This document shows positions 1 through 64,000 of a DNA stretch of 64,000 bases, in pieces (the first letter of the stretch is position 1; the number at the start of each line of letters is the position of its first letter). Under the pieces are notes generated by a model. The model saw only the letters and a program-made list of their open reading frames with translations, was not told where the DNA came from and did not search any database. This DNA is from a virus. Its lineage: Duplodnaviria > Heunggongvirae > Uroviricota > Caudoviricetes. Position numbers and translations under genes: made by a program. The stretch lies in IMG/VR virus record IMGVR_UViG_3300032265_002746. One strand, 5' to 3'.

Positions 1-24
1 ATTGTGGTATGTCGATTGCTGTAC

Positions 25-729
25 TCACTTCTTTTTGGTGTTGTTAATATGTTCTTTATATTTTTTGTATATCCTTTGTACTAATTGGGATCTCATTTGG
101 AACTCTTCACCTAACTCAATTATACCTATTTCATCTTCATTACTCACAATCTCAATGAATTCTGCTATACCTGTGTGCTTTATATCTGATTGTAAAGGAT
201 CTGCCATTACAATTAATTTAGAGCTTTCGTGAGTTCTAGTAGCAAACGTCATCAATTCATGTAAGGTACACCCTTGTGCCTCATCTAAGATAATAATTGA
301 TGATTCGTAGGTTCTTCCTCTAGAAAATTGAATAGCTTCAAATACTATTTGCTTTTCTTTGAATAGCTTTTCTCTCTCTTGTACCCCCACTAACTTGTCT
401 ATTATGTCTGTGTAGGATATTAAATAGCTTTCAACTTTCTCTTCTATACTTCCAGGTAAAAATCCTATTGAAACTCCTACTTCTACTATTGGTTTTGTTA
501 TTATAATCTTCTCGTATTCTCTTTTTCTTAATTTAGTTAAGGCAAAATATAATGCGAGAGTGGTTTTACTACAACCTGGATCCGCTATTAAAACTGACAT
601 TTGTTTACTTTGTATGAACTCTATTACTGGTTTTTGAAAATCTCTTAATTGAAAATCTTTAAACTTCACTTCGCCTTTCGGAACCCTTTTTTGTTTGTAC
701 ACTTCGTCAGTATGCGGGGCTGATGCCAT
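25..729 (-). CDS. phoH: PhoH-like ATPase
   Basis: Translation carries a P-loop ADPGCSKTTLAL plus PhoH-family blocks ITKPIVEVG..GFLPGSIEEKV and IILDEAQ / FSRGRT. ATG at 727-729, stop inside the window. Confidence 0.8.
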   Translation of the reverse strand: MASAPHTDEVYKQKRVPKGEVKFKDFQLRDFQKPVIEFIQSKQMSVLIADPGCSKTTLALYFALTKLRKREYEKIIITKPIVEVGVSIGFLPGSIEEKVESYLISYTDIIDKLVGVQEREKLFKEKQIVFEAIQFSRGRTYESSIIILDEAQGCTLHELMTFATRTHESSKLIVMADPLQSDIKHTGIAEFIEIVSNEDEIGIIELGEEFQMRSQLVQRIYKKYKEHINNTKKK

Positions 730-768
730 TCGAATAGTTTTGGTTCACTAATAAATATCAGACGAGAT

Positions 769-2043
769 TTAAGTTCTCTTTATGAATGTGCCTTTCTCAT
801 CTCTAGCTTGGTCTGTACGACTAGTAAGCTTACCTACACGCTCTTGGTACTTCTGTCTACCTAGCTCCTCTCCATTACGTTCTATGAACCATTCTAGGGT
901 ATAGCGACCCTTGGCTTTTTCCTTCATCAATTGTTTAGATTCAGGGGACATAGGGATTCCTTTGTTATTAGCAACCCTACCCTTCATACTATCTGATAAC
1001 TTTTTTATATACGCAGCATAAGCTTCCGGTTCATCATCCTGATCAATCGGAGAGCCTCCACCTTGTGTCTTTAATGTTCTATTATATCCATTCTTGAAGC
1101 TATCAAAAAAGTTTATCCACCTAAGCTCTTTTTTGATAGCTTCAGATTTATCATCAGCTAAATCTATAACCTCAGCTTTCATGTTATCCCAACCGTATTT
1201 CTGTACAGCATGGTATAATCCTACAGTAGCCGACCTTTCAGATACTTTTTTATGCTGTGACATCCTGTGATAAAAATTTACAGTTCTTCCAATATAACAT
1301 TTACCAGACGGAGATGTTATCTTATAGATAAAATGCCTACCTTCCTTAAGCAAGGAGTCATAGTCATAGGTGAAATAATCAACACCTTCTTTAAATACTT
1401 TCAACTCTTTCTTTTTAGAAAATTGGCCTTTTTCTTTTTTAGCTACAGGAGTCTTAGTTTTAGGTTTCTTGTAATTAACTAAGCCGTTTTCTGAGTAATA
1501 CACCTCTCTAGATATTTCTTTTGTCTTTTTTGAAAGAATCTCTTCCATACCTGTAGCTTCTCTGAATTCATCCATAGTCATACCATGCTTCTGTATGTGT
1601 GTATTTCTGATAGCTTTAAAATACTTCATGCAAATAGGGCATTGAATTCTGTTGTCAGGGGATTCTGCGAGCTCTTTTTGCCTATTTAAGATTAACAACT
1701 GGGTATTAAATAAATGCTTTTCACTAGGGTATTGCTCTAAATAGTCTTTTATCTCTGTCTTATGATGATTTGTAATGTGCCCTGTAAGCATCCCACTTTT
1801 ATTAGTTGCATCTTTGAATACTTTGTTGCATATTTTACAATAGCATCTTGGGACATCTTTGTAAGGATTGTCTATTATATCATAGTAATCTAGACAATTT
1901 TCAAACTTTATACCTAACTTAGTTAAGTATTGCTTTAACCCCATGTTTACACTCCCTTCTGTGTACTTAAGTTCATTTCCGTCAATTTTACATACGGCTA
2001 GTTTTTCCCAATTCTCTACTCCCGGCTTATCTTTTGTTTTCAT
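769..2043 (-). CDS. GIY-YIG homing endonuclease (Seg/I-Tev-like) with N-terminal C2H2-like zinc fingers
   Basis: Central motif FIYKITSPSGKCYIGRT..R..H matches GIY-YIG. N-terminal CxxC..HxxxH repeats (CKICNKVF..HITNHH; CPICMKYF..HIQKH). C-terminal NUMOD-like GRVANNKG. Confidence 0.75.
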   Translation of the reverse strand: MKTKDKPGVENWEKLAVCKIDGNELKYTEGSVNMGLKQYLTKLGIKFENCLDYYDIIDNPYKDVPRCYCKICNKVFKDATNKSGMLTGHITNHHKTEIKDYLEQYPSEKHLFNTQLLILNRQKELAESPDNRIQCPICMKYFKAIRNTHIQKHGMTMDEFREATGMEEILSKKTKEISREVYYSENGLVNYKKPKTKTPVAKKEKGQFSKKKELKVFKEGVDYFTYDYDSLLKEGRHFIYKITSPSGKCYIGRTVNFYHRMSQHKKVSERSATVGLYHAVQKYGWDNMKAEVIDLADDKSEAIKKELRWINFFDSFKNGYNRTLKTQGGGSPIDQDDEPEAYAAYIKKLSDSMKGRVANNKGIPMSPESKQLMKEKAKGRYTLEWFIERNGEELGRQKYQERVGKLTSRTDQARDEKGTFIKRT

Positions 2044-2057
2044 CTTTGATGTTTTAC

Positions 2058-2072
2058 ATTAATAAATATAAG
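2058..2072 (+). promoter_or_regulatory. Conserved TAATAAATAT box upstream of minus-strand gene start 2043
   Basis: One copy of the recurring motif described in the findings. Confidence 0.3.
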
Positions 2073-2200
2073 CAAAGGTAATGTATCTAGTTCACATGAA
2101 AAAATTTATTTTGAATTATGTGGGATAATGGCTGTAATTTAATCTATTTTGGAAGTATTCATATTTTGAATTCTTTGGATAGAAATGTTTTTTAATCTTT

Positions 2201-2235
2201 CTAAAATGAAAGAGCCACTCTGTTAGAAGTGGCTC
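2201..2235 (-). terminator. Intrinsic terminator downstream of the capsid gene
   Basis: 8-bp stem GAGCCACT/AGTGGCTC at 2212-2235; on the minus strand it is followed by TTTCATTTTAG. Confidence 0.5.
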
Positions 2236-2265
2236 ATTTTCAATGGTTTATGTGGTTAATTAATA

Positions 2266-3948
2266 CTAGAACGTGTTGAAATCTGCAACTAAAATTTTTC
2301 CAAAAAATTCCTGCCTCAGAATTAGCTTTGCATAACGGGTCATTAATCCCTTACTAAGCGCAAATGTCTTAGGATCGTACACAAGTGGAGTAGAAATCAA
2401 TGGAATGTATGGAGCAAATACCCCACCGCTATCCAAGTAATTAGCTCCCTTGAAGCCCATGATGATAGCATTCTCTTGCATATAGGCGTTTACAAGTATT
2501 TTGAATTTACCATTCAATTTACCAGCTTCTTTACTACCGAATGCATATTCCATTTTAGAACCGTCAGTTCCAGCAGCGTAACCAGCGATTGACTCGATGA
2601 TTGCAGCAACTTTTGGAGATACCATTGCAACGTTAGCTTCACCTCTTTGAGTTTTAGCGTGGATTGCACGTGATACTTTTTGCATTTTAGTACCCAAAGT
2701 TTGGAACCAGTCTTGTTGGCTATTGTAATAACCACCTGCAGCAGCACCTACTTGAGAGAATGTGTTAGTACTAGAGTTGAATATTGTGTTGTTAACTGCT
2801 GACCAAACCTCTACAGTTTGAACTGCTGCTAAATCAATCATATCAATCAATTCTAAGTCAATTTCACGAGAAATGTACTCACTCAACAAACTTGTAGCTT
2901 CAGCTTCGATATCAATGCTTTGGAAAGCGTTGTAATCTTGTTGAGCTTCTTGAGTGTATGAGTATTTCAACTTACGAGTCTTGGCAGTGATACTTACACT
3001 TGTAGGTGCGATATCAATTTCAGGAATTGAATTACTACCTGTCAATGGAGTGTTAGGAGTGTCTTCGAAGTCACCACGGAAGTTACCGTTAGTTTGTACT
3101 GAGTAGTAAGAAACTACACTACCTGTAGGAGTAGTTGTACCAGATTGAACTGAGATACTACCTGTTACTAGGATACTTAATTGGTCAAAAGTACTATTGT
3201 AAGAAGTAAACTCAGGGTAGATTGTAGCTTCAGAAACTTGACCTAAAGAACCTGAGAATACGAATGATCTTACTGCAGTTGCATCAAAGTTAGTAAGGAT
3301 AGCAGATGCACTAGCAATAGTTATTTTACGTAGACCGTTAGCAGCTACTGATGCAGATACGTTAGCATTGTAGTTAGTGTCTGCGTAAGAAGCTGTTGTT
3401 ACTGTCATTGATTGTGAAGGGATAGTTGCGATGTACTCATTGATTGAGAAACCGAACTTACCAGCACCATACAAACCACCAAATGGATCAACACCTGGAG
3501 TGTTAGTAGTACCGTATACGCTTTGACCTAAGTTAAAACGGCTACCGGCTGTACCACCATTGATGTTAGGTTGTTGGTTGTTGTATTGGAAGTCTAGGTA
3601 GAATACAAGACCGTAAGGCATGCTCATTGGTTGTGTACTCAAGAATTCTTTTGCAGAAATCTCAGCAAATACTTTACGAACCATTGGCAAAACGATACCT
3701 GCCCATTGTTCACCAGCTCCTGGAGTGAAGTTAGCTCCACCTTTGTTGGTTGTTTGTTCTTCTACAAGGATTTGCTTGTTTTGGTTCTCAAGCAAAAGAG
3801 CCATGTTTCTTTTTTCATATGGGTGTTGCTTCATAGCTGTACCGTCTAATAGACCGGTAGGTGCCCATTTTTGTTCTAATCTTGAAAGGACTTGCATTTT
3901 GTCCTCCATGTTTCTAGATGATTCTAGTAATTTTGAGATTGTACTCAT
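2266..3948 (-). CDS. Major capsid protein (T4 gp23-like)
   Basis: C-terminal block ILVNAYMQENAIIMGFKGANYLDSGGVFAPYIPLISTPLVYDPKTFALSKGLMTRYA parallels T4 gp23 YIDQYA..YFTVGYKG..DAGIYYAPYVAL..DPKNF..MGFKTRYG. 560 aa. Followed by a terminator. Confidence 0.85.
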   Translation of the reverse strand: MSTISKLLESSRNMEDKMQVLSRLEQKWAPTGLLDGTAMKQHPYEKRNMALLLENQNKQILVEEQTTNKGGANFTPGAGEQWAGIVLPMVRKVFAEISAKEFLSTQPMSMPYGLVFYLDFQYNNQQPNINGGTAGSRFNLGQSVYGTTNTPGVDPFGGLYGAGKFGFSINEYIATIPSQSMTVTTASYADTNYNANVSASVAANGLRKITIASASAILTNFDATAVRSFVFSGSLGQVSEATIYPEFTSYNSTFDQLSILVTGSISVQSGTTTPTGSVVSYYSVQTNGNFRGDFEDTPNTPLTGSNSIPEIDIAPTSVSITAKTRKLKYSYTQEAQQDYNAFQSIDIEAEATSLLSEYISREIDLELIDMIDLAAVQTVEVWSAVNNTIFNSSTNTFSQVGAAAGGYYNSQQDWFQTLGTKMQKVSRAIHAKTQRGEANVAMVSPKVAAIIESIAGYAAGTDGSKMEYAFGSKEAGKLNGKFKILVNAYMQENAIIMGFKGANYLDSGGVFAPYIPLISTPLVYDPKTFALSKGLMTRYAKLILRQEFFGKILVADFNTF

Positions 3949-3978
3949 GTTTTTCTGTTTTTGTTTTTGGGTTTTTAA

Positions 3979-5238
3979 TTAGTCTTTAATACCTGCTCTC
4001 TTACGGAATACGTCAGCTTCAGGTAAGTAGTTGATTGTTGTTGTTTTTGCATTTTCAAATAAGATATCAGAAGTTTTTTGTCTGAAACCTAAAGATTCTG
4101 CGATAGTTTGTTTTCTCTTTACAGGAGTAATTGAAGATTTCAATACTTCGTAAGTTGCTTTTGCACCTTCTACTGATTTTACTTTGTCAAATGCAGTGAT
4201 TGCCTTTGCCTTATGTGCTTCAGTTAAGTTAGGAAGAACCAATACTTTGTTCAAGTACATGTTCTTAGCTGCAAACAATTTCATTTCGTTTAATTCGCTC
4301 TTCAATTGTTTAGCAAGTCTAACTTCTTCTAGGTGTTCTGTACTAACATTTTTGCTACCTGCAGCTTTAACATCACTTTCTTTACCAGAATTAATGTCTT
4401 TACCTTTCTCAGCACCTTTACCAGCTTGATAGGCTTTAGCCATATCGTCTACTAGTTGGTGTAATACTTTAATGTGGTCTTTAGAAAATGCTTTAGTAGG
4501 AGCTTTTGAATGAGCCATTTTACCTTTCTCTGCACCTTTAGCGATTTCTGGACCAGGGTTACCAAATCCTTTTTTCTCTTTTAGTTCATCAGGTTCGTAG
4601 CCTTCTTCTTCGTAGTCTTCATCCATTTCGCCTTCAGAATCCATTTCAGCCAAGATAGCATCGATGTCGTACTCTTCATCTAAATCGTTTTCTTTAATGT
4701 TTTCTTCGTCTTCTTCTTGACCTTCTTCGCTTTCACCTTCTTCTTCAGCATCTTTTTTAGCTTGACCCTTAGCGTCTTCTTCTTTATCTTCTTCAGAATC
4801 CTCGTAGTCTTCACCTTCAGATAATCTTTCGATTTCAGCTAGAGCTTCGTCAAGGTCAAACGCTTCTTCCATTGCAGACTCTTCTTCTTCTGTTTCTTCC
4901 ATATCTTCTTCACCTTGTGATTCTTCACTCAATGCACCTTTGATAGCAGCGATAGTGGTTTCATCAAGACCAAGTTTTTTAAGTCTTTCCATCATGTTAC
5001 CTTTAAGGGCTGTGTCAGTGTTCATTGGATTTTTTTGATTAGAAGTTTCACCAGCACCTGCGTAGTAGTTTTCATCTTCTTCTTCTGTTTCACCTAAGTC
5101 TTCGTTAAGTTGTTTTGAAAGAAGTTTCTCGATTTCAGGAGTGATTTTTTCGTGAAGAGATTGTTTGGCTTCTTCGATTGCCATTGCTTTCAGTTGCTTT
5201 GCGTCTGCAAGAGCTTCCTCTAATACAGTTTTTTTCAT
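3979..5238 (-). CDS. Prohead scaffold/core protein (gp22-like), highly acidic
   Basis: Long D/E-rich alpha-helical protein located between the prohead protease and capsid genes, as gp22 is in T4. Confidence 0.55.
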   Translation of the reverse strand: MKKTVLEEALADAKQLKAMAIEEAKQSLHEKITPEIEKLLSKQLNEDLGETEEEDENYYAGAGETSNQKNPMNTDTALKGNMMERLKKLGLDETTIAAIKGALSEESQGEEDMEETEEEESAMEEAFDLDEALAEIERLSEGEDYEDSEEDKEEDAKGQAKKDAEEEGESEEGQEEDEENIKENDLDEEYDIDAILAEMDSEGEMDEDYEEEGYEPDELKEKKGFGNPGPEIAKGAEKGKMAHSKAPTKAFSKDHIKVLHQLVDDMAKAYQAGKGAEKGKDINSGKESDVKAAGSKNVSTEHLEEVRLAKQLKSELNEMKLFAAKNMYLNKVLVLPNLTEAHKAKAITAFDKVKSVEGAKATYEVLKSSITPVKRKQTIAESLGFRQKTSDILFENAKTTTINYLPEADVFRKRAGIKD

Positions 5239-5375
5239 TTTTGTTTCTTGGGTTTGTTTTAGTTTCTGTACCTATTAGGGGAGGGGGTACAATAGAATTT
5301 TTACTTATTATCTTCGGTCATCTATAGAAAAATGACAATATGAAGTTATGTAAAGGGGTAATTGGTGTACCCCTA

Positions 5376-5390
5376 TAATAATAAATATAC
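5376..5390 (+). promoter_or_regulatory. TAATAATAAATATAC box
   Basis: Recurring motif; this copy lies in the intergenic region upstream (minus strand) of the scaffold gene. Confidence 0.25.
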
Positions 5391-5406
5391 AGCAATAAGA
5401 GGTGAA

Positions 5407-6021
5407 CTATTTTTTATCTAATCTACAAGGGCAAAAGTTGCTATTAGCACAGATAATCCCATGTATTATATCGTCAATCTTACTGTATTTATTTGCAAGT
5501 ATGGTTGCACCTTCATTCAATGAAAGTGTAGAACCTTGAGTGGATTCAAAAGAAACTGCATCAAAACACAGCATCTCTAAATCATCCTGAACCATTATGG
5601 CCTCATTTGTTTCCATTACGCTTCCCTGAGCCCTAGAACTAATCCCAAAAGGGATTTTCTTCATAGCTAGTTCTCTAAGTATTTTGCCAGAAGGTGTGTC
5701 TAGTATCTCTACGTCTCCGTATACTTCGTCACCTTCCCAGTGCATCTCGGTAATTACATGTGATACATTTTTAAGTTCAACCACCATTTGACTACAATGG
5801 TCTAGCTCGCCTAGTGCTCTTCTGGTTTTTACGAATTCTTCGTTGTATTTTGATAATACACGCTCAAGTACAGTTCTTGGATAGATTCTTCCGTTTCTAT
5901 TTTTTGCATTAGCCCTTTGAAGCAATATATGCCTAAATACAATTGGAGCATTAGGTAAGGATGCAGCTTCGTTTAACTGGTAATCGCTAAGGGTGACTGG
6001 GAAATATTCGGTAAGTATCAT
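5407..6021 (-). CDS. Prohead core protease (T4 gp21-like, peptidase U9)
   Basis: NRNGRIYPRTVLERV..ALGELDH aligns with T4 gp21 NRNKRLYPKRILEKAV..ALGELNHP. Position next to scaffold and capsid genes agrees. Confidence 0.8.
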   Translation of the reverse strand: MILTEYFPVTLSDYQLNEAASLPNAPIVFRHILLQRANAKNRNGRIYPRTVLERVLSKYNEEFVKTRRALGELDHCSQMVVELKNVSHVITEMHWEGDEVYGDVEILDTPSGKILRELAMKKIPFGISSRAQGSVMETNEAIMVQDDLEMLCFDAVSFESTQGSTLSLNEGATILANKYSKIDDIIHGIICANSNFCPCRLDKK

Positions 6022-9000
6022 TAGATTCTGTATTTTGCTTTTAAGTCTTCTAAAGCCTGTTGTAACTCCTCTTTATGTTTACAATTAGGTTGTGATAATT
6101 TATATTTAACAAAGGCAACTGCAATCTTATGCTCTTTTTTACCTGGATTAAAATAGGTATTTTGTAAGTATTCTGTGAATGGAGTTATTCCAGTCTTAGG
6201 CACGCACTTTTTATAAATATCATTTAATGTTTCAAGTATGTTCTGTTGGTTAGGGGTGAAAGAAGGTTTTTCTGATTCAAAAACCTCTTTGGTTTTACGT
6301 TTAACAGGCTCTACATTACCATCTCCATCTATATAAGTACGGTCATCGTCTGGAACTTGTACCGGATTAAAGATTTGAGCTCTTACATCATACGGAGCAC
6401 ATCCTAGTGCTTTTGCATATTTGTTGTAGAGGTCTATTCCAGGTTGTCCCATTTGTCTGATTAACTGATCAATCTTTACTAGTCTTTCTGAGTCTATTCT
6501 GTTTGTGTATACAGAAGTGTGGTCAGTGTAGTTTTGGTTATCAGCCGGGGTATTGTTTCTTAGTTCTCTTTCTAAATCGTCTTTATCCACTAGTCTTCCT
6601 TGTGGATATGGTACGAACATACCTAGAGAAGGAGTGTAGAGGTCTTCTAGGAGTCTTTGTTTCAATATCTCAACTACAAACTGCTCTTTTAGCCCTTTGG
6701 TTATTTTGATTTTCTTTAGCTTTTTTACTAAATTGTCTATACTACCTTCATTCTCTAAGTTAATTATCACCGGGAATGCTTTTACATTAGCTTTTGCTGT
6801 ATCCTTTAGCTTATTTATGGTACTAGCTAATAGACTATCTTTCTTCTTTATTTCTTTATTATAGGCTAGCTTTACTGCAGGGTCTACCTTTATTATAATT
6901 TTATTTCTGATTAAATTACCCTCTTCATTTTTTTCTTCAGGAATTATAATAGATTCAACTGGTTTAGCTAGTGCTTTCATGGTAGTAGCTACATACCTAG
7001 CTGGCTTGCCATAAGGAATTAGTTCTTCCTTCTCACCTCCGGTAAAGTCAAGTTCTCCTTGCTTAGCAGCTACTTTTTCTCCAGACTTTTTAACAGGCGT
7101 CTTACTACTCTTCTCCTTTTCTGTCTTAGCTTTAGCTCCTTTTCCTCCTTCTTCTCCTGCTGCTTGAGTGAGTTTTTTACCTGTTTTTGTATTTGTCTCT
7201 GGTTCATTTTTTGTATTTACTGGCTCTGTTGATTTTACTCTAGGTGTACCTTTTCTTGCTAATTCAAGCTTTTCTTTACTATTTAATTCGTCCCAACTCC
7301 TCTCTGTAACTCCTTTTCTTCCTAATTCTAGTTTTTGCATTAAGGTTAATTCAGAAAAATCTTTAGAGGTATCTTTAGGAGATAATTCAATTGGTTTAGA
7401 AGTATTTGAGCTATTGAATCTATTCAATAATTCTTTTGCTCTTTTATCTGCCAGTTTACTAATTTCCAAATCAGACATACCATCTGTTGCTTTTGGTGCC
7501 TGTGTTCTTACAAATTCAAGTTTATCTTTTAGAGGTAAGTCCTTGAACTCAGTTGGGTTGTTTATGATGAAAGGTACGTCTGCTGGTGATTTTTCTTTTT
7601 CTTTAGGCTTTTCTTCAGGAGTTGTTATGTTGGGATTAAGCTCTATTGTATTACTACTTTTTGTTAATTCTCGGGTTCCCTCTGGTTCTTCTTCTTTTTC
7701 TTCTTCCCCTTTAGTGCCTGTTAGATTAAGCACTATTTCATCACTACTTTTTGTTGGTTCTGTACTGCCACCTTCTTCATTATCCTCTTGATCTCTTTCT
7801 GGTTCATTACTAACACTATCTTCTTCTGTTTCTGGTGCAGGCTTCATTAAATTATAAAAGTCATTTAAAGTTGCATATCTAGAATCGTTATTTTTTGCAA
7901 ATTTAAAAGTTCCTTTAGCTGCAAAATAAAGTACCCCCAATGATGATAATAAAGCCGCTACTGCCGCTGCATTTTGACCTGCGCTATGATGCACAACATG
8001 TTTTACTGCATGCGCTGCTTGTTTAATAGTATCACCATGTTGTGTTACATGTGTTGCTGCATTACCTGCTAATTTTGCTACTGCGTTTGCTATCTTTTCT
8101 GTGGTAGCTGGTGGTAGTTTAACTGAGAATAAACCTTTGTTTCCAAAAGTCCCAGTAGATTTAGCAAATACATCTCCCATCTTACCTCCATGAGAAATTA
8201 AGTCGGTAAGTTTATCGGCTTGTTGATCTACAGATCCTGCACCGTTATTGGTGAATAGTTTTTTGGTTACTTCAAGACCTTTCTCGTAATTACCACCACC
8301 TACTTTTTCTATGGCAGATTTAAGGTTATTAACGCTTTGATTTTGGTTTAAGCTTATACCTGTCATCTTTTGCAAGATTTGGGTAAAGCCATCAGCTGCG
8401 GTTACAGCTACATTTTCATTCAGAGATTCATTAAAGGCTTTATAAGTACTCGCTAATTCGGAGTCTTTTAGAGTTTTTACGTACAGCTTAATACCATCTA
8501 TTAGCTTATTAGCTAAAATAGGGTCCATATAGCCTTGTTCACTTGAGTCTAAAGTAGCAGCATGCTTTATAGAATAGTACGTATCATATATAAATTCACA
8601 ACCTTGGTTAAACTTTTCAATTGATTCCCCGTTAGGAAATTCTGGATCTATTTTATTTAAAGCTGACTCTAACTTATCTAATTCATCATTAACAGCTTGG
8701 TCAGATATACTATTCAGCTTATCTTCTAAAGCTTTTCTTTCTTTTGATTTAGGCTTGTATTTATGTAGCGATGCAGAAAGTGATTTTAATTTACTCCAGG
8801 CACCTTCATTAAGTTGATTATCGGATAAATTTTTTTTTTTGAAGTCCTCTAGTAATTTGGTCTTTAACTTTTCTATTTTAACCCTATCGGAGTCTTCTTT
8901 AGTATCCTCAGGTTTAGCTGGCTTTACGGGCTTTACCTGGTGATTCTTATCCTTGTAGTTTTCACCCTTGGATATATCAATCATCTTTTTAGATTCCACT

Positions 9001-9440
9001 TCTTTATCTGTAGGGGCATGTTTACCCATTTCAATCTTAGTGTAGTAGATTGCATCCTTCTTCAAGTTAGCTATAGCTTTCTTTTGTGCAGCAAGAATAA
9101 CCTTATCATCGCTAAGGTCTTTTCCTTTTGCCTCATATCTCCATCCTTTTTCGTATTCAAAAGGATTGACTTGTTGAACCTGATGAGCAAAATCATCTGG
9201 TTTGTCTAAATCACTAATGGACTCTTTTAGAATTGACATGAAGTTGAATTCTTTTTCTTCACTTTTATTTACAGTTTCTGTAATGAACCCTCTGTTTTTG
9301 AATATACTTATCACTTCCTCATAAGAATTGAGGTGTGAAAACGTTTTGTTTACGCGTGTATCTTCTTTTGCTTCTTTCAAGAAATCTGCTTTTGAGAACT
9401 CTCCGGCTACTACTTGTCTGTATCTTGTATTGATATCCAT
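6021..9440 (-). CDS. Large K/E-rich virion protein, possible prohead-core or ejection protein
   Basis: 1139-aa ORF with low-complexity charged tracts, one hydrophobic segment (VAALLSSLGVLYFAA), and a location between portal and protease. ATGA overlap with the protease start. Confidence 0.6.
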   Translation of the reverse strand: MDINTRYRQVVAGEFSKADFLKEAKEDTRVNKTFSHLNSYEEVISIFKNRGFITETVNKSEEKEFNFMSILKESISDLDKPDDFAHQVQQVNPFEYEKGWRYEAKGKDLSDDKVILAAQKKAIANLKKDAIYYTKIEMGKHAPTDKEVESKKMIDISKGENYKDKNHQVKPVKPAKPEDTKEDSDRVKIEKLKTKLLEDFKKKNLSDNQLNEGAWSKLKSLSASLHKYKPKSKERKALEDKLNSISDQAVNDELDKLESALNKIDPEFPNGESIEKFNQGCEFIYDTYYSIKHAATLDSSEQGYMDPILANKLIDGIKLYVKTLKDSELASTYKAFNESLNENVAVTAADGFTQILQKMTGISLNQNQSVNNLKSAIEKVGGGNYEKGLEVTKKLFTNNGAGSVDQQADKLTDLISHGGKMGDVFAKSTGTFGNKGLFSVKLPPATTEKIANAVAKLAGNAATHVTQHGDTIKQAAHAVKHVVHHSAGQNAAAVAALLSSLGVLYFAAKGTFKFAKNNDSRYATLNDFYNLMKPAPETEEDSVSNEPERDQEDNEEGGSTEPTKSSDEIVLNLTGTKGEEEKEEEPEGTRELTKSSNTIELNPNITTPEEKPKEKEKSPADVPFIINNPTEFKDLPLKDKLEFVRTQAPKATDGMSDLEISKLADKRAKELLNRFNSSNTSKPIELSPKDTSKDFSELTLMQKLELGRKGVTERSWDELNSKEKLELARKGTPRVKSTEPVNTKNEPETNTKTGKKLTQAAGEEGGKGAKAKTEKEKSSKTPVKKSGEKVAAKQGELDFTGGEKEELIPYGKPARYVATTMKALAKPVESIIIPEEKNEEGNLIRNKIIIKVDPAVKLAYNKEIKKKDSLLASTINKLKDTAKANVKAFPVIINLENEGSIDNLVKKLKKIKITKGLKEQFVVEILKQRLLEDLYTPSLGMFVPYPQGRLVDKDDLERELRNNTPADNQNYTDHTSVYTNRIDSERLVKIDQLIRQMGQPGIDLYNKYAKALGCAPYDVRAQIFNPVQVPDDDRTYIDGDGNVEPVKRKTKEVFESEKPSFTPNQQNILETLNDIYKKCVPKTGITPFTEYLQNTYFNPGKKEHKIAVAFVKYKLSQPNCKHKEELQQALEDLKAKYRI

Positions 9441-9450
9441 TTAATTATTT

Positions 9451-9888
9451 TTAATATGTTGCGCTATAATATTCTAAGGCTACTGGGATTGAGCCTGTAT
9501 ATACATATGCTGATATTGAGGCTATTTTTTCTGTACCGCCCTTCATCCAAGTGTTATTGGATATGTGAGAACTCTGAGGTTGTAGTTGTACTTCGTATGA
9601 ACTTGAAACAGAGCCTGAAATGACTAGATTTAAAGTACCTTGTGTATCTATGTTAGTTAAACGGAGATAAGCCAAGGAAGAGGCTTGTATGTTGCCTGCT
9701 AGAGCCCCTGCCAGTGAACTTGTGAATGCTACTATTTGTACAGGACTGCCAGTAGGTATGTTAAATATTCTATTGTCTACAGAGCCAATACTAATATTAG
9801 TATCTGTTACAGATGAATTTCTGTAATTATTGTTAAGAAAGATATCTTCTGATATATTTACTGTTAGGGTAGCTGGTACACTTGACAT
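9451..9888 (-). CDS. Hypothetical protein
   Basis: 145-aa ORF tightly packed (2-nt gap) with the next gene, between portal and the large virion protein. Confidence 0.5.
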   Translation of the reverse strand: MSSVPATLTVNISEDIFLNNNYRNSSVTDTNISIGSVDNRIFNIPTGSPVQIVAFTSSLAGALAGNIQASSLAYLRLTNIDTQGTLNLVISGSVSSSYEVQLQPQSSHISNNTWMKGGTEKIASISAYVYTGSIPVALEYYSATY

Positions 9889-9890
9889 AA

Positions 9891-10736
9891 TTACTTGGTT
9901 GCTTTATATTCCTTTAATAATTCAAAATAACTAAGTATATTACTAATATCTGCTTCACTGATATTCTTATTGGCCGGTACTTCTTCTATTAGATTTGATA
10001 CTTCTTGAAGTTTCACTTTACGTACTTGGTCTGGTATTTCCTTTATTATCTTTTTTAGCTCAGTTTTGATAGTCTTAACTTGGGTGTTACAGTACTCCTT
10101 TAAACTGTTTGAAGTAGAGATATTGTTGATATACTCCTTCAAAAGATTTTTTTGGCTTTCGTTTAAATCTTCATACCTATCATTGAACTTGTTTAGGGTC
10201 ATTCTGTAAACAAGTGCCCTTGTGCCTTTATCCGATTTAGCAAATTCCTCTATAAAGCCGCTGTCTTGAGGTTCTCTTTTAGAGGTAATGTGCTCAAGGA
10301 TAGTTCCTTTGCATTTAGCATAGGTATCAATGTCTATGTTGACACTTGAGTGCATCTCTAGTAGACTGTATACTGATGCAAAAACAGTGTAATCATCTAC
10401 CTTTGCTTTAAAAAACTCTTCTAAATTGTAATTCTTTTTTATTTCAGCGATTAAGTTGTACTTATCTCGTTTTAACTTGTCTTTAGGTAACTTCTTATAA
10501 GATTCTAAACAAGCATCAATAAGTACCTCTGCTTTTGCATCTGGAAGATTCCTAGCTTTAGTGATAGTATTGTAGATTTGGTATTCTCTGAATATATCAG
10601 TATTGTTGAAATACTCGCGGAGTATGGCAACTGAACTTGAGTCTTCTTTTTTAGTTAGGGTATCTGTTGTGAACTGTCTCACTAACAATTCAAAAAGAAG
10701 TCCCGTATTACGTAGTTTGTTATGCTTAGATGCCAA
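9891..10736 (-). CDS. Hypothetical protein
   Basis: 281-aa ORF preceded by the conserved upstream box. Confidence 0.55.
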   Translation of the reverse strand: MASKHNKLRNTGLLFELLVRQFTTDTLTKKEDSSSVAILREYFNNTDIFREYQIYNTITKARNLPDAKAEVLIDACLESYKKLPKDKLKRDKYNLIAEIKKNYNLEEFFKAKVDDYTVFASVYSLLEMHSSVNIDIDTYAKCKGTILEHITSKREPQDSGFIEEFAKSDKGTRALVYRMTLNKFNDRYEDLNESQKNLLKEYINNISTSNSLKEYCNTQVKTIKTELKKIIKEIPDQVRKVKLQEVSNLIEEVPANKNISEADISNILSYFELLKEYKATK

Positions 10737-10756
10737 GGCTTTAAAGTTTAGCTATT

Positions 10757-10770
10757 ATTAATAAATATCA
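10757..10770 (+). promoter_or_regulatory. ATTAATAAATATCA box upstream of gene start 10736
   Basis: Recurring motif, see findings. Confidence 0.3.
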
Positions 10771-10771
10771 A

Positions 10772-13735
10772 TTAGTCTTTGTCTAACAAATTACCCTCGT
10801 CTAACATAGATAACTCTTTAGGCTCTCCTCCTTCAAACAGTTGGACTTTCTTTCCAGGTTTAATTTTTTCTAAGTCAGACTTCTTCAACCCTTCATTATA
10901 GATACCCTTTCTAGGATTAGGTCTTAGGCTGTCTTTCTTGTACTTATCTCGCATTTCTTTCTTCCCAAAAGGATCCCTTCCAGCAAAAGAACTGTCTGTG
11001 CCGTAAGAAGAAGCGTGTAATACCGGTCTGCCTATGACTTTTTTCTCATCATATCCATCTGGTACGCTTTCTGGGCCTGAAGCATTGTTTTTGTAAATAG
11101 ATGCTAGGTCATGTGGTGTTCCATAAGATACTCCGGATAAAGCTGGGTCATTACCTTCCTGCTCAATCTGAGTGTATCTGAATTTACGTTTAACATCTTC
11201 AGCTATAAGGTCACGCTCACGATTAATCTGGTCTTCACTCATCTGGAATATGTTATCATAAATCCAGTCTGTTGAGATAAAGTTCTTCTCTTGCATCTGA
11301 TTAGCTAAATCAACTTTTTCTTTCAATAAAGCAATACGTTCTTGCTCATGCAAGATAGAAGGGCGAGCAAGTGTTATGTCAAAATTGGCAAGGTCTGAAT
11401 CCTCATACCCTAATAAGGTAAGGTGTACCTGTGCTATTTTTTGTAGTTGAGATACAGTCAATCTTTGGATATACTCTATTTGGCGAGACCAACTCAAGCT
11501 TAATCCAGATAAGGTAGATTTACCATTTAACTCATCAGAATAGTTCAAATAAGCTTTTGGAATCTTTAAAGCAGAGAACATCTTATTGATGAAGTAATTC
11601 ATATCATCCATACCTGTATACTCCAATCCTTTAGCTGTATCAATTCTGGTTAGGTTGTCACCATTACGGACTGGAATATGGAAATCCTCCAATAGGTTCA
11701 TCATATTGAACTTATAGTTGAATTGTCCGGTTTTGTGGTCGAATAGGGGTGTACGCTTTTGATTGGAAATGTGCTTTTGCATCATGGCATCTACCTCATT
11801 TGGAGGAAGATTACCCACATTATAGTAGAACACCCTCTTTTCGGCAGACTTTGTAACACGATGGGTTACCGCAGCATCCTCCATCATGGTATATGCCTTG
11901 AATAATTTACGTCCAGGTTCAAGCCAGGAGTTATGTACTACTATCCCATTAGCAATAAAGTTGTGATTTTCAGACTCCACGTGTATGTCGTAGGTCAATT
12001 CTTTGTCAGACTCTTCTATGGCTGTAATAGGCTCTAAAATAACGTTTTCAATACCTTCTTGTTTATACTTCTTTGTTTGGATTAATTTCCTACCTTCCAT
12101 ATAAAAGCTCAAAAGGTAAGCTTCACTTTTATTATATATTTTATCTCCAAAAACAACAGTTGTCCTCTCTTTTCTTTTACGTATTTTGCCAGATTTTATT
12201 TTTAATCTTTGCAGTAATACTTTCAAATCCTCTAACATTTCTTTGTTAACAAGCTCAACTGTATACCTGTTACAGCCCCATTCATCTATATTGGTACTAC
12301 CGTCAGCATCTACTAATCCTTCTATAAATGCCAGTTGTACGTTTTCAGGCTGCTCATATATCCAAGATGGAAATCTCTTAGTTTTTGCTTTTCCTGTAAA
12401 TCCGTTATTTTTAAGGATAACATTAAGGGCTTTTGAATGACAGAAAGCTTGAGAGCTTATATTTGTATTTGTTATTTTTTTATTATGCTCACCACATATT
12501 TTTCCTGAATACTTTTGTAATATACCTTTGTACTTTTGATTGATGTCATCATGAACACCTTGTGCAAACGCAACGCAAGATTTAGATAACCACCCATCCC
12601 CTAGCATAAAGCCAAATAATCTTGCAAAGTCTTCTTCGTATGTATTTGGTATGTATTCCAATAACTTTTGCCAGCCATTTTTCTTATTTTCATTAGAAAC
12701 ATCTTTATTGATTTTGCTTTCAATATTAGGTTGTTTAAAAGAATAATTGGTAATAGCTACTAGGTCTTTTATGTTAAGTTCTTGTATCTGTTTGTATTTT
12801 AATACTCCGTCCGAAAATACAAGAATGGGGTGTTCTGCACTGCCTTCTATGAAGTTATTTTTAGTTGAAACTTTGTAGATTTCCTTTTCTCCAGAACACA
12901 CTTGCTTCAATACTTTAGTTAATTCATACTTATCTTCCTTGGTATTGTATGACCAAACCTTATCGCCTTCCTGTATTTTATCAATTGTATTTACTCCAAA
13001 TTCTGTCTCAACGTAGGAGTTACCTTTTAGACATCTGCCATATGGTAAAAAGTTACTATCTTTCATCAGCCTAAAATGTGCTATCTCATAGTTTTCATAA
13101 ATCCTATGATTACGGGATTGATTAATTGAGCTTACACCTCCCATGATTGCTCCTGGGTCTTGTATAAACCTGACATATTCCCCATTATTTGCATCTAAAC
13201 CCTCTTCTCTCACCATTTCATAAGGAGACAAGGATTTTACCCCATAAACTCCGAACTGATCTGAAAGACGTAACAAAAGGAAGAAATCTCCATATTTGCA
13301 AAAGGACCTTATCCACATCGGTAAATTGAATTCAACATTCAATACGTTGTAAAAAAGATTATACAATTCATCCTGGATGTTCTCAGAAGAAGACCTTATA
13401 GATAAGATTTCGTTATTCATTTCATTAACCTGTGTAGCTTCCTCACAAAGGATATCTAAGGCCGGTGCCACTAGGGCATCTAAGTCCATTGCTTCATAGT
13501 CTAGGTATAGTTGTGCCCTTGTTATCTGCATCCCATAGCCTATACCCGGTTCTATCAGGGAGCTATTGGAATATAATCTAGTATATCTATTTGCAAGCGT
13601 GTTTTGTTGTAAGTTTCCGAATGCTTGTATACCATTAAAATCGGATACTTTTAAGTATTTACCTCCTGCTCTTTTGATTATGGTGTCAGTAGTAAACTTC
13701 TGTTTTAATTGTGCAAATAGAGCTTTATTAGCCAT
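10772..13735 (-). CDS. Portal protein (T4 gp20-like) interrupted by an in-frame intein
   Basis: Exteins match gp20: MEDAAVTHRVTKSAEKRVFYYNVGNLPPNEVDAMMQKH parallels T4 [37 protein letters not shown], and RNGDNLTRIDTAKG parallels RDGKAVTEVDTLPG. 987 aa, of which about 368 aa are intein. Confidence 0.85.
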   Translation of the reverse strand: MANKALFAQLKQKFTTDTIIKRAGGKYLKVSDFNGIQAFGNLQQNTLANRYTRLYSNSSLIEPGIGYGMQITRAQLYLDYEAMDLDALVAPALDILCEEATQVNEMNNEILSIRSSSENIQDELYNLFYNVLNVEFNLPMWIRSFCKYGDFFLLLRLSDQFGVYGVKSLSPYEMVREEGLDANNGEYVRFIQDPGAIMGGVSSINQSRNHRIYENYEIAHFRLMKDSNFLPYGRCLKGNSYVETEFGVNTIDKIQEGDKVWSYNTKEDKYELTKVLKQVCSGEKEIYKVSTKNNFIEGSAEHPILVFSDGVLKYKQIQELNIKDLVAITNYSFKQPNIESKINKDVSNENKKNGWQKLLEYIPNTYEEDFARLFGFMLGDGWLSKSCVAFAQGVHDDINQKYKGILQKYSGKICGEHNKKITNTNISSQAFCHSKALNVILKNNGFTGKAKTKRFPSWIYEQPENVQLAFIEGLVDADGSTNIDEWGCNRYTVELVNKEMLEDLKVLLQRLKIKSGKIRKRKERTTVVFGDKIYNKSEAYLLSFYMEGRKLIQTKKYKQEGIENVILEPITAIEESDKELTYDIHVESENHNFIANGIVVHNSWLEPGRKLFKAYTMMEDAAVTHRVTKSAEKRVFYYNVGNLPPNEVDAMMQKHISNQKRTPLFDHKTGQFNYKFNMMNLLEDFHIPVRNGDNLTRIDTAKGLEYTGMDDMNYFINKMFSALKIPKAYLNYSDELNGKSTLSGLSLSWSRQIEYIQRLTVSQLQKIAQVHLTLLGYEDSDLANFDITLARPSILHEQERIALLKEKVDLANQMQEKNFISTDWIYDNIFQMSEDQINRERDLIAEDVKRKFRYTQIEQEGNDPALSGVSYGTPHDLASIYKNNASGPESVPDGYDEKKVIGRPVLHASSYGTDSSFAGRDPFGKKEMRDKYKKDSLRPNPRKGIYNEGLKKSDLEKIKPGKKVQLFEGGEPKELSMLDEGNLLDKD
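11930..13033 (-). mobile_element. Intein with LAGLIDADG homing-endonuclease domain inside the portal gene
   Basis: Starts with Cys in R|CLKGNSYVETEFG, has a block-B-like SAEH, two dodecapeptide motifs LFGFMLGDGWLS and AFIEGLVDADGS, and ends VVHN|S. Residues 235-602 of the ORF. Confidence 0.8.
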
Positions 13736-13755
13736 AGTATGTTCTTTTGTATTGT

Positions 13756-13767
13756 TATAAATATAAT
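13756..13767 (+). promoter_or_regulatory. TTATAAATATAA box, 20 nt upstream of the portal start
   Basis: Recurring motif with an exact TATAAATA on the plus strand. Confidence 0.3.
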
Positions 13768-15408
13768 TTAACTACCAAGTACCCATGAATAATCCTCCAT
13801 TTCTCCTGTTACAGGGTTCGGCATTAGGTAATTACTGGCCTTCCTGTTCATACTACTATGGATAACAGTAGCAGGTGTTGTTGATTTTATAGCTCCCAAT
13901 ACAGCTCTTTGCATGTCTGTGCTATTTGCTGCATATGCCAATGCAGTACCTCTCAGATAAGTGCCTATCGCTAATGGAATCAACAAGTCATCATTAGAAC
14001 CTGATTTAGCTGCAGGTTTTGGGCCTTTCCAAACAAATGCCCTCATTTCCGCATAAGTCCTCTTAGACCTTATTTTTATAGATTTTTCTTCTACAGCAAT
14101 CTTGAATGATTGTAGCATCGGTATTCTGGTAGAGGTTGATGTGGTAAATCCAGGAGTCATTTTGTCCTCATCCATATACTTATTAAGGTATTGACTAACA
14201 TTGGTTGTATCACCCTTGAACGACTTATATACATTTCTGTATCCAGAATCGGTAACGTAACTACAGGTAGTGTTACCTATACCTGTATTTTCAGCTATCA
14301 ATAATGCGCTGTTGTATTCAAGGCAGACTGATACCGCAAAGTTGGCTAGTTCTTTAGGTCCCATGTCTCCCATATATTCACCTATTTGATCACCAGTTAG
14401 CAAATCTACTATCTGAATGGTAGAATAGTCTAGTCCATCGCCCCTAGAGGTATCTAGTATAACTGCACAGTTGGTTACTTCTTCTGGAAATTTCCATATC
14501 CAGAATGCATTGTCCCTTCCCCTCATTTGTACCGGTTCTTCTAGGTTGACTTTTACCCAATCTAAATCTTCTGGTTCAAAGTATGTATTACCAGAACTAA
14601 TCATTTCGGCATCACACTCTTGTTTTGCAAGACGTTTACCAAGCTCTTGGTCTTGTCTATCTCTCCAATCTTGTGTATGCTCTGGGTGAACTCTCCAGTC
14701 TAGCTTTATGGGTAGGTATTCATTGTTACCTAGCTCTGCTTCTGAGTATAAATCTGCGAATTTATTCTCTGTACCTTCTGGAGTTGATAATACTATACAC
14801 TTACCTCCTGTCGCTAGTGTTTGCTGAGCTGCTGCATAAGTCTCCTCTGCGTCTTCCACGAATGCAAACTCATCATAAATAAGAAAAGAGGCTGTCTTAC
14901 CTCTAGCGGAGTTCTTAGCTCCGGATATTACCTCAATCTTTGATCCGTTAGATGATACTACTTTCTTTTGGTTTTCTTCTTTGGTAGTTGAATTGGACAA
15001 TTCAATCATCCATTTAGGTAACTCCTCAAAAGCAAACTTAAATTTATCCATTACGGCTTTAGCCATATTGGTAGTTGGAGCCATACAGAGTATTGAAGAG
15101 TCATTCTTGAATAAGAATAGCCACAATGCATATGCTGAAGCTAGTGTGGTTACACCTAGCTGACGGCTTTTAAGGATAATGATGCGGTCTCTGGTGTGCA
15201 TCAGATGTAAAAGCTTTCTTTGGAAAGGGTATAATTGGAATTTACTTCTACCTCCACTTGTGGTCTGAATCCACACATAGGTTAATATGAAGTATTCAGG
15301 GGATTCCATACACTTCTTAAACTCCGATAAAGCTAATTCTTTCAGGTTTACAGGTCTAACTGCCGGTGTATTAGTTGTTTGTGTCGTTTTCTTAGCTGCT
15401 TTTGTCAA
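13768..15408 (-). CDS. Terminase large subunit (T4 gp17-like)
   Basis: YPFQRKLLHLMH..LKSRQLGVTTLASAYALWLF parallels T4 gp17 YQRDMLKIMHD..NLSRQLGKTTVVAIFLAHF. Walker B LIYDEFAFV. C-terminal nuclease-like region. 546 aa. Confidence 0.85.
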   Translation of the reverse strand: MTKAAKKTTQTTNTPAVRPVNLKELALSEFKKCMESPEYFILTYVWIQTTSGGRSKFQLYPFQRKLLHLMHTRDRIIILKSRQLGVTTLASAYALWLFLFKNDSSILCMAPTTNMAKAVMDKFKFAFEELPKWMIELSNSTTKEENQKKVVSSNGSKIEVISGAKNSARGKTASFLIYDEFAFVEDAEETYAAAQQTLATGGKCIVLSTPEGTENKFADLYSEAELGNNEYLPIKLDWRVHPEHTQDWRDRQDQELGKRLAKQECDAEMISSGNTYFEPEDLDWVKVNLEEPVQMRGRDNAFWIWKFPEEVTNCAVILDTSRGDGLDYSTIQIVDLLTGDQIGEYMGDMGPKELANFAVSVCLEYNSALLIAENTGIGNTTCSYVTDSGYRNVYKSFKGDTTNVSQYLNKYMDEDKMTPGFTTSTSTRIPMLQSFKIAVEEKSIKIRSKRTYAEMRAFVWKGPKPAAKSGSNDDLLIPLAIGTYLRGTALAYAANSTDMQRAVLGAIKSTTPATVIHSSMNRKASNYLMPNPVTGEMEDYSWVLGS

Positions 15409-15550
15409 TTGGTTCTTTTTTCTTTTGGTATTTTTCTCTAGCCTTAGCGTCTATTACGGCTTTGTTCCGTGTATAATAACGCTTGGTGGCTTCGTTTTTA
15501 GCTTCTTTTACCTGCTCTTCCGTTGTATATTTTTTAGTCCTTCCCATTAT

Positions 15551-16309
15551 CTACAATTCAAAATTGTTTATATGTTGAAGGGTTCCGTCCTCAATGTAGT
15601 AGCAAGAATGAGCTTCTACTTTTGCTTTTTCTTTACCTTTCTTAGCTACTTTTTTGTTAAACCACTTTTCAGTCCTTTGATCACTGATATTACTGGATAT
15701 CTCTATGTACTGACCTTCAAATTTTCCTTCACGAGCTGCTGCACACTGTTCAAGAAATTCAGATTTATGGTATAAAGTTGAGGCTGTTACTAAACAGCCT
15801 TTTGGTTTCAACTTGTCTTTTAATCTTTGTTGTGTTTCTTTTAAGGTTGTTACAAAGTCTGCATTCTCTATTATAGCTAGATCTATTTCGTCTTCTGGTA
15901 TTTCTTCAGATGGACCTATTATGTACAGCTTAGAGCCATTCTTTAGCTCAATAAAGAATGGTGTTTGTGATTCTATAAGTGCAAAGATAGGTAATTTATT
16001 GAAAGAATACATTAGTAGGTCAATAAATTCTTTGGCTATTATCTTAGTAACACTTGTTACTACTATTTTTGTGTTCGGTCTGAATACCATCATCCAGGCA
16101 GAGTATGCTGTAAGCATGGTAGTTACACCCACTTTTCTGGCAGAGTTGATGAGTAGTTCACTTGTTTTTGGGATTAATCTAGTGATCTGCCATTGGTATT
16201 TTTTAGGGATTATCAATTCAATCCTGTGGCCATAACTCATCACTTTCCATTCATTTAAAAAGAAGTCTTCAAATGATGATGAACGTTTTTCATAAAGGCT
16301 TTGACTCAT
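15551..16309 (-). CDS. Terminase-ATPase-like paralog (N-terminal ATPase domain only)
   Basis: LINSARKVGVTTMLTAYSAWMMVF and LAIIENADFV parallel the Walker A and B regions of the adjacent terminase. No nuclease domain. 252 aa. Confidence 0.6.
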   Translation of the reverse strand: MSQSLYEKRSSSFEDFFLNEWKVMSYGHRIELIIPKKYQWQITRLIPKTSELLINSARKVGVTTMLTAYSAWMMVFRPNTKIVVTSVTKIIAKEFIDLLMYSFNKLPIFALIESQTPFFIELKNGSKLYIIGPSEEIPEDEIDLAIIENADFVTTLKETQQRLKDKLKPKGCLVTASTLYHKSEFLEQCAAAREGKFEGQYIEISSNISDQRTEKWFNKKVAKKGKEKAKVEAHSCYYIEDGTLQHINNFEL

Positions 16310-16923
16310 AACTTTACTTTCCAGTAGGTTCCTACACCGTACACAATCTTACCTGTTATGTCTACCCCTGCTTTTACCTGGAATAATCTGTCAGATTTGG
16401 TCTTGTAGATAAGTCCGGCCTCTGCTGAATTTACTAATGAAGGAAGGTTACCATTAAGTGCTCCTCCTACATACAGTTGATTCTTAGGTATACAAGGTTC
16501 TTTTATGGTTATGGTGTTGGTAATTGTTGGGTATTTGAAATTTAGTATGTATCCTGCTCCTTTTATTTTATTCTTGAATATGGTATCCATGATGTATACC
16601 TTGGAGCTATCAAATTTGATAGAGTCTTTGTATATGTTCTCTGCTAGGAACATATCTCTTAGTGATTCAAATTGAGTTCTTAGTTTACTGTAGTTTGTGT
16701 CTGGTATGAACAGAGTATCCTTTGATTTAACCACATAAGGAATTGTCTTTGTAATAGTTGGACTTGAGCCTTTTATGGTGTCTCTATGAGCCAACCATTG
16801 GGTGTCTCGTACTATTGTTACGGTTGGTCCTGGTATTGTGGTATTTCCACAACGTTGTAGAAGCATAACAAATAGTAAAACTAAGCATATGATGCTTAAT
16901 AGGTTTTGTTTTATGTAATTCAT
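16306..16923 (-). CDS. Secreted or membrane-anchored hypothetical protein
   Basis: N-terminal hydrophobic signal-like segment LLSIICLVLLFVMLLQRCG. ATGA overlap with the downstream gene. Confidence 0.55.
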   Translation of the reverse strand: MNYIKQNLLSIICLVLLFVMLLQRCGNTTIPGPTVTIVRDTQWLAHRDTIKGSSPTITKTIPYVVKSKDTLFIPDTNYSKLRTQFESLRDMFLAENIYKDSIKFDSSKVYIMDTIFKNKIKGAGYILNFKYPTITNTITIKEPCIPKNQLYVGGALNGNLPSLVNSAEAGLIYKTKSDRLFQVKAGVDITGKIVYGVGTYWKVKL

Positions 16924-16952
16924 AATGTTAGAGATAGGGGGAATTACCCTAT

Positions 16953-16978
16953 ACTAATAAATATCAAGATAAATATCA
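16953..16978 (+). promoter_or_regulatory. ACTAATAAATATCA plus partial second copy AGATAAATATCA upstream of gene start 16923
   Basis: Recurring motif, tandem here. Confidence 0.3.
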
Positions 16979-17033
16979 TTAGACTATTTTCCAGACTTTA
17001 GCTTCTCAGTATAGCCTCTCATAAGAGTATTCT

Positions 17034-17402
17034 CTACTTACCTTTCGAGTTTTGTTCTATCTTATGGAACAAATCTGCAACGTCTTTATCGAATTTTTTA
17101 GCTCCCGGTCCATTCATTATCTTGTAAAATTCAACTTTTACCTCATCTTTGTCGTCTTTACTTTCTAAGTGGTGAAGTAAACCGGTTGTTAATAAGCCTA
17201 AAGTTATAACACCTGTTTTAATATAGAATTTTACCTTATCTTTTAACTTTTCTATAGCCATTTCATCCATAGCTTCATCAACTACTCCCTGAGCATGAGC
17301 TAGATCTATTACTGCCTGAATGGCTTTTTTCTCTTCGGGTGTTTGATTGTCGTAGGATTCTTTTAGAATTTGTCTTAATACATTTGAGTACAAGTCTTTC
17401 AT
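17034..17402 (-). CDS. Hypothetical protein
   Basis: 122-aa ORF. A 30-bp repeat follows its stop. Confidence 0.5.
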   Translation of the reverse strand: MKDLYSNVLRQILKESYDNQTPEEKKAIQAVIDLAHAQGVVDEAMDEMAIEKLKDKVKFYIKTGVITLGLLTTGLLHHLESKDDKDEVKVEFYKIMNGPGAKKFDKDVADLFHKIEQNSKGK

Positions 17403-17407
17403 TTTAT

Positions 17408-17815
17408 TTAAATTTTAGTTTTTAACTTCTCAGTGTAGCCTCTCATAAGAGTATTACCCATTAGATAAGCTTCATCTTCCATTTCTTTTAGGTGTTCGGA
17501 ACCTTTTGTGTAATCATCTGACACACCACCTATCTTATCCTCAGCTAAGTCTCCTCTGTGCCCTTGCAATACATGAATAAACTCATGGGAACAAGTTCTT
17601 AGACAGTCTTTAGGAGAACGGCCATTTGTGAATATGACTACAACGTTTTCTTCAGGATTGTAATATCCTGTTTTATCCAGGATATCGTCTGGGTTATTCT
17701 CATTTGAGAATATGATTTGAGGATAGGGTTTAAGATTAAATCCTTGCTGTCTGAAATAAAGAACAAGTCCTGCTATATGTTGCTTAAGTGATTGGAGTTG
17801 GGATGGTGTCATCAT
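17408..17815 (-). CDS. Putative HExxH zinc metallopeptidase-like protein
   Basis: CSHEFIHVLQGH contains an HExxH motif. 135 aa. Confidence 0.45.
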   Translation of the reverse strand: MMTPSQLQSLKQHIAGLVLYFRQQGFNLKPYPQIIFSNENNPDDILDKTGYYNPEENVVVIFTNGRSPKDCLRTCSHEFIHVLQGHRGDLAEDKIGGVSDDYTKGSEHLKEMEDEAYLMGNTLMRGYTEKLKTKI

Positions 17816-18351
17816 TAGCTTTTTGTTTCTGGTTCTTTTGGATTAGGGCCGGCTGGTACCTCTTCAGTAGGAGTTTCTCCCTTTTCTATTGCTTGTGTTT
17901 CTAAGTCTGGATTCTTGGTGTCTATTGGGTTTTGTCTTAAGGCTATACCTATTTGGTCTAGGCATTGTTCATACTGGGAACCTACTCCTAAATCATATAT
18001 TTTACCTAGAACTCTAGCTCTGAAGTAATCTGATGGAGTGTAGTTCTTAGGGTTGTTTACCATGCTTGGTGTGGGATCATATTTCAAATCCATGTAATTG
18101 GAGTTCTTGAATATGATACGGAAGGTAGTAGGTCTTTTTTGTATGACTTTTATATCAGTAACGATATCTTTTATTTCTTTGTCGGTAATTGGACCAGGTT
18201 CTTTTTGAGATGTAAGAGTACGCATTAGAGTATACCTCAACTTAGGTGATTTAGACAAAACCTTGTCCATATCGGATTCTTCTGCCTCTTGTGATTGTAT
18301 GTCTGCCTCCGCTATATATTTACGGAAATTTTGAAAAGTAAAGTCTGGCAC
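17815..18351 (-). CDS. Hypothetical protein
   Basis: 178-aa ORF, 1-nt overlap with the downstream gene. Confidence 0.5.
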   Translation of the reverse strand: MPDFTFQNFRKYIAEADIQSQEAEESDMDKVLSKSPKLRYTLMRTLTSQKEPGPITDKEIKDIVTDIKVIQKRPTTFRIIFKNSNYMDLKYDPTPSMVNNPKNYTPSDYFRARVLGKIYDLGVGSQYEQCLDQIGIALRQNPIDTKNPDLETQAIEKGETPTEEVPAGPNPKEPETKS

Positions 18352-18355
18352 TATA

Positions 18356-19030
18356 TTAAAATTTTGGTAGTTTTTGGATATCCTTCTGGAGGTAATATAT
18401 TAAGTCCACAAGCTGTTGAATATGGTCTATTTGCTCTTCAGATAGTATATGTTTTTTATTTACCCATACAAGACTTACCATACCTTCGTATACGGTACTC
18501 CCTATCTTGAAGTCATATGACATTGCAATCTGGTATCTCTCCATCATTCTTTTGTCATCTCCGTCTAATTCGTCTGTTTCAATAACTGCGTAACCTTCTT
18601 GTGATTTGTCTACTTTATCTAGGATAGTTCTGAAATAACCTGCCGGTATGTTTTGGAATGTGTCTATAAGTGGTGCTACAATCCCATCTGTTTTCTCTTC
18701 AATCATCGAAACAAAATTCATTGAAAACCCGAAATGTGTTTTAGTTCCGTTATGATATGCATACAAGCAAGCTCTGGAACATTCTGTATAACCTTGTAAT
18801 TGTATTAAGATTTCTTTTATCTTCTTTTGAATGTCGTTATTGTGCTGTAACGACTTGTCTATTTGTTGATTTTTCCTCTCCTCTTCTTTTCTTAGTCTTC
18901 GTCTTGCTACTGATTTCTCTACTGCATCTTTTATATAAACCCCTAGAACTGTGATTATGCTTGTAAATGCTGCTATTATTAAGTTAGTTGAGTTGTACTG
19001 AACTTGGAGGATTATTTCGTTAATCATCAT
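18356..19030 (-). CDS. Hypothetical membrane protein
   Basis: N-terminal TM helix LIIAAFTSIITVLGVYI. 224 aa. Confidence 0.5.
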   Translation of the reverse strand: MMINEIILQVQYNSTNLIIAAFTSIITVLGVYIKDAVEKSVARRRLRKEEERKNQQIDKSLQHNNDIQKKIKEILIQLQGYTECSRACLYAYHNGTKTHFGFSMNFVSMIEEKTDGIVAPLIDTFQNIPAGYFRTILDKVDKSQEGYAVIETDELDGDDKRMMERYQIAMSYDFKIGSTVYEGMVSLVWVNKKHILSEEQIDHIQQLVDLIYYLQKDIQKLPKF

Positions 19031-19033
19031 GAG

Positions 19034-19300
19034 TTATATGTGCAGTTTAGTTACTTTTATTTTAAGGTTATCGGTTCCTTTTATTAATCTATGGAAAATA
19101 TCTCTCTTAATAAATATAGGTTTGTCTATAATGACAGGTAGCTCATCATCTATTTGAAGCTTCCAATCTGTGGTATGTAGTGGTTCAACTATTCGGTCTT
19201 CTCTGTCTCTGTGCCAGACCAGCTCTTCTTCAGGTACTTCTTGGGGAAATTCTCTAATGTAATAGTCTTGTTCTTTCAGTTCGGTAAATGGATATTGCAT
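19034..19300 (-). CDS. Hypothetical protein
   Basis: 88-aa ORF. Confidence 0.45.
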   Translation of the reverse strand: MQYPFTELKEQDYYIREFPQEVPEEELVWHRDREDRIVEPLHTTDWKLQIDDELPVIIDKPIFIKRDIFHRLIKGTDNLKIKVTKLHI

Positions 19301-19751
19301 TGTGCAAAAATAAGTATTAATTCGGATATTTTCCGAATTATTGATAATGGATTATCATTTTTTCTAGTAAATTTGATAATGAGGTAGTAAAACTATGTCT
19401 ATAACTTGGTTCCTACTAGGTACTAACTTAGATACTTTTTGTCGCATTTATAGTAAATATTTGAGACAAAATTTTTAGTACAACCCTTTACTACATTAAG
19501 TTTCATACAAAAAATTAGCGAGGGGGGTATTGGCGTTTTAACTAGGTACTAACTTAGTCCTGACTAGGTACCTGTTCACATTTTTTGGTTGTACACGTTC
19601 CGTGAACAGAGGTAATTCGTGAACAGTATTTTATCAATTATGCTATAATTTAGCGATATTTTTAAATTATCGTGTATTTTATGCAATTAGCTCACCTTGT
19701 GAATCAGTGAAGCAAAATCTAAATATTTGATTACGAATAGTTTACACTATC
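19301..19751. promoter_or_regulatory. Palindrome- and repeat-dense non-coding hub, candidate origin or operator region
   Basis: Perfect inverted repeats AATTCGGAtatttTCCGAATT (19319-19339) and TGATAATggATTATCA. Direct repeats CTAGGTACTAACTTAG x2. CTGTTCAC..GTGAACAG x2. No ORF of 60 aa or more on either strand. Confidence 0.4.
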
Positions 19752-19783
19752 TTAAAAAGAAACCCCCTACAATGAGTAGAGGG
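19752..19783 (-). terminator. Intrinsic terminator
   Basis: On the minus strand, CCCTCTAC-tcatt-GTAGGGGG (one U.G pair) followed by TTTCTTTTT. Confidence 0.6.
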
Positions 19784-20019
19784 TCGGCCTAAGGATGCTA
19801 TCCTAAGGGAAGGTGGAGTCACCATAAGTGACAAAGGATATGCACAGAGGCAGTCCGGGGTTTTCAGAAATCCAACAAGGGACTTCGTATCTCCTTCTCC
19901 ACATGGAAGTTGAGATGAATTAACCTAGAATCAGTATCTAGGTGCAAAGACTTACGGTATCTTGCCTGACGGGAATAAATCCCTGAACCAGTTCCTCCAC
20001 CCTTTGGGTGGTGATATCT
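19784..20019 (-). other. Structured GC-rich 3' non-coding RNA region of unknown class
   Basis: Perfect stems CCTAAGGAT/ATCCTTAGG, GTCAC/GTGAC, CCTAGA/TCTAGG and CCACCC/GGGTGG, located between the stop of the upstream ORF and the terminator. Confidence 0.3.
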
Positions 20020-20610
20020 TTACCAGTAGCCGCTTATGTTGCTGGCTAGGCCTAGTGATTTCGCATATCGAGGTAATCGACACGCCCAGTATCCTGGTTT
20101 AGTCTTGTCTTTCTTTGCCGGGCAGTTCATTCTGTCTGAAAAAGCTTTACGAGCTTTAGGGTCTGTTATCTTAGAAGATAGACCTCCATGCTTGTCTCCA
20201 AATGTAACCTTAATTACCTTACCGGTTTTAGGGTTGTGTGTAAAGACTACATACTTTTTACCTGAACCTGAATTACGCCTAGGGTGATTCAACTGGACAC
20301 TCTTTCCATGGAACTCGGCTTCCATCAATAGGTAATCCTCAGTAAGGGGATAATCTAAAGGAACTCTTATACCATTGTATTCACCAAACTCACCTAAGTC
20401 TGTTTCTGTTAAAATCTCTGTGTCAATCGTGTCAAGGACAATGTTACCTTCTTGAAGAAGTTCTCTAGCCTCACGGAACAAATGATAAAAGCTATTAGAG
20501 CCTGGGCGATAAATCGATTCATTTAATGGTGTTTGTGTTTTTATATGGTATTGGAGACCTTCGGATAAGGTTGATATATCGGAGGCCTCCATTAGGTATT
20601 TTTTTAACAT
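20020..20610 (-). CDS. Hypothetical protein
   Basis: 196-aa ORF. Its stop TAA at 20020-20022 was checked by eye. Confidence 0.55.
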   Translation of the reverse strand: MLKKYLMEASDISTLSEGLQYHIKTQTPLNESIYRPGSNSFYHLFREARELLQEGNIVLDTIDTEILTETDLGEFGEYNGIRVPLDYPLTEDYLLMEAEFHGKSVQLNHPRRNSGSGKKYVVFTHNPKTGKVIKVTFGDKHGGLSSKITDPKARKAFSDRMNCPAKKDKTKPGYWACRLPRYAKSLGLASNISGYW

Positions 20611-20954
20611 ATTTTGAATTCATTTAATATTGCTTGATAAATAGCACCTGCGATATATTCATCTGTAAAAATTTTATCTTTATAACTGAAGGTATATACT
20701 CCCGAATTAGAGGATATCTCAAATTTAATGTCATTTTTTGATAAATACTCAAAGAATAAATATTGTCTATCTAAACTGCAATCAAAGTTAAGGTCTTTGT
20801 GATACCTGCAGTAAACAACGTCTGGTGCCCAAATAGGGTTGAAATTCTTTGTATGCCAACCTGGATACTTACCCTCTTTATTATTACAAGTATGATACTC
20901 TAATCCTAAGGATAATGCTATCTTTTTATTATTTTCTCTTATACCCGATGCCAT
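20604..20954 (-). CDS. Hypothetical protein
   Basis: 116-aa ORF overlapping the downstream start. Confidence 0.5.
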   Translation of the reverse strand: MASGIRENNKKIALSLGLEYHTCNNKEGKYPGWHTKNFNPIWAPDVVYCRYHKDLNFDCSLDRQYLFFEYLSKNDIKFEISSNSGVYTFSYKDKIFTDEYIAGAIYQAILNEFKIC

Positions 20955-20970
20955 ATTATACGGGGACTAA

Positions 20971-21705
20971 CTATTTCCTTTTAATATTCTTCCACATTGC
21001 GGCAGCAGCCACACGTTTGCCTGCCTCTTTTGATCCATATTCTTTAGCAGCTTTATCAGCTAGCTTCTCAAACCCTTTCCCTTTCTTACCTATATCTTCA
21101 CCTTTCTCAGCTTTCTTTACAACAGCTGATTTTTGTTTCTTGGTAAGGCCGGCAGAAGGTTTCTTTTTCTTTGCTTCTCCTACCACTCCGATATTATCGT
21201 AAGGATTAGGCTCTTCGGTGTACATTCCTTCGTCTTCATATTGATCCATGTATGGGTCTTTCTCTGCTTTGAAGTATGTAGTGACTTCTTCAATATTATC
21301 ACATGCAACGTTTAAATGTTGGAATGCCCAAGCTGGCCAATCGTGACCTTCCATTACTTGCATCTTTAAGAATTCTACATTTTCACAGATAGAATCAAGT
21401 TCACCTGCAACCATGTGTAACTCTTGAGGATCTTGTTCTTCTTCGTACTCTCCTACAGTAGCCATCATTTTAGACTCATAGAGGGCTTTTAGGTCTTTGG
21501 TAGTGATAAGTACTGACTTACTATTTAAAGTGTCTAGAGCCTCATCTAATGAGGTCTGAGGTACATTAGAGATTTCACCTTCACTATTTAAAGTGAAAAA
21601 AGATTCTGATGATTGTTGGTTAAGTGGTTTTACGTTGACAATCGCACTTTCATTAATAAAGCTTTTTCTAAATTTGTTTGCGATTTGATCCGCTTCTTTA
21701 ATCAT
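20971..21705 (-). CDS. Hypothetical protein with lysine-rich C-terminal tail
   Basis: 244 aa. The C-terminal 60 aa are KK-rich and histone-tail-like. Confidence 0.55.
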   Translation of the reverse strand: MIKEADQIANKFRKSFINESAIVNVKPLNQQSSESFFTLNSEGEISNVPQTSLDEALDTLNSKSVLITTKDLKALYESKMMATVGEYEEEQDPQELHMVAGELDSICENVEFLKMQVMEGHDWPAWAFQHLNVACDNIEEVTTYFKAEKDPYMDQYEDEGMYTEEPNPYDNIGVVGEAKKKKPSAGLTKKQKSAVVKKAEKGEDIGKKGKGFEKLADKAAKEYGSKEAGKRVAAAAMWKNIKRK

Positions 21706-21724
21706 TGTTTTTGTTTTTTATTTG

Positions 21725-21967
21725 TTAGGATTTAGTTTGAGTCCACCAGTTACACAAATACTTTTCAGGTTCGGTAGGTATAACTCCTGAACCATTATAC
21801 TCTATGAAGTATTTACCTTCACATTCTCCTTTATCGGCATTCCATTTTATGCAGTTAGCACAATTGGCACCTCCGTAAGGTACTTCTCTTGCAGCTTTGT
21901 ATCCAGGAGGATAAACTGCGTTTCCTTCTAGGATTAAGTTAATTAGTTTCATTGATTCTATTTTCAA
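21725..21967 (-). CDS. Hypothetical Cys-containing small protein
   Basis: 80-aa ORF. Confidence 0.4.
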   Translation of the reverse strand: MKIESMKLINLILEGNAVYPPGYKAAREVPYGGANCANCIKWNADKGECEGKYFIEYNGSGVIPTEPEKYLCNWWTQTKS

Positions 21968-22517
21968 GTTCGGTAAGCTCTTTGTCCATTTGTTGGATTA
22001 TATGGTCATTACTATTGTTACCAGTCCAGTTTTGTTTTTCACCTGTTTCTGTGTAAATACCTCTGTCCATCCCATTTAGTTCCTTCATAAACGCCCTTGC
22101 ATCTTTTGTGAATGTAATTGCGTTTTCGGTCATTATCCTTTGGGCGTATTCTTCATACTTACCTTCTGCTCTTAATTTGGTTTCTAAGGATAACTGGCAG
22201 GAGAAGCAGTGCTCAAATAAACTGTAAAATTTAGAGTCGAGTCTGTGCTTCATACTATTTTTACATGAAGGGCATACTAATGGTGCAAATAACGCTTTCT
22301 TAACTGAGCTGTATTTCGTATTGGTCTGCCTGATACCATCTTTTATGGTCCATTCTTTACCATCTTCTACCCAGGTGTCACCTTCTTTGTATTCAGTGAA
22401 ACCTTTCTCGTACCCTACTTGGGTACCTGTTGATTGGGTTGCATTTCCTGAAAACAGGTTACGAAGACGTTTTACGTCTTTGCTCCTAAACTCTTTTAAT
22501 AACGCATTATCTGCCAT
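21939..22517 (-). CDS. Hypothetical zinc-ribbon protein
   Basis: CPSC..CFSC motif. 192 aa. Confidence 0.5.
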   Translation of the reverse strand: MADNALLKEFRSKDVKRLRNLFSGNATQSTGTQVGYEKGFTEYKEGDTWVEDGKEWTIKDGIRQTNTKYSSVKKALFAPLVCPSCKNSMKHRLDSKFYSLFEHCFSCQLSLETKLRAEGKYEEYAQRIMTENAITFTKDARAFMKELNGMDRGIYTETGEKQNWTGNNSNDHIIQQMDKELTELENRINETN

Positions 22518-22519
22518 AA

Positions 22520-23110
22520 TTATTTTACTCCGAATTTTTCGTATAATCCTTGTAGGTATCCTACATTAATCACATTTCCATTGTTCTCATCAACTTGTTC
22601 CCTTAACATATCAAATACCTTTTGAACAGATAATTTAGATAATTCAGGTGGGATATACTTCATGAATTCCTTCATGTTTTCATCTATCACGGACTGCATC
22701 ATTTCACCCCTGATACCGTAGTTGTACTCAGGGATAAGTATTATCTCGTAATTATGAAACTTCCTGAATTTGTTTTGGAACTCATGACTCTTAGCTACCT
22801 TTTCTGGTATAGCTATAATAAATGGTTCTTCAACATTACTCTCAAGAATTTTATATATGTAGTGTCTAGGGGAATCCTCTCCGGATAATTGAGTCTTGAT
22901 TATATCCCCGTTAGTTTCGTGGATATATAAATCAAAGATTTCCTGATTGACCTTTGCAGGTACTAAAGCATTTTTCTCTTCACCTATAACAATCACCACT
23001 TCGCTTATCTCAGATTGCTTTCTACCTAACCAGTAGGCAATTTGCAAATCCTTTTCAGTTGGTGGACAAAAGTATCCAGGTAGGTAGCATCTTTTTAATA
23101 ATGAAGGCAT
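22520..23110 (-). CDS. Hypothetical protein
   Basis: 196-aa ORF. The 16-nt upstream intergenic region consists entirely of the conserved box. Confidence 0.55.
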   Translation of the reverse strand: MPSLLKRCYLPGYFCPPTEKDLQIAYWLGRKQSEISEVVIVIGEEKNALVPAKVNQEIFDLYIHETNGDIIKTQLSGEDSPRHYIYKILESNVEEPFIIAIPEKVAKSHEFQNKFRKFHNYEIILIPEYNYGIRGEMMQSVIDENMKEFMKYIPPELSKLSVQKVFDMLREQVDENNGNVINVGYLQGLYEKFGVK

Positions 23111-23112
23111 AT

Positions 23113-23125
23113 ACTATAAATATCA
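23113..23125 (+). promoter_or_regulatory. ACTATAAATATCA box immediately upstream of start 23110
   Basis: Exact TATAAATA on the plus strand. Confidence 0.3.
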
Positions 23126-23126
23126 A

Positions 23127-23675
23127 TTAATCCTTTAGTAAGGTTACTGTATAAGAAGAATTACTTGTTTTAGTAGGGGCTGTAATTGTGATGTTTTCCA
23201 ATAGCTCACCTGTAGCAGGGTCTGGAATACTTACAATCATGAAGTCACTGATTGATTTCAAGAATTCCTCTCTCTTTTTGATTTCCTTATCTAGTTCTTT
23301 TTTCTTAGCTGATAGATTATTGTAAAGTGGATCACCGGAAGAAGCATAGTCATATTTAGTTCCTGTTTCAGCTAACTTGAACTTAGTGCCTTTTGGGGTA
23401 ATAAATTCTTTCTTTCCTTCTGCGTTTATTGAGATTTCTTCACAGATTAATCCTGTCATAGATATCTTTCCAGATTCATCTACCATCTCTTTAAGCTCTG
23501 CATGAACTTTGCTCATTAGAGCAAAAGCCTCTATAGCTGTTACTGCTGATATCCTACCTTCGGTTACATCTTCAAACACTTTGTGTGCTATCGCTTTAGC
23601 GGAGCTGTCTGATACTACTAATGCGTTTGAGTTAACCTTAACCTTGTCTAACTCGAATTTCAACTTTGTATTCAT
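23127..23675 (-). CDS. Hypothetical protein
   Basis: 182-aa ORF. Confidence 0.55.
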   Translation of the reverse strand: MNTKLKFELDKVKVNSNALVVSDSSAKAIAHKVFEDVTEGRISAVTAIEAFALMSKVHAELKEMVDESGKISMTGLICEEISINAEGKKEFITPKGTKFKLAETGTKYDYASSGDPLYNNLSAKKKELDKEIKKREEFLKSISDFMIVSIPDPATGELLENITITAPTKTSNSSYTVTLLKD

Positions 23676-23684
23676 GATAAATTA

Positions 23685-24158
23685 TTATTTTCTATTAAAA
23701 TTTGGTTTATGTTCAGGTGATGGGTTGTCTTTCCTATTTTGTTCTAAAATGTCACCATCCAACTCTACTATTGCTTCACCTCTCAATCTGCGAATATCAA
23801 GATTTATGAGATCTACTGATTCACCTGTCTCTTCTATTATTTCCGGAGATTTAATATCCAGATGTACACACCCATTTATGTGCCTATCTATTGCAGTTAC
23901 TGTCCCTTTAAATCCTGTAGCTTTATCTTCTACTTTAGTACCTAACACCTCCAATGGCAAATCACTAACAACCTCTATACCTCCTACAATTCTTGCAGGA
24001 TTAATCCAAGATGTCTCTAGAGGTTTCTTAGTCTTAGGATTAAGCCCAGAAGGTTGGAATACATACAATTCGTTATGTGCCATATCTACGTTGTAGATTG
24101 TCAGCATACCCTTTCGATTTGTCACACTGTCCGTGACGATTGTTCCTAATTTTAACAT
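23685..24158 (-). CDS. Hypothetical protein
   Basis: 157-aa ORF. Confidence 0.5.
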   Translation of the reverse strand: MLKLGTIVTDSVTNRKGMLTIYNVDMAHNELYVFQPSGLNPKTKKPLETSWINPARIVGGIEVVSDLPLEVLGTKVEDKATGFKGTVTAIDRHINGCVHLDIKSPEIIEETGESVDLINLDIRRLRGEAIVELDGDILEQNRKDNPSPEHKPNFNRK

Positions 24159-24171
24159 AATTGTTTTTTTT

Positions 24172-24492
24172 TTAAAATTTATAATTGTTAAGATAATGCA
24201 GTGTTTTCATGATACGAATGTACTCATTCTTATCCTCAGAGGTGCAGTCAGGGTTATTGATTATACCAACGTACTTCTTCATCTGTGAGTTATAGTAATC
24301 TACCTCTGCTAGTATTAAAGCTGCTACGTATACATTGTCAAATGGCTCTTCAACCTCAACACAATGCATAGGTATTACCTCGGTCCATTTACCGAACTTA
24401 AGCGTGTAAGCTTTTTTTCTTTCTAGATTGTAGTACCTCATACGGTATTTACCGTTTGGGTCTTTAAATCTTTCGTTTATAATGACGTTCAT
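24172..24492 (-). CDS. Hypothetical protein
   Basis: 106-aa ORF overlapping the primase start. Confidence 0.5.
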   Translation of the reverse strand: MNVIINERFKDPNGKYRMRYYNLERKKAYTLKFGKWTEVIPMHCVEVEEPFDNVYVAALILAEVDYYNSQMKKYVGIINNPDCTSEDKNEYIRIMKTLHYLNNYKF

Positions 24493-25463
24493 ATCTTGTT
24501 TATTTTCATCTTCATCAACTTGCTCGTTGTCAGTGGACTTACCTGTTGTATCAGCTTAGTAAAGTCCTCAAAAGTCATAGACCCTGGGTCTTTCTCGTCT
24601 AATTCAACTAGATACACTGTCTTACCCATTTCCATCAATAGCTGACAATTAGCTAATGATTCCTTCAATGCATCTGAATCTAGGCAAAGATACACCTTTT
24701 TTGATTTGCAGGTCAATAATTTTTTCATTAACTCGGGTTGTATGACTTTACCCAATAGCGGTATACAGTTACGCTTAATGGTAAACATATCAAATACACC
24801 TTCACAAAGTATGATAGGCTTAGACCAGTTAATCATTGACTCAAAAGGGATAATATCCCTAGAGCATTCTGGAAATTCATACTTGACGAAGGTCTCATCA
24901 GATAGTGCTCTACCTATCAGGTAATTAACCTTCATAGATTTATCGTAGGATGGAATGACAATACGGTTACGGTACCGGCCTTCTTCACAATATCCTATGT
25001 TCCATTTAATGATGTCATCTTCACGTACATTACGCTTCTTAACATAAGCTTTAGCATGACGAAGCTTAAGATCATGTTTAGGTAGTTTGCCTTGTACAGA
25101 TTTGAATTCGGCTGGGAGCTGGCCTGAAAATACACCTTTTACCTCTTTGGGTTTATGTATAGAGGTATCTGTGTATTTTAGTATTTCTTTGAGTTCATTG
25201 AACCTTTGTTCTGTAGCACCTATCTTTTTAAGTAGGTTGTAAATAGACTTACCTTTCTCACCACAAGACCAGCAGTGGTAGATGTTGACAGGTTTTCCAT
25301 CTTCTATTATGGTTTCCATATCAACCTCTAGTTTCTTCTGACCGGCAATTCTAGAAGGCCTGTTTGCACATCCTACAAATGGGCATAGGTATTTTCTGTT
25401 TGATGAAGAGGAACCGGTACCTGTGCCTAATACTGAATCAAGAAAGGGAATTAGACTACTCAT
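24489..25463 (-). CDS. DNA primase (zinc-ribbon plus TOPRIM; gp61/DnaG-like)
   Basis: Zinc ribbon CPFVGC..CWSCG. TOPRIM Glu in ILCEGVFD and DxD in VYLCLDSDALKE. 324 aa. Confidence 0.7.
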   Translation of the reverse strand: MSSLIPFLDSVLGTGTGSSSSNRKYLCPFVGCANRPSRIAGQKKLEVDMETIIEDGKPVNIYHCWSCGEKGKSIYNLLKKIGATEQRFNELKEILKYTDTSIHKPKEVKGVFSGQLPAEFKSVQGKLPKHDLKLRHAKAYVKKRNVREDDIIKWNIGYCEEGRYRNRIVIPSYDKSMKVNYLIGRALSDETFVKYEFPECSRDIIPFESMINWSKPIILCEGVFDMFTIKRNCIPLLGKVIQPELMKKLLTCKSKKVYLCLDSDALKESLANCQLLMEMGKTVYLVELDEKDPGSMTFEDFTKLIQQVSPLTTSKLMKMKINKI

Positions 25464-25764
25464 TAGGTTCGAATTCAGCTTTAAGTTTTAGATAGCCTTC
25501 ATATCTTTCTTTTCTACGTTCAGCTTGTTTCTCTCTTATGAACTTTTTCATTTCTTCTTTTTCTTCTGGAGTCTGCTCTCTTTCTACAGCAATTCTGATT
25601 ATTGTCTCTCCATCACTCCAGCCATTACTATCATGATACGATGAATGAACATTAATCATTATTTTGTTTTCAGGAACAAGAAACTCTTGAGGTATATCTG
25701 ATATAGGTAGCCATCCATACTCTCCCTCATATTCTTTCTCAAATACTACTTTTGTTATTATCAT
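25456..25764 (-). CDS. Hypothetical protein
   Basis: 102-aa ORF. Confidence 0.45.
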   Translation of the reverse strand: MIITKVVFEKEYEGEYGWLPISDIPQEFLVPENKIMINVHSSYHDSNGWSDGETIIRIAVEREQTPEEKEEMKKFIREKQAERRKERYEGYLKLKAEFEPNE

Positions 25765-25766
25765 AA

Positions 25767-26096
25767 TTAAAATGTTTTTAAATTTTCTATTAATATTTCG
25801 TCTGCTAGTAAAACATAAGACTGGCTTTTATACTTTGGCCTTAGGCCTCTAGCTAAACATCCTACTATTACTCTGTCTGTTTTTCTAAATCTGTTTAGAT
25901 ATTTTTTAGCATTGTCTAATCCATCTATGATGTGTATGCCAGATGTGTAGGAAGATCCTTTACCATCTATCACATTATCTTTTATGTTAGCTTTACACCA
26001 CTGGTTGATAGGTATATTCCTGGTACCATCTATACCATGGAATAGAAACTTTATTTTATCTTTATCCTTCTGGACTATCTTGTAGTATTTCTTCAT
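25767..26096 (-). CDS. Hypothetical protein
   Basis: 109-aa ORF. Confidence 0.5.
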   Translation of the reverse strand: MKKYYKIVQKDKDKIKFLFHGIDGTRNIPINQWCKANIKDNVIDGKGSSYTSGIHIIDGLDNAKKYLNRFRKTDRVIVGCLARGLRPKYKSQSYVLLADEILIENLKTF

Positions 26097-26108
26097 AAAT
26101 TGTTGATT

Positions 26109-26591
26109 TTAATATCCAAAATCTTTGGGAGTTATGTCTGGATTTAGAACTGGGTTATCTAAACAATAATTAACAGCATCCTTAAAAGTGGAGTGAGGTA
26201 CCACATACGCTAATTCATTACATTCTCTGGTAATATACTTAGGAAGCATAGGGTGATTTTGGTACTGAATCAATTGCCCATTAAACCACCATTCTTCTAT
26301 TTCTAATTGAATAGGTTTTAAATTACCAAATGAATCAGTTGACTTTAGAGTTTTTAAACATGCCTTACAAATGTTTGACTTAGTTAGTATTTCCTCTTTG
26401 GTTAGTTGTAAATCCTCAATTTCATATACTTTATAACTTTCAGTTATAATTTCATAATTAAAACCTATAAAAGGTCTGCACATAGGACTTATGTTCCTAA
26501 GCTCTTTTGATATATGTATCTTAGACTTGTCGTCAAAACATTTGGTGGACCCGATTAGATTGTATTTCATAACATTTAATTTAGGATGCAA
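26109..26591 (-). CDS. Hypothetical protein
   Basis: 160-aa ORF. Confidence 0.5.
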   Translation of the reverse strand: MHPKLNVMKYNLIGSTKCFDDKSKIHISKELRNISPMCRPFIGFNYEIITESYKVYEIEDLQLTKEEILTKSNICKACLKTLKSTDSFGNLKPIQLEIEEWWFNGQLIQYQNHPMLPKYITRECNELAYVVPHSTFKDAVNYCLDNPVLNPDITPKDFGY

Positions 26592-26623
26592 AGATATACA
26601 CCTAAATTGAATCTACCAAAAAA

Positions 26624-27373
26624 CTATTTTTTAAAGGTTTTTAGTATCTTGTATATATCTTTCAAATCCTTTAGGTTTATTATGTGAAATACATTCAAAT
26701 CTTTAACTGAGTCTTTAATTTCTTCATCAAATAACTTCTTCCAAATATCGTACATTTTTTTATACTGTGGATTTTTACTCACAAACCTTTTAAACTCAGC
26801 GTCATTTACATGTTTGTACTCATTCGCTGGTGTTATTTTATCATAATCAATATTTCCTTCTTTATCCATGACTTGTTCAGCTTCATGATAAACACGTTCT
26901 ATATCCTCAACAGTTTGTGTGTCATAAAAACCTAGTAATTTATTCATTATAAATACAGACGGAGTGAATGTTATGTCTTTTTCAAATACTGGTAATATTA
27001 ACTCTTCAAATTTTTCTAGCTTTAATTTGGATATCTCCCTTTTTTTCAGTGTAACTAAGTCTTCTGATACAGCTAAACGTATTTTATCTAAATTCTTTAG
27101 AAATTCTGTTTGGTCCTTATTATCAACAAAATTATTAAATCCTTCACCATCAAATTTTCCATTGGGGTCTGTGAATCTATCTTGTTCCTTATTCCAATCA
27201 AATTTATGCTGGTAATAGTGTCCATAATTATATTCAAACTTTTTAAGTAAGTCTTCTGGAAATTTATTAAAATCTACTAAATTACCTTTTTGTTTTTCTA
27301 ACTCACCCTTAGCGTTTACTTGTAATGACTCAGCAAGAATTGTTTTTAGTAATTGTTTAAATAAGTCTGCCAT
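26624..27373 (-). CDS. Hypothetical protein
   Basis: 249-aa ORF. Confidence 0.55.
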   Translation of the reverse strand: MADLFKQLLKTILAESLQVNAKGELEKQKGNLVDFNKFPEDLLKKFEYNYGHYYQHKFDWNKEQDRFTDPNGKFDGEGFNNFVDNKDQTEFLKNLDKIRLAVSEDLVTLKKREISKLKLEKFEELILPVFEKDITFTPSVFIMNKLLGFYDTQTVEDIERVYHEAEQVMDKEGNIDYDKITPANEYKHVNDAEFKRFVSKNPQYKKMYDIWKKLFDEEIKDSVKDLNVFHIINLKDLKDIYKILKTFKK

Positions 27374-27399
27374 TTTTATTTTAGTTTTGATGTATAGTT

Positions 27400-27861
27400 T
27401 TACTTTGTTTTACCCCAACTTTTACCTTTACCTGGGTCTTTGCATGCTGCCGGTGTAGGCCGGCATGAAGGATACTTAGACCTCTTTTCTCCATCTTGTC
27501 TTCCACAAGATTTACATTTTACTTTTCCGTTTTCCTTCTTACATGTATTACAATCAACCCATCCCTTAGACTTACCTGGTGCACCTTTTCTATTAAACCA
27601 TTTGTGCAGTGATTCTTCCTCTTCTTTTATGTCGCTCCAGATATCTCCTTTACGACATCTTACGATTGCTCCTGATCTATAAGCTGACGGCTTGTCATAT
27701 TTTTGACGTGCAATACGTAGACATCTATCAGCTTTTTTCTCTTGTAGTATCTCCTTTAATAAATTGATCAACTCACTATTAGACTGACATGAGTTACATT
27801 CTTTTAATTCAGATTTCTCCAGTAGAACTTTCTTCACTAGGTTGCTATGTAAATCTTGCAT
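27400..27861 (-). CDS. Hypothetical Cys/Lys-rich protein
   Basis: Multiple CxxC pairs (CNTCKK, CKSCGR). 153 aa. Confidence 0.5.
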   Translation of the reverse strand: MQDLHSNLVKKVLLEKSELKECNSCQSNSELINLLKEILQEKKADRCLRIARQKYDKPSAYRSGAIVRCRKGDIWSDIKEEEESLHKWFNRKGAPGKSKGWVDCNTCKKENGKVKCKSCGRQDGEKRSKYPSCRPTPAACKDPGKGKSWGKTK

Positions 27862-27865
27862 GTTT

Positions 27866-28315
27866 TTACTGAATTAAGTCCTTCCTGAAGAAGGTGGAAT
27901 TTATGTTTGAGTTATAAGAATTGTCTGATTCTAAAACACCCTCCATGAATTGATACTTTATTTCATAGTAAGTATTTTGTTTCTTCCCATATGTAAATAT
28001 CAGAATTTCTCGAATGAACTGATTTTCACCATAAGTTTTAAGGTCTAGCAGTAACTCTTCGCTACTTCCCCAGTACTTATGCCAATCTGATTCTTTCTTT
28101 ACTAACTTCTTAGTTGGCTTCCGGCCAGGCTTCTTTAGTAAAGATTGTTCTTGAAGTTCTTTCTTACCTAGCTTTATATTTCGCTCGCTGAATAGTTGTT
28201 TCTTTCCTATATAGAACTTTCCTGTAGAGATGTGAGTTATCTTGTATATAAAACCAAATGCACCCTCTGGTGCATCTGCTATTGATTGTATGGTTGATTC
28301 TTTATACTTCCACAT
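27866..28315 (-). CDS. GIY-YIG nuclease-domain protein (Seg-like)
   Basis: FGFIYKITHISTGKFYIGKK.. matches the GIY-YIG motif. 149 aa. Confidence 0.6.
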   Translation of the reverse strand: MWKYKESTIQSIADAPEGAFGFIYKITHISTGKFYIGKKQLFSERNIKLGKKELQEQSLLKKPGRKPTKKLVKKESDWHKYWGSSEELLLDLKTYGENQFIREILIFTYGKKQNTYYEIKYQFMEGVLESDNSYNSNINSTFFRKDLIQ

Positions 28316-29146
28316 TTACCAGTCTAATTTTACATTTATGTTGAAATCTGTGTTTGCTGACATAGGTAGGGGTTGTCCAAACTTTGCTATCGCCATCAGT
28401 TGATTGTCTGGGCTATAGAGGCCTACAGCGGTAATGTACGGCTGAAAGCTGCTACTTGTAGCAAAAGACTGTAAAGTGCCGTCACTACCTGAGACAAGTA
28501 AAGTCGGATTGTATGAATAGTTAAAATCATGTTGTTTTATTTTAAGCCTGTAAGTCTGTTCATATACAGTTAAGGTATTGTTAAATGAAAAAAATATATC
28601 ATCTACTTCTGGGTCTATGAAATAACTCCCGTTTGTGATAACAACTAGCCCTTGACTGTAGAATACATTTCCTATATGAACATAATCCCCCACATCGTTT
28701 AGGTTAGGATCAAATACTGTAATATTTCCATACCCGTCATCTGAACCTGGGTAGGAGGTTTCTCCACCAATATAGAGTGTAATACCAAGATTGCTTGGTT
28801 TTATACCTTCTCCGTAGTAAGATCTAGGGAATGACAAAATTTGAACTTCATAACCTATGGATGAAACATCATAACTTATGTTTCTGTAATCCACATAAGA
28901 ACTAGAAGGTTGTTGATATGAGGCTGATATATAGTTATTAGACTGTAATCTTTGCTGAACACCTGTTAAACTACCGGATATGTAGTTTGGATAGTATTGT
29001 TTTACAATTATGTTGTAGAAAGGGTCTCCTACTGATACATCATAAAACTGTACTCCGGGAGTTTCTAAATTCCCATAGTATGTTTTATTTGCAACGTAAG
29101 GCACAAGAGCTACGTCTGAATCTGATATATTCTTAAATGCGCTCAA
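28316..29146 (-). CDS. Tail fibre / receptor-binding-like protein
   Basis: S/T/N/Y-rich. C-terminal module VGLYSPDNQLMAIAKFGQPL is shared with the neighbouring gene. Confidence 0.5.
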   Translation of the reverse strand: MSAFKNISDSDVALVPYVANKTYYGNLETPGVQFYDVSVGDPFYNIIVKQYYPNYISGSLTGVQQRLQSNNYISASYQQPSSSYVDYRNISYDVSSIGYEVQILSFPRSYYGEGIKPSNLGITLYIGGETSYPGSDDGYGNITVFDPNLNDVGDYVHIGNVFYSQGLVVITNGSYFIDPEVDDIFFSFNNTLTVYEQTYRLKIKQHDFNYSYNPTLLVSGSDGTLQSFATSSSFQPYITAVGLYSPDNQLMAIAKFGQPLPMSANTDFNINVKLDW

Positions 29147-29147
29147 G

Positions 29148-30191
29148 CTATGATTGTATTTTTACTCTAAGATTTAGAGTCTGAGTAAAGTTCTTTTTTA
29201 AAGGTGTGCTCAACTTTGCTACAGCCATTAATTCGTTTTGCATACTATACAACCCAATTGATGTGATGAATGTCTCAGGATTATTAACAAGTGTGGTATA
29301 TATGATATTGCCATTTTTATCAATTACTGATGGGTTGGTTGTATAATTTAAGTCTGTGAAATTTACCTTCACATTAAAATACCTAGAAGTGATTGTTTCT
29401 AGACTGTTTAAAGAGAATGAATTACCTGAGTAAATAGCAGAGTACAACCTTGATGTATTTATATTGTATGTGGCATTATAAGATGTACTATTAGTACTGT
29501 CAATGACCAAACCAATACCTCCACCAACTCCTGGGGCTGCTGCAAGCGCAGACGGATTCAGGATAATAGTACTGATATTTGGTAAGAATATACCATACGA
29601 ACCACTTACTGTTTGTACATCATTACCGTTGTAAGATGCACCATTTGATCCACTTACAATCAAGAATACTTCGTTACTTCCTACAAAAGATTCAACAGTA
29701 ACATCATTACTATTATCGGTTAGTTGAATAGTACCTGAGGGTCCTGTCAGTGTCAGATTCAAAGACCCAGGTTGTAATGCTTCTTTATATTGAGCACGAG
29801 AAACTGTTAGCACAAATATATCTGTAGAAGATGCATTACTTGTCCCAAAAGTAAATGGCTTCTGACTACTTGCTTGTCCATATACCAAACTTGAATACTG
29901 ACCATATATATCGGATGTAGGTGATTTACCAGCTACATTCTTATTATATGCAGGAGACCCGTATCCGTTTAAATTACCATAGGCTATTGCAAATTGTAGA
30001 GATGACCCTACTGCTGATATAGGTAAATTATATACATTTAAGTATGAAAGCCCTTGAGGTGAATTTGCTTGAACAGATGATGTGTACATTGCTGCCTGAG
30101 TCAATGTATTGGTATTATTTGACCATAATGGGGATACTATTGATTCTTGGACTATAACAGAATCATTTGTGCCAAAGGATATGTAAGACAT
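29148..30191 (-). CDS. Tail fibre / receptor-binding-like protein (paralog)
   Basis: C-terminal IGLYSMQNELMAVAKLSTPL matches the neighbouring gene. S/T/N-rich. Confidence 0.5.
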   Translation of the reverse strand: MSYISFGTNDSVIVQESIVSPLWSNNTNTLTQAAMYTSSVQANSPQGLSYLNVYNLPISAVGSSLQFAIAYGNLNGYGSPAYNKNVAGKSPTSDIYGQYSSLVYGQASSQKPFTFGTSNASSTDIFVLTVSRAQYKEALQPGSLNLTLTGPSGTIQLTDNSNDVTVESFVGSNEVFLIVSGSNGASYNGNDVQTVSGSYGIFLPNISTIILNPSALAAAPGVGGGIGLVIDSTNSTSYNATYNINTSRLYSAIYSGNSFSLNSLETITSRYFNVKVNFTDLNYTTNPSVIDKNGNIIYTTLVNNPETFITSIGLYSMQNELMAVAKLSTPLKKNFTQTLNLRVKIQS

Positions 30192-30197
30192 ATTTTA

Positions 30198-30851
30198 TTA
30201 AGTTGTTTTAGTGATTGTTAAAGGTACTCTAATTGATGCTCCACTGTTTCTTCCTACTATATATATTTGAGTGTACAGAGAAGTGCCTGATGTACCAAAT
30301 AGTGTATTGATAGTAGTACCAGTAAGGTTAAATGTTGTACCTATTTGACTTGTACTAATATTAGTGGTTTGGATAGTGGTAATGGTTGATGTGCTCATTT
30401 TTGAAGTGTCAATACCTGTTCCGGTAAAAGTTGATAACAATCTACCATCACCTATTGTAACCAAATATCCATCTGGCTCTATAGTAGTCTTTGAACCTAG
30501 GTAATTCAATGTTTGAGGTATAATAGCTATGGATGCACCTTGTTTCAAGGTTACAGTTACTGACCCAATAGATATCACAGGAAGAGTGGCCGTACCTTGT
30601 GGTAGGGTTACCAACTTGTACTTCATACACTGCGTATCATCTGGGAATGCCTCTAATATAGGTAGGTTTTGAATTGCCTCTCCATAGAAAGCTGACCCAG
30701 AAGGGTGATTTACGTTGTAGAGTGTGTAGTCGACTTCATCATCAGCACAAGCAAATGATGTTATGTCGAAAGTCCCTTGGGATAAGTATTGACGTCCTTT
30801 TTTAGTTAGGATTGCATCAATGGTTACTGTTTGATTACTTAAATAAGCCAT
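30198..30851 (-). CDS. Structural hypothetical protein (fibre-associated)
   Basis: T/S-rich 217-aa ORF inside the fibre gene block. Confidence 0.5.
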   Translation of the reverse strand: MAYLSNQTVTIDAILTKKGRQYLSQGTFDITSFACADDEVDYTLYNVNHPSGSAFYGEAIQNLPILEAFPDDTQCMKYKLVTLPQGTATLPVISIGSVTVTLKQGASIAIIPQTLNYLGSKTTIEPDGYLVTIGDGRLLSTFTGTGIDTSKMSTSTITTIQTTNISTSQIGTTFNLTGTTINTLFGTSGTSLYTQIYIVGRNSGASIRVPLTITKTT

Positions 30852-30880
30852 GTTGTAGTTTTGTAGTTATAAATATCGTG

Positions 30881-33800
30881 TTATTGTGGTAATAGGTTAT
30901 TGGTTAAGGGTTGAATAATATTTGAGACATTATTTTCTATTGCAGGGTCTAGATATTCAGGTATTAAAACTGCTGATGATACTACACCAAGTTGCTTTTG
31001 TGATTCAATTATTACAGATGTTTCATCTGGCATTAGTCTTATTATTGCAAATGCAGAACTAGTGTCGGATACTACTGGTGCTCTATCTAATGTGGCTTGT
31101 AATTTTCTAGTTACGGTACCACCTACTGTAATTGGTGCAAGAACGCTCTTTACTATATATACTGGGTCCAATACATTTTCTATGGGAGATATTCTAACTA
31201 AATCCCCTTGTTGTATTGTAAATATATCTTCTACTGGTGAGTAGCTTGCTGTTATATACGATGTGAGTGCTCCTGTATTATATTGTGGACTAAATATACT
31301 GTTATTGTATAAAAGAGATGATGTAACATCAAATATCAATGTGTCGTTATAACCTGTAGTATAGCTACTTGATATATAAAACATCGGTGCCCCTGATGCA
31401 ATGCTTTGTGTTACAACTTGTTTAGTTTGACCTCTTGAATCTATTACTTGGAAATAACCACCTTGTGGTATGGTGAAATTTATTTGATTACTTCCTTGAA
31501 AGAAAAGTGATAAATCTAAGAAAAATACCCTGAGTCTTAATTTTTCACCTTGCTGAAGGTGTATTGTCTGGTCTAATTTTTGATTAAAAGTTATATAATT
31601 GCCATTAAGATGATCCCAAATATATATGTTACCTGGATATCCATAAGCTCCATTATCTAGTCCAGAGTAGTCCCCTGAAGGTGCTACAGGTATATTCCAG
31701 TCTCCTAGACTCGTACTAGCTGCATATCCCCAGCTACCCCCAGCATACTTTTCCACTACCCCTATTACTTTAAATGTACCATTACCTCCATCAGGATGAT
31801 TACCTGTATATTGTATAGGGATATATGCAGATACATAATAATCTGATGTTTCTGGAGCAGTAAATACTAATCTGCCTGTTTGGTCATTTGTATCGTATGT
31901 CACGTAACTATTTAGTCCACTAGATATAAATCCTCCTGCAGAGCTAGTGTTTGGTAAATGAAAGTAGCTTAGTTCATAGTAACCCTTTAGATAATCTGTA
32001 CCTGTTGGTTGATATAAAGTTTGTTGATAGTAAGACTCATCATAACCTTTGTATAACCATGTTTGTGGTGTACCATAAGAAGTGTTTATCGTAGGGTACA
32101 TAGAATTAAAATCGGATAATGATCCATATACTTTAGATAATATACCATCTGTTACTTGTTGACCATTAACTATAAGTTGAACAGCATTGCTTGGGGGTTG
32201 TGGCTGTCTTATTGGTACGTACTGTAAGGCAAAAGATAGATTAGTGTCAGCTCCATTAATTGTATGCCAATTAACTGAATAATCCATTACTGCTTTAAAT
32301 CCAACAGATTCTGTATAAGTCTGTACTGGTTTAGTGAATGTAAATGAAAGAGGTTCATTGCTATCCCTGTACACTATAGGTTTAAAAGAATATCCTCCTA
32401 GATATATAGTAGAGGTTCCGTCTATAGAAAATTGATTAGAAGGGCTCAATGGGTTTGTGAGTGAAATAGTTATACTATCCCCTGACTTAAATGTGTTTTG
32501 GACCTCAAATAAATTTTTATTTGCCCGAGTCAATGTTGTAGTTGAACCAGATGCGTCCAAAAGATATTTTATACTAAAGGTTGTTTTATCTAAAAAATTA
32601 CAATTGTTTACACTACCTTGTAAAGAATACCCAAACTTACCCGAATAGGTGTTTATATTAGGAAACGTACCCGATCCTGTGTCTCCTTGTGTATACTTAT
32701 TAAGCTTTTGTACGCTAACCTTACTACCTATATATCTAGGAATACTCCACCTTTTATGATTATACTCACTATCCTGTAAGGCAACAGGTTGTAGTATATT
32801 TGGATTATTTATATCCTGCTTCTTAGATACAGTTGATAAACGGTTGGTATACACATCATTATTAGTTACGTTAAAATCGCTATTTTTGAAAATAGCAGTA
32901 CTAAAGCTTTGTGTATAAGATAGGTAGGGATTGTAATTACGAATCTCATAGTTATCATGTATATCTACATAAGATCCTGAAATATCCCCTGTCATAAAAG
33001 TCATCTCCTCATTGAATTGAGGGTATGATGTACCTGCTTTTATAGTATTATGTCCTACAGATGCGGTATACTGGACCAAGGACATGCTAGGCTGGTGCCT
33101 AGATATTTTGTTACGTTCAAGGATTGGTGACTTAATTGTTACGCCTGTGCTAAGGTTTGTTCTAGCAGGGGTAAAATCACCTATCATTTTGAATAGTGTA
33201 TTATCTATTTGCCCTACTAAATTTATAAAGTCTTTGTAATCATATTTAGATATAAACTTCTGGTAATATTGAGCATTTATTGTGACAATATCTGGATATA
33301 CATTTAAACCTTGATAAGTTGGGTCTCCTATATATTGGTCTAAATCAAGTAAGCTACCATATTGAGATATGATATCTTTGTTTATTTCATTCTGAGGGGA
33401 GAAACTTACTTCAGCAAAGTGGGTATCTCTTGACCTATTTGTATCAGGTGCTTCTATCCTTAAAATAGGACTTAATACATTACTATTAGGGGTGTTATTG
33501 ACTATACGAACTTTCTCTGTAACAGGGCTGTAATAGCCAGCTTGAGGAGTATTTGTGTAGGACAACTCATACTCTGATTGGTAGTTATTCTGATTGGGAA
33601 ATCCTATAAATAAAAGGCTATTGTATGATGAGCTGTATTGTAAGGATTGTGTTGGTAATCCTCCATAACTACTGGTACTGTAATGAGCATAAGTGCCGTA
33701 TAAGGATCCTCCTGATGCTGAATATACACTTCCTGATGTGTAGTATAATTTGAACTGTGGATGTACTGAGCCTACAGATGCAGTTTGATAGTGATTATAG

Positions 33801-36271
33801 GTCAACAAGTTGTTGCCTAAAGGGAATCTTGCTGCTAAATCGTTATAGGCACCATTTATATTATTTCCTTGAAAAGATTCATTACTTAACGTATGTGCAT
33901 CAAATGCTGTTGATGATAAAGGTTCAGACCAATATCTAAGCTCTTGTATTCCTCCTATAAATGATGAACTAAATAAAGGTGTTACTACACCTGGGCCTCC
34001 AACTGACAAATATACTAATGATGATGTATTACCGTAATAGCTCCACGCCCTATTCAGTGTAAGATCTGAAGCTAGTCTGTAATTTATATTATTGTAGTTA
34101 CCTATTGAAGTTTTAGCTGTATGACCTACTCTTCCTGATATACAATTTTGAACAGTTAGTGTATATTTTTGACTACCTGATATTGATGATATGTAATCTT
34201 TATACTTTGTATCTGTTGTCAGCAACACATTCCAAAATCCAGTATCTCCATCACTTCCTGTTGCATACATAGGAACAGAAAGGGAAGATGATACATACCC
34301 ACTTGACCCTGAGATAATCAAAGTAAAGTTGGCAGAAGGGACGCTTTGGGATACTATATAGTTTAATTCAACACCAAAGTTTACTTTCGAACTTCCGCTT
34401 TGGTACACTTCTATTAACGATACATTGGATGGTTTTGTATGTTTATCCGGCTTTATTCTAAATTCAATAGAATTTGGAACAAGGTCATTTACACCATATT
34501 TTAAGTAATTTTGGGTGAGTGGTGCCCAATAAGCTTTAACATAGCTTCCTGAAGCATTTGACAGAGAATAAGAGAATCTATCGTATACATAGTCAGGCTT
34601 AGTGGATGTGCTATCTGCTCCTCCATATTGTACAGGAGTTAAAATGGTATCAGGTATGCCATATACTGTTATTAAATTCTGGATACCTCTTGTGGTTCCT
34701 TTAGATTTAAGTAAGTAAGGTAAGTTATGATAAAGTCTTTTGTAAAGCTCCTTTGATTGGTCTTGACCGCTAGTTAGTATTCCTGAGCCAGTTACTGTGT
34801 AACTTCCTGTTGGTGCTCCTATAAGATACTCAGATAGGTTCAAATCAGAGTTGTTATTATAGAGCTTCATGCCGTATGACCTTAATACATCATAAACCAT
34901 ATCTTTTGAGATACCGGTATTCATATTGTTATCCGCCTTATGAATATCGTTTATGGCTTTGATATATACCCATATGCTATCGTAATGCTGACCAAGCATG
35001 TTTGTAAACAATAGGAATTGAGCATTCTTGGGGTCATCTACTATGAAACCAGGAGTACTGAATACCAAATTATCTTGATTCTCTAAATCATACAGAGATG
35101 CACTATATAATTGTCCGTAGGTCTGGTTATCACCTAAAAAGGCTTGTGCTTGTGGGGATGTAACGCTGTACAAAACACTACCACTTTTTGGCCATGCATA
35201 TGGTGATTGGTCATAATATAAGAACGACTCGTAAGGGTCAAAGTTCTTTATTATGTTATTTGTAGATGCTTGTATTGACTGTGCACTTCCACTAACAGAT
35301 ACATCCATTCCAGGTAATGATAATAACCTAGATACTGTAGATTCATTCTGTTGTATCTCAGTTAACTTGTAAACAAAGTTAACAAGTCTTTGAGCTGCAG
35401 ATGAAAAGTGTACAAAGTTTTTATAATCAGTGTAATCAACGTTAATTCCTATTGAATCATTATTAAGTTGATTAATTATTGCCTGATAGTCTTGTAATGT
35501 AGGCGTGTTAAATATTGTCGATTGGTTAACATAAGCCGATGCTAACCCTGATTGAGCATGCACATCTATGTCAAAATTAGCCGAAGCTATCATAGGTGTA
35601 GGTGCCGGGGTGAAGTCTGGTGTAAGCACCACTTCAAATACAATAGGGGAAGCTAGTTCTTCTACTATCCATAAAGGAGCCTTTAAACCGAATTCAGTAG
35701 GTAAAGGTTGATATAGCTTTATTAATAGGGAGTAAGGATTAGTACTCTCATCTATGGCAATATTGACAGCATTAACTGCATTGTTATTACCAAAGTTCAA
35801 TAAAAAGTCCTTGAAATATGGAGAAGACTGTACTTGGTTAATGAAGTTAAGGGTATTGGTCTCTAAGGTTAAATTAGATACAATATTTGAGGATAGGCGT
35901 ATTTCTGTTCGGTCAGTGCTTATCTCCGTTATGAAAAAGGTATACGAAGACAGATTGTATATCTGATGCCTGTATATCCTGTAATCAAGCTTAAAATCAC
36001 CTACATTATAATTCCTACTGGTTAGGTAAGTACCTGGGTCAAATAAAATCTGGTTACTGGTATTATATCCTGTATCTGGTAAAGTGTACTCTGTAACATT
36101 ATAGTTAGAATCTAAAAGAATATCATCCTGAGTGTAGACATGACATTCCACATAATCCGTAGTAGGATTGAAATTACGTAAGAAGCTCTGAGAAGGTATG
36201 AGTACTTGATCAATAGTATCATACTTATCTAAAGCTGGGTCTTTTATTTGGTTTATGGATACGACTGACAA
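30881..36271 (-). CDS. Giant fibre / baseplate-associated structural protein
   Basis: Uninterrupted 1796-aa ORF rich in S/T/N/Y/G, typical of fibre or adhesin composition. Lies in the tail module. Confidence 0.6.
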   Translation of the reverse strand: MSVVSINQIKDPALDKYDTIDQVLIPSQSFLRNFNPTTDYVECHVYTQDDILLDSNYNVTEYTLPDTGYNTSNQILFDPGTYLTSRNYNVGDFKLDYRIYRHQIYNLSSYTFFITEISTDRTEIRLSSNIVSNLTLETNTLNFINQVQSSPYFKDFLLNFGNNNAVNAVNIAIDESTNPYSLLIKLYQPLPTEFGLKAPLWIVEELASPIVFEVVLTPDFTPAPTPMIASANFDIDVHAQSGLASAYVNQSTIFNTPTLQDYQAIINQLNNDSIGINVDYTDYKNFVHFSSAAQRLVNFVYKLTEIQQNESTVSRLLSLPGMDVSVSGSAQSIQASTNNIIKNFDPYESFLYYDQSPYAWPKSGSVLYSVTSPQAQAFLGDNQTYGQLYSASLYDLENQDNLVFSTPGFIVDDPKNAQFLLFTNMLGQHYDSIWVYIKAINDIHKADNNMNTGISKDMVYDVLRSYGMKLYNNNSDLNLSEYLIGAPTGSYTVTGSGILTSGQDQSKELYKRLYHNLPYLLKSKGTTRGIQNLITVYGIPDTILTPVQYGGADSTSTKPDYVYDRFSYSLSNASGSYVKAYWAPLTQNYLKYGVNDLVPNSIEFRIKPDKHTKPSNVSLIEVYQSGSSKVNFGVELNYIVSQSVPSANFTLIISGSSGYVSSSLSVPMYATGSDGDTGFWNVLLTTDTKYKDYISSISGSQKYTLTVQNCISGRVGHTAKTSIGNYNNINYRLASDLTLNRAWSYYGNTSSLVYLSVGGPGVVTPLFSSSFIGGIQELRYWSEPLSSTAFDAHTLSNESFQGNNINGAYNDLAARFPLGNNLLTYNHYQTASVGSVHPQFKLYYTSGSVYSASGGSLYGTYAHYSTSSYGGLPTQSLQYSSSYNSLLFIGFPNQNNYQSEYELSYTNTPQAGYYSPVTEKVRIVNNTPNSNVLSPILRIEAPDTNRSRDTHFAEVSFSPQNEINKDIISQYGSLLDLDQYIGDPTYQGLNVYPDIVTINAQYYQKFISKYDYKDFINLVGQIDNTLFKMIGDFTPARTNLSTGVTIKSPILERNKISRHQPSMSLVQYTASVGHNTIKAGTSYPQFNEEMTFMTGDISGSYVDIHDNYEIRNYNPYLSYTQSFSTAIFKNSDFNVTNNDVYTNRLSTVSKKQDINNPNILQPVALQDSEYNHKRWSIPRYIGSKVSVQKLNKYTQGDTGSGTFPNINTYSGKFGYSLQGSVNNCNFLDKTTFSIKYLLDASGSTTTLTRANKNLFEVQNTFKSGDSITISLTNPLSPSNQFSIDGTSTIYLGGYSFKPIVYRDSNEPLSFTFTKPVQTYTESVGFKAVMDYSVNWHTINGADTNLSFALQYVPIRQPQPPSNAVQLIVNGQQVTDGILSKVYGSLSDFNSMYPTINTSYGTPQTWLYKGYDESYYQQTLYQPTGTDYLKGYYELSYFHLPNTSSAGGFISSGLNSYVTYDTNDQTGRLVFTAPETSDYYVSAYIPIQYTGNHPDGGNGTFKVIGVVEKYAGGSWGYAASTSLGDWNIPVAPSGDYSGLDNGAYGYPGNIYIWDHLNGNYITFNQKLDQTIHLQQGEKLRLRVFFLDLSLFFQGSNQINFTIPQGGYFQVIDSRGQTKQVVTQSIASGAPMFYISSSYTTGYNDTLIFDVTSSLLYNNSIFSPQYNTGALTSYITASYSPVEDIFTIQQGDLVRISPIENVLDPVYIVKSVLAPITVGGTVTRKLQATLDRAPVVSDTSSAFAIIRLMPDETSVIIESQKQLGVVSSAVLIPEYLDPAIENNVSNIIQPLTNNLLPQ

Positions 36272-36277
36272 TTGATT

Positions 36278-36604
36278 CTATGAATTAGTTATGGTGTATA
36301 ATTGTTGTTTCAGAGATACATTTTCATTACGTAGATTTTCCACTTCCTTGGTTAAGTCTGCGTAAGATATACCCAGATAGTCACTGCTTCTATTCACTAA
36401 CTCGAGATGAGAGTTAATAGATCCTGTGGCCGGTATATCGTAGAATATGGTATTGTAAGACATAAAAAAGTTATTCACATCCGTTATTGTATTTGGAGGT
36501 GCTGAATTATCTGGAGGTACAAGCTGGGTGAAGTTGGTTTTTACCACATTCTGAAAGCTGTTCTTTCCGTAGATTACCCTTGATATAGGAACTTGTTCTG
36601 CCAA
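36278..36604 (-). CDS. Hypothetical protein (possible fibre assembly factor)
   Basis: 108-aa ORF directly downstream of the giant gene. C-terminal coiled-coil-like NLRNENVSLKQQL. Confidence 0.4.
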   Translation of the reverse strand: MAEQVPISRVIYGKNSFQNVVKTNFTQLVPPDNSAPPNTITDVNNFFMSYNTIFYDIPATGSINSHLELVNRSSDYLGISYADLTKEVENLRNENVSLKQQLYTITNS

Positions 36605-36625
36605 TTTATATTTAAGGTTTATTGG

Positions 36626-37630
36626 TTATTTTTCTACTTTGAATGTATAATCGTTATCAAACACTATCTCTTCATTATTTATAATTGATTTGATAAGTAT
36701 CTTATAGTATCTCGAAGGTTCTAGACCGTTCATATAAATAGTGAAGTAATTGCTTTTACTATCTGCAGATACTTTAGTATAAGTAGTATCGTAATCAATT
36801 ACTACATCTTTTGTTTTGTAGTCCACTAGTGACCAATAAGAACTGCTAGGTAAGAACTTGTTCTGAGTGAACATACTAGTAGTCATGAACTGTCTAGTTG
36901 GGTATTGATCTCTTACACTTATTCTAAATTTTTGTATAGAACCTGGTCTAAATGTTCCAACATTGTTTTGCAAAGATACGTTAATTGCTTCACCTGAGCA
37001 AATATTTCCTCCAGGTAAATAATGAGAGTCATCCCATCTGAATTCAAGGCATGGTGGATATATAGTATTGCTGTCTCTAGAGAAGAAGTTTAAGGTATAG
37101 TTGTATTTAGCGTCATACTCTAAACTTCCTGATGTTTTTACTATAAATCCGTAGTTAGGTATTGACCCAGATAAGAATAAGTTAGTAAAAGCAGTTGTTT
37201 CTATTTGAATATCCTTTTCCGTGTATGGAGTAAATGATTGTGTATATGATGATGTATACCAAGTACCTCCCCCAGGATTGGTGCTGATGAATGATCCTGT
37301 TACACCGGCAGGAAACCCAGACGTTAGCCAATAGCTAGAGCTGTAAGCAGTGGGAAAATTCCAGGTTGCTCCAGTTTCATTGACAGGATTATCACCTAAC
37401 TTACCGGTACCCATATCCCATTTCTGATATGTAGGGTGTAACTCTATGGTATAATTTGTGGGAATTCCATAAGCCTCACACAAATACATTTTAAAGTATG
37501 ATTGGTAAGAGCTTGTTCCTATGTAATTGGTGACTACATCTGACATGTCTTCAGTTGAAAACTGAACTAAAGGTCTCGCATATGTAGATTGAGATGCATA
37601 CAATAAAGATACATCCTTAGATAGGTACAA
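36626..37630 (-). CDS. Structural hypothetical protein
   Basis: 334-aa ORF, Y/S/T-rich, in the tail module. Confidence 0.5.
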   Translation of the reverse strand: MYLSKDVSLLYASQSTYARPLVQFSTEDMSDVVTNYIGTSSYQSYFKMYLCEAYGIPTNYTIELHPTYQKWDMGTGKLGDNPVNETGATWNFPTAYSSSYWLTSGFPAGVTGSFISTNPGGGTWYTSSYTQSFTPYTEKDIQIETTAFTNLFLSGSIPNYGFIVKTSGSLEYDAKYNYTLNFFSRDSNTIYPPCLEFRWDDSHYLPGGNICSGEAINVSLQNNVGTFRPGSIQKFRISVRDQYPTRQFMTTSMFTQNKFLPSSSYWSLVDYKTKDVVIDYDTTYTKVSADSKSNYFTIYMNGLEPSRYYKILIKSIINNEEIVFDNDYTFKVEK

Positions 37631-37714
37631 TAATGCATCTAATCCTGTATTAGCGTTATTTACTTCGCTGTACAGAGTCGTATCTTGAGTCGGGAATATT
37701 TTATATACTGCCAG

Positions 37715-38398
37715 TTATACTATATATTTTTTGCATAAGTCATAATAGCGTTTCCTTTCAGCTTGCCCTATTAATCCTCCGTTTATTCTCTTTGTAATTG
37801 TTACTAAGTCACCACTATCTGACTCATCAAGTAATTTCTTATTTACTGCATATTCCCAACAAGCTGCATCTAAAGCATATTCATCTGAAGAATGTACCAA
37901 GTCAGATGTATCGCTTACAGGTTTTTTAAGGTAGTCTGCGTAGGCTTTATAACTTTCAAAGCCTGTAAGTTGTAAATAACCGCCTCCTCTATACCTAAAT
38001 CCATCACCACTTGCAAAGTCACCATTACCCATCCTGTTAGCATAGACAGTATTAGCTAATTTTTGGGCATTCTTTACATATTCATTTGCATTTAGTTTAC
38101 CATTAATACCTGTTAGGTTAAACCTGCTAGGCCATATTTCGACTATACGTTCAGCATGAGTGTAGAATAAACTTTCAGTTTTTATCGTGAATTCTCCACT
38201 CTCATGAAGTACCTCAGCTAAAAAAGCTTGCAATCTAGGTGCTGTATCTATGTTATATTTAGGGCAGATTTTGTTGATTAAATCCACCATTACCTGTGCC
38301 CTATCATCTTTAATGTTGGGACAAATAGACTTTAATTGTTGTTTAGTTAGTTGCATTTTCAGTAGGTTGTGGTGTTTCTGTATTAGGTTTTTCGTCAC
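37715..38398 (-). CDS. Endolysin, glycoside hydrolase family 19 (chitinase-like)
   Basis: LAEVLHESGEF..E and GDGFRYRGGGYLQLTGFESY match the GH19 catalytic-Glu and YRGRG-QLT blocks. 227 aa. Confidence 0.7.
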   Translation of the reverse strand: MTKNLIQKHHNLLKMQLTKQQLKSICPNIKDDRAQVMVDLINKICPKYNIDTAPRLQAFLAEVLHESGEFTIKTESLFYTHAERIVEIWPSRFNLTGINGKLNANEYVKNAQKLANTVYANRMGNGDFASGDGFRYRGGGYLQLTGFESYKAYADYLKKPVSDTSDLVHSSDEYALDAACWEYAVNKKLLDESDSGDLVTITKRINGGLIGQAERKRYYDLCKKYIV

Positions 38399-38645
38399 TG
38401 CCCATCAAGGTTAGTCCCTTCTCTTGGGTGAACCTTCTGATACCAAGCAAGCCGGCACCGAGTGTAGCAAATGCTATTGACAGGTTCATAGCAATTTCGT
38501 ACTTAATTACCAGTGCCCATCCAAATCCGAAGCATGCTGTTACTATCATTAAGAATGCACATATCAGTGACATTTCTGTTTTACCTGAATTATTATTGAA
38601 GGCCTCTTTAAAAGAGAATTGACTAATGTCTGGGTATTTAATCAT
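38343..38645 (-). CDS. Holin candidate (two TM helices)
   Basis: 100 aa. Hydrophobic segments LICAFLMIVTACFGFGWALVI and LSIAFATLGAGLLGI. Charged C-terminal tail. Overlaps the endolysin start. Confidence 0.45.
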   Translation of the reverse strand: MIKYPDISQFSFKEAFNNNSGKTEMSLICAFLMIVTACFGFGWALVIKYEIAMNLSIAFATLGAGLLGIRRFTQEKGLTLMGSDEKPNTETPQPTENATN

Positions 38646-38660
38646 ACTATTTTCTTTTAA

Positions 38661-40553
38661 TTATTTTGTTACTATCCTACCTTTAATGTCTATAGAAGGG
38701 TATTTGATTTCGAATATACTAGGATCCCTAGATGGATAGATAATTCCGTTTTTGGTGGCCCCTACAATATCGTAACCATACTGGGAATAGCCATCGTTAA
38801 CTCCTGATACGTTGTTTACATTTACATCCAATACACTTTGAACACCTTTTACTTTCAATATCAATGTGTAAATATCCGCAAGTATTATTGGTTGATTTAT
38901 AGCTGTATTGTAATCCCCATAGTAATCAGCAATGTTGTTTAAACATTGACTTAATATCTGTTGTGAATTGTATGAAGGAAGTATTGATATACTGAAGCCT
39001 ATTTGTATGTTTATCACAAACGCATCCTTAATAGACACCCCATCCCCTAGCATAGCATATTGGCTAAGATAGTTTTTCAGGTTCTCTTTAAGAGCATTAC
39101 TAGCTGTGGTCAAATTCTGGTTTGCATCATAGCTAAGGATGTACAATGAAATACCTAAAGGGTTACTGTTTACAAATGTATTATCAGTAGCTAATGCATA
39201 GTCACTTGTAGCATATGCCTTAGCAACAGCTCCATACTGAGATGGAAGTGATACTGCTCTGGTTACTATGTCATCATTGGTAACACATCTCAATTGAGTA
39301 GGATAAGCTGCCATGGCATGCAGACGTATGTCATCTACACTATCACCGGCACCACCACCAGAAGCTGCATTTTCATTAGTAAAAGTAACACTGTTACTTA
39401 TCTGTTGAAACAAAGCCTGGTTTATAGAATTAGGATTACTGTTTGCAGCGGTCTTAGTTATGGAGTATACAGTAGTGATATCATTCGCAGGAACATTTGT
39501 TGTAACACCTCCTCCATTTATGTAGGTTATGTTTAATGTGGTATTACTAGGTGCTAAACCATATTGCTTTGTATACAAAGGGTTTGCAGGATCAAATGCA
39601 GTGTTCAACATCGATATACTGTCAATTAGACCCATGCCTACATTCTCTGTATTGGGTATAATTGTCTCATCAGGCTGGCTTACAACACCTGCTCCAAAAT
39701 ACATTGTAAGGGTTGAATCTCCATTGTACCTTGTCGCAAACCTTCTCTGAACTGTTCTCAACTTCAGTATGTAAGGTACTGTCCCGTTATCCTGAGCCAT
39801 AGTTGGATCATTTAATGGAATGTTAGGTACAGTGTCATATATAGTTGATTGAGCTAAGTAAGGTACTTCATACCAGGTATTTCCATCACTATCAACCACA
39901 GATAATATCTCTATTATGTCTGTATCAGGTAATGTTACACTATCAAACTTAACTGGATTACCAAAAGAGTAAGTTTGTGTGTTTATAGTTCCGGCAATAG
40001 CTTGCACCTGTTTCTTCAATAAATAATATTCAGGTTGACTTGTGTTAGAGTTGACTGAATATACAGATACTGTTGTAGGGTCTGAAGAAGAAGAATGAGC
40101 AAAGTTTACAGGTGCCTGAGTAATGAACGTAACATTACTGTTTGACTTTGAATTTATCTTTGCGTTAGTTGCTATATTTACAGCGTAACTATAATCTGGT
40201 GAGGTTGTACCTCCGCTTACTAATGCCGGTATCTGTTGGTATACGTCTAAAATAACTACAGCAGTACTGGTTACTCTAGGTCTATACCCTTGAGTATATG
40301 CAAGAGACATTATATTGTCTTTTTGCACCGCAAACTCCAAAAAGTTTTCCTGTACAGACCTATCTGTGTACAAAGACAAGATGTCTCCAATAACAGATGC
40401 TTGCTCTATAATCATAGTAGCCGGAGAAGCATCCGAGAAGTCATTGTTCGTATTAGGAAAATAGGCCTGAGCAAAGTTAATCAAGGCTTGTTTGAAGCTG
40501 TTGAAGTCTCTGTTAAGGTACTTTATGTCAATATTAGGTGAGGTTGTGGCCAT
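38661..40553 (-). CDS. Baseplate wedge protein (gp6 / Baseplate_J-like)
   Basis: N-terminal DFSDASPATMIIEQASVIGDILSLY..ENFLEFA..LAYTQGYRPR matches the Baseplate_J pattern. 630 aa. Confidence 0.7.
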   Translation of the reverse strand: MATTSPNIDIKYLNRDFNSFKQALINFAQAYFPNTNNDFSDASPATMIIEQASVIGDILSLYTDRSVQENFLEFAVQKDNIMSLAYTQGYRPRVTSTAVVILDVYQQIPALVSGGTTSPDYSYAVNIATNAKINSKSNSNVTFITQAPVNFAHSSSSDPTTVSVYSVNSNTSQPEYYLLKKQVQAIAGTINTQTYSFGNPVKFDSVTLPDTDIIEILSVVDSDGNTWYEVPYLAQSTIYDTVPNIPLNDPTMAQDNGTVPYILKLRTVQRRFATRYNGDSTLTMYFGAGVVSQPDETIIPNTENVGMGLIDSISMLNTAFDPANPLYTKQYGLAPSNTTLNITYINGGGVTTNVPANDITTVYSITKTAANSNPNSINQALFQQISNSVTFTNENAASGGGAGDSVDDIRLHAMAAYPTQLRCVTNDDIVTRAVSLPSQYGAVAKAYATSDYALATDNTFVNSNPLGISLYILSYDANQNLTTASNALKENLKNYLSQYAMLGDGVSIKDAFVINIQIGFSISILPSYNSQQILSQCLNNIADYYGDYNTAINQPIILADIYTLILKVKGVQSVLDVNVNNVSGVNDGYSQYGYDIVGATKNGIIYPSRDPSIFEIKYPSIDIKGRIVTK

Positions 40554-40555
40554 GT

Positions 40556-40954
40556 CTATACACTTATAGTTATTTGGTTATCGGTATTATTAAAGCTGTA
40601 CTTCAGGGTTATATACAGTGTATGAGTATTGTCAGGTGAAGTTACAGTCAAGCTATTTATATTGATCTGTGGAAACTGATTGGATACAGCTGTTCTTATA
40701 GCGTTATCTATAGCTTGAAGGTCATCATCTGGGCTAAAAAGTAAATCTCTAATACCAGCTCCAAACGAAAGGTTAAATAACCTCTCACCTGGATTGGTTA
40801 GCATAAAGTTTATGAGATTCGTTTTTAATTGGTCTTGAGTAGTGTAGTTTTGACCAAAAATTGCCGGTGCGTCAAAAGGAAGCCTCAACCCTACGGCAAC
40901 TGCCTTTTGGGTATCTATAGGGTATACTTTTGTTTGAATCCTTTGACGTCTCAC
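40556..40954 (-). CDS. Baseplate wedge protein gp25/GPW-like
   Basis: LTNPGERLFNLSFGAGIRDLLF matches the gp25 GER..P.FG.GI.DL.F block. 132 aa. Confidence 0.7.
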   Translation of the reverse strand: MRRQRIQTKVYPIDTQKAVAVGLRLPFDAPAIFGQNYTTQDQLKTNLINFMLTNPGERLFNLSFGAGIRDLLFSPDDDLQAIDNAIRTAVSNQFPQININSLTVTSPDNTHTLYITLKYSFNNTDNQITISV

Positions 40955-40958
40955 TTAT

Positions 40959-41321
40959 TTACTTTTTAAATATATTCGGAATCGGTAAATCTACATCCGG
41001 AAGACCTTCACTTGCTTTTGCATGCATAGATGCCAACTTTAATGATGGATCATCGTATATACTAGGAGCGTCAGCTGCCGGCCTTCTACCTTCTGTTATG
41101 ATGTCTTCATCATAGCTTTGTGGCTTACCTAGCAATGTTAATCTAGGTGAAGTTTGTGAATACTCTTGTTGAGGTGCTTGTCTTCCCTCTTTTAAAATCT
41201 GAGCGTTAAGTGCCTTGATTTTCTTCAGTTCCTCTTTTAAAGGTGCTATAGCTTTTGTTACTGCTACTTCAGTATGGATTTTCAGTACTTCTGCTAATAA
41301 ATTGATTTCTGTTGATGTCAT
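40959..41321 (-). CDS. Hypothetical baseplate-module protein
   Basis: 120-aa ORF. Confidence 0.45.
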   Translation of the reverse strand: MTSTEINLLAEVLKIHTEVAVTKAIAPLKEELKKIKALNAQILKEGRQAPQQEYSQTSPRLTLLGKPQSYDEDIITEGRRPAADAPSIYDDPSLKLASMHAKASEGLPDVDLPIPNIFKK

Positions 41322-41354
41322 TGTGTATAAATATAAGTGGTTATGAAAATTAGA

Positions 41355-42272
41355 TTATGCTCCAATAATGGCTTTTAATTCTGAAATAAGTTGATCTGGT
41401 GTTGCTATGTAGCTTGGGGCAGTTTCTACCTTTGTTAATCCTGAGAATTGATCTATTGCCTTAGCTATTAGTTCTCCTGTACCGTAAGGCTCTACTTTCA
41501 AAAAGTAAGTATTTCCTGATTGGTCGGTGTATGTTTCTGTATTTGATTTGCTGGATGGTGATGCAACTATACTTGAACTGGCTATAGAATTGAGAGCCTG
41601 TTGTTGGGTTATGATATTTCCTTGGTTAGCTGCATTGTCTACTGTAAATTTTACATTAATACTAGTTATTGCTTTTACTAATTCTTGAAATACCTGTGCG
41701 TTTTGTGCAACCTCTCCTTGCAGAATTCTGATGTAATCGCTTAGTGTGTCTTTGTATGTTAATATTTTTAGGCCTATTTTCATTACAGATAAACTTGCTT
41801 TTGAAACAGGGTTTATAGTTAGTAAAGCCTCTTGTACATCTAAAACCGCCTTTAGTGTATTAGCGGTATTGGCTATTACAGATAAGGTTGCTATGAGTGT
41901 CTGCATTTTAGTTAATGTAGACTGTATGCTAGTTAGGTCTTTTTGTATCTTTGCCTGATATATAGGCACCAAAGCAGCATCCTTTGGGTCAACTGTTATG
42001 ATTATTGTATTACCGGATAATTTAACTTTTCCCGTATTGTCTACGGATTTTACTATATCTTCTTCTAATTTTTTAATACGATCAGTAGCTATGCTTGAAA
42101 TGCTATTGATAGAAGTAAGGGATTTTTTAACTAAAGCTCCTATCGGGTCAGGCATAGAAATGCCTATGCCCTTCTTTGCATTATTAAGTATCGCAGCAGA
42201 AGTTGCATTTGTAGTTACCGATGAAATGGTACTTGATATACCGCTTACAGCGGAGTCTGTTAGTTGATTCAT
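41355..42272 (-). CDS. Hypothetical structural protein (helical, S/T/I-rich)
   Basis: 305-aa ORF. Confidence 0.5.
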   Translation of the reverse strand: MNQLTDSAVSGISSTISSVTTNATSAAILNNAKKGIGISMPDPIGALVKKSLTSINSISSIATDRIKKLEEDIVKSVDNTGKVKLSGNTIIITVDPKDAALVPIYQAKIQKDLTSIQSTLTKMQTLIATLSVIANTANTLKAVLDVQEALLTINPVSKASLSVMKIGLKILTYKDTLSDYIRILQGEVAQNAQVFQELVKAITSINVKFTVDNAANQGNIITQQQALNSIASSSIVASPSSKSNTETYTDQSGNTYFLKVEPYGTGELIAKAIDQFSGLTKVETAPSYIATPDQLISELKAIIGA

Positions 42273-42689
42273 TTAGTTTATTGATACTATTTTTGACTTA
42301 ATTTTATCTACATCTTTTTGTATTTGTTGTATCTGAGATGACAACTTACTCGCTGCTGTATTAACTTGTAACAAATTTATAACACCTATACCCTGGCCTG
42401 TTGCAGACGAAAGTGATGTTGCCAATTCTAACAATGAATTAAGTATTGCATTCAATGTATTAACAGTTGAGGTGGCCTTTGCTACTGGCTCCAGATTTAC
42501 ATTATCTAGCCCTATTTGAACTGCTTTTGCATTAACAATAACATTGTTTGTGTTTATATGGACATCACCTTGGGTAGATACTGTAAAGTCTTTTGCAGCT
42601 AGTATGAATATATTATCAGACTTGGAGTTTAATACCAACCTATCTGAATTCATAATCCATTGATGTCCTGTATAATTATTAAAGTCCAT
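42273..42689 (-). CDS. Hypothetical structural protein
   Basis: 138-aa ORF, start abuts the upstream stop. Confidence 0.5.
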   Translation of the reverse strand: MDFNNYTGHQWIMNSDRLVLNSKSDNIFILAAKDFTVSTQGDVHINTNNVIVNAKAVQIGLDNVNLEPVAKATSTVNTLNAILNSLLELATSLSSATGQGIGVINLLQVNTAASKLSSQIQQIQKDVDKIKSKIVSIN

Positions 42690-42695
42690 GTTATT

Positions 42696-44294
42696 TTATA
42701 TGTATATTTTTGCCTTTTCATATCCAGCTGATTTTTCGGCTTGTAATTTAGGCGTCATAGGGGCTCCATACCAAGTTGATACATATTTCTCAGCATATTT
42801 AACAGAGTCTGAATTATCATAAGGTATAGTATCAAATCCTTTTTTATAAAATTTATCTATTGCAAATTGTATTGCATCCTCTAAACTAGCAAATGCGATA
42901 TATCCTCTGAATGATTTAGTTTGACCTTCTAATGCAAATACTTGTCCTGAAAGTTTTACATTAGGATATTTAGGTCCCAAACTCCATCTTGTTTTTAAAT
43001 CAGATTGTATTCCGAAGAAATCATTATTAAATCCTCTGATTATATTGTGACCATGAGTTTGTTCATTTATACCTGTAGCTAGTATACTTCTAGCAATGTT
43101 TTTTGAAATAGCTCCTGAATCCACATACTTTTTCAGAGCATCAGCAAAAGCTTTGTAACCGTAAGAGGTATACTCAAAATTTAAAACTGGTAAATCTGGG
43201 TAAGCTCCCTTTTTTATAGCAGCTTCTGCATCAGCCTTATTGAAGTACAACTTACCACCCTTATTGGTTGCATTACCTTTTAGGGTATATGCAGTAGGGA
43301 ATTGTACAAAGCTCTGCCTTACTTCTACGACTAAGTCTCCAATCTCCTGTGTATACTCCGGTTCCTCTTTATCTGGTAAAAAGGCTACCTCATCTTCTGG
43401 AGTTGGGGAGTCTACTGTTTTAGTTTGTGTAGGATATACAACAGGTGGAGTATCTTTCACAGGTACTTTATCAGTGTTATCTAAAGATGAAGTAGCAGCT
43501 GAGGCTACTTGGTTATTAGCAACTATGATATTATTCTTAGATACTGTAGATGTAGTTCCTGGGCCATAAGATAGGAAGTTGGTACTGGCCGGCACGAACT
43601 GAATCTTATGATTATTCAATGCCCAAATAGAAGAACCATCTCCATTTATGTCTTCGTATACCGCAGATATGTTAGATGCTGTCTGTTTTTTCTGACCGTT
43701 TGTTATAGTCAGTACAGGATTTCCCTGAGGACCTTTCCAAGGTGCACTAGAGAAATCTGGATGTGAGTTACCGAATCTAATTGATTGTCCGAACCTGGCG
43801 TCTATTACACTATCTCCAGGAAGATGTTGAAGCTTGTAAATGTTACCCTTTTCAACAAATGGGCCTGTAATAGATGCTTGGTTGCTTCCACTGAAGAATT
43901 TATCACTTGGTAGTGCATTATGCTCAGGTGAATCAAATAAAGGAATTATGTCGTCATAGTAATAAGTAGGTATTGTATTACCGGCAGCATTTGAAGCTTT
44001 GTTAGAAGCTCTTGATACGATATTTACAAGCTCGTTCTGTACAGGGTACTTCTTTATATGACCTAAAGGATAGGCAACTAAGGAATTGGTTCCTCCATAT
44101 TCGATGCCATTATAGATCATCCTGAATTGAATAGCACCTATAGAGCCAGATGGGACTTGCATCTTTGCAAGCTGTTCAGGGTCATCGGTAAGTAATGTAT
44201 ATATGACACGACCAATCATCTGGGTGTTTCCGGAATCAACTCCACCCCCTTTATATTGACCTGTATATATAGAATTTACACCTTCTATTGCCAT
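42696..44294 (-). CDS. Putative baseplate hub / central spike protein (gp5/gp27-like) with extra C-terminal domain
   Basis: N-terminal GRVIYTLLTDD..SIGAIQFRM resembles the gp5/VgrG OB-fold. Lies upstream of gp25 and gp6. 532 aa. Confidence 0.45.
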   Translation of the reverse strand: MAIEGVNSIYTGQYKGGGVDSGNTQMIGRVIYTLLTDDPEQLAKMQVPSGSIGAIQFRMIYNGIEYGGTNSLVAYPLGHIKKYPVQNELVNIVSRASNKASNAAGNTIPTYYYDDIIPLFDSPEHNALPSDKFFSGSNQASITGPFVEKGNIYKLQHLPGDSVIDARFGQSIRFGNSHPDFSSAPWKGPQGNPVLTITNGQKKQTASNISAVYEDINGDGSSIWALNNHKIQFVPASTNFLSYGPGTTSTVSKNNIIVANNQVASAATSSLDNTDKVPVKDTPPVVYPTQTKTVDSPTPEDEVAFLPDKEEPEYTQEIGDLVVEVRQSFVQFPTAYTLKGNATNKGGKLYFNKADAEAAIKKGAYPDLPVLNFEYTSYGYKAFADALKKYVDSGAISKNIARSILATGINEQTHGHNIIRGFNNDFFGIQSDLKTRWSLGPKYPNVKLSGQVFALEGQTKSFRGYIAFASLEDAIQFAIDKFYKKGFDTIPYDNSDSVKYAEKYVSTWYGAPMTPKLQAEKSAGYEKAKIYI

Positions 44295-44295
44295 T

Positions 44296-44676
44296 CTATT
44301 TTATTTTGTCTAGTTGTTTTTGTTGTGTTGATGGTAATTTTAAGTCTTGTTCAGCTTGTTCTGACAATAACAGTAGTTGTTGCCTGTCTTCATCTGAAAA
44401 CATAAAGTCACCTGTTTCCTTACCTTTATCCATGCATTTCTGAGCAATCTGTGCCATCTTGATCAAATGTTCATTGTTATCAAGAATAAGCTTCATATAG
44501 CTGGCTATAATAGGTGCTATTTGCTGTGCATCACCAATAGTACTTATTAAATCCTTCAACTGTTCAATCAACCCTACAATCCTCTCATCATTCTTTCGGG
44601 AGTTACTATGTATCTCCTCTAAGATGTCACTTAAAGTCTTCTTTTTAAATATTACAGTTCCTAAAGCTTCACTCAT
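44296..44676 (-). CDS. Hypothetical protein
   Basis: 126-aa ORF. The conserved box lies 7 nt upstream of its ATG. Confidence 0.5.
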   Translation of the reverse strand: MSEALGTVIFKKKTLSDILEEIHSNSRKNDERIVGLIEQLKDLISTIGDAQQIAPIIASYMKLILDNNEHLIKMAQIAQKCMDKGKETGDFMFSDEDRQQLLLLSEQAEQDLKLPSTQQKQLDKIK

Positions 44677-44682
44677 AATCGT

Positions 44683-44695
44683 CTATAAATATCAC
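44683..44695 (+). promoter_or_regulatory. TCTATAAATATCA box
   Basis: Exact TATAAATA on the plus strand, between two minus-strand genes. Confidence 0.3.
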
Positions 44696-45618
44696 TAGGT
44701 AAAATATTCCTCAAAATCAGGCTCTTCTAATTTTGTTGGATCTTTGTACCTGTTAGGGAAAATACCTTCTTTTTTGATATTAAGTTCTCCTCTATGATGG
44801 AACTCATACAATTGCTCATGGAAAGCTTCCTTTAGTATATTTACCACTCTGGTTATATCCTGTGTTTTCTGCAGAGTCTCCTCACGTATTTGCAAATAGA
44901 ATGCCGGCTTCCAGAATATCTCTAGGTCTTCTACAGCTCTGAAAAACTTGATGATGCATCGTACTATTATTTTTTCGGATTCCGAAAACTTTATAGCTTC
45001 TTCTTTTTCATCTCTTATTATGTAGAACCAATTATCTATACCTTCTTCTACCCAATCGGCAAACTCCTGTGTAAACTCCTGTAGATTATCATCGGTTTCA
45101 CCTTCGTGCCTTATCTTATCTACCTTCTCTTCGTCTTCTTGTGATTCTAAGTCTTGACGGTTTTTATGAAGCTTGTACTGCTTATCGTTGTATTGAATCA
45201 GGAATCTTTTAGTGATAATGTTGAAGTATCCGAACCCTAAGGTTCCTTTAGTATACTTAACTTCAGATCTGTCTTCACTGATTTTCATACCTTTTTCTCT
45301 GTCAAACTTAGGCATCTCCTGCATCAACTTGCAGATAACTTCATGCTTTAAGTCCTCATAGCCTCCGGCATGCTCCTGTGCATATTCAAAACCATTCCCA
45401 TTTATGTTATTCTCCGCTAACTTTGAGAAAGCAGGAAATATCTTTTCTGAGAATAGTTTATTACGCAGAATGGGGTCATCGGATACATTGTATAGTACGA
45501 TGGCCTCATCTGTTTCTTTAGTGAAGTATTCCTGGTTAGGTTTCTTACGTTTTCTTTTACGTGGTTTACCCTCCTTGGTGTATAACTCCAAGTCGAGCTG
45601 TTTCTTTTCTGTTTGCAA
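44695..45618 (-). CDS. Hypothetical protein
   Basis: 307-aa ORF with a basic N-terminus (KPRKRKRKK). Confidence 0.5.
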   Translation of the reverse strand: MQTEKKQLDLELYTKEGKPRKRKRKKPNQEYFTKETDEAIVLYNVSDDPILRNKLFSEKIFPAFSKLAENNINGNGFEYAQEHAGGYEDLKHEVICKLMQEMPKFDREKGMKISEDRSEVKYTKGTLGFGYFNIITKRFLIQYNDKQYKLHKNRQDLESQEDEEKVDKIRHEGETDDNLQEFTQEFADWVEEGIDNWFYIIRDEKEEAIKFSESEKIIVRCIIKFFRAVEDLEIFWKPAFYLQIREETLQKTQDITRVVNILKEAFHEQLYEFHHRGELNIKKEGIFPNRYKDPTKLEEPDFEEYFT

Positions 45619-45648
45619 TCTTCATTAGGATTTTGGTTTTTATTATCT

Positions 45649-46062
45649 TTACTGGTTAGAATCCAGATCTTGTTTCTCAATCTGGAATTTATCAAGGTTT
45701 GCTTGTATTTCTTTCAAGGTTTCGAAGAAGAATTCAACTTCATCGTCAGTCTTGAATGACCCTTTAGCATCAACTTCTCTTATTTTTTGAGATGATACTT
45801 GTATAAGCATATCAATACTAGTTATGTATTTCTCATACAATTCTATAGCAGGTATGTACTCATTTTCTAATTCTTTTATCCTTGAGTCGGCTAAATCAGA
45901 AAGCTCTTTTAGTTCTGAATCATTGTCAGATTCAATCTTAGACAAGTCTTGTTTAAACTTATCTGAAAGGGTTTTATACTGCCGATAAGCAACTGCCCAT
46001 CCAGCCATAGCTAGAAGGGTTAATAGTGCAACTCCGATTTGAGCAAGATTGATTGTAATCAT
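45649..46062 (-). CDS. Membrane-anchored coiled-coil hypothetical protein
   Basis: N-terminal TM helix LAQIGVALLTLLAMAGWAVA. 137 aa. Confidence 0.5.
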   Translation of the reverse strand: MITINLAQIGVALLTLLAMAGWAVAYRQYKTLSDKFKQDLSKIESDNDSELKELSDLADSRIKELENEYIPAIELYEKYITSIDMLIQVSSQKIREVDAKGSFKTDDEVEFFFETLKEIQANLDKFQIEKQDLDSNQ

Positions 46063-46070
46063 TATATAGT

Positions 46071-46733
46071 TTATTTTTTAGTTAATCTTAAATCACCCAT
46101 AGATTCTATCCTAGCTGACATAGAATCTGCTTGATGAATGATATAAGGCAGGTTACTGTGTAATTTGTATTCGGGTGAATGTGAAATCAAATAAGACTTG
46201 TTACCTTCATCGTACAGACCGGCCTGAAGCTTAATAGAAAGATACTCAGTTTCAGATACCTCTATTCCATGCTGCATAAGCAGGAATATAGTCCTGTCAT
46301 GATCCTTCATAAAAGATAGCTTAGAGTTGAAACCATAAACTTCACCTAACTTCTCAAGTCTCCACTTATCCTTCTGCTCTATATAGAACTCATGTTGATC
46401 ATCACCCATCTTACCTAAGTCGTGAGTTAAGCATACAAAAGTCAATTCTTCTATGCTGAAGTCTATCTCTGCACCCTGCTTACTCCATACTTTGGTGAGA
46501 GATACAGCTGCATCATACACATTAAGAGTATGTTGTACGAACCCTCCTACATAAGCACTATGATAAGATACTTTAGATGATGCCGGCATAAGGGCTAACC
46601 TGTTAGCATATTTTTCAAATAAGTCTGAAAGCTTATTCCATCTGTTTTTTTGCTCTGGATTCTCCGGACAGAATTGTTTAGCTAAATCTGTGAATCTTTC
46701 CCAGTTCTGTTCAATTTTCTTTTCGTCAATCAT
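46071..46733 (-). CDS. HD-domain phosphohydrolase
   Basis: H..H (YHSAYVGGFVQH), HD (CLTHDLGK) and downstream D (IHQADSM) form the HD motif set. 220 aa. Confidence 0.65.
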   Translation of the reverse strand: MIDEKKIEQNWERFTDLAKQFCPENPEQKNRWNKLSDLFEKYANRLALMPASSKVSYHSAYVGGFVQHTLNVYDAAVSLTKVWSKQGAEIDFSIEELTFVCLTHDLGKMGDDQHEFYIEQKDKWRLEKLGEVYGFNSKLSFMKDHDRTIFLLMQHGIEVSETEYLSIKLQAGLYDEGNKSYLISHSPEYKLHSNLPYIIHQADSMSARIESMGDLRLTKK

Positions 46734-46906
46734 AAATGTAAATTTTAAGTTGTTTCTAAATTAAGTTTTAAATAAAAGGCCTCAGAGTGGACACTCATTG
46801 CCTTATGTAATGCAAAGGTATAACAAATAATTGAATATTTTACAAATAATTTTTTTAGGTTAATTATTCATACTATATTTGCATCATATCTAAAATAGAA
46901 TATAAC
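46734..46906. promoter_or_regulatory. Divergent promoter / strand-switch region
   Basis: AT-rich 170-bp gap between the last minus-strand gene and the first plus-strand gene. Confidence 0.4.
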
Positions 46907-47152
46907 ATGAACGGCACACTTAAACCAGGATATAAAATCTTAAAAACAAACGGTATATCATTCTCGATAATGCCATCAGAAGGCAGGATTACAGTCCCAC
47001 CATTATTGAACTTCAAAGAATTCCTAGAAGGTAAGGAAGGCTACGTAGTATGGAGTGATAAGAAGCAAAGTCTTATGTTCCCAGGAGAGAAATTAAAATA
47101 CACCGGCAAAATAATTCTAAAAAGTGAAAGTAAAGTTCCAAGTGAGATATAA
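46907..47152 (+). CDS. Hypothetical small protein
   Basis: 81-aa ORF, first gene after the strand switch. Confidence 0.45.
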   Translation: MNGTLKPGYKILKTNGISFSIMPSEGRITVPPLLNFKEFLEGKEGYVVWSDKKQSLMFPGEKLKYTGKIILKSESKVPSEI

Positions 47153-47309
47153 CGGTTACAGACAGCCGGTAGTGTCCATATTTGAGGTAAAGGCACCTAA
47201 GGGTGCCACAGAGCTTCAGAAGAAGAACCTAATAGACAAGTTCTTCAAGGATAATATAAAACAAGATGGGATTATCCAGAGATGGCCCTATGAAATAATC
47301 GAAAAATAA
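47124..47309 (+). CDS. Hypothetical small protein
   Basis: 61-aa ORF. Confidence 0.35.
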   Translation: MKVKFQVRYNGYRQPVVSIFEVKAPKGATELQKKNLIDKFFKDNIKQDGIIQRWPYEIIEK

Positions 47310-47545
47310 TGAATATAGATTTCAAATGGTTTCGGGACAATCAAAATATATACCACTCCATATTGGTTGATCAGACTATGGAACCTAAGTTCTGTTACTC
47401 AATCTCCCAGTATATTTCAGGTAAGGATAGTTTTGAATGGATAGATATAGTATCTTCATCAGACCTGTACAGAACATACGAAGAAGCAGAGATTGCCTGC
47501 TTAAATGCAATTTATGAAAATAGATTTGGTAGTGTAAATAATTAG
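47309..47545 (+). CDS. Hypothetical small protein
   Basis: 78-aa ORF. Confidence 0.4.
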   Translation: MNIDFKWFRDNQNIYHSILVDQTMEPKFCYSISQYISGKDSFEWIDIVSSSDLYRTYEEAEIACLNAIYENRFGSVNN

Positions 47546-47655
47546 TATTACTTTTGCCTTATATTTATTATTAGTACCGTAAGCAGACGGACGAAGGTAA
47601 AAAAATTAAGAGCGTAACATACTTTTAACATAGTAGGAGAGAGATACAAACTACT

Positions 47656-47703
47656 CCGAAGCCCTGACTCTAGCTGCTTCTAGAATTCGGGGCTTTTTCT
47701 TTT
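47656..47703 (+). terminator. Intrinsic terminator (compound hairpin plus T-run)
   Basis: AAGCCC..[TCTAGctgcttCTAGA]..GGGCTT followed by TTTTCTTTTTC. Confidence 0.5.
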
Positions 47704-47709
47704 TCTACT

Positions 47710-48534
47710 ATGACGCAATTAGCAAAATACCGCACTCTGGCTTTCATCACTCTCATCAAACTTGAGAGGAAGAACTCCGTTGTGGATATGGATGCTCATC
47801 TAGGAGACTTCGCAGCTAAGATTGGTATTTCATACAACTCATATAAGAAGTACCGGAAAATATGCCTAGAACTAGGATTATGCAAAATAGAAAACGGTCA
47901 CGACAGATACATCGATATCCAACAGTGCATCCAGGTACTGGGGCTCACCAAGATAAACAAACATGTTCATTTCTTCAATAAATGTAAGCATGCAGACAGG
48001 ACACTCATCGGTGTCTACGATACCATAATAAAGGGTATCACCCTAAACAACTTCAAGCAACAACAGCATAACACAAATAAGAATAAGGATCTCAAGAGAG
48101 TTACTAAATTGATTCGTAAGAACAGAAATATAGCATCCGCTAAGGATAGAGCTATGGTCAAGCATATCACTAAGAATGCAAGGTACCATAACCTCTCTAC
48201 TTTAGAATACTGTGATAGTATCTTACTAAAAGAATTACAACCTACCGAGGATTCCATTAAGACAGGTAAGTATCATCTATCTAAGCTACTAGGGCTTTCT
48301 CCTTCTACAGGGATTAATCTCTTGAAGGATATGATAAAGGATAATACTGTCAAAAGGACAGTCATTAAGTTTAATGTATCTAAGTTAGGATATAGTAATG
48401 ACTCTTTTGACTTACTTAGGGCTAAGTATCCTAAGTTTACAGTATTACCTTACTCTGGGAATAAGTCCTTTAATGTGTATAAGGGAAGTAGAATTGAATT
48501 AATATCACAGGATCAGCAACTACATATGAGCTAA
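47710..48534 (+). CDS. Hypothetical protein
   Basis: 274-aa ORF. Confidence 0.55.
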   Translation: MTQLAKYRTLAFITLIKLERKNSVVDMDAHLGDFAAKIGISYNSYKKYRKICLELGLCKIENGHDRYIDIQQCIQVLGLTKINKHVHFFNKCKHADRTLIGVYDTIIKGITLNNFKQQQHNTNKNKDLKRVTKLIRKNRNIASAKDRAMVKHITKNARYHNLSTLEYCDSILLKELQPTEDSIKTGKYHLSKLLGLSPSTGINLLKDMIKDNTVKRTVIKFNVSKLGYSNDSFDLLRAKYPKFTVLPYSGNKSFNVYKGSRIELISQDQQLHMS

Positions 48535-48568
48535 CGATGCTATTAAAAGGTATATAAATTGACAGCAG

Positions 48569-49213
48569 ATGAATTCACTAATAGATTTCAGTAAATTAGT
48601 AAAAGAGCCGAAACCGGACGATTCTAGCCAGTATAGGCCTAGAGTGAAGCAATCTATCCAACAGAGGATAAAAAGCGGTAAGAAAGGGGATATAGGTACT
48701 AAAGAGGTGGTATTGGCTTTAGCTAATTACTTCCAGCATCATAAAGTGCAGATAAATAATTGTTATGTGTTTAACGACAAGTTTGAAAACGACTTCGTAA
48801 CCCTATTCGATAGTGGTTACCTAGGTGAGATTGAGGTGAAGGTGAGCCGGAGTGACTTTGCTGAGGATATCACTGGGAAACCTAAGAAACATAAGCTATT
48901 GCTCGAAGGAACCTCCTGGGAGATAATCCCTAACAAATTCTATTACTGTGCGCCCAGAGGGCTGCTATTAAGCTCTGAGGTACCAAAATACGCAGGTCTC
49001 ATAGAGGCTATAAGAGATGAGGAAGGTAATCTTACCTGTACCATAACTAAAGAGGCACCATTCATACATAAGAATGATGTATATAGTAAGGTGAAGGATA
49101 GGATATTCAGGAAGTTAGCCTGGAGGTATAGGCAGATGTTACTAGGTAACTTTGAGCTGTTATTTGAAGATACAGACTCGGATGAAAAAATAAATTTTGA
49201 GGAAGTTGAGTAA
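48569..49213 (+). CDS. Hypothetical protein with possible PD-(D/E)xK nuclease motif
   Basis: LFDSGYLGEIEVKVS contains a D..ExK arrangement. 214 aa. Weak. Confidence 0.4.
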   Translation: MNSLIDFSKLVKEPKPDDSSQYRPRVKQSIQQRIKSGKKGDIGTKEVVLALANYFQHHKVQINNCYVFNDKFENDFVTLFDSGYLGEIEVKVSRSDFAEDITGKPKKHKLLLEGTSWEIIPNKFYYCAPRGLLLSSEVPKYAGLIEAIRDEEGNLTCTITKEAPFIHKNDVYSKVKDRIFRKLAWRYRQMLLGNFELLFEDTDSDEKINFEEVE

Positions 49214-49243
49214 TCACATTATCTTTGCTGAAAACAATGAGTT

Positions 49244-49726
49244 ATGATAAAAAGAATCACCCACGAAGAGTCAAAGAATTACCGGCTGCTGAATCCTGAG
49301 AAGGATTTCAGATATAGTATGGATTGTGCAGTAGCCTTCACTCTAACAGAGACAGACCCACACCCTTGGGAGAATGTCACATATTTTGGAGAAAGTTTTA
49401 CAGATCCAACCAATTCAGTATTAAAACCCCAATGGGTGTATGTGATGGTGAACCCCTCAATCCCAAATACGGTTAAAGTGGGAGCAACCACAACTAGTGT
49501 CACACAACGTGCTAGGGAATTATCTTCACAGACTAGTAGTATCACACCTTGGTATCCTGTATATAGTCTGAAAGTTGGAAATGCATTCATGCTAGAGAAA
49601 GAAGTACACCAGTACTTAGAAGATCGCGGAACCCGTGTATCTCCGCGCAGAGAAGGGTTTGAGATAAGCTCTGAAAGAGCTATTGAAGTAATAAAAGAAT
49701 TAGGTCAGAAATATTTAACAAAATAG
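49244..49726 (+). CDS. T5orf172 (GIY-YIG-like) domain protein
   Basis: QWVYVMVNPSIPNTVKVGATTTSVTQRARELS matches the T5orf172 pattern (YVYVL..KIG.T..RR..EL). 160 aa. Confidence 0.55.
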   Translation: MIKRITHEESKNYRLLNPEKDFRYSMDCAVAFTLTETDPHPWENVTYFGESFTDPTNSVLKPQWVYVMVNPSIPNTVKVGATTTSVTQRARELSSQTSSITPWYPVYSLKVGNAFMLEKEVHQYLEDRGTRVSPRREGFEISSERAIEVIKELGQKYLTK

Positions 49727-49732
49727 GATAAC

Positions 49733-50167
49733 ATGGCACTATTTGAATTAGAAGAAGTAGACAAAGGTAATTACTACGAAGTGAAGGTTATAAAATCTGG
49801 TGATATTTTTGGTAAATTTGCCCTAGATGTAGATGGTTGTTACGGCTTCTGGCCTGAGCCGGGTGAAGGTTGTTATAGTGATTATGTACTGCTTGAATTA
49901 GGTACTCTCCTGAAGAAATTGAATAAACCTTTTTATGATTCGGTAGACGAGTACTACAATTCCAATCGTGGAGGCTTTGGTGAATTAGAGCACAAAGGGT
50001 TTAAGGGTATTGCTGAGTATGATGAATCAGAGGAGTTGTGGCATGCTAAGGCAGTAGGTATAGATAGTGTGACATACATCAGAGCAGAAGGAGAATCCTT
50101 CGAAGAGTTGATAAAAGATTTTGAACAAGCAGTAGAAGATTATTTACAAACAATCGATGAATTATGA
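49733..50167 (+). CDS. Hypothetical acidic protein
   Basis: 144-aa ORF. Confidence 0.5.
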   Translation: MALFELEEVDKGNYYEVKVIKSGDIFGKFALDVDGCYGFWPEPGEGCYSDYVLLELGTLLKKLNKPFYDSVDEYYNSNRGGFGELEHKGFKGIAEYDESEELWHAKAVGIDSVTYIRAEGESFEELIKDFEQAVEDYLQTIDEL

Positions 50168-50484
50168 CAAAAGAGAAATTTAAAGAGTATTTTAAGTTAC
50201 AACAGGGTATATCAGAAAGGTACAGTAACCTTTACAAGAACGGTGTAGACTTGATAGACTACGACAATGAGTTCTACCTTATAATAGAATTATTAGGTGA
50301 AGAATTATTTGGAAAATTTGGGTGGGACCATGTATCTAATTTTGAGATGAGTAGGAAAGAAGTATACTCTCGTGAGAAGCCTATGTGCTGGGATTCAGAG
50401 ACTGAAGAACCTTTATATTGGGATTTGGATTCATTATGGGATTTTATGATTAAGGAAAAATATATTTTGGTTAAAGAGTCTTAA
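50164..50484 (+). CDS. Hypothetical protein
   Basis: 106-aa ORF, ATGA overlap with the upstream gene. Confidence 0.5.
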   Translation: MTKEKFKEYFKLQQGISERYSNLYKNGVDLIDYDNEFYLIIELLGEELFGKFGWDHVSNFEMSRKEVYSREKPMCWDSETEEPLYWDLDSLWDFMIKEKYILVKES

Positions 50485-50493
50485 TCAATACAT

Positions 50494-50787
50494 TTGCATC
50501 AAAAAAATAGATACAGTATGTCATTAATAAAAGAAAAACTACAAGGTAGAATAAAGCCCGTCCTAGAAAAAGAACTAGGCGGGCAAACAAAAGATCAGAT
50601 AGAGCTCATCAGAGAAAGGTATAAGTACCTAGATGAAAAGCTAAGGGATGAGGTGTTAAACAAAGTAGCCGTAGAATACTACCTAGACCTAGATGCCGGT
50701 GAAGACCAGCAGACAGTAATTAATTCATTTATAGCCGGAGCACTCTACGAGAAGTGGAGAGCTGCTATTGAAAAACACGCACAATAA
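50494..50787 (+). CDS. Hypothetical protein
   Basis: 97-aa ORF. Confidence 0.45.
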   Translation: MHQKNRYSMSLIKEKLQGRIKPVLEKELGGQTKDQIELIRERYKYLDEKLRDEVLNKVAVEYYLDLDAGEDQQTVINSFIAGALYEKWRAAIEKHAQ

Positions 50788-50838
50788 AATTAAAACTATA
50801 AATTATAAAGTAATTGAATATTAGTAAAAAAGAAAACA

Positions 50839-51501
50839 ATGAAAAAGATGCTATTAACATTTGCAATGTGCATTTTTTGCACAATACTTTTTGCACAACA
50901 CACCATAACTGTAAAGCACAGTTATTACACCTTAGAATATGACACGTGTATTAAGTCACCTTTGATTAGTTGGTATATACAGACAACTGCTCATGAAAAG
51001 AGTACAAATAAGATAGACCGTAAGACAGTTGCATCTTTCCATCAAGACCCTTTAATTAACCCTAAGTATCAGGTAGCCACTGACAAGGAATACCTGAACA
51101 ATGGTAAATATGATAAAGGGCACCTGGCTCCATACAGTGCATTCTATTTCGACTTAACAGCTGCAAAGGAATCTATGTTGTATACAAACACAGCTCCGCA
51201 GTATTCCTTCTTTAATGAGCACCCTTATGAGCGTTTAGAGCAGCATATACTTAAAGAACTTGCCCCTGATTTTGACTCAATATATGTCTATACAGGATGT
51301 TTATATGGTAATGAAAAGATGAAGGATGTACCTGTACCAGATTATTACTGGAAGGTAATAAAATACAACGGAAAAATAGAAGGGTGGGTGTGTCCAAATG
51401 AGTTTACTAATAACTCAGACTATACAAGATACAAAAAAGACATTGTGTTTATCCGAGATTTGATTTTAAAATATTACCCTAAGTTAAATATACCTTTTTA
51501 A
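50839..51501 (+). CDS. Secreted DNA/RNA non-specific endonuclease (Serratia-nuclease / EndoG family)
   Basis: Signal peptide MKKMLLTFAMCIFCTILFAQ. Active-site block YDKGHLAP (the DRGH motif). Metal-binding NTAPQ. 220 aa. Confidence 0.7.
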   Translation: MKKMLLTFAMCIFCTILFAQHTITVKHSYYTLEYDTCIKSPLISWYIQTTAHEKSTNKIDRKTVASFHQDPLINPKYQVATDKEYLNNGKYDKGHLAPYSAFYFDLTAAKESMLYTNTAPQYSFFNEHPYERLEQHILKELAPDFDSIYVYTGCLYGNEKMKDVPVPDYYWKVIKYNGKIEGWVCPNEFTNNSDYTRYKKDIVFIRDLILKYYPKLNIPF

Positions 51502-51504
51502 TAA

Positions 51505-52137
51505 ATGAACAGACTAAGAGTACTTATTGGTTGTGAAGAATCACAAGAGATAGCAAAGGCATTCAGGGAACTAGGTCACGAAGCATACAGTAATGACTTA
51601 CAAGATTGCTCAGGTGGACACCCAGAATGGCATATTAAGGGTGATGTACTCGAAGTTATCAAGATAAACTGCTGGGATTTAGCTATATTCCACCCAGATT
51701 GCACTTATTTGACCTGTACAGCCAATAAATGGCTGAAAGACCAGCCTGAGCGTAAATCTGGTGTATTAGTAGGAGAACCTCGCAGAATAGCCCAAAAAGA
51801 GGCTATAGAGTTCTTTATGAAGCTATATAACTGCGATATTCCCCATATTGCAATAGAAAACTCCATAGGAGTGATGAGTAGTGCCTTCCGTAAGCCTAAT
51901 CAGATACTACAACCATGGCAATTTGGTCATGGGGAAGTTAAGGCTACCTGCCTATGGACTAGGAACCTACCCATACTAAGCCCTACGGATGTAGTATCAG
52001 GTAGGGTAGCTAGGTCACATAATGTACCACCTAGCCCAGAAAGGTCTAAAATAAGGTCTAAGACCTACCCAGGTATTGCGAAAGCAATAGCAAAGCAGTA
52101 TTCAGACTACGTAATAAAATATAAAAGATGCTTCTAG
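51505..52137 (+). CDS. Hypothetical protein with cytosine-C5-methyltransferase-like core motifs (speculative)
   Basis: WDLAIFHPDCTYLTCTA resembles MTase motif IV (PCQ..S.G). IAIENS resembles the ENV motif. No canonical FxGxGG. 210 aa. Confidence 0.45.
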   Translation: MNRLRVLIGCEESQEIAKAFRELGHEAYSNDLQDCSGGHPEWHIKGDVLEVIKINCWDLAIFHPDCTYLTCTANKWLKDQPERKSGVLVGEPRRIAQKEAIEFFMKLYNCDIPHIAIENSIGVMSSAFRKPNQILQPWQFGHGEVKATCLWTRNLPILSPTDVVSGRVARSHNVPPSPERSKIRSKTYPGIAKAIAKQYSDYVIKYKRCF

Positions 52138-52346
52138 AGTTAAAACTAAAGGTAGATGTAGGAGAAAACTTCATAAGTACCCCTCCAACCCAGGCAGAAC
52201 TGGACTGGTTATATTATGATTTCCTTAATCCCATAAACCTATCACTAGGGGATGAACCATACCCAGTCCTGGGAGTATCTGAAATAAAGTTAATAAATGA
52301 ACAAACCGGCCCTGAAATCCCTAAAATAACATTCTTTAGTGTATGA
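52128..52346 (+). CDS. Hypothetical small protein
   Basis: 72-aa ORF. Confidence 0.4.
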   Translation: MLLELKLKVDVGENFISTPPTQAELDWLYYDFLNPINLSLGDEPYPVLGVSEIKLINEQTGPEIPKITFFSV

Positions 52347-52588
52347 GACATCCATTAATAGCTTTGAGAGAACGACTAAGTAAGATAGGTATAGAAATAG
52401 GCATGTCATCTAATTACCCATGGGTATATTTAGACACTGTAAATGGTAACAGAGTAACTGAAATATACCAAAGTGATCATTACTTCACTATTGGGTTTAT
52501 GAGTATAAGAGATGAAAATGAGTTTAGGTTCACAAACCTAAAAGAAATATTTTTGGTAATCAGAAAATACCTATCTTTGCATAAATAA
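52343..52588 (+). CDS. Hypothetical small protein
   Basis: 81-aa ORF. Confidence 0.4.
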   Translation: MRHPLIALRERLSKIGIEIGMSSNYPWVYLDTVNGNRVTEIYQSDHYFTIGFMSIRDENEFRFTNLKEIFLVIRKYLSLHK

Positions 52589-52595
52589 AATAAAC

Positions 52596-53072
52596 ATGTA
52601 TACAAACAAAAACTACACGACTACCATCAGCTCTTACAAAGAGTTCGAAGAAGAATTAAATGAAGCAATTAACTCATTGAAACCAATGACAGAAAAAGAA
52701 GCAGACATGATAGAATATCTAGCTGACTACCTGGACTTATTCGACCTGCAAGGCGAAGAAGAAGAAGAGTTAGAATCAGAAGTAACAGCCCTGAAACAAA
52801 AGGTAACAGAGCTAGAGAACAGGCTTAAAAACCTAGAGGCACTCCATGAAGATGTAAAAGTAGAACCAGCTAAAAAAGCTGAAGTTGACTACTCCTTCTG
52901 TAACTTCATGGATAAAACACATCCAAGTAAGAATAGAAAAATTATCATAGGTACAAACATAGGTTCATCCACATATAGTGGAATGGCCGAAGTGAAAATA
53001 TCAGAAAGTGTAAACTACACCCAAGACTACATAGACGAGATGGTAAAAACTCAAAAATGGGTAAAATTATAG
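52596..53072 (+). CDS. Hypothetical coiled-coil protein
   Basis: 158-aa ORF with an acidic heptad region. Confidence 0.5.
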   Translation: MYTNKNYTTTISSYKEFEEELNEAINSLKPMTEKEADMIEYLADYLDLFDLQGEEEEELESEVTALKQKVTELENRLKNLEALHEDVKVEPAKKAEVDYSFCNFMDKTHPSKNRKIIIGTNIGSSTYSGMAEVKISESVNYTQDYIDEMVKTQKWVKL

Positions 53073-53314
53073 TAAACAAAAGGTATATTAATTCAATGTT
53101 AAAGAAATTAGCCAAGTCCTATCTGAGGACACTTGAAGTAATAGCAGTTTTATTTATACTACACAAGGTAGTAAGGGAAGCCTTTTCACTAATGAACGCA
53201 AGTAACGACATACTTAACTTCACAGGATTAGTGATACTTACCTTTGTATTTTTAAGTGGATATTACTACATTAAATGGTTTATTCAAAGAATAAATAAAA
53301 AGCAAAAATCATGA
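53057..53314 (+). CDS. Small membrane protein (two TM helices)
   Basis: LEVIAVLFILHKVV and GLVILTFVFLSGYYYI. 85 aa. Confidence 0.45.
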   Translation: MGKIIVNKRYINSMLKKLAKSYLRTLEVIAVLFILHKVVREAFSLMNASNDILNFTGLVILTFVFLSGYYYIKWFIQRINKKQKS

Positions 53315-53544
53315 TAATACTGATAATATACATAGTATTGGTAATAGTACATTTAGGGTGCTTCTTTGCATTTATGGACAGTAAAAAAGGTGATAGTAAA
53401 TACTGGGATGAGTACGGTAACACCTGGGAATTAGGTTATATGCTTTTAGCGGGTATAGGTTCCATACTCTGGCCTATCTTTCTGCCAGTGATATTACTAT
53501 TCAGGCTAGTACGTAAAAAATCAGAAAAATTTTTCAACAAATAG
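53311..53544 (+). CDS. Small membrane protein (two TM helices)
   Basis: IILIIYIVLVIVHLGCFFAF and LLAGIGSILWPIFLPVILLF. 77 aa. Confidence 0.45.
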   Translation: MIILIIYIVLVIVHLGCFFAFMDSKKGDSKYWDEYGNTWELGYMLLAGIGSILWPIFLPVILLFRLVRKKSEKFFNK

Positions 53545-53574
53545 TAATTAACAATTAAAAAAAAAACAAAAAAG

Positions 53575-54438
53575 ATGAAAAACATCGTAAGTTTTCTAGC
53601 ATTCATTATGCTAATGAGTAGTTTAACCAGTTGTATGACGAGAATATCTCCAACTGAAGTAGGATTTCGAATTGACAATGCCGGTGATTATAGAGGCATA
53701 GATAGTTTACCACTATTAACAGGTTGGCAGTTTTACATGCCAGGTGGTAGTTACATCGTAACGTTACCAACAACACAGGAACACGTAGTATGGACTGAAA
53801 GTGAAACAGAAGGTAGCCCAACTGATGAAGCAATCACAGTAGCATGTAGCGGAGGTGCCGGCTTTAAGATGGATGTAGGTGTTAACTATCAGATTATACC
53901 CAATAAAGCCTCTAAGCTATACCTGAAATATAAAACAGACAACCTAAAGACCATTACTAATGGGTTTCTAAGAAACACAGTAAGAAGAGCTATGCAGGAT
54001 GTATCCGGTACTATCACTGTAGATAGTATACTAATAAACCTACCGGCTTATGAGCATGCTGTAAATGACCTACTGAATAAACAATTAGAACCACAAGGTA
54101 TCACACTTATGTTCAGTGTACTAAAGCAACCTACACCTACAGACCCTAATCTGGCTAAGTCTATCGCTTCTAAGATACAAGCAAAGCAAGATGCTGAACG
54201 TGCTGTAACAGAACTACAAAGCAGTATAGCTGAAGCTAATAAGCGTATAGCAAAAGCAAGAGGTGACAGTGCATCAAGAGTGATTGAAGCCTTAGCAGAA
54301 GCTAAAGAAATCACAGTTAAACAAGAAGCATTACGTCAATCACCTCAATACATTGAGCTTGTAAAAGCACAACGCTGGAATGGAGTATTACCTACAGTAA
54401 CAGGTGGTGGATCAGGAATGATTCTCAACATCAAGTAA
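53575..54438 (+). CDS. SPFH/band-7 domain lipoprotein (HflK/C- or flotillin-like)
   Basis: Lipobox LTSC after a signal peptide. Central SPFH-like core. C-terminal QAKQDAERAVTELQSSIAEANKRIAKARGD..EALAEAKEI typical of the SPFH coiled-coil. 287 aa. Confidence 0.55.
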   Translation: MKNIVSFLAFIMLMSSLTSCMTRISPTEVGFRIDNAGDYRGIDSLPLLTGWQFYMPGGSYIVTLPTTQEHVVWTESETEGSPTDEAITVACSGGAGFKMDVGVNYQIIPNKASKLYLKYKTDNLKTITNGFLRNTVRRAMQDVSGTITVDSILINLPAYEHAVNDLLNKQLEPQGITLMFSVLKQPTPTDPNLAKSIASKIQAKQDAERAVTELQSSIAEANKRIAKARGDSASRVIEALAEAKEITVKQEALRQSPQYIELVKAQRWNGVLPTVTGGGSGMILNIK

Positions 54439-54530
54439 AATTTTCCAAAAATTTTTTCAAAGGGGAAATAGCCTTTCAAAGGTAAAATCCCCTTTGATAT
54501 TTTAACAATAAAAAAAGGGGGGTAGGGGAT

Positions 54531-54716
54531 ATGTACATAGACGAAAATCTATTCAATACTATAAGAGCCCAGGCTCTTGTAAAACTGAATAACAACAAAG
54601 ACAGACCTATGTCTGAAGCAACCATAGAGGCAGAAGCTATCCTAGATGTACTAAAGGCCCTAGAGGAAAGCTCCAGGCCTAACTATGATGAAGAAGATTT
54701 AATTAACAGAATATGA
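54531..54716 (+). CDS. Hypothetical small protein
   Basis: 61-aa ORF. Confidence 0.35.
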   Translation: MYIDENLFNTIRAQALVKLNNNKDRPMSEATIEAEAILDVLKALEESSRPNYDEEDLINRI

Positions 54717-54925
54717 AATACAGAATAAAAAGCTATGTAGGCTACGATGGTACTACCTATTACGTAGCAGAGTGTAAACCTAACTGGTGGAGTCTATGGA
54801 TGGAATCTATGTATCACTACAAAACAGAAGAAAAAGCACTAGACCACATAGAAACATGGAAGGAGAATGAAGCAAAAGAACTAGCTAGAAAAAATAGAAA
54901 GTACACTTATAAAGAAGTAAGCTAA
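54713..54925 (+). CDS. Hypothetical small protein
   Basis: 70-aa ORF. Confidence 0.4.
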   Translation: MKYRIKSYVGYDGTTYYVAECKPNWWSLWMESMYHYKTEEKALDHIETWKENEAKELARKNRKYTYKEVS

Positions 54926-55143
54926 TGAAAAACAGGGTATTATTGACACATCTAATGCTAAACAATTTACCACATACAGAAATGAATGTACAAAGTTGGT
55001 CAGTAGGGAGTATAAAGACTAGGAATTATAAACTGGGTGAATACGAAGTCCAGGTGATTGAGTACGAAGGAATGCAAGAAATAAAAGACTATGACCTATA
55101 CATAAACGGTAAGTTTTTTAAAGGTGAGGATACCCCGAATTAA
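54925..55143 (+). CDS. Hypothetical small protein
   Basis: 72-aa ORF. Confidence 0.4.
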   Translation: MKNRVLLTHLMLNNLPHTEMNVQSWSVGSIKTRNYKLGEYEVQVIEYEGMQEIKDYDLYINGKFFKGEDTPN

Positions 55144-55185
55144 CAAGAGGTTAAATAGGCTAGTCAGGGGTGAAGGAGTTTAACA

Positions 55186-55213
55186 GGGGGACATAGTTGT
55201 CCCTTTGTTGTTT
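55186..55213 (+). terminator. Intrinsic terminator
   Basis: GGGACA-tagt-TGTCCC followed by TTTGTTGTTT. Confidence 0.55.
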
Positions 55214-55505
55214 AGTATAGTGAAGTGAGGGTATCTTGGCCGGTAGTTAGGGTAGAAGGGTTTAACCTTAGGTCCAGGGGGAAGGGCAGCCAGAGCAGAT
55301 CTTAGGGTTATTTTATATAATTATATATTTATATATTTTTTTAGATTTGGGGGATTTGGGGTGGGGTTAGAGAGGCAATCTGCTGGATTCCTCCAGCGAA
55401 ATTTTTTCGCTAGTTACGAAAAATCCAGGTTTTTTACGAAAAAAATAAAACGAAAACGATTGAAATTTACGATATTGGAAAAAAGCAAAAAAAAAGTTTG
55501 TCTAG

Positions 55506-55513
55506 TAACTTTG
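55506..55513 (+). promoter_or_regulatory. TAACTTTG, matching a Bacteroidetes-type -7 element (TAnnTTTG)
   Basis: Lies about 140 nt upstream of the 55651 gene in a structured leader. Confidence 0.25.
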
Positions 55514-55650
55514 CAACCCCTATCTTCGCCATGCCATACCATTACCCACTAAAAACACCCTTAAGGGGTGACGGGTAAAGTATTGCCCATACTTTTACAA
55601 TTAAAGTATGGTATTAATTAAAAGGCTATAATAGCCGCAAATTAAAAGTT

Positions 55651-56331
55651 ATGAATGAAGTAAAGAATGTAGTAAAAGAAGTAAGTAAAGAAGCTACAAA
55701 ACAAGTAAAAGAAGTGGTTAGTATTGAAACACTACTTAGTCGCTACCCTATCATTGAGACTGAAACCATAGAAAGGGAAACAGGTTTAAAGGTAGATGGG
55801 TTCGAGGGCTACAACTTAGTAAAAGAAGTGGTTAAAAGTAAAGTTACTAATATAGAAGGAAACAAGCTAGTAACCACTGAAACAGAAACGCAAACGGGGT
55901 TACTACTTAGAAAAGAAGGGGTTGAACCTATTAAGTTTGTAGGGGGCAATGATTATTTTTTGGACACTTCAACCAATACTTTTAAGAAGTATATTAATGT
56001 AGGGGGCAAGATTAGCGAAGCACTGACAGAAGGGGCGAAAAGTAAAGATGTAACAATTGCCAAAAAGGAAACTAAAGGCGAAATAAAGGGCGAGATATAT
56101 AGCCCTTCTTATTGCTTCAAAATAGCCCTTCGCAAAATGAAACAAAACGGCAAATTTGCGAAGCTATTTAGAAAGGGCGAAACATTAGACACTTTACAAT
56201 TGCCTACTATTTTACCCTATATAAATGCTGCACGTCGGGAAAGGTTTAACGGGGGCGAAACGGCTATTTTCACGCCTATTGCTTTTGTTGATTTTATTAC
56301 TAAGTATTTAAGTGACACGACTAACAAGTAG
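55651..56331 (+). CDS. Hypothetical K/E-rich protein whose 3' half carries GGGGCGAA-type repeats
   Basis: 226-aa ORF. The repeats encode GGK / GAK / KGEI / KGET / GGET. Confidence 0.45.
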   Translation: MNEVKNVVKEVSKEATKQVKEVVSIETLLSRYPIIETETIERETGLKVDGFEGYNLVKEVVKSKVTNIEGNKLVTTETETQTGLLLRKEGVEPIKFVGGNDYFLDTSTNTFKKYINVGGKISEALTEGAKSKDVTIAKKETKGEIKGEIYSPSYCFKIALRKMKQNGKFAKLFRKGETLDTLQLPTILPYINAARRERFNGGETAIFTPIAFVDFITKYLSDTTNK

Positions 56332-56690
56332 GGCGTAATTTTACCCCCCTTTACCCCTATGCAAAGTAGGGGGTTAATATCGTAATATTAGAGGGGGGCG
56401 AAGCCAAAGGGGATACCCTTAAACTGTTTTATTGACTATGTTTTGAATAGTCGGGGCGTAATGCCTTGTAAGTAATTTATAAGTAAAACGGGGCGAAGTT
56501 ATTTGACATAAATGTTTATTTTTTCGGGGCAAAGATATTTGCTTTATGTAGCTATTTATGTAATGAATACGAGGGGGCGAAGCTATGTATAAACGAAATT
56601 AAAATAAGGGTTAAAAGAATTATTAAATAGTCTTTTTTGTGGGCTGTTTTGGGCGTAATGCCTTGTAAGTAATTTATAAGTAAGGGCGTT
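55940..56690. repeat. Irregular array of at least 12 GGG(G)CRAA(G) iteron-like repeats, plus a 33-bp direct repeat
   Basis: GGGGCGAAG / GGGGCAAAG / GGGCGTAAT copies at about 55942, 56005, 56030, 56080, 56147, 56173, 56250, 56333, 56396, 56454, 56490, 56526, 56573, 56652 and 56686. GGGCGTAATGCCTTGTAAGTAATTTATAAGTAA occurs at 56453-56487 and again at 56652-56684. Confidence 0.5.
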
Positions 56691-57221
56691 AATCTAAGTT
56701 GTAAACATAATAGTAAAAATAAAAGTAGGTGTATCAGTACACATTGCTGAAGGGATACGTATGTCCCCTTCAGAAAAACTGTTTTATGTAATCCCTAATA
56801 AAGTACGTTGGTTATTAGATTAGGTATTGGAGTAGTAAATGAGTAGGTTTACATAAATAATCTATCTACCTTTACGTTTACTATGTTTGACCTCTGCATA
56901 TTGACCGTTCCCGAAAGGAGTCGTATGTATGTATTTTATCTCTAAACACTATTGGGATATGAACCACCTCTGTATGGATACAAGTGGTAAAGGAGATATT
57001 AATGGAACCATAGTTATAATGGTAAGGTAGTCAAGCAACTACAAAAATGTTAATACATAACACGTATGCAGTAACGTGTTTAATCCCCACAAGAAGGGTA
57101 AAACAACTATAATAAACTTGCAGTCGAAAGGCTACCTATGTGAGTAGGTTAATCCCCGCAAGAAGGGTAAAGGTTGTACAATAGACTTGTATGTCTGCAA
57201 ACATAGTGTAGTGGGCTTGCA

Positions 57222-57246
57222 GAGGGTTCGAGTCCCTCGCTACCAC
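57222..57246 (+). other. tRNA-like T-arm plus acceptor 3' strand (degenerate tRNA or fragment)
   Basis: GAGGG-TTCGAGT-CCCTC followed by GCTACCA-C. No convincing complete cloverleaf upstream. An upstream paralogous unit shares TTAATCCCCRCAAGAAGGGTAAA. Confidence 0.3.
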
Positions 57247-57358
57247 AAACCGCCTGGATTGAGCACTCTTGCCTTTCGGGTGTGTGTCCTCTTGTATACA
57301 ATTTACAAGGGGTGTTTTTAACAAGGGGGTACATTGGTTACTCCTTAAAAAGTTATGT

Positions 57359-57508
57359 ATGGAAAAAGGAGATTTATTTTTATTGATTGTAGGCACTGCA
57401 TTCTGTATATGGATGGCTAGTACTGTGATACCTGAATTGTGCGCTATAGCCACATTCGTAGGTATAGGTTGTGTATTTGGATGGAGAGACTTATTAAATA
57501 AAATATAG
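57359..57508 (+). CDS. Small membrane peptide (49 aa)
   Basis: MEKGDLFLLIVGTAFCIWMASTVIPELCAIATFVGIGCVFGW, preceded by AAAAAGTTATG-type context. Confidence 0.3.
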   Translation: MEKGDLFLLIVGTAFCIWMASTVIPELCAIATFVGIGCVFGWRDLLNKI

Positions 57509-57511
57509 TAT

Positions 57512-57718
57512 ATGAAAAAGAATTTGGATCTAAAGGGGTATGAGTACCCTGAGAAAATGTCATCTAGGGAAAAGACTGCCCTAGTGATAATCATTATAGT
57601 GATGATTGCGTTTACTTTAACTTCGTGTTCTTACCACGAGTACGATTGTGCGGCTCATTACCACTACCACGATTACTACAGTGGTAGGATTACTCCTAGG
57701 TACAAATTAGCCCACTAG
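57512..57718 (+). CDS. Small TM protein with His/Tyr-rich tail
   Basis: 68-aa ORF. TM helix ALVIIIIVMIAFTLT. Confidence 0.4.
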   Translation: MKKNLDLKGYEYPEKMSSREKTALVIIIIVMIAFTLTSCSYHEYDCAAHYHYHDYYSGRITPRYKLAH

Positions 57719-57808
57719 GAGGCTCAAGGCTGCCCTTTACTAGGGTGGCTAGTATGTATGTATTGTTTTATCTTTTAACCGCCTATATTAGGCTTAAATT
57801 AAATTGTT

Positions 57809-57994
57809 ATGGAATTACCTAAGATTCTAGGTAGAATAGTACTACCTGAACCTCCTAAGAAGGAAAGGTGTGCTTGTTGTAGTAGTACTCAGTATCTAAC
57901 TGAGGCAGGGGATAAAATCCTATGTGGTAAATGTTATGAAGATGAGGTATCCTCTTATTGGGAGGTTAACCCATATTATATAGAGTTAATGTAA
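57809..57994 (+). CDS. Small zinc-ribbon protein
   Basis: CACC..CGKC motif. 61 aa. Confidence 0.4.
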   Translation: MELPKILGRIVLPEPPKKERCACCSSTQYLTEAGDKILCGKCYEDEVSSYWEVNPYYIELM

Positions 57995-58039
57995 ATAATT
58001 TTTAAACCCGTTCACATAGTTGAACACAATAATTAGTAT

Positions 58040-58468
58040 ATGGAAAAGATGACTAAGTTCGAGTTCAATCTCGAAAAACAATCCCTTGCTAAGGGAAGCA
58101 ATAATAGTGAGGTTGTATATGAACCTACTAAGAAAGAACTAGTAATAGAGAAGGTTAACACATTGGAGTTATCTTGGTGGAAAAAAACCGCTGAGAGAGT
58201 GTATGGTCGTCCTATTCCCCATAAGGAAGGAGATAGGTATATTCCCTTAGAGAAGGTAAAGGACATACAGTTAGTAGAAGGTAAGATACTCACTGAGTAT
58301 AGAGCCTTGAATGGCTATCTAGATAAGCCTAAGAAGAAGCTAAGAAAAAGGATCCAGTCTATACATACATCTTGTATCAACTCTATCCCTAGTGGAAGGA
58401 AGGTGTATGAGGCAGCACAGAGAAAATGTATTCCTTATTTTCAAGCAAAAGCACTAGCACATGTATAA
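58040..58468 (+). CDS. Hypothetical protein
   Basis: 142-aa ORF. Confidence 0.5.
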   Translation: MEKMTKFEFNLEKQSLAKGSNNSEVVYEPTKKELVIEKVNTLELSWWKKTAERVYGRPIPHKEGDRYIPLEKVKDIQLVEGKILTEYRALNGYLDKPKKKLRKRIQSIHTSCINSIPSGRKVYEAAQRKCIPYFQAKALAHV

Positions 58469-58781
58469 AGATATATTAGAACAGGCCAGGAAGCATTATA
58501 CATTCCACCTGGACCTTATGGAAGGGATGAGTGACGTAGGGGAGATGATAGACTATGCCCATAAGTACGACATAGGCATGGGTCTGTGTTGGTATTTAAT
58601 TATGAGAGCCGGCTATCATAGGGGTGAATACGAGGGTGGCATATTTGATGTCATCAAGAAGGTATCTAAGGGGAATAGGTACTACTTCGAGTATGCCTCT
58701 GATATGCATACTAAGGAGAAGGTATTACAGGCGATAGCTAAGAGGGTTGAATTAATTGATAGGGTATATAAACGCTTATAG
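58461..58781 (+). CDS. Hypothetical protein
   Basis: 106-aa ORF overlapping the upstream gene. Confidence 0.5.
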   Translation: MYKDILEQARKHYTFHLDLMEGMSDVGEMIDYAHKYDIGMGLCWYLIMRAGYHRGEYEGGIFDVIKKVSKGNRYYFEYASDMHTKEKVLQAIAKRVELIDRVYKRL

Positions 58782-58804
58782 CCTACTGATTAGGGTAGGC
58801 TTTC
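58780..58804 (+). terminator. Hairpin / weak terminator
   Basis: AGCCTAC-tgattag-GGTAGGCT followed by TTT. Confidence 0.35.
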
Positions 58805-59083
58805 CTGGGATATAGATACCCTTACCCAAGTAAATGGAGGAGGTCTATTGTTTATGTCTGATCCATCATACTGACTCTGGAGCCTTACCAGTTGAACGCC
58901 TTCTTCCGATGACAAACCAATGAAACACTTGTGAAACGGTTCTTGTTATTATATCGTGCTGTGACTCTTAGGTTGTTGTTGCTACTTAACAGGACACTGT
59001 GGACCATTCGCTTTAACCTGTTTATACTACCTACAGCTGATACTTTTTAAGAACTTATAAGATACTTTTAAGTGATTCCTACA

Positions 59084-59097
59084 TTAATAAATATACA
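59084..59097 (+). promoter_or_regulatory. ATTAATAAATATAC box (orphan copy)
   Basis: Same motif as upstream of the minus-strand genes, here in the plus-strand gene region. Confidence 0.2.
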
Positions 59098-59842
59098 ACT
59101 TTATGAAAAGAAGAATAAAATGTAAGGTTATACGCCTTAAAAACGATGCTTTACTACTACTCTTTGGTATAAAACCTAGGAGAAATAGACTGAAATTTAA
59201 TAAAATAAAGGTAAAAGAAAGGGAAATTACCCCTGAATTATTTAATAAATGGACTGAGGTTGTCTTTAAACGATAGCCTTTTTTGATTGATTCTAGCCTC
59301 AAGGTTAGACTTTAGGTGTGTGAGTAGGGTGATTACCTTACTCTTTTATTTAATAGCCCTTAATAAGTCTTAAAAATGATTAGTATTATAAAACTGATAG
59401 GTGTATCCCTAATGGTACTGGGGATAATAATGTGTTTACACAACAGAGTTGAAGGAGGAGTCGTGGCTTTTCTCCTGGGAGTATTGCTTGCTAGGGAAGG
59501 TGATGAGGATTAATTTTATATAAAGTGGTAAAATATTATTAATTTTTGGTAAGATATTCTCAAAAAGCAGATACCCTCCCTCCCCCTCCCACTTTTTACC
59601 ACTTTCTCCCACCTGAAAGCTGGCTTTTTATATATCTATATATTTTTAACCCTTTAAATTAATTATTTCAGTTATGGTAGTATCTTCAAAAGGTTATTAC
59701 TCTATTGTATTTGATGGTAGTACTTATACTGTTTTGTATAAGGGTTCTATTATTGTCAGTGGTAAGTATAGGTATAGAGATGTTGCTTCTTATTGTTTGT
59801 AGGATAGGTAGTATTCTTTTAATTAAATAAAAAAAACAAGTT

Positions 59843-60199
59843 ATGCACAAGTATCGAGTAGGTCAAAAAGTGAAAGTAGTAGTAGAGAACCCTAACTCCT
59901 CAGGTTATGCTCAAGGGGATGTAGTGGAGATAGTAAGTATTCTTTCCGGCACCTTTTACAGGTGTACTGAGGATACTAGGTATTACATGAACATACAGGA
60001 AGAGTACTTAGAACCTGTTGACTTAATAACAATTCCATTACCTACTGATGGTGAACAGACTCAAGCCTTATTAAAGGAACTTGGGATGGAAGACCAGATG
60101 TTAAGGCAGCTAATTATGTCTATGCCTTTTGATATGGTTGAAACTCTGTATCTAGAAAGGAAAGCGTATGAAGTTGATAAAGATTCAATTAAATTTTAA
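59843..60199 (+). CDS. Hypothetical protein (SH3/KOW-like N-terminus)
   Basis: MHKYRVGQKVKVVVEN..GDVVEIVSI. 118 aa. Confidence 0.5.
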   Translation: MHKYRVGQKVKVVVENPNSSGYAQGDVVEIVSILSGTFYRCTEDTRYYMNIQEEYLEPVDLITIPLPTDGEQTQALLKELGMEDQMLRQLIMSMPFDMVETLYLERKAYEVDKDSIKF

Positions 60200-60217
60200 A
60201 TTTTAAAAAAGTTAGTT

Positions 60218-60595
60218 ATGAAAAGAAGATGCGAATTTAATGTTTGGTTTTGGTATGTGTTAGGGATTATCCTCTCTTGTGTTTCGTTGGGGTTAGTCTT
60301 TTGCTTATTTTATGAGTGCTTTTTCGAAAGGCACTATTGGTTTAATAGAAGGTTACTTTACAGGAGATTAAAGGATGGCTACTATGAGGTGGTCTCTACC
60401 AGAATGATATCTCAATGTAATATTGAAGAACATAAGTTGAAAAATGGTTCCATTTGGGTTTGGCTTGACCATGAAAAAGTTACCTTTAATGAAAGTAAAA
60501 ATGACTATCCTGATTATGTAGGGTTGTTTACACAATCCCCTATCATGAAAAGGTATAATAAAAAGATAATCAAGTTACTCTATGAGAACAGATAA
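60218..60595 (+). CDS. Hypothetical membrane protein
   Basis: TM helix WFWYVLGIILSCVSLGLVFCLF. 125 aa. Confidence 0.5.
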   Translation: MKRRCEFNVWFWYVLGIILSCVSLGLVFCLFYECFFERHYWFNRRLLYRRLKDGYYEVVSTRMISQCNIEEHKLKNGSIWVWLDHEKVTFNESKNDYPDYVGLFTQSPIMKRYNKKIIKLLYENR

Positions 60596-60776
60596 GTTCA
60601 TCAGGTTATTCAGGATGTCTCATGTCATAGAGAGTGAGATTTTATCTATTAATAGAAAGCTATGTAAGTCTCCCTCTGATAAGGTAGTTATTAGTTTGAC
60701 TAAAAGATATGATAGTCTTTCCAGGAGGAGATACATAGTTCATTTCCATAAACAAAAATTTAGTAGTATTCATTAA
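60582..60776 (+). CDS. Hypothetical small protein
   Basis: 64-aa ORF. Confidence 0.35.
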   Translation: MRTDKFIRLFRMSHVIESEILSINRKLCKSPSDKVVISLTKRYDSLSRRRYIVHFHKQKFSSIH

Positions 60777-60796
60777 CAATTAAAAAAAAAACAGTT

Positions 60797-61138
60797 ATGC
60801 GTAAAAAAGTTAAAGATTGGTTGATGGAATTGCCTCAGCCTTATCGTAGTCAGGCATTGGATAATACTAATGTGCCTGATGGTGATGGATGTGAATCACT
60901 TGCAGATGCTATCAGTTGTGCATTTGTTTGGGATCGTAGTCCAGAAGGACACGAGTATTGGTGTAATCTAAGAGATAGGGTAAAAAATGGATTACCTCCA
61001 CTACCTACAGCTATCCAACTAGGTAATTTGATATCTGATATCATTAACCAGGATGGAGATGATTATACAGATGGAGAAGTGGTTGACCAGATAGTAGACT
61101 TACTTAATGGTTATGGTCTTTATTCAGCTCGTAAATAA
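60797..61138 (+). CDS. Hypothetical protein
   Basis: 113-aa ORF preceded by the AAACAGTTATG context. Confidence 0.5.
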   Translation: MRKKVKDWLMELPQPYRSQALDNTNVPDGDGCESLADAISCAFVWDRSPEGHEYWCNLRDRVKNGLPPLPTAIQLGNLISDIINQDGDDYTDGEVVDQIVDLLNGYGLYSARK

Positions 61139-61177
61139 AAATTAAAAAGAATTTTTTAACAAATAAAACAAACAGTT

Positions 61178-62065
61178 ATGGAACGTAAGTTCAAATTAAA
61201 CGATGAAGTATTAATCGTAGGAAACTTCAATGGTTCACAAAACCAAATAGGTAATATAGGAAGAGTTGTTGAAGTAGAACCAGATCACTACCCAGGTGAC
61301 CTAGTCTACAGGGTGCTCGTACCTGGTAGAAGCGAAACAGAAAATTGGCATGCAGAACAAGATTTAGAATTAAAACAAACAGCTATGACAGATTACAAAG
61401 TAAAAGGTAAAAGGCTACCTGCAATACCGGACAATACAGAGTATAGAACGGTGCGTTGGCTATCACCAGAACTAAATAGTCGATTAGTATCTGGCTATGG
61501 TGTTGGTGAATTAGTTAGCTATGGTAGTAAAGAGTTCAATGGTGTTACTTACATCATAGCAGAAAGACCTGACTACACAGGTGATCATCACTACATGTTC
61601 AAAGAAAGTGATTTGATATCTCTTACTGAAAAAGATACTGTCATTGGTTACAAGTTAATAAAAGAAAAGTACAGAGAGGCTGCTAAGAAGATTGCTTTGA
61701 GAGATACTCCTAATTTTATTATTGGTGAAAATTGTGATTTCTATGTTGGCTCTCGTTCAGAAGAGCGACTCAGGGATGCAGGTTTGTTAGACTTATGGTT
61801 TGAACCTGTTTATGAAGAAAAGTGTACTACTATAACAGATAGCAAAGGTAGACAAGCTAAAGTAATAGATCGTGAGTTACATGTTGCTGATGGTAAACTA
61901 ACTTTAGCAGATTTGAAATCTCTATCTGAGAGATACTATGGTCTTGACTTAGGAGATAAGAATTGGAGTGTTGAGCTTGTATCTGCTACATTTGACATAG
62001 GATGCTGGTCAGGTGTTACGCTTGAAGATATTAACAAAGCAATCGAAGCGATAGAATCATTTTAA
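61178..62065 (+). CDS. Hypothetical protein (SH3/KOW-like N-terminus)
   Basis: KFKLNDEVLIVGN..IGRVVEVEPD. 295 aa. Confidence 0.55.
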   Translation: MERKFKLNDEVLIVGNFNGSQNQIGNIGRVVEVEPDHYPGDLVYRVLVPGRSETENWHAEQDLELKQTAMTDYKVKGKRLPAIPDNTEYRTVRWLSPELNSRLVSGYGVGELVSYGSKEFNGVTYIIAERPDYTGDHHYMFKESDLISLTEKDTVIGYKLIKEKYREAAKKIALRDTPNFIIGENCDFYVGSRSEERLRDAGLLDLWFEPVYEEKCTTITDSKGRQAKVIDRELHVADGKLTLADLKSLSERYYGLDLGDKNWSVELVSATFDIGCWSGVTLEDINKAIEAIESF

Positions 62066-62066
62066 A

Positions 62067-62090
62067 GAGAGGGGCAAAGCCCCTTTCTTA
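62067..62090 (+). terminator. Intrinsic terminator
   Basis: GGGGC-aaa-GCCCC followed by TTTCTTAT. Confidence 0.55.
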
Positions 62091-62112
62091 TATTCATCTA
62101 AATAAATAAGTT

Positions 62113-62484
62113 ATGATACATAGATTTTACAAAGACAACGAAGGTTGGTTTATTGATTTGCCTGAGTTCTTAGAACTAGGTTTAGGTACTAAAGGTAACC
62201 TAGCAATGGTAGCAGGTGCAGATAAGCTACTAGACGAGCTATCAGGTAACAGTGACGAAGTAACCTTACAGTTCTATGATGAACCGTTTGATGGTTTTGA
62301 ACACCATATGATAATGGATGATATGGGCATGGATGAAGATGTGCTTGAAGGATATGGACACCCGATAGAGATAGGCGGGTACTATCATAGAGAGTCTGAT
62401 GGCTTTAAGATATGGTTATGTCCAGTTACTAAGTATGTGTTTGGTGGATATTACCCTGATAATATATACCTTAGAGTAGTTTAG
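62113..62484 (+). CDS. Hypothetical acidic protein
   Basis: 123-aa ORF. Confidence 0.5.
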   Translation: MIHRFYKDNEGWFIDLPEFLELGLGTKGNLAMVAGADKLLDELSGNSDEVTLQFYDEPFDGFEHHMIMDDMGMDEDVLEGYGHPIEIGGYYHRESDGFKIWLCPVTKYVFGGYYPDNIYLRVV

Positions 62485-62517
62485 GTATTCACCTTTCAAC
62501 AATTAAAACAAACAGTT

Positions 62518-62916
62518 ATGACTATCTACGAAGAGATGCAAGAGCTGGCTAAGAAAAAACTACGAGCCGAAAAATCTGAACAGGAAGATTGTAATCTTAT
62601 TCAACATGAGATTGCCCGGGAACTATATAGATTCCTGAAGGATAGCGGTCTGTCAGTAGAGTTGGTTGCTGGAAGTTGTGTCTATGACATCTATGCCACT
62701 ATTGATGCAGACACCACAGGTACCGTAAGGGTATTCTACAAGAGTGCCTCAAACAAAAATGAAAAGCATAAGGTAGAATACTTATCTCCTTTAATATGTG
62801 ATTCAATCATAGGGAGAAAAAGATGCTGGGTTTCTGTGTCATCTAATGAACAGATGCTAGACCTCATAAAGGGTGACATAGTAGATGTTTTCACTTACAA
62901 ACTGAAAAATAAATAA
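62518..62916 (+). CDS. Hypothetical protein
   Basis: 132-aa ORF. Confidence 0.5.
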   Translation: MTIYEEMQELAKKKLRAEKSEQEDCNLIQHEIARELYRFLKDSGLSVELVAGSCVYDIYATIDADTTGTVRVFYKSASNKNEKHKVEYLSPLICDSIIGRKRCWVSVSSNEQMLDLIKGDIVDVFTYKLKNK

Positions 62917-63077
62917 CTATGCTTCCTATCGTATTTGAATTCAACCAGGACTATCTAGCCTGCTCGGGAAGTATGGTAGAACAGCCAGGTTTATTTGTTT
63001 ACATCCGGACTCTTTACCAAGAGGCGTGGATGGGTACTACATTTTTTATATCAATGAATTAATCTAAATTAAATTTT

Positions 63078-63377
63078 ATGAGTGAAATTAAAAAGTCATC
63101 AAATGACTTTAAGAGTCTGCCTAGTAATGGAGTATATGATGGTATTCAGTATTTAGCTAAATTTCCTAATGGATATGGAGCTTCAATAGTCAGGCACCAA
63201 TTCTCTTATGGAGGTAGGAAGGGATTATGGGAGTTAGCTGTCTTGGATGATGAGGGTAATCTTTGCTATGATACACCTATTACAGATGATGTGTTAGGGT
63301 ATCTGACAGAAGATGATGTGAATGAGATTCTGGATAGGATAGAAGAACTACCCCCTTGTGTTTCGAAGAATGTTTAG
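63078..63377 (+). CDS. Hypothetical protein
   Basis: 99-aa ORF. Confidence 0.5.
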   Translation: MSEIKKSSNDFKSLPSNGVYDGIQYLAKFPNGYGASIVRHQFSYGGRKGLWELAVLDDEGNLCYDTPITDDVLGYLTEDDVNEILDRIEELPPCVSKNV

Positions 63378-63392
63378 TTTATGTGTAAAAAG

Positions 63393-63424
63393 AAGCCTGT
63401 TCAACTGAGCAGGCTTTATTATTT
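63393..63424 (+). terminator. Hairpin / terminator
   Basis: AAGCCTG..CAGGCTT followed by TATTATTT. Confidence 0.4.
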
Positions 63425-63444
63425 AATCACTTAAAAAGTTTGTA

Positions 63445-63654
63445 ATGAAAAAGATGTATTACGTTGTGGAACGACAATTAGAATCTGATGGTGAGTTTGA
63501 CTATGCCACAGATACTAAAGATGTAACCTTGTATGTTTGGGATTCTAATGTTAATGATTTAGTGTATGTGGGTGGTTCAGAGTTAGCTGTAGAGATCAAT
63601 GTATTAGAGTATTTACAAAAGCATTTTCCTGATAATGAATTTAAAAAATTGTAA
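63445..63654 (+). CDS. Hypothetical small protein
   Basis: 69-aa ORF. Confidence 0.45.
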   Translation: MKKMYYVVERQLESDGEFDYATDTKDVTLYVWDSNVNDLVYVGGSELAVEINVLEYLQKHFPDNEFKKL

Positions 63655-63656
63655 TT

Positions 63657-63875
63657 ATGACGTACAGAATAATCTGGGAGGTAGAGTTAGATGCAGATAA
63701 TCCTTTAGAAGCAGCTAAGGAAGCCTTAGACTATATAATATATGGTGAAGCAAGATTCTTTGAGGTCCGGCAGGAGCGGGACGATAAAGATAACCTTCTG
63801 GATAAGCCTGTAATCTATGGGGTAGATTTACTAGAGGGAGAAGATGCAGTATTTTTAATTGAAGAAAACAAATAA
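63657..63875 (+). CDS. Hypothetical small acidic protein
   Basis: 72-aa ORF. Confidence 0.45.
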   Translation: MTYRIIWEVELDADNPLEAAKEALDYIIYGEARFFEVRQERDDKDNLLDKPVIYGVDLLEGEDAVFLIEENK

Positions 63876-63878
63876 GTT

Positions 63879-64000
63879 ATGCAAACAGAATACAATTTAG
63901 AGTTCCTGTTAGAAAATACAGGATGTTATGAAGAGGGAAAAATAGAAACTCTCTTTCCAAAAGAAAGAGAAGTAGTTAGCTACAAGGATATATTGCAAAG
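63879..64000 (+). CDS. Hypothetical protein, 3'-truncated by the window end
   Basis: ATG preceded by AATAAGTTATG. The ORF runs to the window edge. Confidence 0.4.
   Translation, partial: MQTEYNLEFLLENTGCYEEGKIETLFPKEREVVSYKDILQ

Follow-up and report, generated by a model that had tools for sequence, protein, structure and literature searches.

In an uncultured aquatic myovirus of the T4-like type, the portal gene, located on the minus strand of a 64,000-nucleotide stretch of viral DNA (hereafter the window), is interrupted in frame by an insert that is, with a probability of about 0.93, a canonical class 1 intein carrying a two-motif LAGLIDADG homing endonuclease. Both protein splicing and endonuclease activity are suggested by the conserved residues and the predicted fold of the element, and the target of the endonuclease is likewise a prediction. 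An intein at 11930-13033 had been proposed in an initial annotation made by reading the DNA without database searches, and these coordinates proved exact. That annotation had also described the portal as about 370 aa longer than its homologs, in agreement with the excess of 368 aa measured here over intein-free homologues of 612-644 aa. The protein identical to this 987-aa ORF in the public collection is P0001, and public sources label the ORF 'hypothetical protein' or 'intein/homing endonuclease'.

Architecture of the portal gene

The features of the gene and of its upstream neighbour are listed below.

10772..13735, minus strand: portal precursor ORF, 987 aa, gp20-type with the intein inside (ORF list, Pfam Portal_T4, PHROG 213)
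13034..13735, minus strand: N-extein, portal aa 1-234, ending in ...FLPYGR (collinear with the intein-free P0004 and L001)
11930..13033, minus strand: intein, 368 aa, portal aa 235-602, from Cys1 to the terminal Asn (HMMs, indel relative to L001, AF2)
12746..13033, minus strand: N-terminal splicing (HINT) lobe, intein residues ~1-96, with block A Cys1 and block B S65-A-E-H68
12830..12841, minus strand: SAEH (block B), portal aa 299-302
12098..12673, minus strand: LAGLIDADG homing-endonuclease domain, intein residues ~121-312 (Pfam LAGLIDADG_3 at 232-305)
12584..12619, minus strand: LAGLIDADG motif 1, LFGFMLGDGWLS, portal aa 373-384, with acidic residue D146 of the intein
12296..12331, minus strand: LAGLIDADG motif 2, AFIEGLVDADGS, portal aa 469-480, with acidic residue D244 of the intein
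11930..12046, minus strand: C-terminal splicing lobe, intein residues ~330-368, blocks F and G (TYDIHVESENHNFIANGIVVHN; TIGR01443 E 9e-9)
10772..11929, minus strand: C-extein, portal aa 603-987 and stop, with the +1 nucleophile Ser603 (SWLEPG...)
13768..15408, minus strand: large terminase subunit (TerL) gene, directly upstream of the portal (PHROG terminase large subunit, E 3e-38)

The intein starts with CLKGNSYVETEFG (portal aa 235-247), in which Cys235 is Cys1, and closes with VVHN followed by Ser (portal aa 599-603), the portal segments SWLEPG, MEDAAV and RVFYYNVGN coming straight after. The mature portal left by the predicted splicing would comprise 619 aa and read ...FLPYGR-SWLEPG... across the junction. 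The order of the terminase and portal genes is the same in L001 (a metagenomic relative), L002 and Flavobacterium phage immuto. The TerL of the window (546 aa) is free of inteins, and a search of all six-frame ORFs of the window with a profile of 18 portal inteins detected no second intein.

Intein and portal signatures

The intein signature in the portal ORF is far above chance. Pfam Intein_splicing (PF14890) scored 66.5 bits against a cut-off of 35.8 (E 3e-18), Pfam LAGLIDADG_3 (PF14528) 43.7 bits against 22.5 and TIGR01443 intein_Cterm 35.3 bits against 15.6, so that the HMM search put forward in the initial annotation returned both intein and LAGLIDADG models above their curated cut-offs. 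The extein-only alignment recommended there gave a single collinear match to Portal_T4 (Pfam PF07230; residues 74-478 aligned to positions 2-432 of the 433 in the profile, 214 bits, E 3.8e-63) with the insert as the gap, whereas with the insert in place the match was broken into two stretches (194 bits, E 6e-57). Membership of the T4 gp20-type portal family is indicated by this homology on either side of the insert and by the adjoining TerL gene, and the T4 gp20 structures 3ja7 and 6uzc were matched by the portal with E about 1e-20 (phmmer). The annotation had staked its claim on portal homology to both sides of the insert and on the splice-junction residues C1 and HN plus Ser; all of these were found.

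All catalytic residues are in place. Cys occupies position 1 of the intein and Ser the +1 position of the extein, the latter being shared by every listed intein at this site (site 234), and the class 1 blocks are represented by S65-A-E-H68 (block B), D349 (block F) and H367-N368 (block G). Two LAGLIDADG motifs lie in the single chain, LFGFMLGD146G and LVDAD244G, each with its acidic residue. Cys1, SAEH, the two dodecapeptides and the terminal VVHN with Ser thus all lie where they had been annotated. Across 18 homologous site-234 inteins of 40-81% identity, residues C1, H68, D146, D244, K280, D349, H367 and N368 are invariant, as are G141, F142, G145 and G147 around D146 in motif 1, G239 and G245 beside D244 in motif 2, and T347, N358 and F359 together with D349, H367 and N368 in the C-terminal lobe. 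Class 3 inteins lack a position-1 nucleophile and possess a Trp-Cys-Thr triplet with an internal Cys in block F; assignment to this class was rejected, as Cys1 is present and invariant and block F (TYDIHVE) contains no Cys.

Block B carries Ser in place of the more usual Thr, and splicing is a prediction, which leaves a very small probability that the insert does not splice and instead stays in the portal permanently as an additional domain, or has turned the gene into an inactive pseudogene. However, Ser and Thr alternate at this column in the family, in which all class 1 splicing residues are present and invariant; the ORF is intact for 987 codons and the insert is kept in at least 40 homologous clusters. 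Furthermore, the portal is the product of an essential single-copy gene and must form a tight dodecamer, and the insert sits at its wing-stem junction (PMC4493910).

Predicted structure of the intein

An AF2 model of the intein (pLDDT 90.4, pTM 0.89) shows a beta-strand region at residues 7-95, within the N-terminal splicing lobe, and alpha/beta elements at residues 121-311 corresponding to the endonuclease domain. The best PDB matches of the model in Foldseek were the TliVMA intein (E 1e-19), PI-TkoII, PI-SceI and PI-PfuI; the endonuclease domain matched TliVMA, PI-SceI, PI-PfuI, PI-TkoII and I-DmoI. A match of the N-terminal splicing lobe to the DnaB mini-intein 6frh came from a separate search. 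In this predicted structure the HINT fold was recognised with a Foldseek probability of 1.00 to intein and Hedgehog HINT structures. The VMA inteins (TliVMA, 7qsu/7qss; PI-SceI, 1vde), PI-PfuI (1dq3) and PI-TkoII (2cw7) share with the portal element a split HINT domain with a two-motif LAGLIDADG endonuclease between its lobes, Cys1 and the terminal His-Asn. The solved inteins matched the model with E values of 1e-19 to 1e-15 and TM scores of 0.5-0.68 at a sequence identity of 13-17%, and of these inteins sequence comparison recovered, weakly, just the VMA inteins at E about 1e-3 and PI-PkoII (2cw7) at E 0.0044. The solved inteins differ in residing in V-ATPase, RNR or DNA polymerase rather than in a phage portal, and at 368 aa the portal intein is shorter than PI-SceI (454 aa).

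Group I introns, too, commonly carry LAGLIDADG endonucleases, and the window derives from a metagenome assembly. Identity of the insert as a group I or II intron that harbours a LAGLIDADG ORF, or as a product of chimeric assembly, nevertheless has a negligible probability, since the reading frame runs through into both exteins and HINT blocks lie on either side of the endonuclease. Rfam group I and II intron models gave no match in 9000..16500, even at E values up to 1, and intron identity was rejected on the lack of a ribozyme core match together with the in-frame, HINT-flanked position of the insert. The identical sequence was moreover recovered in the further assemblies L002 and L003 (100% identity), and homologous inteins occupy site 234 in many contigs.

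Insertion site and empty allele

The C-extein aligns to residues 263-522 of T4 gp20, which comprise stem, clip, wing and crown, and with the T4 gp20 domain limits (PMC4493910) the intein would fall in the loop that closes the wing domain, just a few residues ahead of stem helix alpha5. This position is derived mainly from the T4 gp20 alignment, since AF2 modelled the spliced portal too poorly (pLDDT 54) for the site to be located in three dimensions. The initial annotation had set the insertion beside the most conserved segment of the portal. The adjoining block is indeed well conserved, with local conservation at the site in the 86th percentile for the portal family, but conservation in the family peaks elsewhere, at extein residues ~126-144 and ~431.

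An empty allele, for which the annotation had advised a search among relatives, was found at exactly the expected position. L001 shows 92-97% DNA identity to the window over about 8.5 kb, with shared gene order, and differs at the intein by a clean indel of exactly 1104 nt. The L001 protein (P0004, 619 aa) has FLPYGR directly followed by SWLEPG, precisely the sequence expected after splicing, with the empty site between R234 and S235, and differs from the extein of the window at 10 of 619 residues (about 98% identity). In DNA the empty site of L001 reads ...CCATACGGTAGG up to the junction and TCTTGGCTTGAACC... after it and, in a second written form, ...TTTTTACCATACGGTAGG and TCTTGGCTTGAACCTGGACGC... 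respectively. Four silent differences between the window and L001 fall within -7 to +2 nt of the junction, and may reflect co-conversion or drift of the target site. Divergence varies along the flanks as a mosaic: it amounts to about 6% upstream, falls to about 1% over the 900 nt downstream and reaches about 14% towards the 3' end, and a clear symmetric divergence tract was not seen in the flanks of this pair. The intein has a lower GC3 (0.28) than the extein (0.36), which would fit a foreign origin without proving it.

Occupancy of the site among related phages

Full-length, degenerate and empty states coexist at site 234. Among metagenomic proteins, at least 40 of the best 120 homologue clusters carry an intein at this site, the clusters being drawn from ~1,268 or more homologues with an intein-containing query, which biases the search towards occupied alleles; the opposite bias applies to the metagenome scan, in which the 80 best-scoring loci were all intein-free. 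Full-length inteins at this site measure 364-378 aa, P0003 has undergone a partial deletion (341 aa), and the endonuclease has been deleted in the mini-inteins of P0006 (141 aa), P0012 (159 aa), P0082 (154 aa) and L009 (183 aa); intein-free alleles are likewise present among the relatives. Inteins were also found at at least seven further portal sites, giving at least eight in all; the stem helix and the DNA-contacting tunnel loop are among them, and a single portal gene can contain as many as three inteins. The proposal that the +1 Ser codon marks endonuclease-resistant empty sites (TCN in occupied and AGT in empty alleles at the first few loci) was rejected, as no significant partition was obtained: TCN made up 68 of the 77 Ser codons among 80 more empty alleles and in all seven distinct occupied alleles.

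Inteins and exteins have diverged in a correlated manner (Pearson r 0.68), the intein being on average 5 points more diverged than its extein. The same comparison of identities among relatives revealed no identical or near-identical intein in a diverged portal and, taken with the correlation, indicates that this sample displays long-term association with gain and loss rather than a demonstrably recent horizontal jump. This pattern of divergence, the lack of such an intein and the mini-inteins, which demonstrate that the endonuclease does get lost in this lineage, would favour an intein that still splices but has an inactive endonuclease, a harmless passenger passed on by vertical descent and heading for degeneration instead of actively homing. 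An inactive passenger is nonetheless considered unlikely, although it is the most credible of the alternatives. D146, D244 and K280 have remained invariant in inteins that are only 40-81% identical, pointing to purifying selection at the active site of the endonuclease. In addition, presence and absence of the intein differ between phages about 96% identical in DNA, which requires recent recombination at precisely the intein site, and in some pairs the inteins exceed their exteins in similarity by 10-13 points.

Proposed splicing and homing

With a splicing intein and an active endonuclease as the preferred reading, the 987-aa precursor would be translated whole and its HINT domain would then run the four standard steps of splicing, namely an N-S acyl shift at Cys235, trans-esterification to Ser603, cyclisation of Asn602 assisted by His601 and an O-N shift. 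The predicted products would be the 619-aa portal and the free 368-aa intein, and splicing would take place before assembly of the portal dodecamer or would at least permit it. During co-infection, the free intein/endonuclease would cut an intein-less portal allele at the R234 and S235 codons, and repair templated by the intein-bearing genome would transfer the 1104 nt to the cleaved copy (homing). A bolder and rather improbable extension is that in this widespread clade of aquatic myoviruses the portal gene constitutes an undescribed intein hot spot whose inteins are non-neutral, either through conditional splicing that gates head assembly or through endonucleases serving as weapons against the portal alleles of co-infecting relatives.

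Comparison with known elements

The portal intein belongs to a known class. LAGLIDADG inteins have been reported in the portal genes of actinobacteriophages, where they are described as polyphyletic, with several independent groups (Kelley et al. 2016, PMC5050341; bioRxiv 10.1101/2025.01.02.630785), a situation resembling the multiple insertion sites in the gp20-type portals described here; those phages differ in infecting Actinobacteria, and their portals are listed under InterPro IPR009279. In a collection of 50,697 GenBank phage records, the best match of the intein was a tape-measure intein of a Gordonia phage (26.6% identity), the portals of cultured phages were without the intein of the window, and near-identical DNA was absent; the sole record with the intein was LR756508.1, an unannotated 484-kb metagenomic phage. 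The description of portal inteins as rarer than those of terminases and polymerases is fair for cultured phages, but is offset by the documented actinobacteriophage cases and by the occupancy among the best metagenomic clusters.

Inteins of phage TerL genes are elements of a like kind in the neighbouring packaging gene, with a different host gene and insertion site. Many IMG/VR inteins ending in NFIANG..HN are followed by T-R-W..D, which may be TerL-like sequence. With the element described here, the list of intein-colonised packaging proteins extends to T4-type portals in marine and freshwater myoviruses, and current concepts are left unchanged. The natural series of full-length, endonuclease-deleted and empty alleles at one site, with the further sites, is suited to study of the homing cycle in uncultured phages, and this compact Cys1/Ser+1 intein with its unusually well-defined empty site is a candidate for a new LAGLIDADG specificity.

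The free-standing homing endonuclease genes of T4-like phages, such as segD beside gene 23, follow the same selfish logic of cleaving the sensitive allele of a co-infecting relative, with subsequent gene conversion. Those genes are intergenic and have no need of splicing, whereas the portal element lies within coding sequence and would be harmless only by virtue of protein splicing. As a separate observation, a GIY-YIG ORF adjoins the gp23-like capsid gene in the window.

The intein in the portal gene

The T4-type portal gene carries an endonuclease-bearing intein, and the initial annotation of a LAGLIDADG intein in a gp20-like portal gene was correct in both observation and interpretation. 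Its coordinates, 11930-13033, are identical to the computed span from Cys235 to Asn602, and all the intein motifs it named were found in the portal ORF. The features are as follows (amino-acid positions refer to the portal precursor).

10772..13735, minus strand: portal precursor ORF, encoding 987 aa
11930..13033, minus strand: intein, Cys235 to Asn602, 368 aa
Portal aa 235-247: CLKGNSYVETEFG
Portal aa 299-302: SAEH
Portal aa 373-384: LFGFMLGDGWLS
Portal aa 469-480: AFIEGLVDADGS
Portal aa 599-603: VVHN followed by S; SWLEPG, MEDAAV and RVFYYNVGN come next
13768..15408, minus strand: large terminase gene, upstream neighbour of the portal gene

GC3 is lower in the intein (0.28) than in the extein (0.36). 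The precursor matches Portal_T4 (Pfam) with an E-value of 6e-57, the match being broken into two stretches. The spliced product was simulated by deleting the 368 residues in silico, and the resulting 619-aa extein aligned with Portal_T4 in one collinear match, residues 74-478 corresponding to profile positions 2-432 of 433, and the score rose from 194 to 214 bits; this is the collinearity that the initial annotation had proposed to look for. The intein-model search proposed alongside it was likewise positive, with scores above the cut-offs of Intein_splicing (66.5 bits for the isolated insert versus 35.8; Pfam), LAGLIDADG_3 (43.7 versus 22.5; Pfam) and intein_Cterm TIGR01443 (35.3 versus 15.6; NCBIfam). 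Partial matches were obtained to the intein parts of the RtcB, GyrA, DnaB, IF-2, V-ATPase and RecA intein-containing models (NCBIfam), and no group I or group II intron model matched in the intein region (Rfam).

The insertion point (R234-S235 in extein numbering, hereafter site 234) was located by alignment to T4 gp20 using domain boundaries from the literature (wing 70-254 and 378-450, stem 255-278 and 359-377, clip 279-358, crown 451-524; PMC4493910), which placed it where the wing domain ends and a few residues ahead of stem helix alpha5. T4 gp20 differs in having an extra 25-residue loop at the equivalent point, and MEDAAVTHRVTKSAEKRVFYYNVGN of the window portal aligns to a 26-residue T4 gp20 segment that covers the stem helix together with the first strand of the clip. 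The site had been described as adjoining the most conserved portal segment; local conservation is indeed high (86th percentile), but the family maxima lie at extein residues ~126-144 and ~431. The spliced portal gave an AF2 model that is poor overall (pLDDT 54), in which the site lies in coil just ahead of a long helix (238-261).

Catalytic residues and fold

Residue conservation was assessed in an alignment of 18 inteins, all from site 234 and 40-81% identical to the window intein. Invariant positions comprise the splicing residues Cys1, His68 (block B [S/T]xxH) and the terminal His367-Asn368; G141, F142, G145, D146 and G147 of LAGLIDADG motif 1; G239, D244 and G245 of motif 2; and Lys280, Thr347 and Asp349 (block F), Asn358 and Phe359. 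Purifying selection on the catalytic residues of both splicing and endonuclease is evident. The AlphaFold2 model of the intein calculated from this alignment is confident (mean pLDDT 90.4, pTM 0.89); residues 7-95 form a beta-rich N-lobe, 121-311 an alpha/beta middle domain and 331-367 a beta C-lobe. Endonuclease-bearing inteins took the top ranks in a Foldseek search of the PDB (TliVMA, E 1e-19; PI-TkoII, PI-SceI, PI-PfuI, PhoVMA), followed by mini-inteins, Hedgehog HINT domains and free LAGLIDADG enzymes. The invariant residues, the model and the Foldseek matches together identify the window element as a class 1 intein whose LAGLIDADG endonuclease is single-chain and has two motifs; we infer that it splices and cleaves, and it is well preserved and probably active.

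An empty site in a near relative

A search of public proteins returned P0001, which is identical, and P0004, a homologue of 619 aa that differs from the window extein at 10 of 619 residues and whose junction ...NFLPYGRSWLEPGRK... is exactly the ligated junction predicted for the window portal. An intein-less relative with an empty site, sought at the suggestion of the initial annotation, therefore exists. Gene order in L001, the metagenomic contig encoding P0004, is that of the window, with DNA identities of 96.8% over 16990..13035 and 92.5% over 11926..7691, and the 1104-nt intein is the sole large difference in the alignment. Without it the portal genes are each 1860 nt and 95.9% identical, 10 amino-acid positions differing. 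The window sequence also occurs at 100% identity in two more assemblies (L002 and L003), which may derive from the same sample.

Four synonymous differences between the window and L001 all fall within -7 to +2 nt of the insertion point (window 13027..13040 and 11925..11929; L001 4355..4365), the two being nearly identical over the next 150 nt downstream; this clustering could reflect co-conversion or target-site drift.

Inteins across the portal family

Of the best 120 homologue clusters, 68 have no intein (612-644 aa) and 52 bear insertions, at least 40 of these with an intein at site 234. Full-length inteins there span 364-378 aa, P0003 (341 aa) has a partial endonuclease deletion, P0006 (141 aa), P0012 (159 aa), P0082 (154 aa) and the locus L009 (183 aa) have mini-inteins, and empty alleles are also present among relatives; all stages of the homing cycle are represented at the site. 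Seven or more other sites were found, at extein ~81, ~96-99, 145, 247, 261, 368 and 371 among the best 120 and at ~259 in an IMG/VR locus (L103), the other bearers being P0002, P0007, P0010, P0013, P0016, P0021, P0046, P0066, P0071 and P0086. Aligned with T4 gp20, sites 247 and 261 fall within stem helix alpha5 and sites 368 and 371 within the tunnel loop. Several of these inteins have HNH-type domains (PF13392) rather than LAGLIDADG, and single portals carry up to three inteins (P0016, P0021, P0071). The unannotated GenBank record LR756508.1 (uncultured phage, 484 kb) encodes a 1387-aa portal (locus L015, 144284-151024; ORF from locus position 1477) with a mini-intein at 234, another with Thr at +1 at 247 and a 458-aa intein at 371.

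Portal inteins have been recorded in actinobacteriophages, six of them in cluster C1 mycobacteriophages (PMC5050341), and a 2025 survey describes them as polyphyletic, in five groups (bioRxiv 10.1101/2025.01.02.630785). Full-text searches of an incomplete literature set found no paper describing a gp20-type portal with an intein in aquatic or Bacteroidota-type phages, and the best match of the window intein among 50,697 GenBank phage records was 26.6% identical, in a tape-measure protein. The variety of intein sites and intein states in this portal family is useful as a by-product of the analysis and conceptually not new.

The portals of the closest cultured relatives, Flavobacterium phage immuto (48.6% identity) and Microcystis phage Mel-JY01 (47%), are intein-free, as are 80 more alleles from metagenome contigs (the best-scoring 80 loci, L017-L096). 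Some of these records are named TARA or 'marine metagenome', and the clade therefore appears widespread and is probably aquatic. The +1 Ser (window 11927..11929) is replaced by Ala (GCA or GCT) in three of the 80 (L020, L021 and one other); the standard splicing route would be closed to an intein placed before Ala, and such alleles may therefore resist productive invasion.

Across 435 pairs, intein identity correlates with extein identity (Pearson r 0.68), with intein divergence exceeding that of the extein by 5 points on average. Certain groups have inteins more similar than their exteins by 10-13 points, and certain near-identical exteins (94%) carry inteins just 74% identical; no near-identical intein was found in a distant portal among these pairs. 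The pattern fits an old intein-portal association in which inteins were repeatedly gained and lost, and some were transferred.

Other features of the window

A 424-aa ORF (769..2043, minus strand) encodes a GIY-YIG nuclease domain (Pfam E 6.9e-11), matches the ROS/MucR zinc finger weakly and is likely a free-standing homing endonuclease; it directly adjoins the gp23-like major capsid gene (2266..3948, minus strand; 560 aa), recalling segD beside gene 23 in T4. In the capsid protein, just 350 positions of the Pfam Gp23 profile are spread over 467 residues, suggesting that a segment or domain has been inserted; the protein gave no intein signal. Two very large ORFs on the minus strand, 6021..9440 (1139 aa) and 30881..36271 (1796 aa), had no Pfam match at E <= 0.001; the former, which lies downstream of the portal by three genes, is conserved in both L001 and L002. 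At 16080..16203 (minus strand), a weak FMN-riboswitch-like match in Rfam (20 bits, E 0.42; gathering score 66) is most likely due to chance, and there are no tRNA genes in the 64,000 nt. Long ORFs (>=250 aa) lie on the minus strand up to 45618 and on the plus strand from 47710, suggesting a divergent module boundary at ~45600..47700.

Follow-up and report, generated by a model that had tools for sequence, protein, structure and literature searches.

A stand-alone, predicted inactive paralogue of the large terminase ATPase domain in the packaging gene module of a tailed phage

The window, which is the whole stretch of 64,000 nucleotides that was analysed, contains ORF252 (252 aa; 15551..16309, minus strand), a free-standing homologue of the ATPase domain that the large terminase (TerL) carries, with an ASCE fold made up of subdomains I and II. 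We infer, and consider somewhat likely, that ORF252, as a TerL paralogue without catalytic activity, acts as an accessory terminase subunit, possibly in place of the small terminase (TerS). The first-pass annotation had proposed a duplicated or degenerate motor ATPase, and the family as a whole agrees with this description: lysine is absent from both P-loop positions and the catalytic glutamate is lost in all of its core members, at a dN/dS of about 0.12.

Both reading frames, ORF252 and TerL, are present where the annotation had placed them, on the same minus strand and within one tightly packed gene string. The claim that ORF252 repeats the ATPase region of the adjacent TerL is borne out by BLASTP (E=3e-15; 25% identity over 206 aa, covering TerL residues 62-267) and by structure prediction. 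An AlphaFold model of ORF252 (pLDDT 92.1, pTM 0.90) was aligned by Foldseek with the T4 gp17 structures 2o0j, 2o0h and 3cpe at TM scores of 0.80-0.81, with an rmsd of 2.8 A over about 247 columns, and the top matches were TerL ATPase domains throughout. Strands and helices alternate from end to end of the model, which has the form of an alpha/beta ASCE domain and includes the lid subdomain. The C-terminal RNase H-like nuclease domain is absent, as had been noted; the protein ends where the TerL hinge starts, and the Foldseek alignments cover the ATPase domain only.

Profile searches led to large terminases rather than to a TerS or an unrelated family. ORF252 matched PHROG 5989, 'terminase large subunit' (2e-13), and in the PDB a profile built from ORF252 and two orthologues matched the ATPase domain of T4 gp17 (2o0h, E=1.8e-7). 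Pfam-A gave no match at E<=1, NCBIfam gave only a sub-threshold match to the T7 large terminase, and the other PHROG matches were one weak unannotated family and one weak 'pyrophosphatase' family. An hmmsearch of 1.84 billion representatives returned TerLs. ORF252 and the ATPase domain of the adjacent TerL are true homologues.

The TerL itself (546 aa; 13768..15408, minus strand) is of the T4 type and complete, having both an ATPase and an RNase H-like nuclease domain; the nearest TerL points to a freshwater Bacteroidota as the probable host. The protein matches Pfam Terminase_6N (5.5e-15), GpA_ATPase (6.8e-8) and PHROG 2 (3e-38), and its residues 26-487 match T4 gp17 (3ezk/3cpe, 1e-31). The start codon is TTG, and the same position is ATG in relatives, including L013 and L007. 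Its P-loop, L-K80-S-R-Q-L-G85-V-T-T (15145..15174, minus strand), is a lambda-type deviant Walker A of the form K-X4-G-h-[ST], in which K80 stands five residues before the P-loop glycine, the exact register of lambda gpA (K-S-A-R-V-G-Y-S). The deviant K-X4-G-Y-S type of lambda gpA was described by Mitchell & Rao (2004), as cited in PMC13595956. The lambda-type P-loop of the window TerL is an already described, clade-wide type and no local peculiarity. Further along, the segment S-A-R169-G-K ... F-L-I-Y-D179-E180 (14869..14910, minus strand) contains an arginine upstream of Walker B, the Walker B aspartate and the catalytic glutamate, all intact; the R169 position was compared with the R139 site of P74-26 described in PMC5727402. 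With its P-loop lysine, Walker B Asp-Glu, C-motif and nuclease acidic triad, this TerL is a complete enzyme and the actual motor of the system.

ORF252 differs at precisely these sites. When it is aligned to nine other paralogues, to the cognate TerLs and to T4 gp17, its P-loop is seen to be the degenerate N55-S-A-R58-K-V-G61-V-T-T64 (16118..16147, minus strand), which keeps the arginine, the glycine and Thr-Thr and has lysine neither at position -5 (the lambda position, Ser56) nor at +1 (the T4 position, valine). The observation that valine replaces the T4 gp17 Walker A lysine in both proteins is correct: SRQLGKTT of T4 corresponds to SRQLGVTT in TerL and to ARKVGVTT in ORF252. The further statement, that both copies carry an N-terminally shifted Walker A lysine, is right for TerL, where K80 stands in the lambda register, and wrong for ORF252, where Ser56 takes that place. 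The Lys and Arg that had been read as the shifted residues in ORF252 do not qualify, since K59, at -2, varies among orthologues (K/Q/E/M) and R58 is the ordinary P-loop arginine found in all compared TerLs, including T4 gp17 (the R of SRQLGKTT).

The Walker B segment of ORF252 is likewise degenerate, L-A-I-I-E148-N149 (15863..15880, minus strand), with the Walker B aspartate replaced by glutamate and the catalytic glutamate by asparagine. This replacement had been overlooked in the first-pass annotation, as had a 51-aa gene between the two ORFs. In the orthologues the corresponding pair is DN (seven), DA (one) or DQ (one); in the cognate TerLs it is always DE. The TerL-conserved arginine upstream of Walker B is also missing in ORF252 and the window lineage. 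A role for ORF252 as donor of a trans-activating arginine finger finds no support in the window lineage, where that arginine is missing. Across the family, both lysine and glutamate are lost in 10/10 core paralogues, whereas every one of their TerLs retains them, and the catalytic position is asparagine in 8/10. ORF252 is predicted to be catalytically dead, and the loss of both P-loop lysines, the catalytic glutamate, the arginine and the nuclease domain implies that it would be neither a motor nor a nuclease by itself.

Several features of the nucleotide site have nevertheless been retained. The adenine-recognition Q-motif, K-K-Y38-Q39-W-Q (16187..16204, minus strand), is present, with Q39 invariant in the paralogue family; the Walker B position still holds an acidic residue, and the C-motif has kept its Ser-Thr. 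The residues invariant in the family (Q39, N55, R58, G61, N124, S126, A150, F152, S177) lie mostly within or beside ATPase motifs, a clustering that suggests that the pocket is still under selection. ORF252 might still bind nucleotide without hydrolysing it.

A survey of the P-loop in 150 representative relatives places these losses in a wider frame. Lysine occurs at -5 only in 96 of them, at +1 only in 25, at both positions in none and at neither in 25, so that the two positions are mutually exclusive in all 121 lysine-bearing relatives. Immuto, Mel-JY01 and RM378 are among the carriers of the lambda-type P-loop. All 25 relatives without either lysine are short (235-312 aa); their catalytic residue is N in 14 and A, Q, S and E in one each, with seven unparsed, whereas glutamate is found in 84 of the 85 lysine-bearing relatives that could be parsed.

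The ORF252 family is known from metagenomes only, as about eight clusters at 50% identity. A word-indexed protein search recovered only two homologues; the exhaustive HMMER search reached the family. When 50,697 deposited phage genomes were searched by tblastn with ORF252 and P0005, no stand-alone member of the core family was among the matches listed; the annotated ones were all TerL genes, and two records were unannotated. In the nearest cultured relatives, immuto, Mel-JY01 and RM378, the paralogue is absent and the ORFs upstream of TerL are unrelated to it.

Within the family, the arrangement of the genes is strongly conserved. The order ORF205-like gene, paralogue, (ORF51), TerL, portal is seen in 11/11 genomic contexts, which span lineages with TerLs as far apart as about 50% identity. 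Related phages thus carry the same pair, with the paralogue directly upstream of TerL in every one of these contexts. In L026 and L027 the stop of the paralogue and the start of TerL share the sequence TAATG; the two genes overlap by 8 nt in L036 and are separated by a 5-nt gap in L028. Such overlapping or abutting of stop and start in several lineages makes joint synthesis of both proteins probable. The neighbourhood has repeatedly been entered by mobile elements, namely a TnpB fragment, homing endonucleases and inteins, and the pair has never been separated.

ORF252 is a real gene under purifying selection. Its dN/dS against three close relatives is 0.115-0.126, compared with 0.07-0.11 for TerL, and no relative, even at 22-27% identity, has a broken reading frame. 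The pairwise identities of the paralogues and of their TerLs are correlated (r=0.90), and the paralogue tree mirrors the TerL tree. The amino-acid divergence of the paralogues is about twice that of the TerLs, and this faster change could also reflect an arms-race function.

The neighbouring genes belong to the same module. A T4-type portal gene lies downstream of TerL (10772..13735, minus strand; Pfam Portal_T4 6e-57), which identifies the module as one of packaging and head genes. The portal of the window is split by an intein with a LAGLIDADG endonuclease (Intein_splicing 1.6e-17, LAGLIDADG_3 1e-9); the L005 orthologue, at 619 aa, has no intein. The region is in general rich in selfish elements: portal and TerL genes carry inteins, and L004 has a TnpB remnant. 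On the other side, ORF205 (16306..16923, minus strand), which has an N-terminal hydrophobic segment, is the conserved upstream neighbour, with a stop codon that runs into the start of ORF252 (ATGA). In L024-L028 and L036 this position is taken by a protein of about 210 aa. ORF205 has no match in Pfam, PHROG or NCBIfam and does not resemble a TerS.

ORF51 (15392..15547, minus strand) encodes a small basic protein of 51 aa between ORF252 and TerL and shares 17 nt with the start of TerL. Conservation of ORF51 is seen in L005, L009, L010, L011, L013 and L007/L008, that is, only in the sub-lineage of the window, with a dN/dS of 0.04-0.08; outside this sub-lineage no homologues were found. L004 has only a C-terminal remnant of it, and L026-L028 and L036 have none. 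For these reasons (one sub-lineage only, half deleted in L004, absent from L026-L028 and L036) ORF51 was rejected as a TerS candidate. A read-through fusion of ORF252 and ORF51, which are in frame across a TAG here, was rejected because the two ORFs overlap in different frames in L007. The junction sequence also led to rejection of a -1 frameshift that would carry ORF51 into TerL, as TerL lies in the +1 frame relative to ORF51 and has its own start (ATG in L013 and L007).

In T4, the TerS gene, gene 16, occupies the slot upstream of the large terminase gene. ORF252 lies directly upstream of TerL and is co-oriented with it, with the 51-aa ORF between them here, and the first-pass statement that it takes the TerS position holds throughout the 11/11 contexts. 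TerS proteins are small helical ring-formers with a helix-turn-helix (HTH) that assemble into rings of 8-12 subunits. This architecture, small and helical with an N-terminal HTH and a central oligomerisation domain, is not that of the predicted ORF252 fold. Searches with ORF252 against Pfam and PHROGs (both at E<=1) and against NCBIfam (E<=0.1) matched no TerS family, and neither did those with ORF51 and ORF205 against Pfam and PHROGs. The pI of ORF252 is 8.5, within a family range of 5.9-9.2 that is similar to that of TerL ATPase domains; an inference of DNA binding from charge was rejected on this ground, and the protein, not being notably basic, gives no sign of TerS-like DNA binding.

A canonical TerS was also sought elsewhere in the window. 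The 62 other small ORFs of the window were concatenated into 10 pseudo-proteins and scanned against the PHROGs, and no small-terminase family was found among them at E<=0.01; the screen covers 64 kb of a genome of roughly 150 kb. The relative L013 is part of a 147-kb contig, IMGVR_UViG_3300006129_000005. TerS proteins are often too divergent for detection. Immuto, Mel-JY01 and RM378 show no recognisable TerS upstream of TerL; since these nearest cultured relatives lack the paralogue as well, the missing TerS is weak evidence.

Under the preferred explanation, ORF252 is a paralogue of ancient origin, passed on vertically, of the ATPase domain in the phage's own T4-type TerL. It would bind TerL through the ATPase-ATPase interfaces that are used in TerL oligomerisation and, as a non-catalytic subunit, would regulate or nucleate the packaging-initiation complex; the role of TerS may be taken over in part or as a whole. 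A regulatory or TerS-replacing role, which had been raised in the first-pass annotation, would fit the place of the gene, its translational coupling to TerL and the lack of a recognisable TerS in the window. Adjacency and coupling speak for co-expression of the two proteins, not for their interaction. The more specific version, a holoenzyme in which active TerL and a dead paralogue that replaces TerS co-assemble through ATPase-ATPase interfaces in the initiation complex or the motor ring, is tentative and should be regarded as a possibility of lower probability.

Recruitment outside packaging, for example as a nucleotide-sensing regulator or as an accessory of replication or recombination, is unlikely, although it explains some of the observations. 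A tandem duplication naturally leaves a copy beside its parent, so the location would mark only the duplication site. Related short proteins of other large phages, without the lysine and of the DN type, are found away from TerL among non-structural genes, which indicates that the fold may serve other roles. However, the adjacency and the stop/start overlap of the ORF252 family persist across TerLs diverged to about 50% identity, and the pair was never split by the mobile elements that repeatedly entered its neighbourhood.

An anti-defence function is rather improbable. ORF252 would here be a decoy that mimics the TerL ATPase and blocks or soaks up host sensors of TerL (for example STAND NTPases of the Avs1-3 type), the full activating surface being absent. 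Avs sensors recognise TerL, and the Avs3-terminase complex 8dgc was among the fold-search matches; in an AlphaFold-Multimer prediction, KpAvs2 contacts the TerL ATPase domain (PMC11564622), which counts for the decoy. The paralogue also changes about twice as fast as TerL, as is expected of a conflict protein, and the related lysine-less short copies of other large phages lie among non-structural genes. On the other hand, a TerL mimic is expected to trigger TerL sensors, not to silence them, and no precedent was found in the literature. The strict adjacency to TerL, the translational coupling and the setting in a late head and packaging module in 11/11 contexts speak against a decoy, and the dN/dS of 0.12 gives no sign of positive selection overall.

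Slightly less probable still, and in our opinion very doubtful, is an active NTPase, a second motor or helicase-like enzyme of packaging or DNA processing that would employ R58/K59 instead of the P-loop lysine and use E148 as the base. Activity would be in keeping with what has been retained (the glutamine of the Q-motif, the arginine, glycine and Thr-Thr of the P-loop, an acidic residue in Walker B and the Ser-Thr of the C-motif) and with the concentration of family conservation at the ATPase motifs. Against it, K59 is K, Q, E or M among orthologues, the position of the catalytic glutamate is N, A or Q in 10/10 members, and the position of E148 is aspartate in 8/10, which makes it the ordinary Walker B residue; the window lineage lacks the arginine upstream of Walker B. 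In the lambda and HK97 terminases, changes of the Walker A lysine or the catalytic glutamate are lethal according to PMC13595956 and PMC6379665, which also speaks against an active enzyme.

The two weakest explanations can be dealt with briefly. A functionless relic of a partial TerL duplication or a mobile-element fragment, suggested by the lost catalytic residues, the change faster than that of TerL and the region rich in selfish elements, is effectively refuted by the dN/dS of about 0.12, the intact frame in every relative, the fold predicted with high confidence and the family-wide replacement of the same residues (catalytic Asn in 8/10). The N-terminal half of a split TerL, a type of gene that does exist (in L020 the ATPase ORF has 270 aa and the nuclease ORF 251 aa, and short 'large terminase' proteins make up PHROG 5989 and some of the BFVD entries), is refuted by the downstream TerL, which is full length with its own intact ATPase and aligns to both T4 gp17 domains, and by ORF252 itself, only 25% identical to TerL and with its catalytic residues lost.

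Under the preferred reading of a dead accessory subunit, the family bears on the general understanding of packaging machines. The motors of tailed phages are usually described as homo-oligomeric TerL rings with an unrelated small subunit, and no description of a dead TerL-ATPase paralogue was found in the literature. If the proposed holoenzyme were real, a pseudo-ATPase subunit would be seen for the first time in a viral packaging machine, and evolution would have found an independent way to fill the role of TerS. More broadly, the family suggests either that a pseudo-enzyme subunit regulates or assembles the motor or that the TerL fold has been recruited elsewhere, such as for immune evasion. 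It also represents a natural set of variants without the P-loop lysine and with Glu changed to Asn, which may be informative about what a dead subunit does to a ring motor. Because ORF252-like ORFs match the large-terminase PHROG families, they are at risk of being annotated as 'terminase large subunit', and they should not be counted as TerL markers.

Comparison with known systems defines what is shared and what is new. With the T4 gp17 ATPase domain, ORF252 has the same predicted fold, a length equal to subdomains I and II and a common motif order (Q-motif, P-loop with arginine, Walker B strand, C-motif). Unlike T4 gp17, it lacks the Walker A lysine, the catalytic glutamate and the nuclease, and it is a separate gene beside a complete TerL. 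With lambda gpA, the window TerL shares the lysine at -5 and a hydrophobic residue at the classical lysine position and is otherwise T4-like (by the stronger match to Terminase_6N than to GpA_ATPase); ORF252, with its serine, does not share this lysine. The likeness of ORF252 to TerS, as exemplified by T4 gp16, is one of gene position only, upstream of TerL on the same strand and overlapping or abutting it in the family; the fold of TerS is unrelated to the predicted alpha/beta ASCE domain of ORF252, which matched no TerS profile.

We know of no viral packaging motor with a non-catalytic subunit that is a paralogue of its ATPase. In other systems, the clamp-loader delta and delta-prime subunits and the F1-ATPase alpha subunit are non-catalytic paralogues that keep the ATPase fold and its interfaces beside an active subunit. 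ORF252 may be likened to them by analogy only. Also comparable are the short or split 'large terminase' ORFs (PHROG 5989, L020, the 274-aa L023 and the 235-aa protein of Pectobacterium phage CBB in BFVD), which are ATPase-only proteins of about 230-350 aa that resemble TerL or carry its annotation. L023 (PRQCGKS, LILDE) and L020 (K-5 type, IDE) keep their catalytic residues, unlike ORF252; L020 consists of the halves of a split enzyme, and L023 is an intact-looking extra copy. On the comparison of the L020 and L023 sequences, the ORF252 family is set apart from such short or split TerL ORFs by the combined loss of the P-loop lysine and the catalytic glutamate.

The genes at window positions 10772-16923 form a single dense run on the minus strand, in the order ORF205 (16306-16923), ORF252 (15551-16309), ORF51 (15392-15547), the large terminase TerL (546 aa; 13768-15408) and the portal (987 aa; 10772-13735). 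ORF252 had been described in the first-pass annotation as a repeat of the ATPase region of the adjacent TerL, and BLASTP, profile and fold comparisons show this to be correct; the coordinates given there are right as well. BLASTP aligned the two at 25% identity over 206 aa (E=3e-15); ORF252 matched PHROG 5989 'terminase large subunit' (2e-13), and a profile of three sequences retrieved the ATPase domain of T4 gp17 from the PDB (1.8e-7). Over about 247 columns, the AlphaFold model of ORF252 (pLDDT 92.1, pTM 0.90) fits 2o0j, 2o0h and 3cpe at TM 0.80-0.81 and an rmsd of 2.8 A; TerL ATPase domains account for all of its top matches among PDB and viral structures. The nuclease domain is absent, as had been stated: the C-terminus lies at the onset of the TerL hinge to that domain.

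The window TerL has the full make-up of a T4-type enzyme, with a match to Pfam Terminase_6N (5.5e-15); residues 26-487 align with T4 gp17 (3ezk/3cpe; E about 1e-31), the nuclease acidic residues (ILD-TSRGDG, IAE-NTG, SNDD-LL) lying inside this alignment. The phage is uncultured, and the deposited TerLs nearest to its own come from Flavobacterium phage immuto (40.6% identity) and Microcystis phage Mel-JY01 (36%). HMMER alignments to gp17 agree with the earlier observation that TerL and ORF252 both have Val at the T4 Walker A lysine (T4 SRQLGKTT, TerL SRQLGVTT, ORF252 ARKVGVTT). The N-terminal-lysine Walker A variant, which had been claimed for both copies, is present in TerL and not in ORF252. 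Lys80 of TerL is located exactly five residues N-terminal to the P-loop Gly (position -5), in identical register to the lysine of lambda gpA K-S-A-R-V-G-Y-S, and the same P-loop type is found in immuto, Mel-JY01 and RM378. Among the best 150 representatives from an exhaustive HMMER search, 96 contained Lys at -5 only, 25 the classical Lys (+1) only and none both; the two positions are mutually exclusive in this set. In those 96 proteins the residue after Gly is non-Lys and usually hydrophobic. The TerL P-loop is the previously described lambda-type variant and is not special to this locus. In ORF252, Ser56 occupies position -5, Lys59 lies at -2 (K, Q, E or M in orthologues), and Arg58 is the ordinary P-loop Arg found in every aligned TerL, that of T4 included. 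ORF252 is thus without any P-loop Lys.

The Walker B motif reads F-L-I-Y-D179-E180 in TerL and L-A-I-I-E148-N149 in ORF252. The catalytic carboxylate, too, is absent from ORF252, a point missed in the first-pass annotation. An Arg ten residues before the Walker B Asp, directly upstream of the Walker B strand, is kept in 13/13 aligned TerLs (TerL S-A-R-G-K, T4 A-V-R-G-N). In P74-26, the trans-finger R139 has been placed between alpha2 and beta3, and the Arg in T4 has been remarked upon (PMC5727402); the TerL Arg is probably structurally equivalent to the R139 site. ORF252 has the acidic stretch E-I-P-E-D-E-I-D in this region. It retains the Q-motif Gln39, P-loop residues Arg58, Gly61 and Thr63-Thr64, an acidic residue at the Walker B position, the N-G-S strand and C-motif Ser177-Thr178, and most of the 13 invariant family positions are within or beside these motifs. 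The RM378 TerL (L003, 4923-6449) combines Lys at -5 with a Glu-Glu Walker B (LLIVEE) in place of Asp-Glu, an Asp-to-Glu change common to it and ORF252.

Two relatives of ORF252 were found by word-indexed search and more by exhaustive search. The core family (the window protein and the related proteins P0001-P0006, P0008 and P0009) spans 239-280 aa and 22-95% identity to ORF252. All members lack both P-loop lysines, and the catalytic-Glu position is N in 8/10, otherwise A or Q; each cognate TerL has both Lys at -5 and D-E. The 25 lysine-less proteins among the best 150 representatives are all short (235-312 aa), with N (14) or A, Q, S or E (1 each) at the catalytic position where Walker B could be parsed, and lysine-bearing representatives have Glu there in 84/85. 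These lengths and residue counts indicate that the losses of Lys, Glu and nuclease domain go together.

Related phages carry the same pair. In every core-family context recovered, the paralogue directly precedes a full-length TerL, and a T4-type portal comes next. These contexts hold paralogues 92-95% (L005, L009, L010, L011), 53% (L013, from a 147-kb contig), 52% (L004) and 37% (L007/L008) identical to ORF252, as well as P0005 (L024-26), P0004 (L027), P0006 (L028-30) and P0008 (L036). ORF51 is missing from the distant lineages; there, the paralogue reading frame ends on or next to the TerL start codon, as TAATG in L026 and L027, with 8 nt shared in L036 and with 5 nt between the two in L028. 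No paralogue was present beside TerL in P0007, the closest outgroup TerL examined, or in cultured relatives, and searches of deposited phage genomes gave no stand-alone core-family member.

Other arrangements of this fold were also observed. Further short TerL-ATPase-like proteins of the lysine-less DN type (P0078, L031:6001-6777; P0100, L032:6001-6939) are found in large phage contigs, surrounded by nucleotide-metabolism, helicase and ADP-ribosyl genes; within the roughly 4-6 kb examined on either side, no TerL was called. Phages may have recruited the degenerate fold on more than one occasion. An unrelated T4-like contig has an ATPase-only ORF of 274 aa with its motifs intact (L023:1872-2696, +; PRQCGKS, LILDELAY) just upstream of a canonical G-K-S TerL (L023:2681-4180, +), which it overlaps; this ORF looks like an intact extra ATPase copy placed as ORF252 is. 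The L020 TerL is encoded in two overlapping plus-strand ORFs, ATPase (6741-7553; 270 aa, K-5 type, IDE) and nuclease (7532-8287; 251 aa), which reflects either a genuine gene split or a frameshift.

Against three close relatives, dN/dS was 0.115-0.126 for ORF252, 0.07-0.11 for TerL and 0.04-0.08 for ORF51, which is a real, constrained gene. The paralogue changes at roughly double the pace of TerL (53, 51 and 37% identity where TerL has 81, 73 and 71%). Pairwise identities of the two are correlated (r=0.90) and their neighbour-joining topologies agree, a pattern that points to a single old duplication, after which both genes were inherited vertically together.

The stop codon of ORF205 and the start codon of ORF252 overlap as ATGA. 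ORF51 begins 3 nt beyond the ORF252 stop, and its own end runs 17 nt into TerL. TerL begins with TTG (15408; ATG at the same position in L013 and L007), and this start, overrun by the end of ORF51, suggests weak, coupled initiation. ORF252 and ORF51 share one frame, separated by only TAG-ATA (15548-15553), as in L005 and L013; the match is not kept in L007 and is therefore probably coincidental.

Farther downstream of the portal on the minus strand are a head maturation protease (5407-6021; PHROG 207, 4e-40) and a PhoH-like protein (25-729; PHROG 170, 4e-60). A 1139-aa minus-strand ORF (6021-9440) has no Pfam match; DUF5661 is present in relatives' proteins at its position. The portal gene contains an intein with a LAGLIDADG homing endonuclease (Intein_splicing 1.6e-17, LAGLIDADG_3 1e-9). 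Its 95% identical L005 orthologue is intein-free (619 aa), the L010 portal has 1083 aa, and that of L013 (1451 aa) has two intein-splicing stretches and an HNH_3 domain. In a 94%-related phage, TerL (L009:8860-10860, +) carries an intein after about residue 265, with Hint domains and a weak LAGLIDADG_3 match; both genes are thus intein hotspots in this group. Two distant relatives have a gene of about 303 aa between TerL and portal (L028:10422-11336, L036:8327-9238; +), possibly a homing endonuclease by its faint NUMOD-type matches. In L004, a truncated TnpB/IS605 OrfB N-terminal fragment (1361-1723, +; 120 aa, HTH_OrfB_IS605) lies between paralogue and TerL in place of the N-terminal half of ORF51, whose C-terminal remnant is at 1896-1976.

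ORF252 does lie where a small terminase (TerS) would be expected. Profile searches place it with the TerL ATPase, as the proposed ATPase-fold kinship implied, and neither it, ORF51 nor ORF205 matched a small-terminase family. A PHROG scan of 62 other small ORFs across the 64 kb gave no canonical TerS at E<=0.01; TerS proteins are notoriously divergent. ORF51 was ruled out as the TerS of the group, being confined to the window sub-lineage and half-replaced in L004.

ORF252 is a constrained, vertically inherited TerL-ATPase paralogue that lacks all of the catalytic residues; its gene sits in the TerS slot, and its translation is coupled to that of a fully competent TerL. We infer that it serves the terminase as a non-catalytic accessory subunit and may replace TerS. 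Contact with TerL would most plausibly be made via the ATPase-ATPase surfaces of TerL oligomerisation. ORF252 might still bind nucleotide, since conservation remains highest at the pocket residues and the Glu position has become fixed as Asn instead of a random residue. One alternative is a role outside packaging. An anti-defence decoy for the TerL-sensing Avs proteins would accord with 8dgc among the fold matches and with the contact that AlphaFold-Multimer predicts between KpAvs2 and the TerL ATPase domain (PMC11564622), but is disfavoured by the strict late-operon coupling. An unconventional, still active ATPase is also disfavoured, as the candidate substitute residues are not conserved. 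A relic is excluded by dN/dS and conservation, and half of a split TerL by the complete TerL downstream.

The literature searched contained no account of an ATPase paralogue that is catalytically dead and lies beside TerL. The structure and evolution of ORF252 are solid. ORF252 resembles a TerS in gene position only. By fold and descent it is a member of the TerL ATPase homology group, but it differs from a functional TerL in lacking three defining features: the P-loop Lys, the catalytic Glu and the nuclease domain.

Follow-up and report, generated by a model that had tools for sequence, protein, structure and literature searches.

A putative exchangeable non-coding cassette with a folded RNA at a late-gene junction of a T4-like phage

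What occupies the long non-coding gap that separates two conserved late genes in a T4-like phage, when the genes immediately around it nearly touch? The window examined here (the whole stretch of viral DNA analysed, 64 kb) is assigned to the T4-like phages by its matches to Gp23, a Gp20-type portal and Terminase_6N, and its host is probably a Flavobacterium-type member of the Bacteroidota. This phage is also represented by scaffold_473 of ENA assembly ERZ28593671. All local genes lie on the minus strand, and the gap measures 719 bp (19301–20019), from the stop codon of a 196-aa gene (20020) to the ATG of an 88-aa gene (19300). The original prediction described this region as gene-free, and neither strand holds an ORF of at least 60 aa within it: stop-free reading extends for 60 codons at most, and none of the listed ORFs exceeds 46 aa. 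Its further statement that neighbouring genes are spaced by 0–30 bp fits the immediate neighbours, but not the other operon boundaries in the window, which measure 110–220 bp. A hidden or decayed gene was ruled out by six-frame reading together with the pattern of indels in a related locus, L004, where an 88-aa ORF overlying the RNA described below was treated as spurious because it is not conserved in the window. Searches with tblastn, using the HNH protein of a second relative (L018) and 47 cargo proteins, found no coding remnants in the gap; no tRNA or tmRNA genes were found, and megablast and blastn against INPHARED matched no similar DNA in isolated phages.

Read along the gene strand, the gap splits into three parts, namely a GC-rich, multi-hairpin RNA that ends in an intrinsic terminator, an AT-rich repeat module (module b) and a conserved promoter-proximal block (block c), with an inverted repeat and a variable spacer lying ahead of the last (Table 1). 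The original prediction was confined to 19301–19751, which is the post-terminator part only; the other 268 bp (19752–20019) are a different type of sequence, with a GC content of 0.45–0.47 as against about 0.35, and the AT-rich part has a GC content of 0.25–0.33. It overlooked the terminator and the structured RNA ahead of it, and also that the locus is a mosaic and a hotspot. Within 19301–19751, every palindrome and repeat that it quoted is present, and the high repeat density that it reported exceeds that of 1000 dinucleotide-preserving shuffles of the same interval: the longest direct repeat is 17 nt (9.1 ± 1.1 expected) and 25 8-mers are repeated (5.5 expected), neither value being reached in any of the 1000 shuffles, while 13 inverted 7-mers occur within 40 nt of each other (3.0 expected, p = 0.004). 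Among 141 equal-sized tiles of the window, this one ranks in the top one to three. A family of 22-nt repeats is present in three copies, 68–82% identical to the reference copy and spaced by 137 and 11 nt.

Table 1. Coordinates of the gap, its parts and its flanking genes in the window.
Feature	Position	Strand	Basis or remark
Upstream flanking gene, 196 aa	20020–20610	-	ORF; conserved across aquatic T4-like phages
GC-rich multi-hairpin RNA ending in intrinsic terminator	20019–19751	-	First of three gap parts
RNA 5′ domain (model R1), hairpins H1–H4	19913–20014	-	Covariance model and hand alignment
RNA 3′ part, hairpins H5–H9	19786–19912	-	Window versus L004 alifold, folding energy
Intrinsic terminator, GACCCTCTAC-TCATT-GTAGGGGGTT then TCTTTTT	19751–19785	-	Terminator scan
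AT-rich repeat module b	19472–19750	.	Second of three gap parts; only in window and L004/L019/L098
Near-palindrome AATTATAGCATAATT	19637–19651		Within module b
Sigma70-like TGAACA-18-TGcTATAAT	19620–19649	+	Within module b
CTGTTCAC	19572–19579		Partner GTGAACAG at 19602–19609 and 19619–19626
CTAGGTAC	19564–19571		Third copy of CTAGGTACTAACTTAG-type repeat
CTAGGTACTAACTTAG	19416–19431 and 19542–19557		Exact repeat 17 nt
Inverted repeat TTTTGTCTC-N17-GCGACAAAA around promoter-like A/T loop	19437–19471	.	Conserved; one copy per genome
Variable spacer	19384–19436	.	Holds second CTAGGTACTAACTTAG copy (19416–19431); unrelated sequence instead in L001–3
Promoter-proximal block c	19301–19383	-	Third of three gap parts; 100% identical in L002/3, 88% in L001, about 90% in L004
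ATTATCA/TGATAAT half-sites	19374–19380, 19351–19357, 19342–19348		In block c
TGATAAT	19342–19348		With ATTATCA at 19351–19357
TTGATAATG	19341 and 19373		Two copies
AATTCGGA-N5-TCCGAATT palindrome	19319–19339		In block c
AATTCGGA	19319–19326		Complement at 19332–19339
Bacteroidota-type −7 box TATTTTTG	19305–19312	-	4 nt before ATG, kept in L001–4
Downstream flanking gene, 88 aa	19034–19300	-	First of run to large terminase, portal and major capsid genes

The junction between the two flanking genes is an insertion hotspot. In 74 loci that carry both genes, the two abut in 28 and are separated by more than 150 nt in 41, and in Flavobacterium phage immuto their homologues (gp099 in the case of the 196-aa gene, which has more than 533 relatives in metagenomes) lie 1 nt apart. 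Other loci hold homing endonucleases, accessory genes or other non-coding RNAs at the junction, and in L005 and L021 it consists of a terminator and a promoter only, 119 bp in all. The identities across the junction are mosaic. Relatives L001 and L002 are 93–98% identical to the window in the flanks, lack module b (which was not found in L003 either) and carry a different RNA and gap, whereas L004 is 67–76% identical in the flanks yet about 92% identical over 19710–19350; from 19710 onward, module b is 88–95% identical to the L004 group. Homology to L001 and L002 is lost at 20086 and 19897 and picks up again at 19383, so that the 3′-end of the 196-aa gene itself takes part in the exchange (homology with L001 stops inside it, and the C-termini differ). 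These mosaic identities, together with the abutting flanks in relatives, argue that the cassette is accessory and horizontally exchanged, although the high identity with L004 could reflect strong purifying selection on a DNA-level function rather than recent transfer. Arguments from conservation are thin throughout, because only four or five independent sequences exist.

On the evidence of covariation, the first part of the gap is a previously undescribed folded RNA. Its 5′ domain is 85% identical between the window and L004; hairpin H3 carries a 7-nt loop, ACCNWAA, with a closing U·G pair, and GGTTAAYT comes after hairpin H4. The R1 covariance model, trained on two sequences only (the window and L004), recovers the L016/L101 contig at 56 bits (E about 1e-9) and L002 at 39.5 bits. 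In a four-phage alignment that was fitted to the model, 15 of the 26 R1 pairs are changed on both sides, a number matched in none of 500 shuffles, and 95.9% of cells are paired compared with 32–51% in slid controls; when the sequences are aligned by hand, 11 of 25 pairs are compensatory. The 3′ part of the RNA is broken in L004 by an additional 135-nt domain, which L002 has in common with it. Over the whole RNA, the alifold of the window against L004 contains 60 identical, five one-sided and six compensatory pairs and none that is broken. Six of its pairs are G·U pairs on the minus strand only, which favours that strand, and the minimum free energy of −90.7 kcal/mol corresponds to z = −2.45 on the minus strand versus −1.70 on the plus strand. 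Compensatory base pairs of the kind expected of a structured non-coding RNA are thus found, with a preference for one strand, in a set of four sequences. The RNA ends in a 10-bp stem (19785–19761) followed by TCTTTTT on the minus strand, and L001–L005 and L018 carry the homologous hairpin and T-run, with compensatory changes in L004. An RNA read from the plus strand, starting at the sigma70-like site in module b, is unlikely because the host apparently uses Bacteroidota-type promoters, because sigma70-like sites are not enriched (60 found, 64 expected) and because of the G·U pairs. Module b is not itself a structured RNA, as shuffled versions of 19500–19760 fold about as well (z = −0.9 and −1.3), and six-frame reading and tblastn found no ORF or coding remnant in it.

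None of the families in Rfam 15 reaches its gathering score anywhere in the window, including abiF (RF03085), DUF3800-I to XI, drum, skipping-rope, group I intron and ribozymes, and matches to the RNA at E values up to 10 are noise of at most 15 bits (1.7-kb and 286-nt queries). As R1 is supported by covariation and belongs to no Rfam family, it is a candidate for a new one. Five pattern scans of IMG/VR for further members returned only the same contigs, a strict pattern scan of genome contigs gave no match, and a loose genome pattern gave 120 chance matches, with none of the 80 loci screened with R1 significant. Across 92 phage loci, the 80 bacterial loci from the loose pattern, 100 abiF-bearing viral loci and the strict pattern scans, R1 turned up only in these phages.

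We favour, by a modest degree, an explanation in which horizontal exchange has placed a lineage-specific non-coding cassette in an insertion hotspot where two conserved late genes meet; the cassette would be a composite unit for termination and re-initiation that carries cargo. Transcription of the tail and baseplate genes would run beyond the stop codon of the 196-aa gene, continue through about 265 nt of structured RNA and stop at the intrinsic terminator (19785–19751); this RNA would either remain as the stable 3′-end of the late message, protected by its hairpins, or be processed from that message. The AT-rich 450 bp that follow would be the re-initiation region of the packaging/head operon, with block c offering a host-type −7 box by the ATG and palindromes in operator position. 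The duplicated, partly inverted copies of a promoter–palindrome module upstream of block c would be both products of and substrates for the recombination that swaps the cargo, the repeats themselves presumably having arisen by recombination. In L001–3 a homologous inverted repeat lies directly after the terminator, with a TAnnTTTG box on the gene strand, and in the window and L004 the loop of the inverted repeat and about 35 nt of flank align better in inverted orientation: the inverted HSP measures 67–70 nt, and by hand count the 31-nt core matches L002 at 26 of 31 positions inverted and at 23 of 31 direct. Taken alone, 19301–19751 is probably an ordinary promoter and recombination region.

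Such a unit resembles the promoter-early stem-loops (PeSLs) known from T4-type phages, which are cassettes that combine a terminator with a promoter (Arbiol et al., 2010, PMC2839356; Comeau et al., 2014, PMC4122927). Like a PeSL, the element is placed among conserved core genes in a T4-like phage, and it forms the exact boundary of indels and swapped cargo between near-identical phages. In L001–3, L005 and L016 a stem-loop terminator directly adjoins a predicted host-type promoter, and in the window the 279 bp of module b lie between the two. The element differs from PeSLs in that its predicted promoter is of the Bacteroidota TAnnTTTG type rather than sigma70, in that its cargo is a non-coding RNA rather than ORFans, and in its setting: PeSLs are dispersed, multi-copy elements of early hyperplastic regions, whereas the gap element is single-copy in 64 kb and sits in a late structural run. 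The copy number counts against the explanation that we favour, as no further copies of the gap motifs, the terminator, the palindrome module or the repeats occur elsewhere in the window. A dispersed repeat or MITE was likewise ruled out, with no second copy in the window and no terminal inverted repeats on the module.

How the downstream operon is started bears on the first alternative. Block c is kept in all four relatives that have it, and the sequence diverges right after the ATG. Against the Bacteroidota sigma-A consensus that we used (−7 TAnnTTTG, with −33 TTTG about 19–21 nt upstream), the box TATTTTTG fits and the −33 position, 21 nt upstream, reads TTCG. Promoters of the form TTTG-N~20-TAnnTTTG precede early genes, and TATTTTTG is of the same −7 type; in L018, TATCTTTG stands 4 nt before the HNH gene. 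No Shine–Dalgarno sequence is present in block c or before any gene of the window. The box TATTTTTG may mark an active promoter. A late-promoter-like motif, ATATTTAT, occurs 15 times on the minus and twice on the plus strand, and the gap has it only in imperfect form (19726, 19460); this imperfection and the mere TTCG at −33 both count against the favoured explanation. Folded as RNA, 19301–19500 gives z = −2.4, a weak signal.

The original prediction of a regulated promoter with a repressor operator is partly upheld: the terminator upstream, the operon downstream, the conservation of block c and the −7 box all agree with it, but the palindromes are only partly conserved. The repeats CTGTTCAC and CTAGGTAC are lacking in relatives, and the proximal palindromes are not. 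A promoter with an operator at block c is plausible on these sequence features, and the palindromes of block c may bind a protein. The more specific proposal, that a dimeric DNA-binding protein acting on the half-sites and/or the AATTCGGA palindrome gates the packaging/head operon, with block c under the control of a repressor or activator, we regard as possible but rather doubtful. It draws on the three ATTATCA-type half-sites within 40 bp, where about 0.016 would be expected (26 per 64 kb across the window), on the placement of the AATTCGGA palindrome between the −33 TTCG and the −7 box, on the 88–100% conservation of block c in L001–4 that ends at the ATG, and on the persistence of TGATAAT-N2-ATTATCA as a perfect palindrome in L004 even though its centre has changed. 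Yet the same TGATAAT/ATTATCA palindrome is degraded in L001 without compensation and the AATTCGGA palindrome in L004; the change in L001 retains a G·U pair, so that an RNA hairpin fits as well as a DNA site; and no candidate regulator is linked to block c. Block c is moreover absent from L005, L016 and L018, where the same operon is expressed from other promoters.

A second alternative concerns what the RNA does and is compatible with the favoured cassette explanation: the structured RNA would be functional cargo, a trans-acting accessory ncRNA and most attractively an anti-defence decoy that imitates the RNA partner of a host defence nuclease, with the AT-rich part as no more than its context of expression and recombination. 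We consider this quite doubtful. The idea stems from L016, whose syntenic gap carries the R1 domain flanked on one side by an abiF RNA motif (RF03085, scoring 38.6 bits where the gathering score is 37) and on the other by a DUF3800-VIII motif (RF03075, 43.6 bits where it is 40.2). AbiF motif RNA is the antitoxin of a type III system and binds the AbiF toxin (10.1101/2025.04.15.648962; PMC12737573), and DUF3800 is an RNase H-like domain linked to defence and mobile genetic elements, with 11 unrelated partner RNAs (PMC5737381, PMC10910872, PMC13594972). The L016/L101 contig has no ORF beyond homologues of window genes, so both motifs are orphans there, and no Abi_2 or DUF3800 protein is encoded among the 75 ORFs of the window. 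Orphan abiF motifs are in fact common in viral contigs (at least 120 matches, with 15 of 16 passing the gathering score), and the ORFs downstream of viral abiF motifs encode Abi_2 in only 2 of 85 cases. Like the RNA of the window, the abiF and DUF3800-VIII RNAs are short and hairpin-rich and are followed by terminators, and they fill the syntenic gap in L016 contiguously with the R1 domain, as orphans in phages without the cognate protein gene; the accessory, exchanged nature of the cassette agrees with the decoy idea as well. There is also a precedent in phage PhiTE, where mimicry by a pseudo-ToxI RNA reportedly lets a phage ncRNA neutralise an abortive-infection toxin (Blower et al. 2012). 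Set against this, the window RNA matches neither the abiF nor the DUF3800-VIII model, nor indeed any Rfam family even at E = 10 with the 286-nt query. ToxI is a tandem 36-nt repeat processed by its toxin, and the window RNA has neither tandem repeats nor a known target. R1 was found nowhere outside these phages in the loci and pattern scans covered, so that no link to a host-defence gene emerged, and in the window the RNA appears as a late 3′ UTR without a promoter of its own, which is late for a counter-defence factor. The orphan motifs of one relative suggest, speculatively, an anti-defence role for the gap RNA. It is an unlikely further step to regard the junction as a phage ‘RNA cargo’ island of horizontally swapped, structured ncRNAs that serve as decoys for RNA-dependent defence nucleases of the host, and to regard the orphan abiF RNAs of lytic phages more broadly as antitoxin mimics directed against AbiF, the proposed ancestor of Cas13; that the window RNA, with R1 and its conserved ACCNWAA loop, would be an undescribed member of this class of decoys, beside the abiF and DUF3800-VIII motifs of L016, is equally unlikely.

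Homing endonucleases offer a third, likewise improbable, account, in which the AT-rich module is a functionless scar (remnants of a promoter, UTR and target) left by gain and loss of an endonuclease gene. The junction does resemble the sites of free-standing homing endonucleases (seg, mob) in T4-like phages, in that relatives carry an HNH gene (L018) or I-TevI/NUMOD-type genes (L006, L009, L043, L056) at the same position, and in that the mosaicism reaches into the 3′-end of the flanking 196-aa gene, as co-conversion tracts do around a double-strand break. Homing elements of other kinds are also encoded by the window phage, namely a GIY-YIG protein resembling SegE and an intein that contains a LAGLIDADG domain. 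At the junction itself, however, the window lacks an endonuclease ORF or any remnant of one, the tblastn searches with the 47 cargo proteins having detected none, and inspection of the module boundaries showed no terminal inverted repeats. The identity of about 92% with L004 also exceeds that of the flanking coding DNA, which is unlike decaying junk unless the transfer was very recent.

The suggestion in the original prediction that the region might be a replication origin or a pac site found no support and is highly improbable, also in the form of an origin of the T4 oriE/oriF kind, in which iterons and an AT-rich unwinding element accompany a priming promoter. Although the sequence is AT-rich, dense in repeats and palindromes, provided with a promoter-like element and situated about 4 kb upstream of the gene for the large terminase, module b is missing from relatives that are 93–98% identical in the flanking genes, and in L001–3 it is absent beside a near-identical terminase region. 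T4 oriE and oriF/oriG resemble the gap in being AT-rich intergenic stretches that combine a promoter with short repeats inside a late-gene region, and as T4 has redundant origins, absence from close relatives is not by itself fatal. The gap nevertheless differs from them in being dispensable in such relatives and in having no iteron array, its two or three repeat copies being irregularly spaced (137 and 11 nt); neither a set of at least three regularly spaced repeats near an initiator gene nor a switch in composition was found, there is no adjacent initiator gene, and the neighbouring proteins have no replication-related domains. Cumulative GC- and AT-skew, a weak kind of evidence in phages, show no inflection near 19.5 kb, the only change of sign coinciding with the flip of the coding strand at about 46.8 kb. 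As for packaging, T4-like phages have terminases that use a headful mechanism and no fixed pac site.

If the exchanged-cassette explanation is correct, the cargo shuffled at the hyperplastic junctions of T4-like phages would include structured RNAs in addition to ORFans and homing endonucleases, with a terminator/promoter pair as the point of exchange, and the PeSL concept would extend to phages of Bacteroidota and to non-coding cargo. R1 would then be a clean, covariation-supported motif and a candidate new RNA family. Finally, L016 carries abiF and DUF3800-VIII RNAs at this site without their protein partners, and orphan abiF motifs are frequent in viral contigs; together, the two observations lead to the testable hypothesis that lytic phages mimic type III antitoxins by means of RNA.

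On balance we lean towards reading the gap between the 196-aa and 88-aa genes as the site of a horizontally exchanged non-coding cassette, which would lie at a hyperplastic junction and contain a new RNA domain. In two related loci, L001 and L002, the flanking genes are 93-98% identical to those of the window, yet the L001 gap is unlike it from 20086 to 19383 and the L002 gap from 19897 to 19383. A third locus, L004 (treated together with L098), has flanks only 67-76% identical to the window, whereas 19710-19350 is about 92% identical and the RNA 5′ domain 85%. Because the gaps differ in L001 and L002 despite such similar flanks, and the L004 gap is closer than its flanks, either the cassette has moved between lineages or it has been kept by unusually strong selection; whichever cause holds, close relatives can dispense with it.

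The wider family shows that this junction is an insertion hotspot. Among 74 related loci with both flanking genes, the two genes abut in 28, as in phage immuto, are spaced by 20-150 nt in four and lie more than 150 nt apart in 41. The insert in distant relatives is packed with same-strand ORFs, including an amidase, LRR proteins and four I-TevI/NUMOD-type homing endonucleases, while non-coding inserts were found only in the window's subclade (see table). In its minimal state, as in L005, the junction consists of a terminator plus a promoter.

Coordinates and sizes of features at the junction, elsewhere in the window and in related loci
Feature	Locus	Position (nt)	Strand	Detail
Gap	window	stop of 196-aa gene at 20020 to ATG of 88-aa gene at 19300		719 bp
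Part (a), hairpin-chain RNA ending in strong intrinsic terminator	window	20019-19751	minus	folding, terminator scan
Part (b), AT-rich	window	19750-19472		CTGTTCAC and CTAGGTAC repeat sets
Inverted repeat	window	19471-19437		TTTTGTCTC-N17-GCGACAAAA
Variable spacer	window	19436-19384
Part (c)	window	19383-19301		ATTATCA/TGATAAT half-sites, AATTCGGA palindrome, TATTTTTG 4 nt ahead of ATG
ATATTTAT copies	window	758, 2069, 5388, 10768, 13764, 16964/16976, 23123, 30876, 41334, 44692 and others	minus
Large terminase, portal, capsid genes	window	downstream of gap
Baseplate and tail genes	window	upstream of gap
Non-coding gap, terminator and promoter	L005, L021			119 bp
Non-coding gap	L001			421 bp
Non-coding gap	L002, L003			478 bp
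Non-coding gap	L016			440 bp
Non-coding gap	L004			875 bp
HNH endonuclease gene, same junction	L018	3716-4042
I-TevI DNA-binding/NUMOD-type genes, same junction	L006; L009; L043; L056	5603-6940; 3268-4605; 665-2035; 3604-4974		445-456 aa
Syntenic gap	L016/L101	885-1323
abiF RNA motif (RF03085), then its own terminator	L016/L101	929-964		38.6 bits, gathering score 37
R1 domain	L016/L101	1025-1122
DUF3800-VIII RNA motif (RF03075)	L016/L101	1238-1303		43.6 bits, gathering score 40.2
Late-promoter-like box ahead of ATG	L016/L101	past DUF3800-VIII motif		GATATTTAT

The original prediction described a gene-free region dense in palindromes and repeats, and both observations hold: no ORF inside the gap reaches 60 aa, and every quoted palindrome and repeat was found in its place. 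The flagged region, 19301-19751, is all gap sequence past the terminator. Its repeats and palindromes stand well above 1000 dinucleotide-preserving shuffles (longest direct repeat 17 nt versus 9.1 expected; 25 repeated 8-mers versus 5.5; 13 short-range inverted 7-mers versus 3.0), and it ranks in the top 1-3 of 141 equal-sized window tiles. Taken alone, its AT-rich part is probably ordinary, and as RNA part (b) folds no better than shuffled sequence.

Part (a) has a GC content of 0.45-0.47 against ~0.35 elsewhere and folds with an MFE of -90.7 kcal/mol (z = -2.45). Comparing the whole RNA between the window and L004 leaves 60 pairs unchanged, five changed on one side, six compensatory and none broken, and six G.U pairs would be A.C mismatches if read on the plus strand. 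Aligned by hand, the 5′ domains of the window, L004 and L016 have compensatory changes at 11 of 25 pairs, a conserved 7-nt loop (ACCNWAA) with a U.G closing pair, and a conserved GGTTAAYT past hairpin 4. The covariance model of this domain, R1, was trained on the window and L004 only; it recovered the copy in L016 with a score of 56 bits (E about 1e-9) and, from L002, a partial copy scoring 39.5 bits. In the resulting alignment, which has only four sequences and is fitted to the model, 95.9% of cells are paired and 15 of 26 pairs are changed on both sides; none of 500 shuffles scored as high, and slid controls gave 32-51% pairing. The structure is real, and its 5′ domain is a new, covariation-supported RNA domain; no Rfam family matched the window RNA. 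The RNA is also modular, since L004/L098 carries an extra 135-nt domain between the 5′ and 3′ domains (3611-3745) that is partly common to L002 (about 5680-5760; ATCCTTCCATTTGGAG...GCATTT). As no promoter of its own is recognisable in the window, the RNA probably forms the 3′ end of the late message, protected by its hairpins.

Only the promoter part of the earlier interpretation survives. Part (c) is conserved in L001-L004 as far as the ATG, with divergence directly past it, and the AATTCGGA dyad falls between its host-type -7 box and the -33 position; a regulated promoter is plausible. The dyads have decayed in L001 or L004 with no compensating changes, and an operator role is putative. An origin of replication or a pac site, both also proposed, is not supported, as part (b) is missing from near-identical relatives, its repeats are few and irregularly spaced, no initiator gene lies nearby, cumulative skew has no inflection here and the packaging machinery is T4-like.

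The repeats have the look of promoter-palindrome modules that were duplicated or inverted. In L001-L003 the module lies directly 3′ of the terminator, and its gene strand has a TAnnTTTG box; window 19436-19505, comprising the module and ~35 nt of flank, aligns better inverted than direct with L002 5888-5954 and L001 5813-5882 (inverted HSP of 67-70 nt between window/L004 and L001-L003; core 26/31 inverted versus 23/31 direct), and a second, diverged copy occurs in the window and L004 at 19637-19651. The difference in orientation could reflect inversion or independent insertion. This arrangement recalls the promoter-early stem-loop (PeSL) terminator/promoter cassettes, through which modules are shuffled in T4-type phages (PMC2839356, PMC4122927); unlike PeSLs, nothing at this junction is multi-copy within the 64-kb window.

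Protein matches (Gp23 capsid, Gp20-type portal, gp25, Terminase_6N, prohead protease, PhoH) show that the window phage is T4-like, and every gene from 25 to 46733 lies on the minus strand. No isolated phage is related to it at the nucleotide level; at the protein level its nearest isolate is Flavobacterium phage vB_FspM_immuto (capsid 45% identity, 196-aa protein 51%). Given this relative, the absence of Shine-Dalgarno sequences at all gene starts of the window, TTTG-N~20-TAnnTTTG elements ahead of early genes (e.g. 46874, 49220, 52572) and no enrichment of sigma70-type sites, the host is likely a member of the Bacteroidota. A near-consensus sigma70-type promoter (TGAACA-18-TGcTATAAT, 19620-19649, plus strand), antisense towards the structured RNA and kept in L004, is probably irrelevant in such a host. 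The motif ATATTTAT, with 15 copies on the coding strand versus two on the opposite strand, the majority 7-30 nt upstream of late-gene starts, is probably the late promoter motif of this phage and a candidate for its phage group; in the gap it occurs solely as imperfect copies (19726 and 19460). Elsewhere, a gene for a SegE-like GIY-YIG homing endonuclease (769-2043) adjoins the major capsid gene, and one protein of the window matches Intein_splicing and LAGLIDADG_3. Its early region (46000-64000) has an excess of terminator-like hairpins (33 versus 9.9 expected) and further ORF-poor stretches of 0.8-1.0 kb (56331-57136, 58781-59843), which have no Rfam match. The same phage occurs in a public metagenome assembly, where a 36.6-kb scaffold (ENA ERZ28593671, KRAE22-1 scaffold_473) is 100% identical to window 22300-16034.

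The cargo of the junction may also touch on host defence. In L016, R1 lies 3′ of a terminator whose T-run reads TATTTTTG, between the abiF and DUF3800-VIII motifs. Every open reading frame of the 9.9-kb L016/L101 contig is a homologue of a window gene, so that neither an abiF nor a DUF3800 gene would fit on it, and none of the 75 window ORFs encodes an Abi_2 or DUF3800 protein. RNA of the abiF motif acts as antitoxin to the AbiF HEPN toxin (10.1101/2025.04.15.648962; PMC12737573), and the RNase H-like domain DUF3800 is linked to defence and has many partner RNAs, unrelated to one another (PMC5737381, PMC10910872, PMC13594972). An IMG/VR pattern scan placed the abiF core AAGCCTCTCNACGATGCTCA in at least 120 viral contigs (loci L224-L342). 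Among the matches listed, 15 of 16 tested loci passed the Rfam gathering score, several lie within phage tRNA arrays, adjoining wcaG or Glutamine-II motifs, and only two of the 85 ORFs that begin no more than 400 nt downstream encode Abi_2, so that most phage-borne abiF-motif RNAs in this set look like orphans. R1 was absent outside these phages in pattern scans, 80 loosely matched bacterial loci and 100 abiF-bearing viral loci, and the window RNA itself has no direct link to a decoy role. The neighbouring motifs, the antitoxin literature and the orphan copies lend appeal to the idea that cargo of this junction acts as an RNA decoy, improbable as it is. Orphan abiF-motif RNAs in phages would fit antitoxin mimicry, and the window RNA and the orphan defence-RNA motifs of its relatives are interesting leads.
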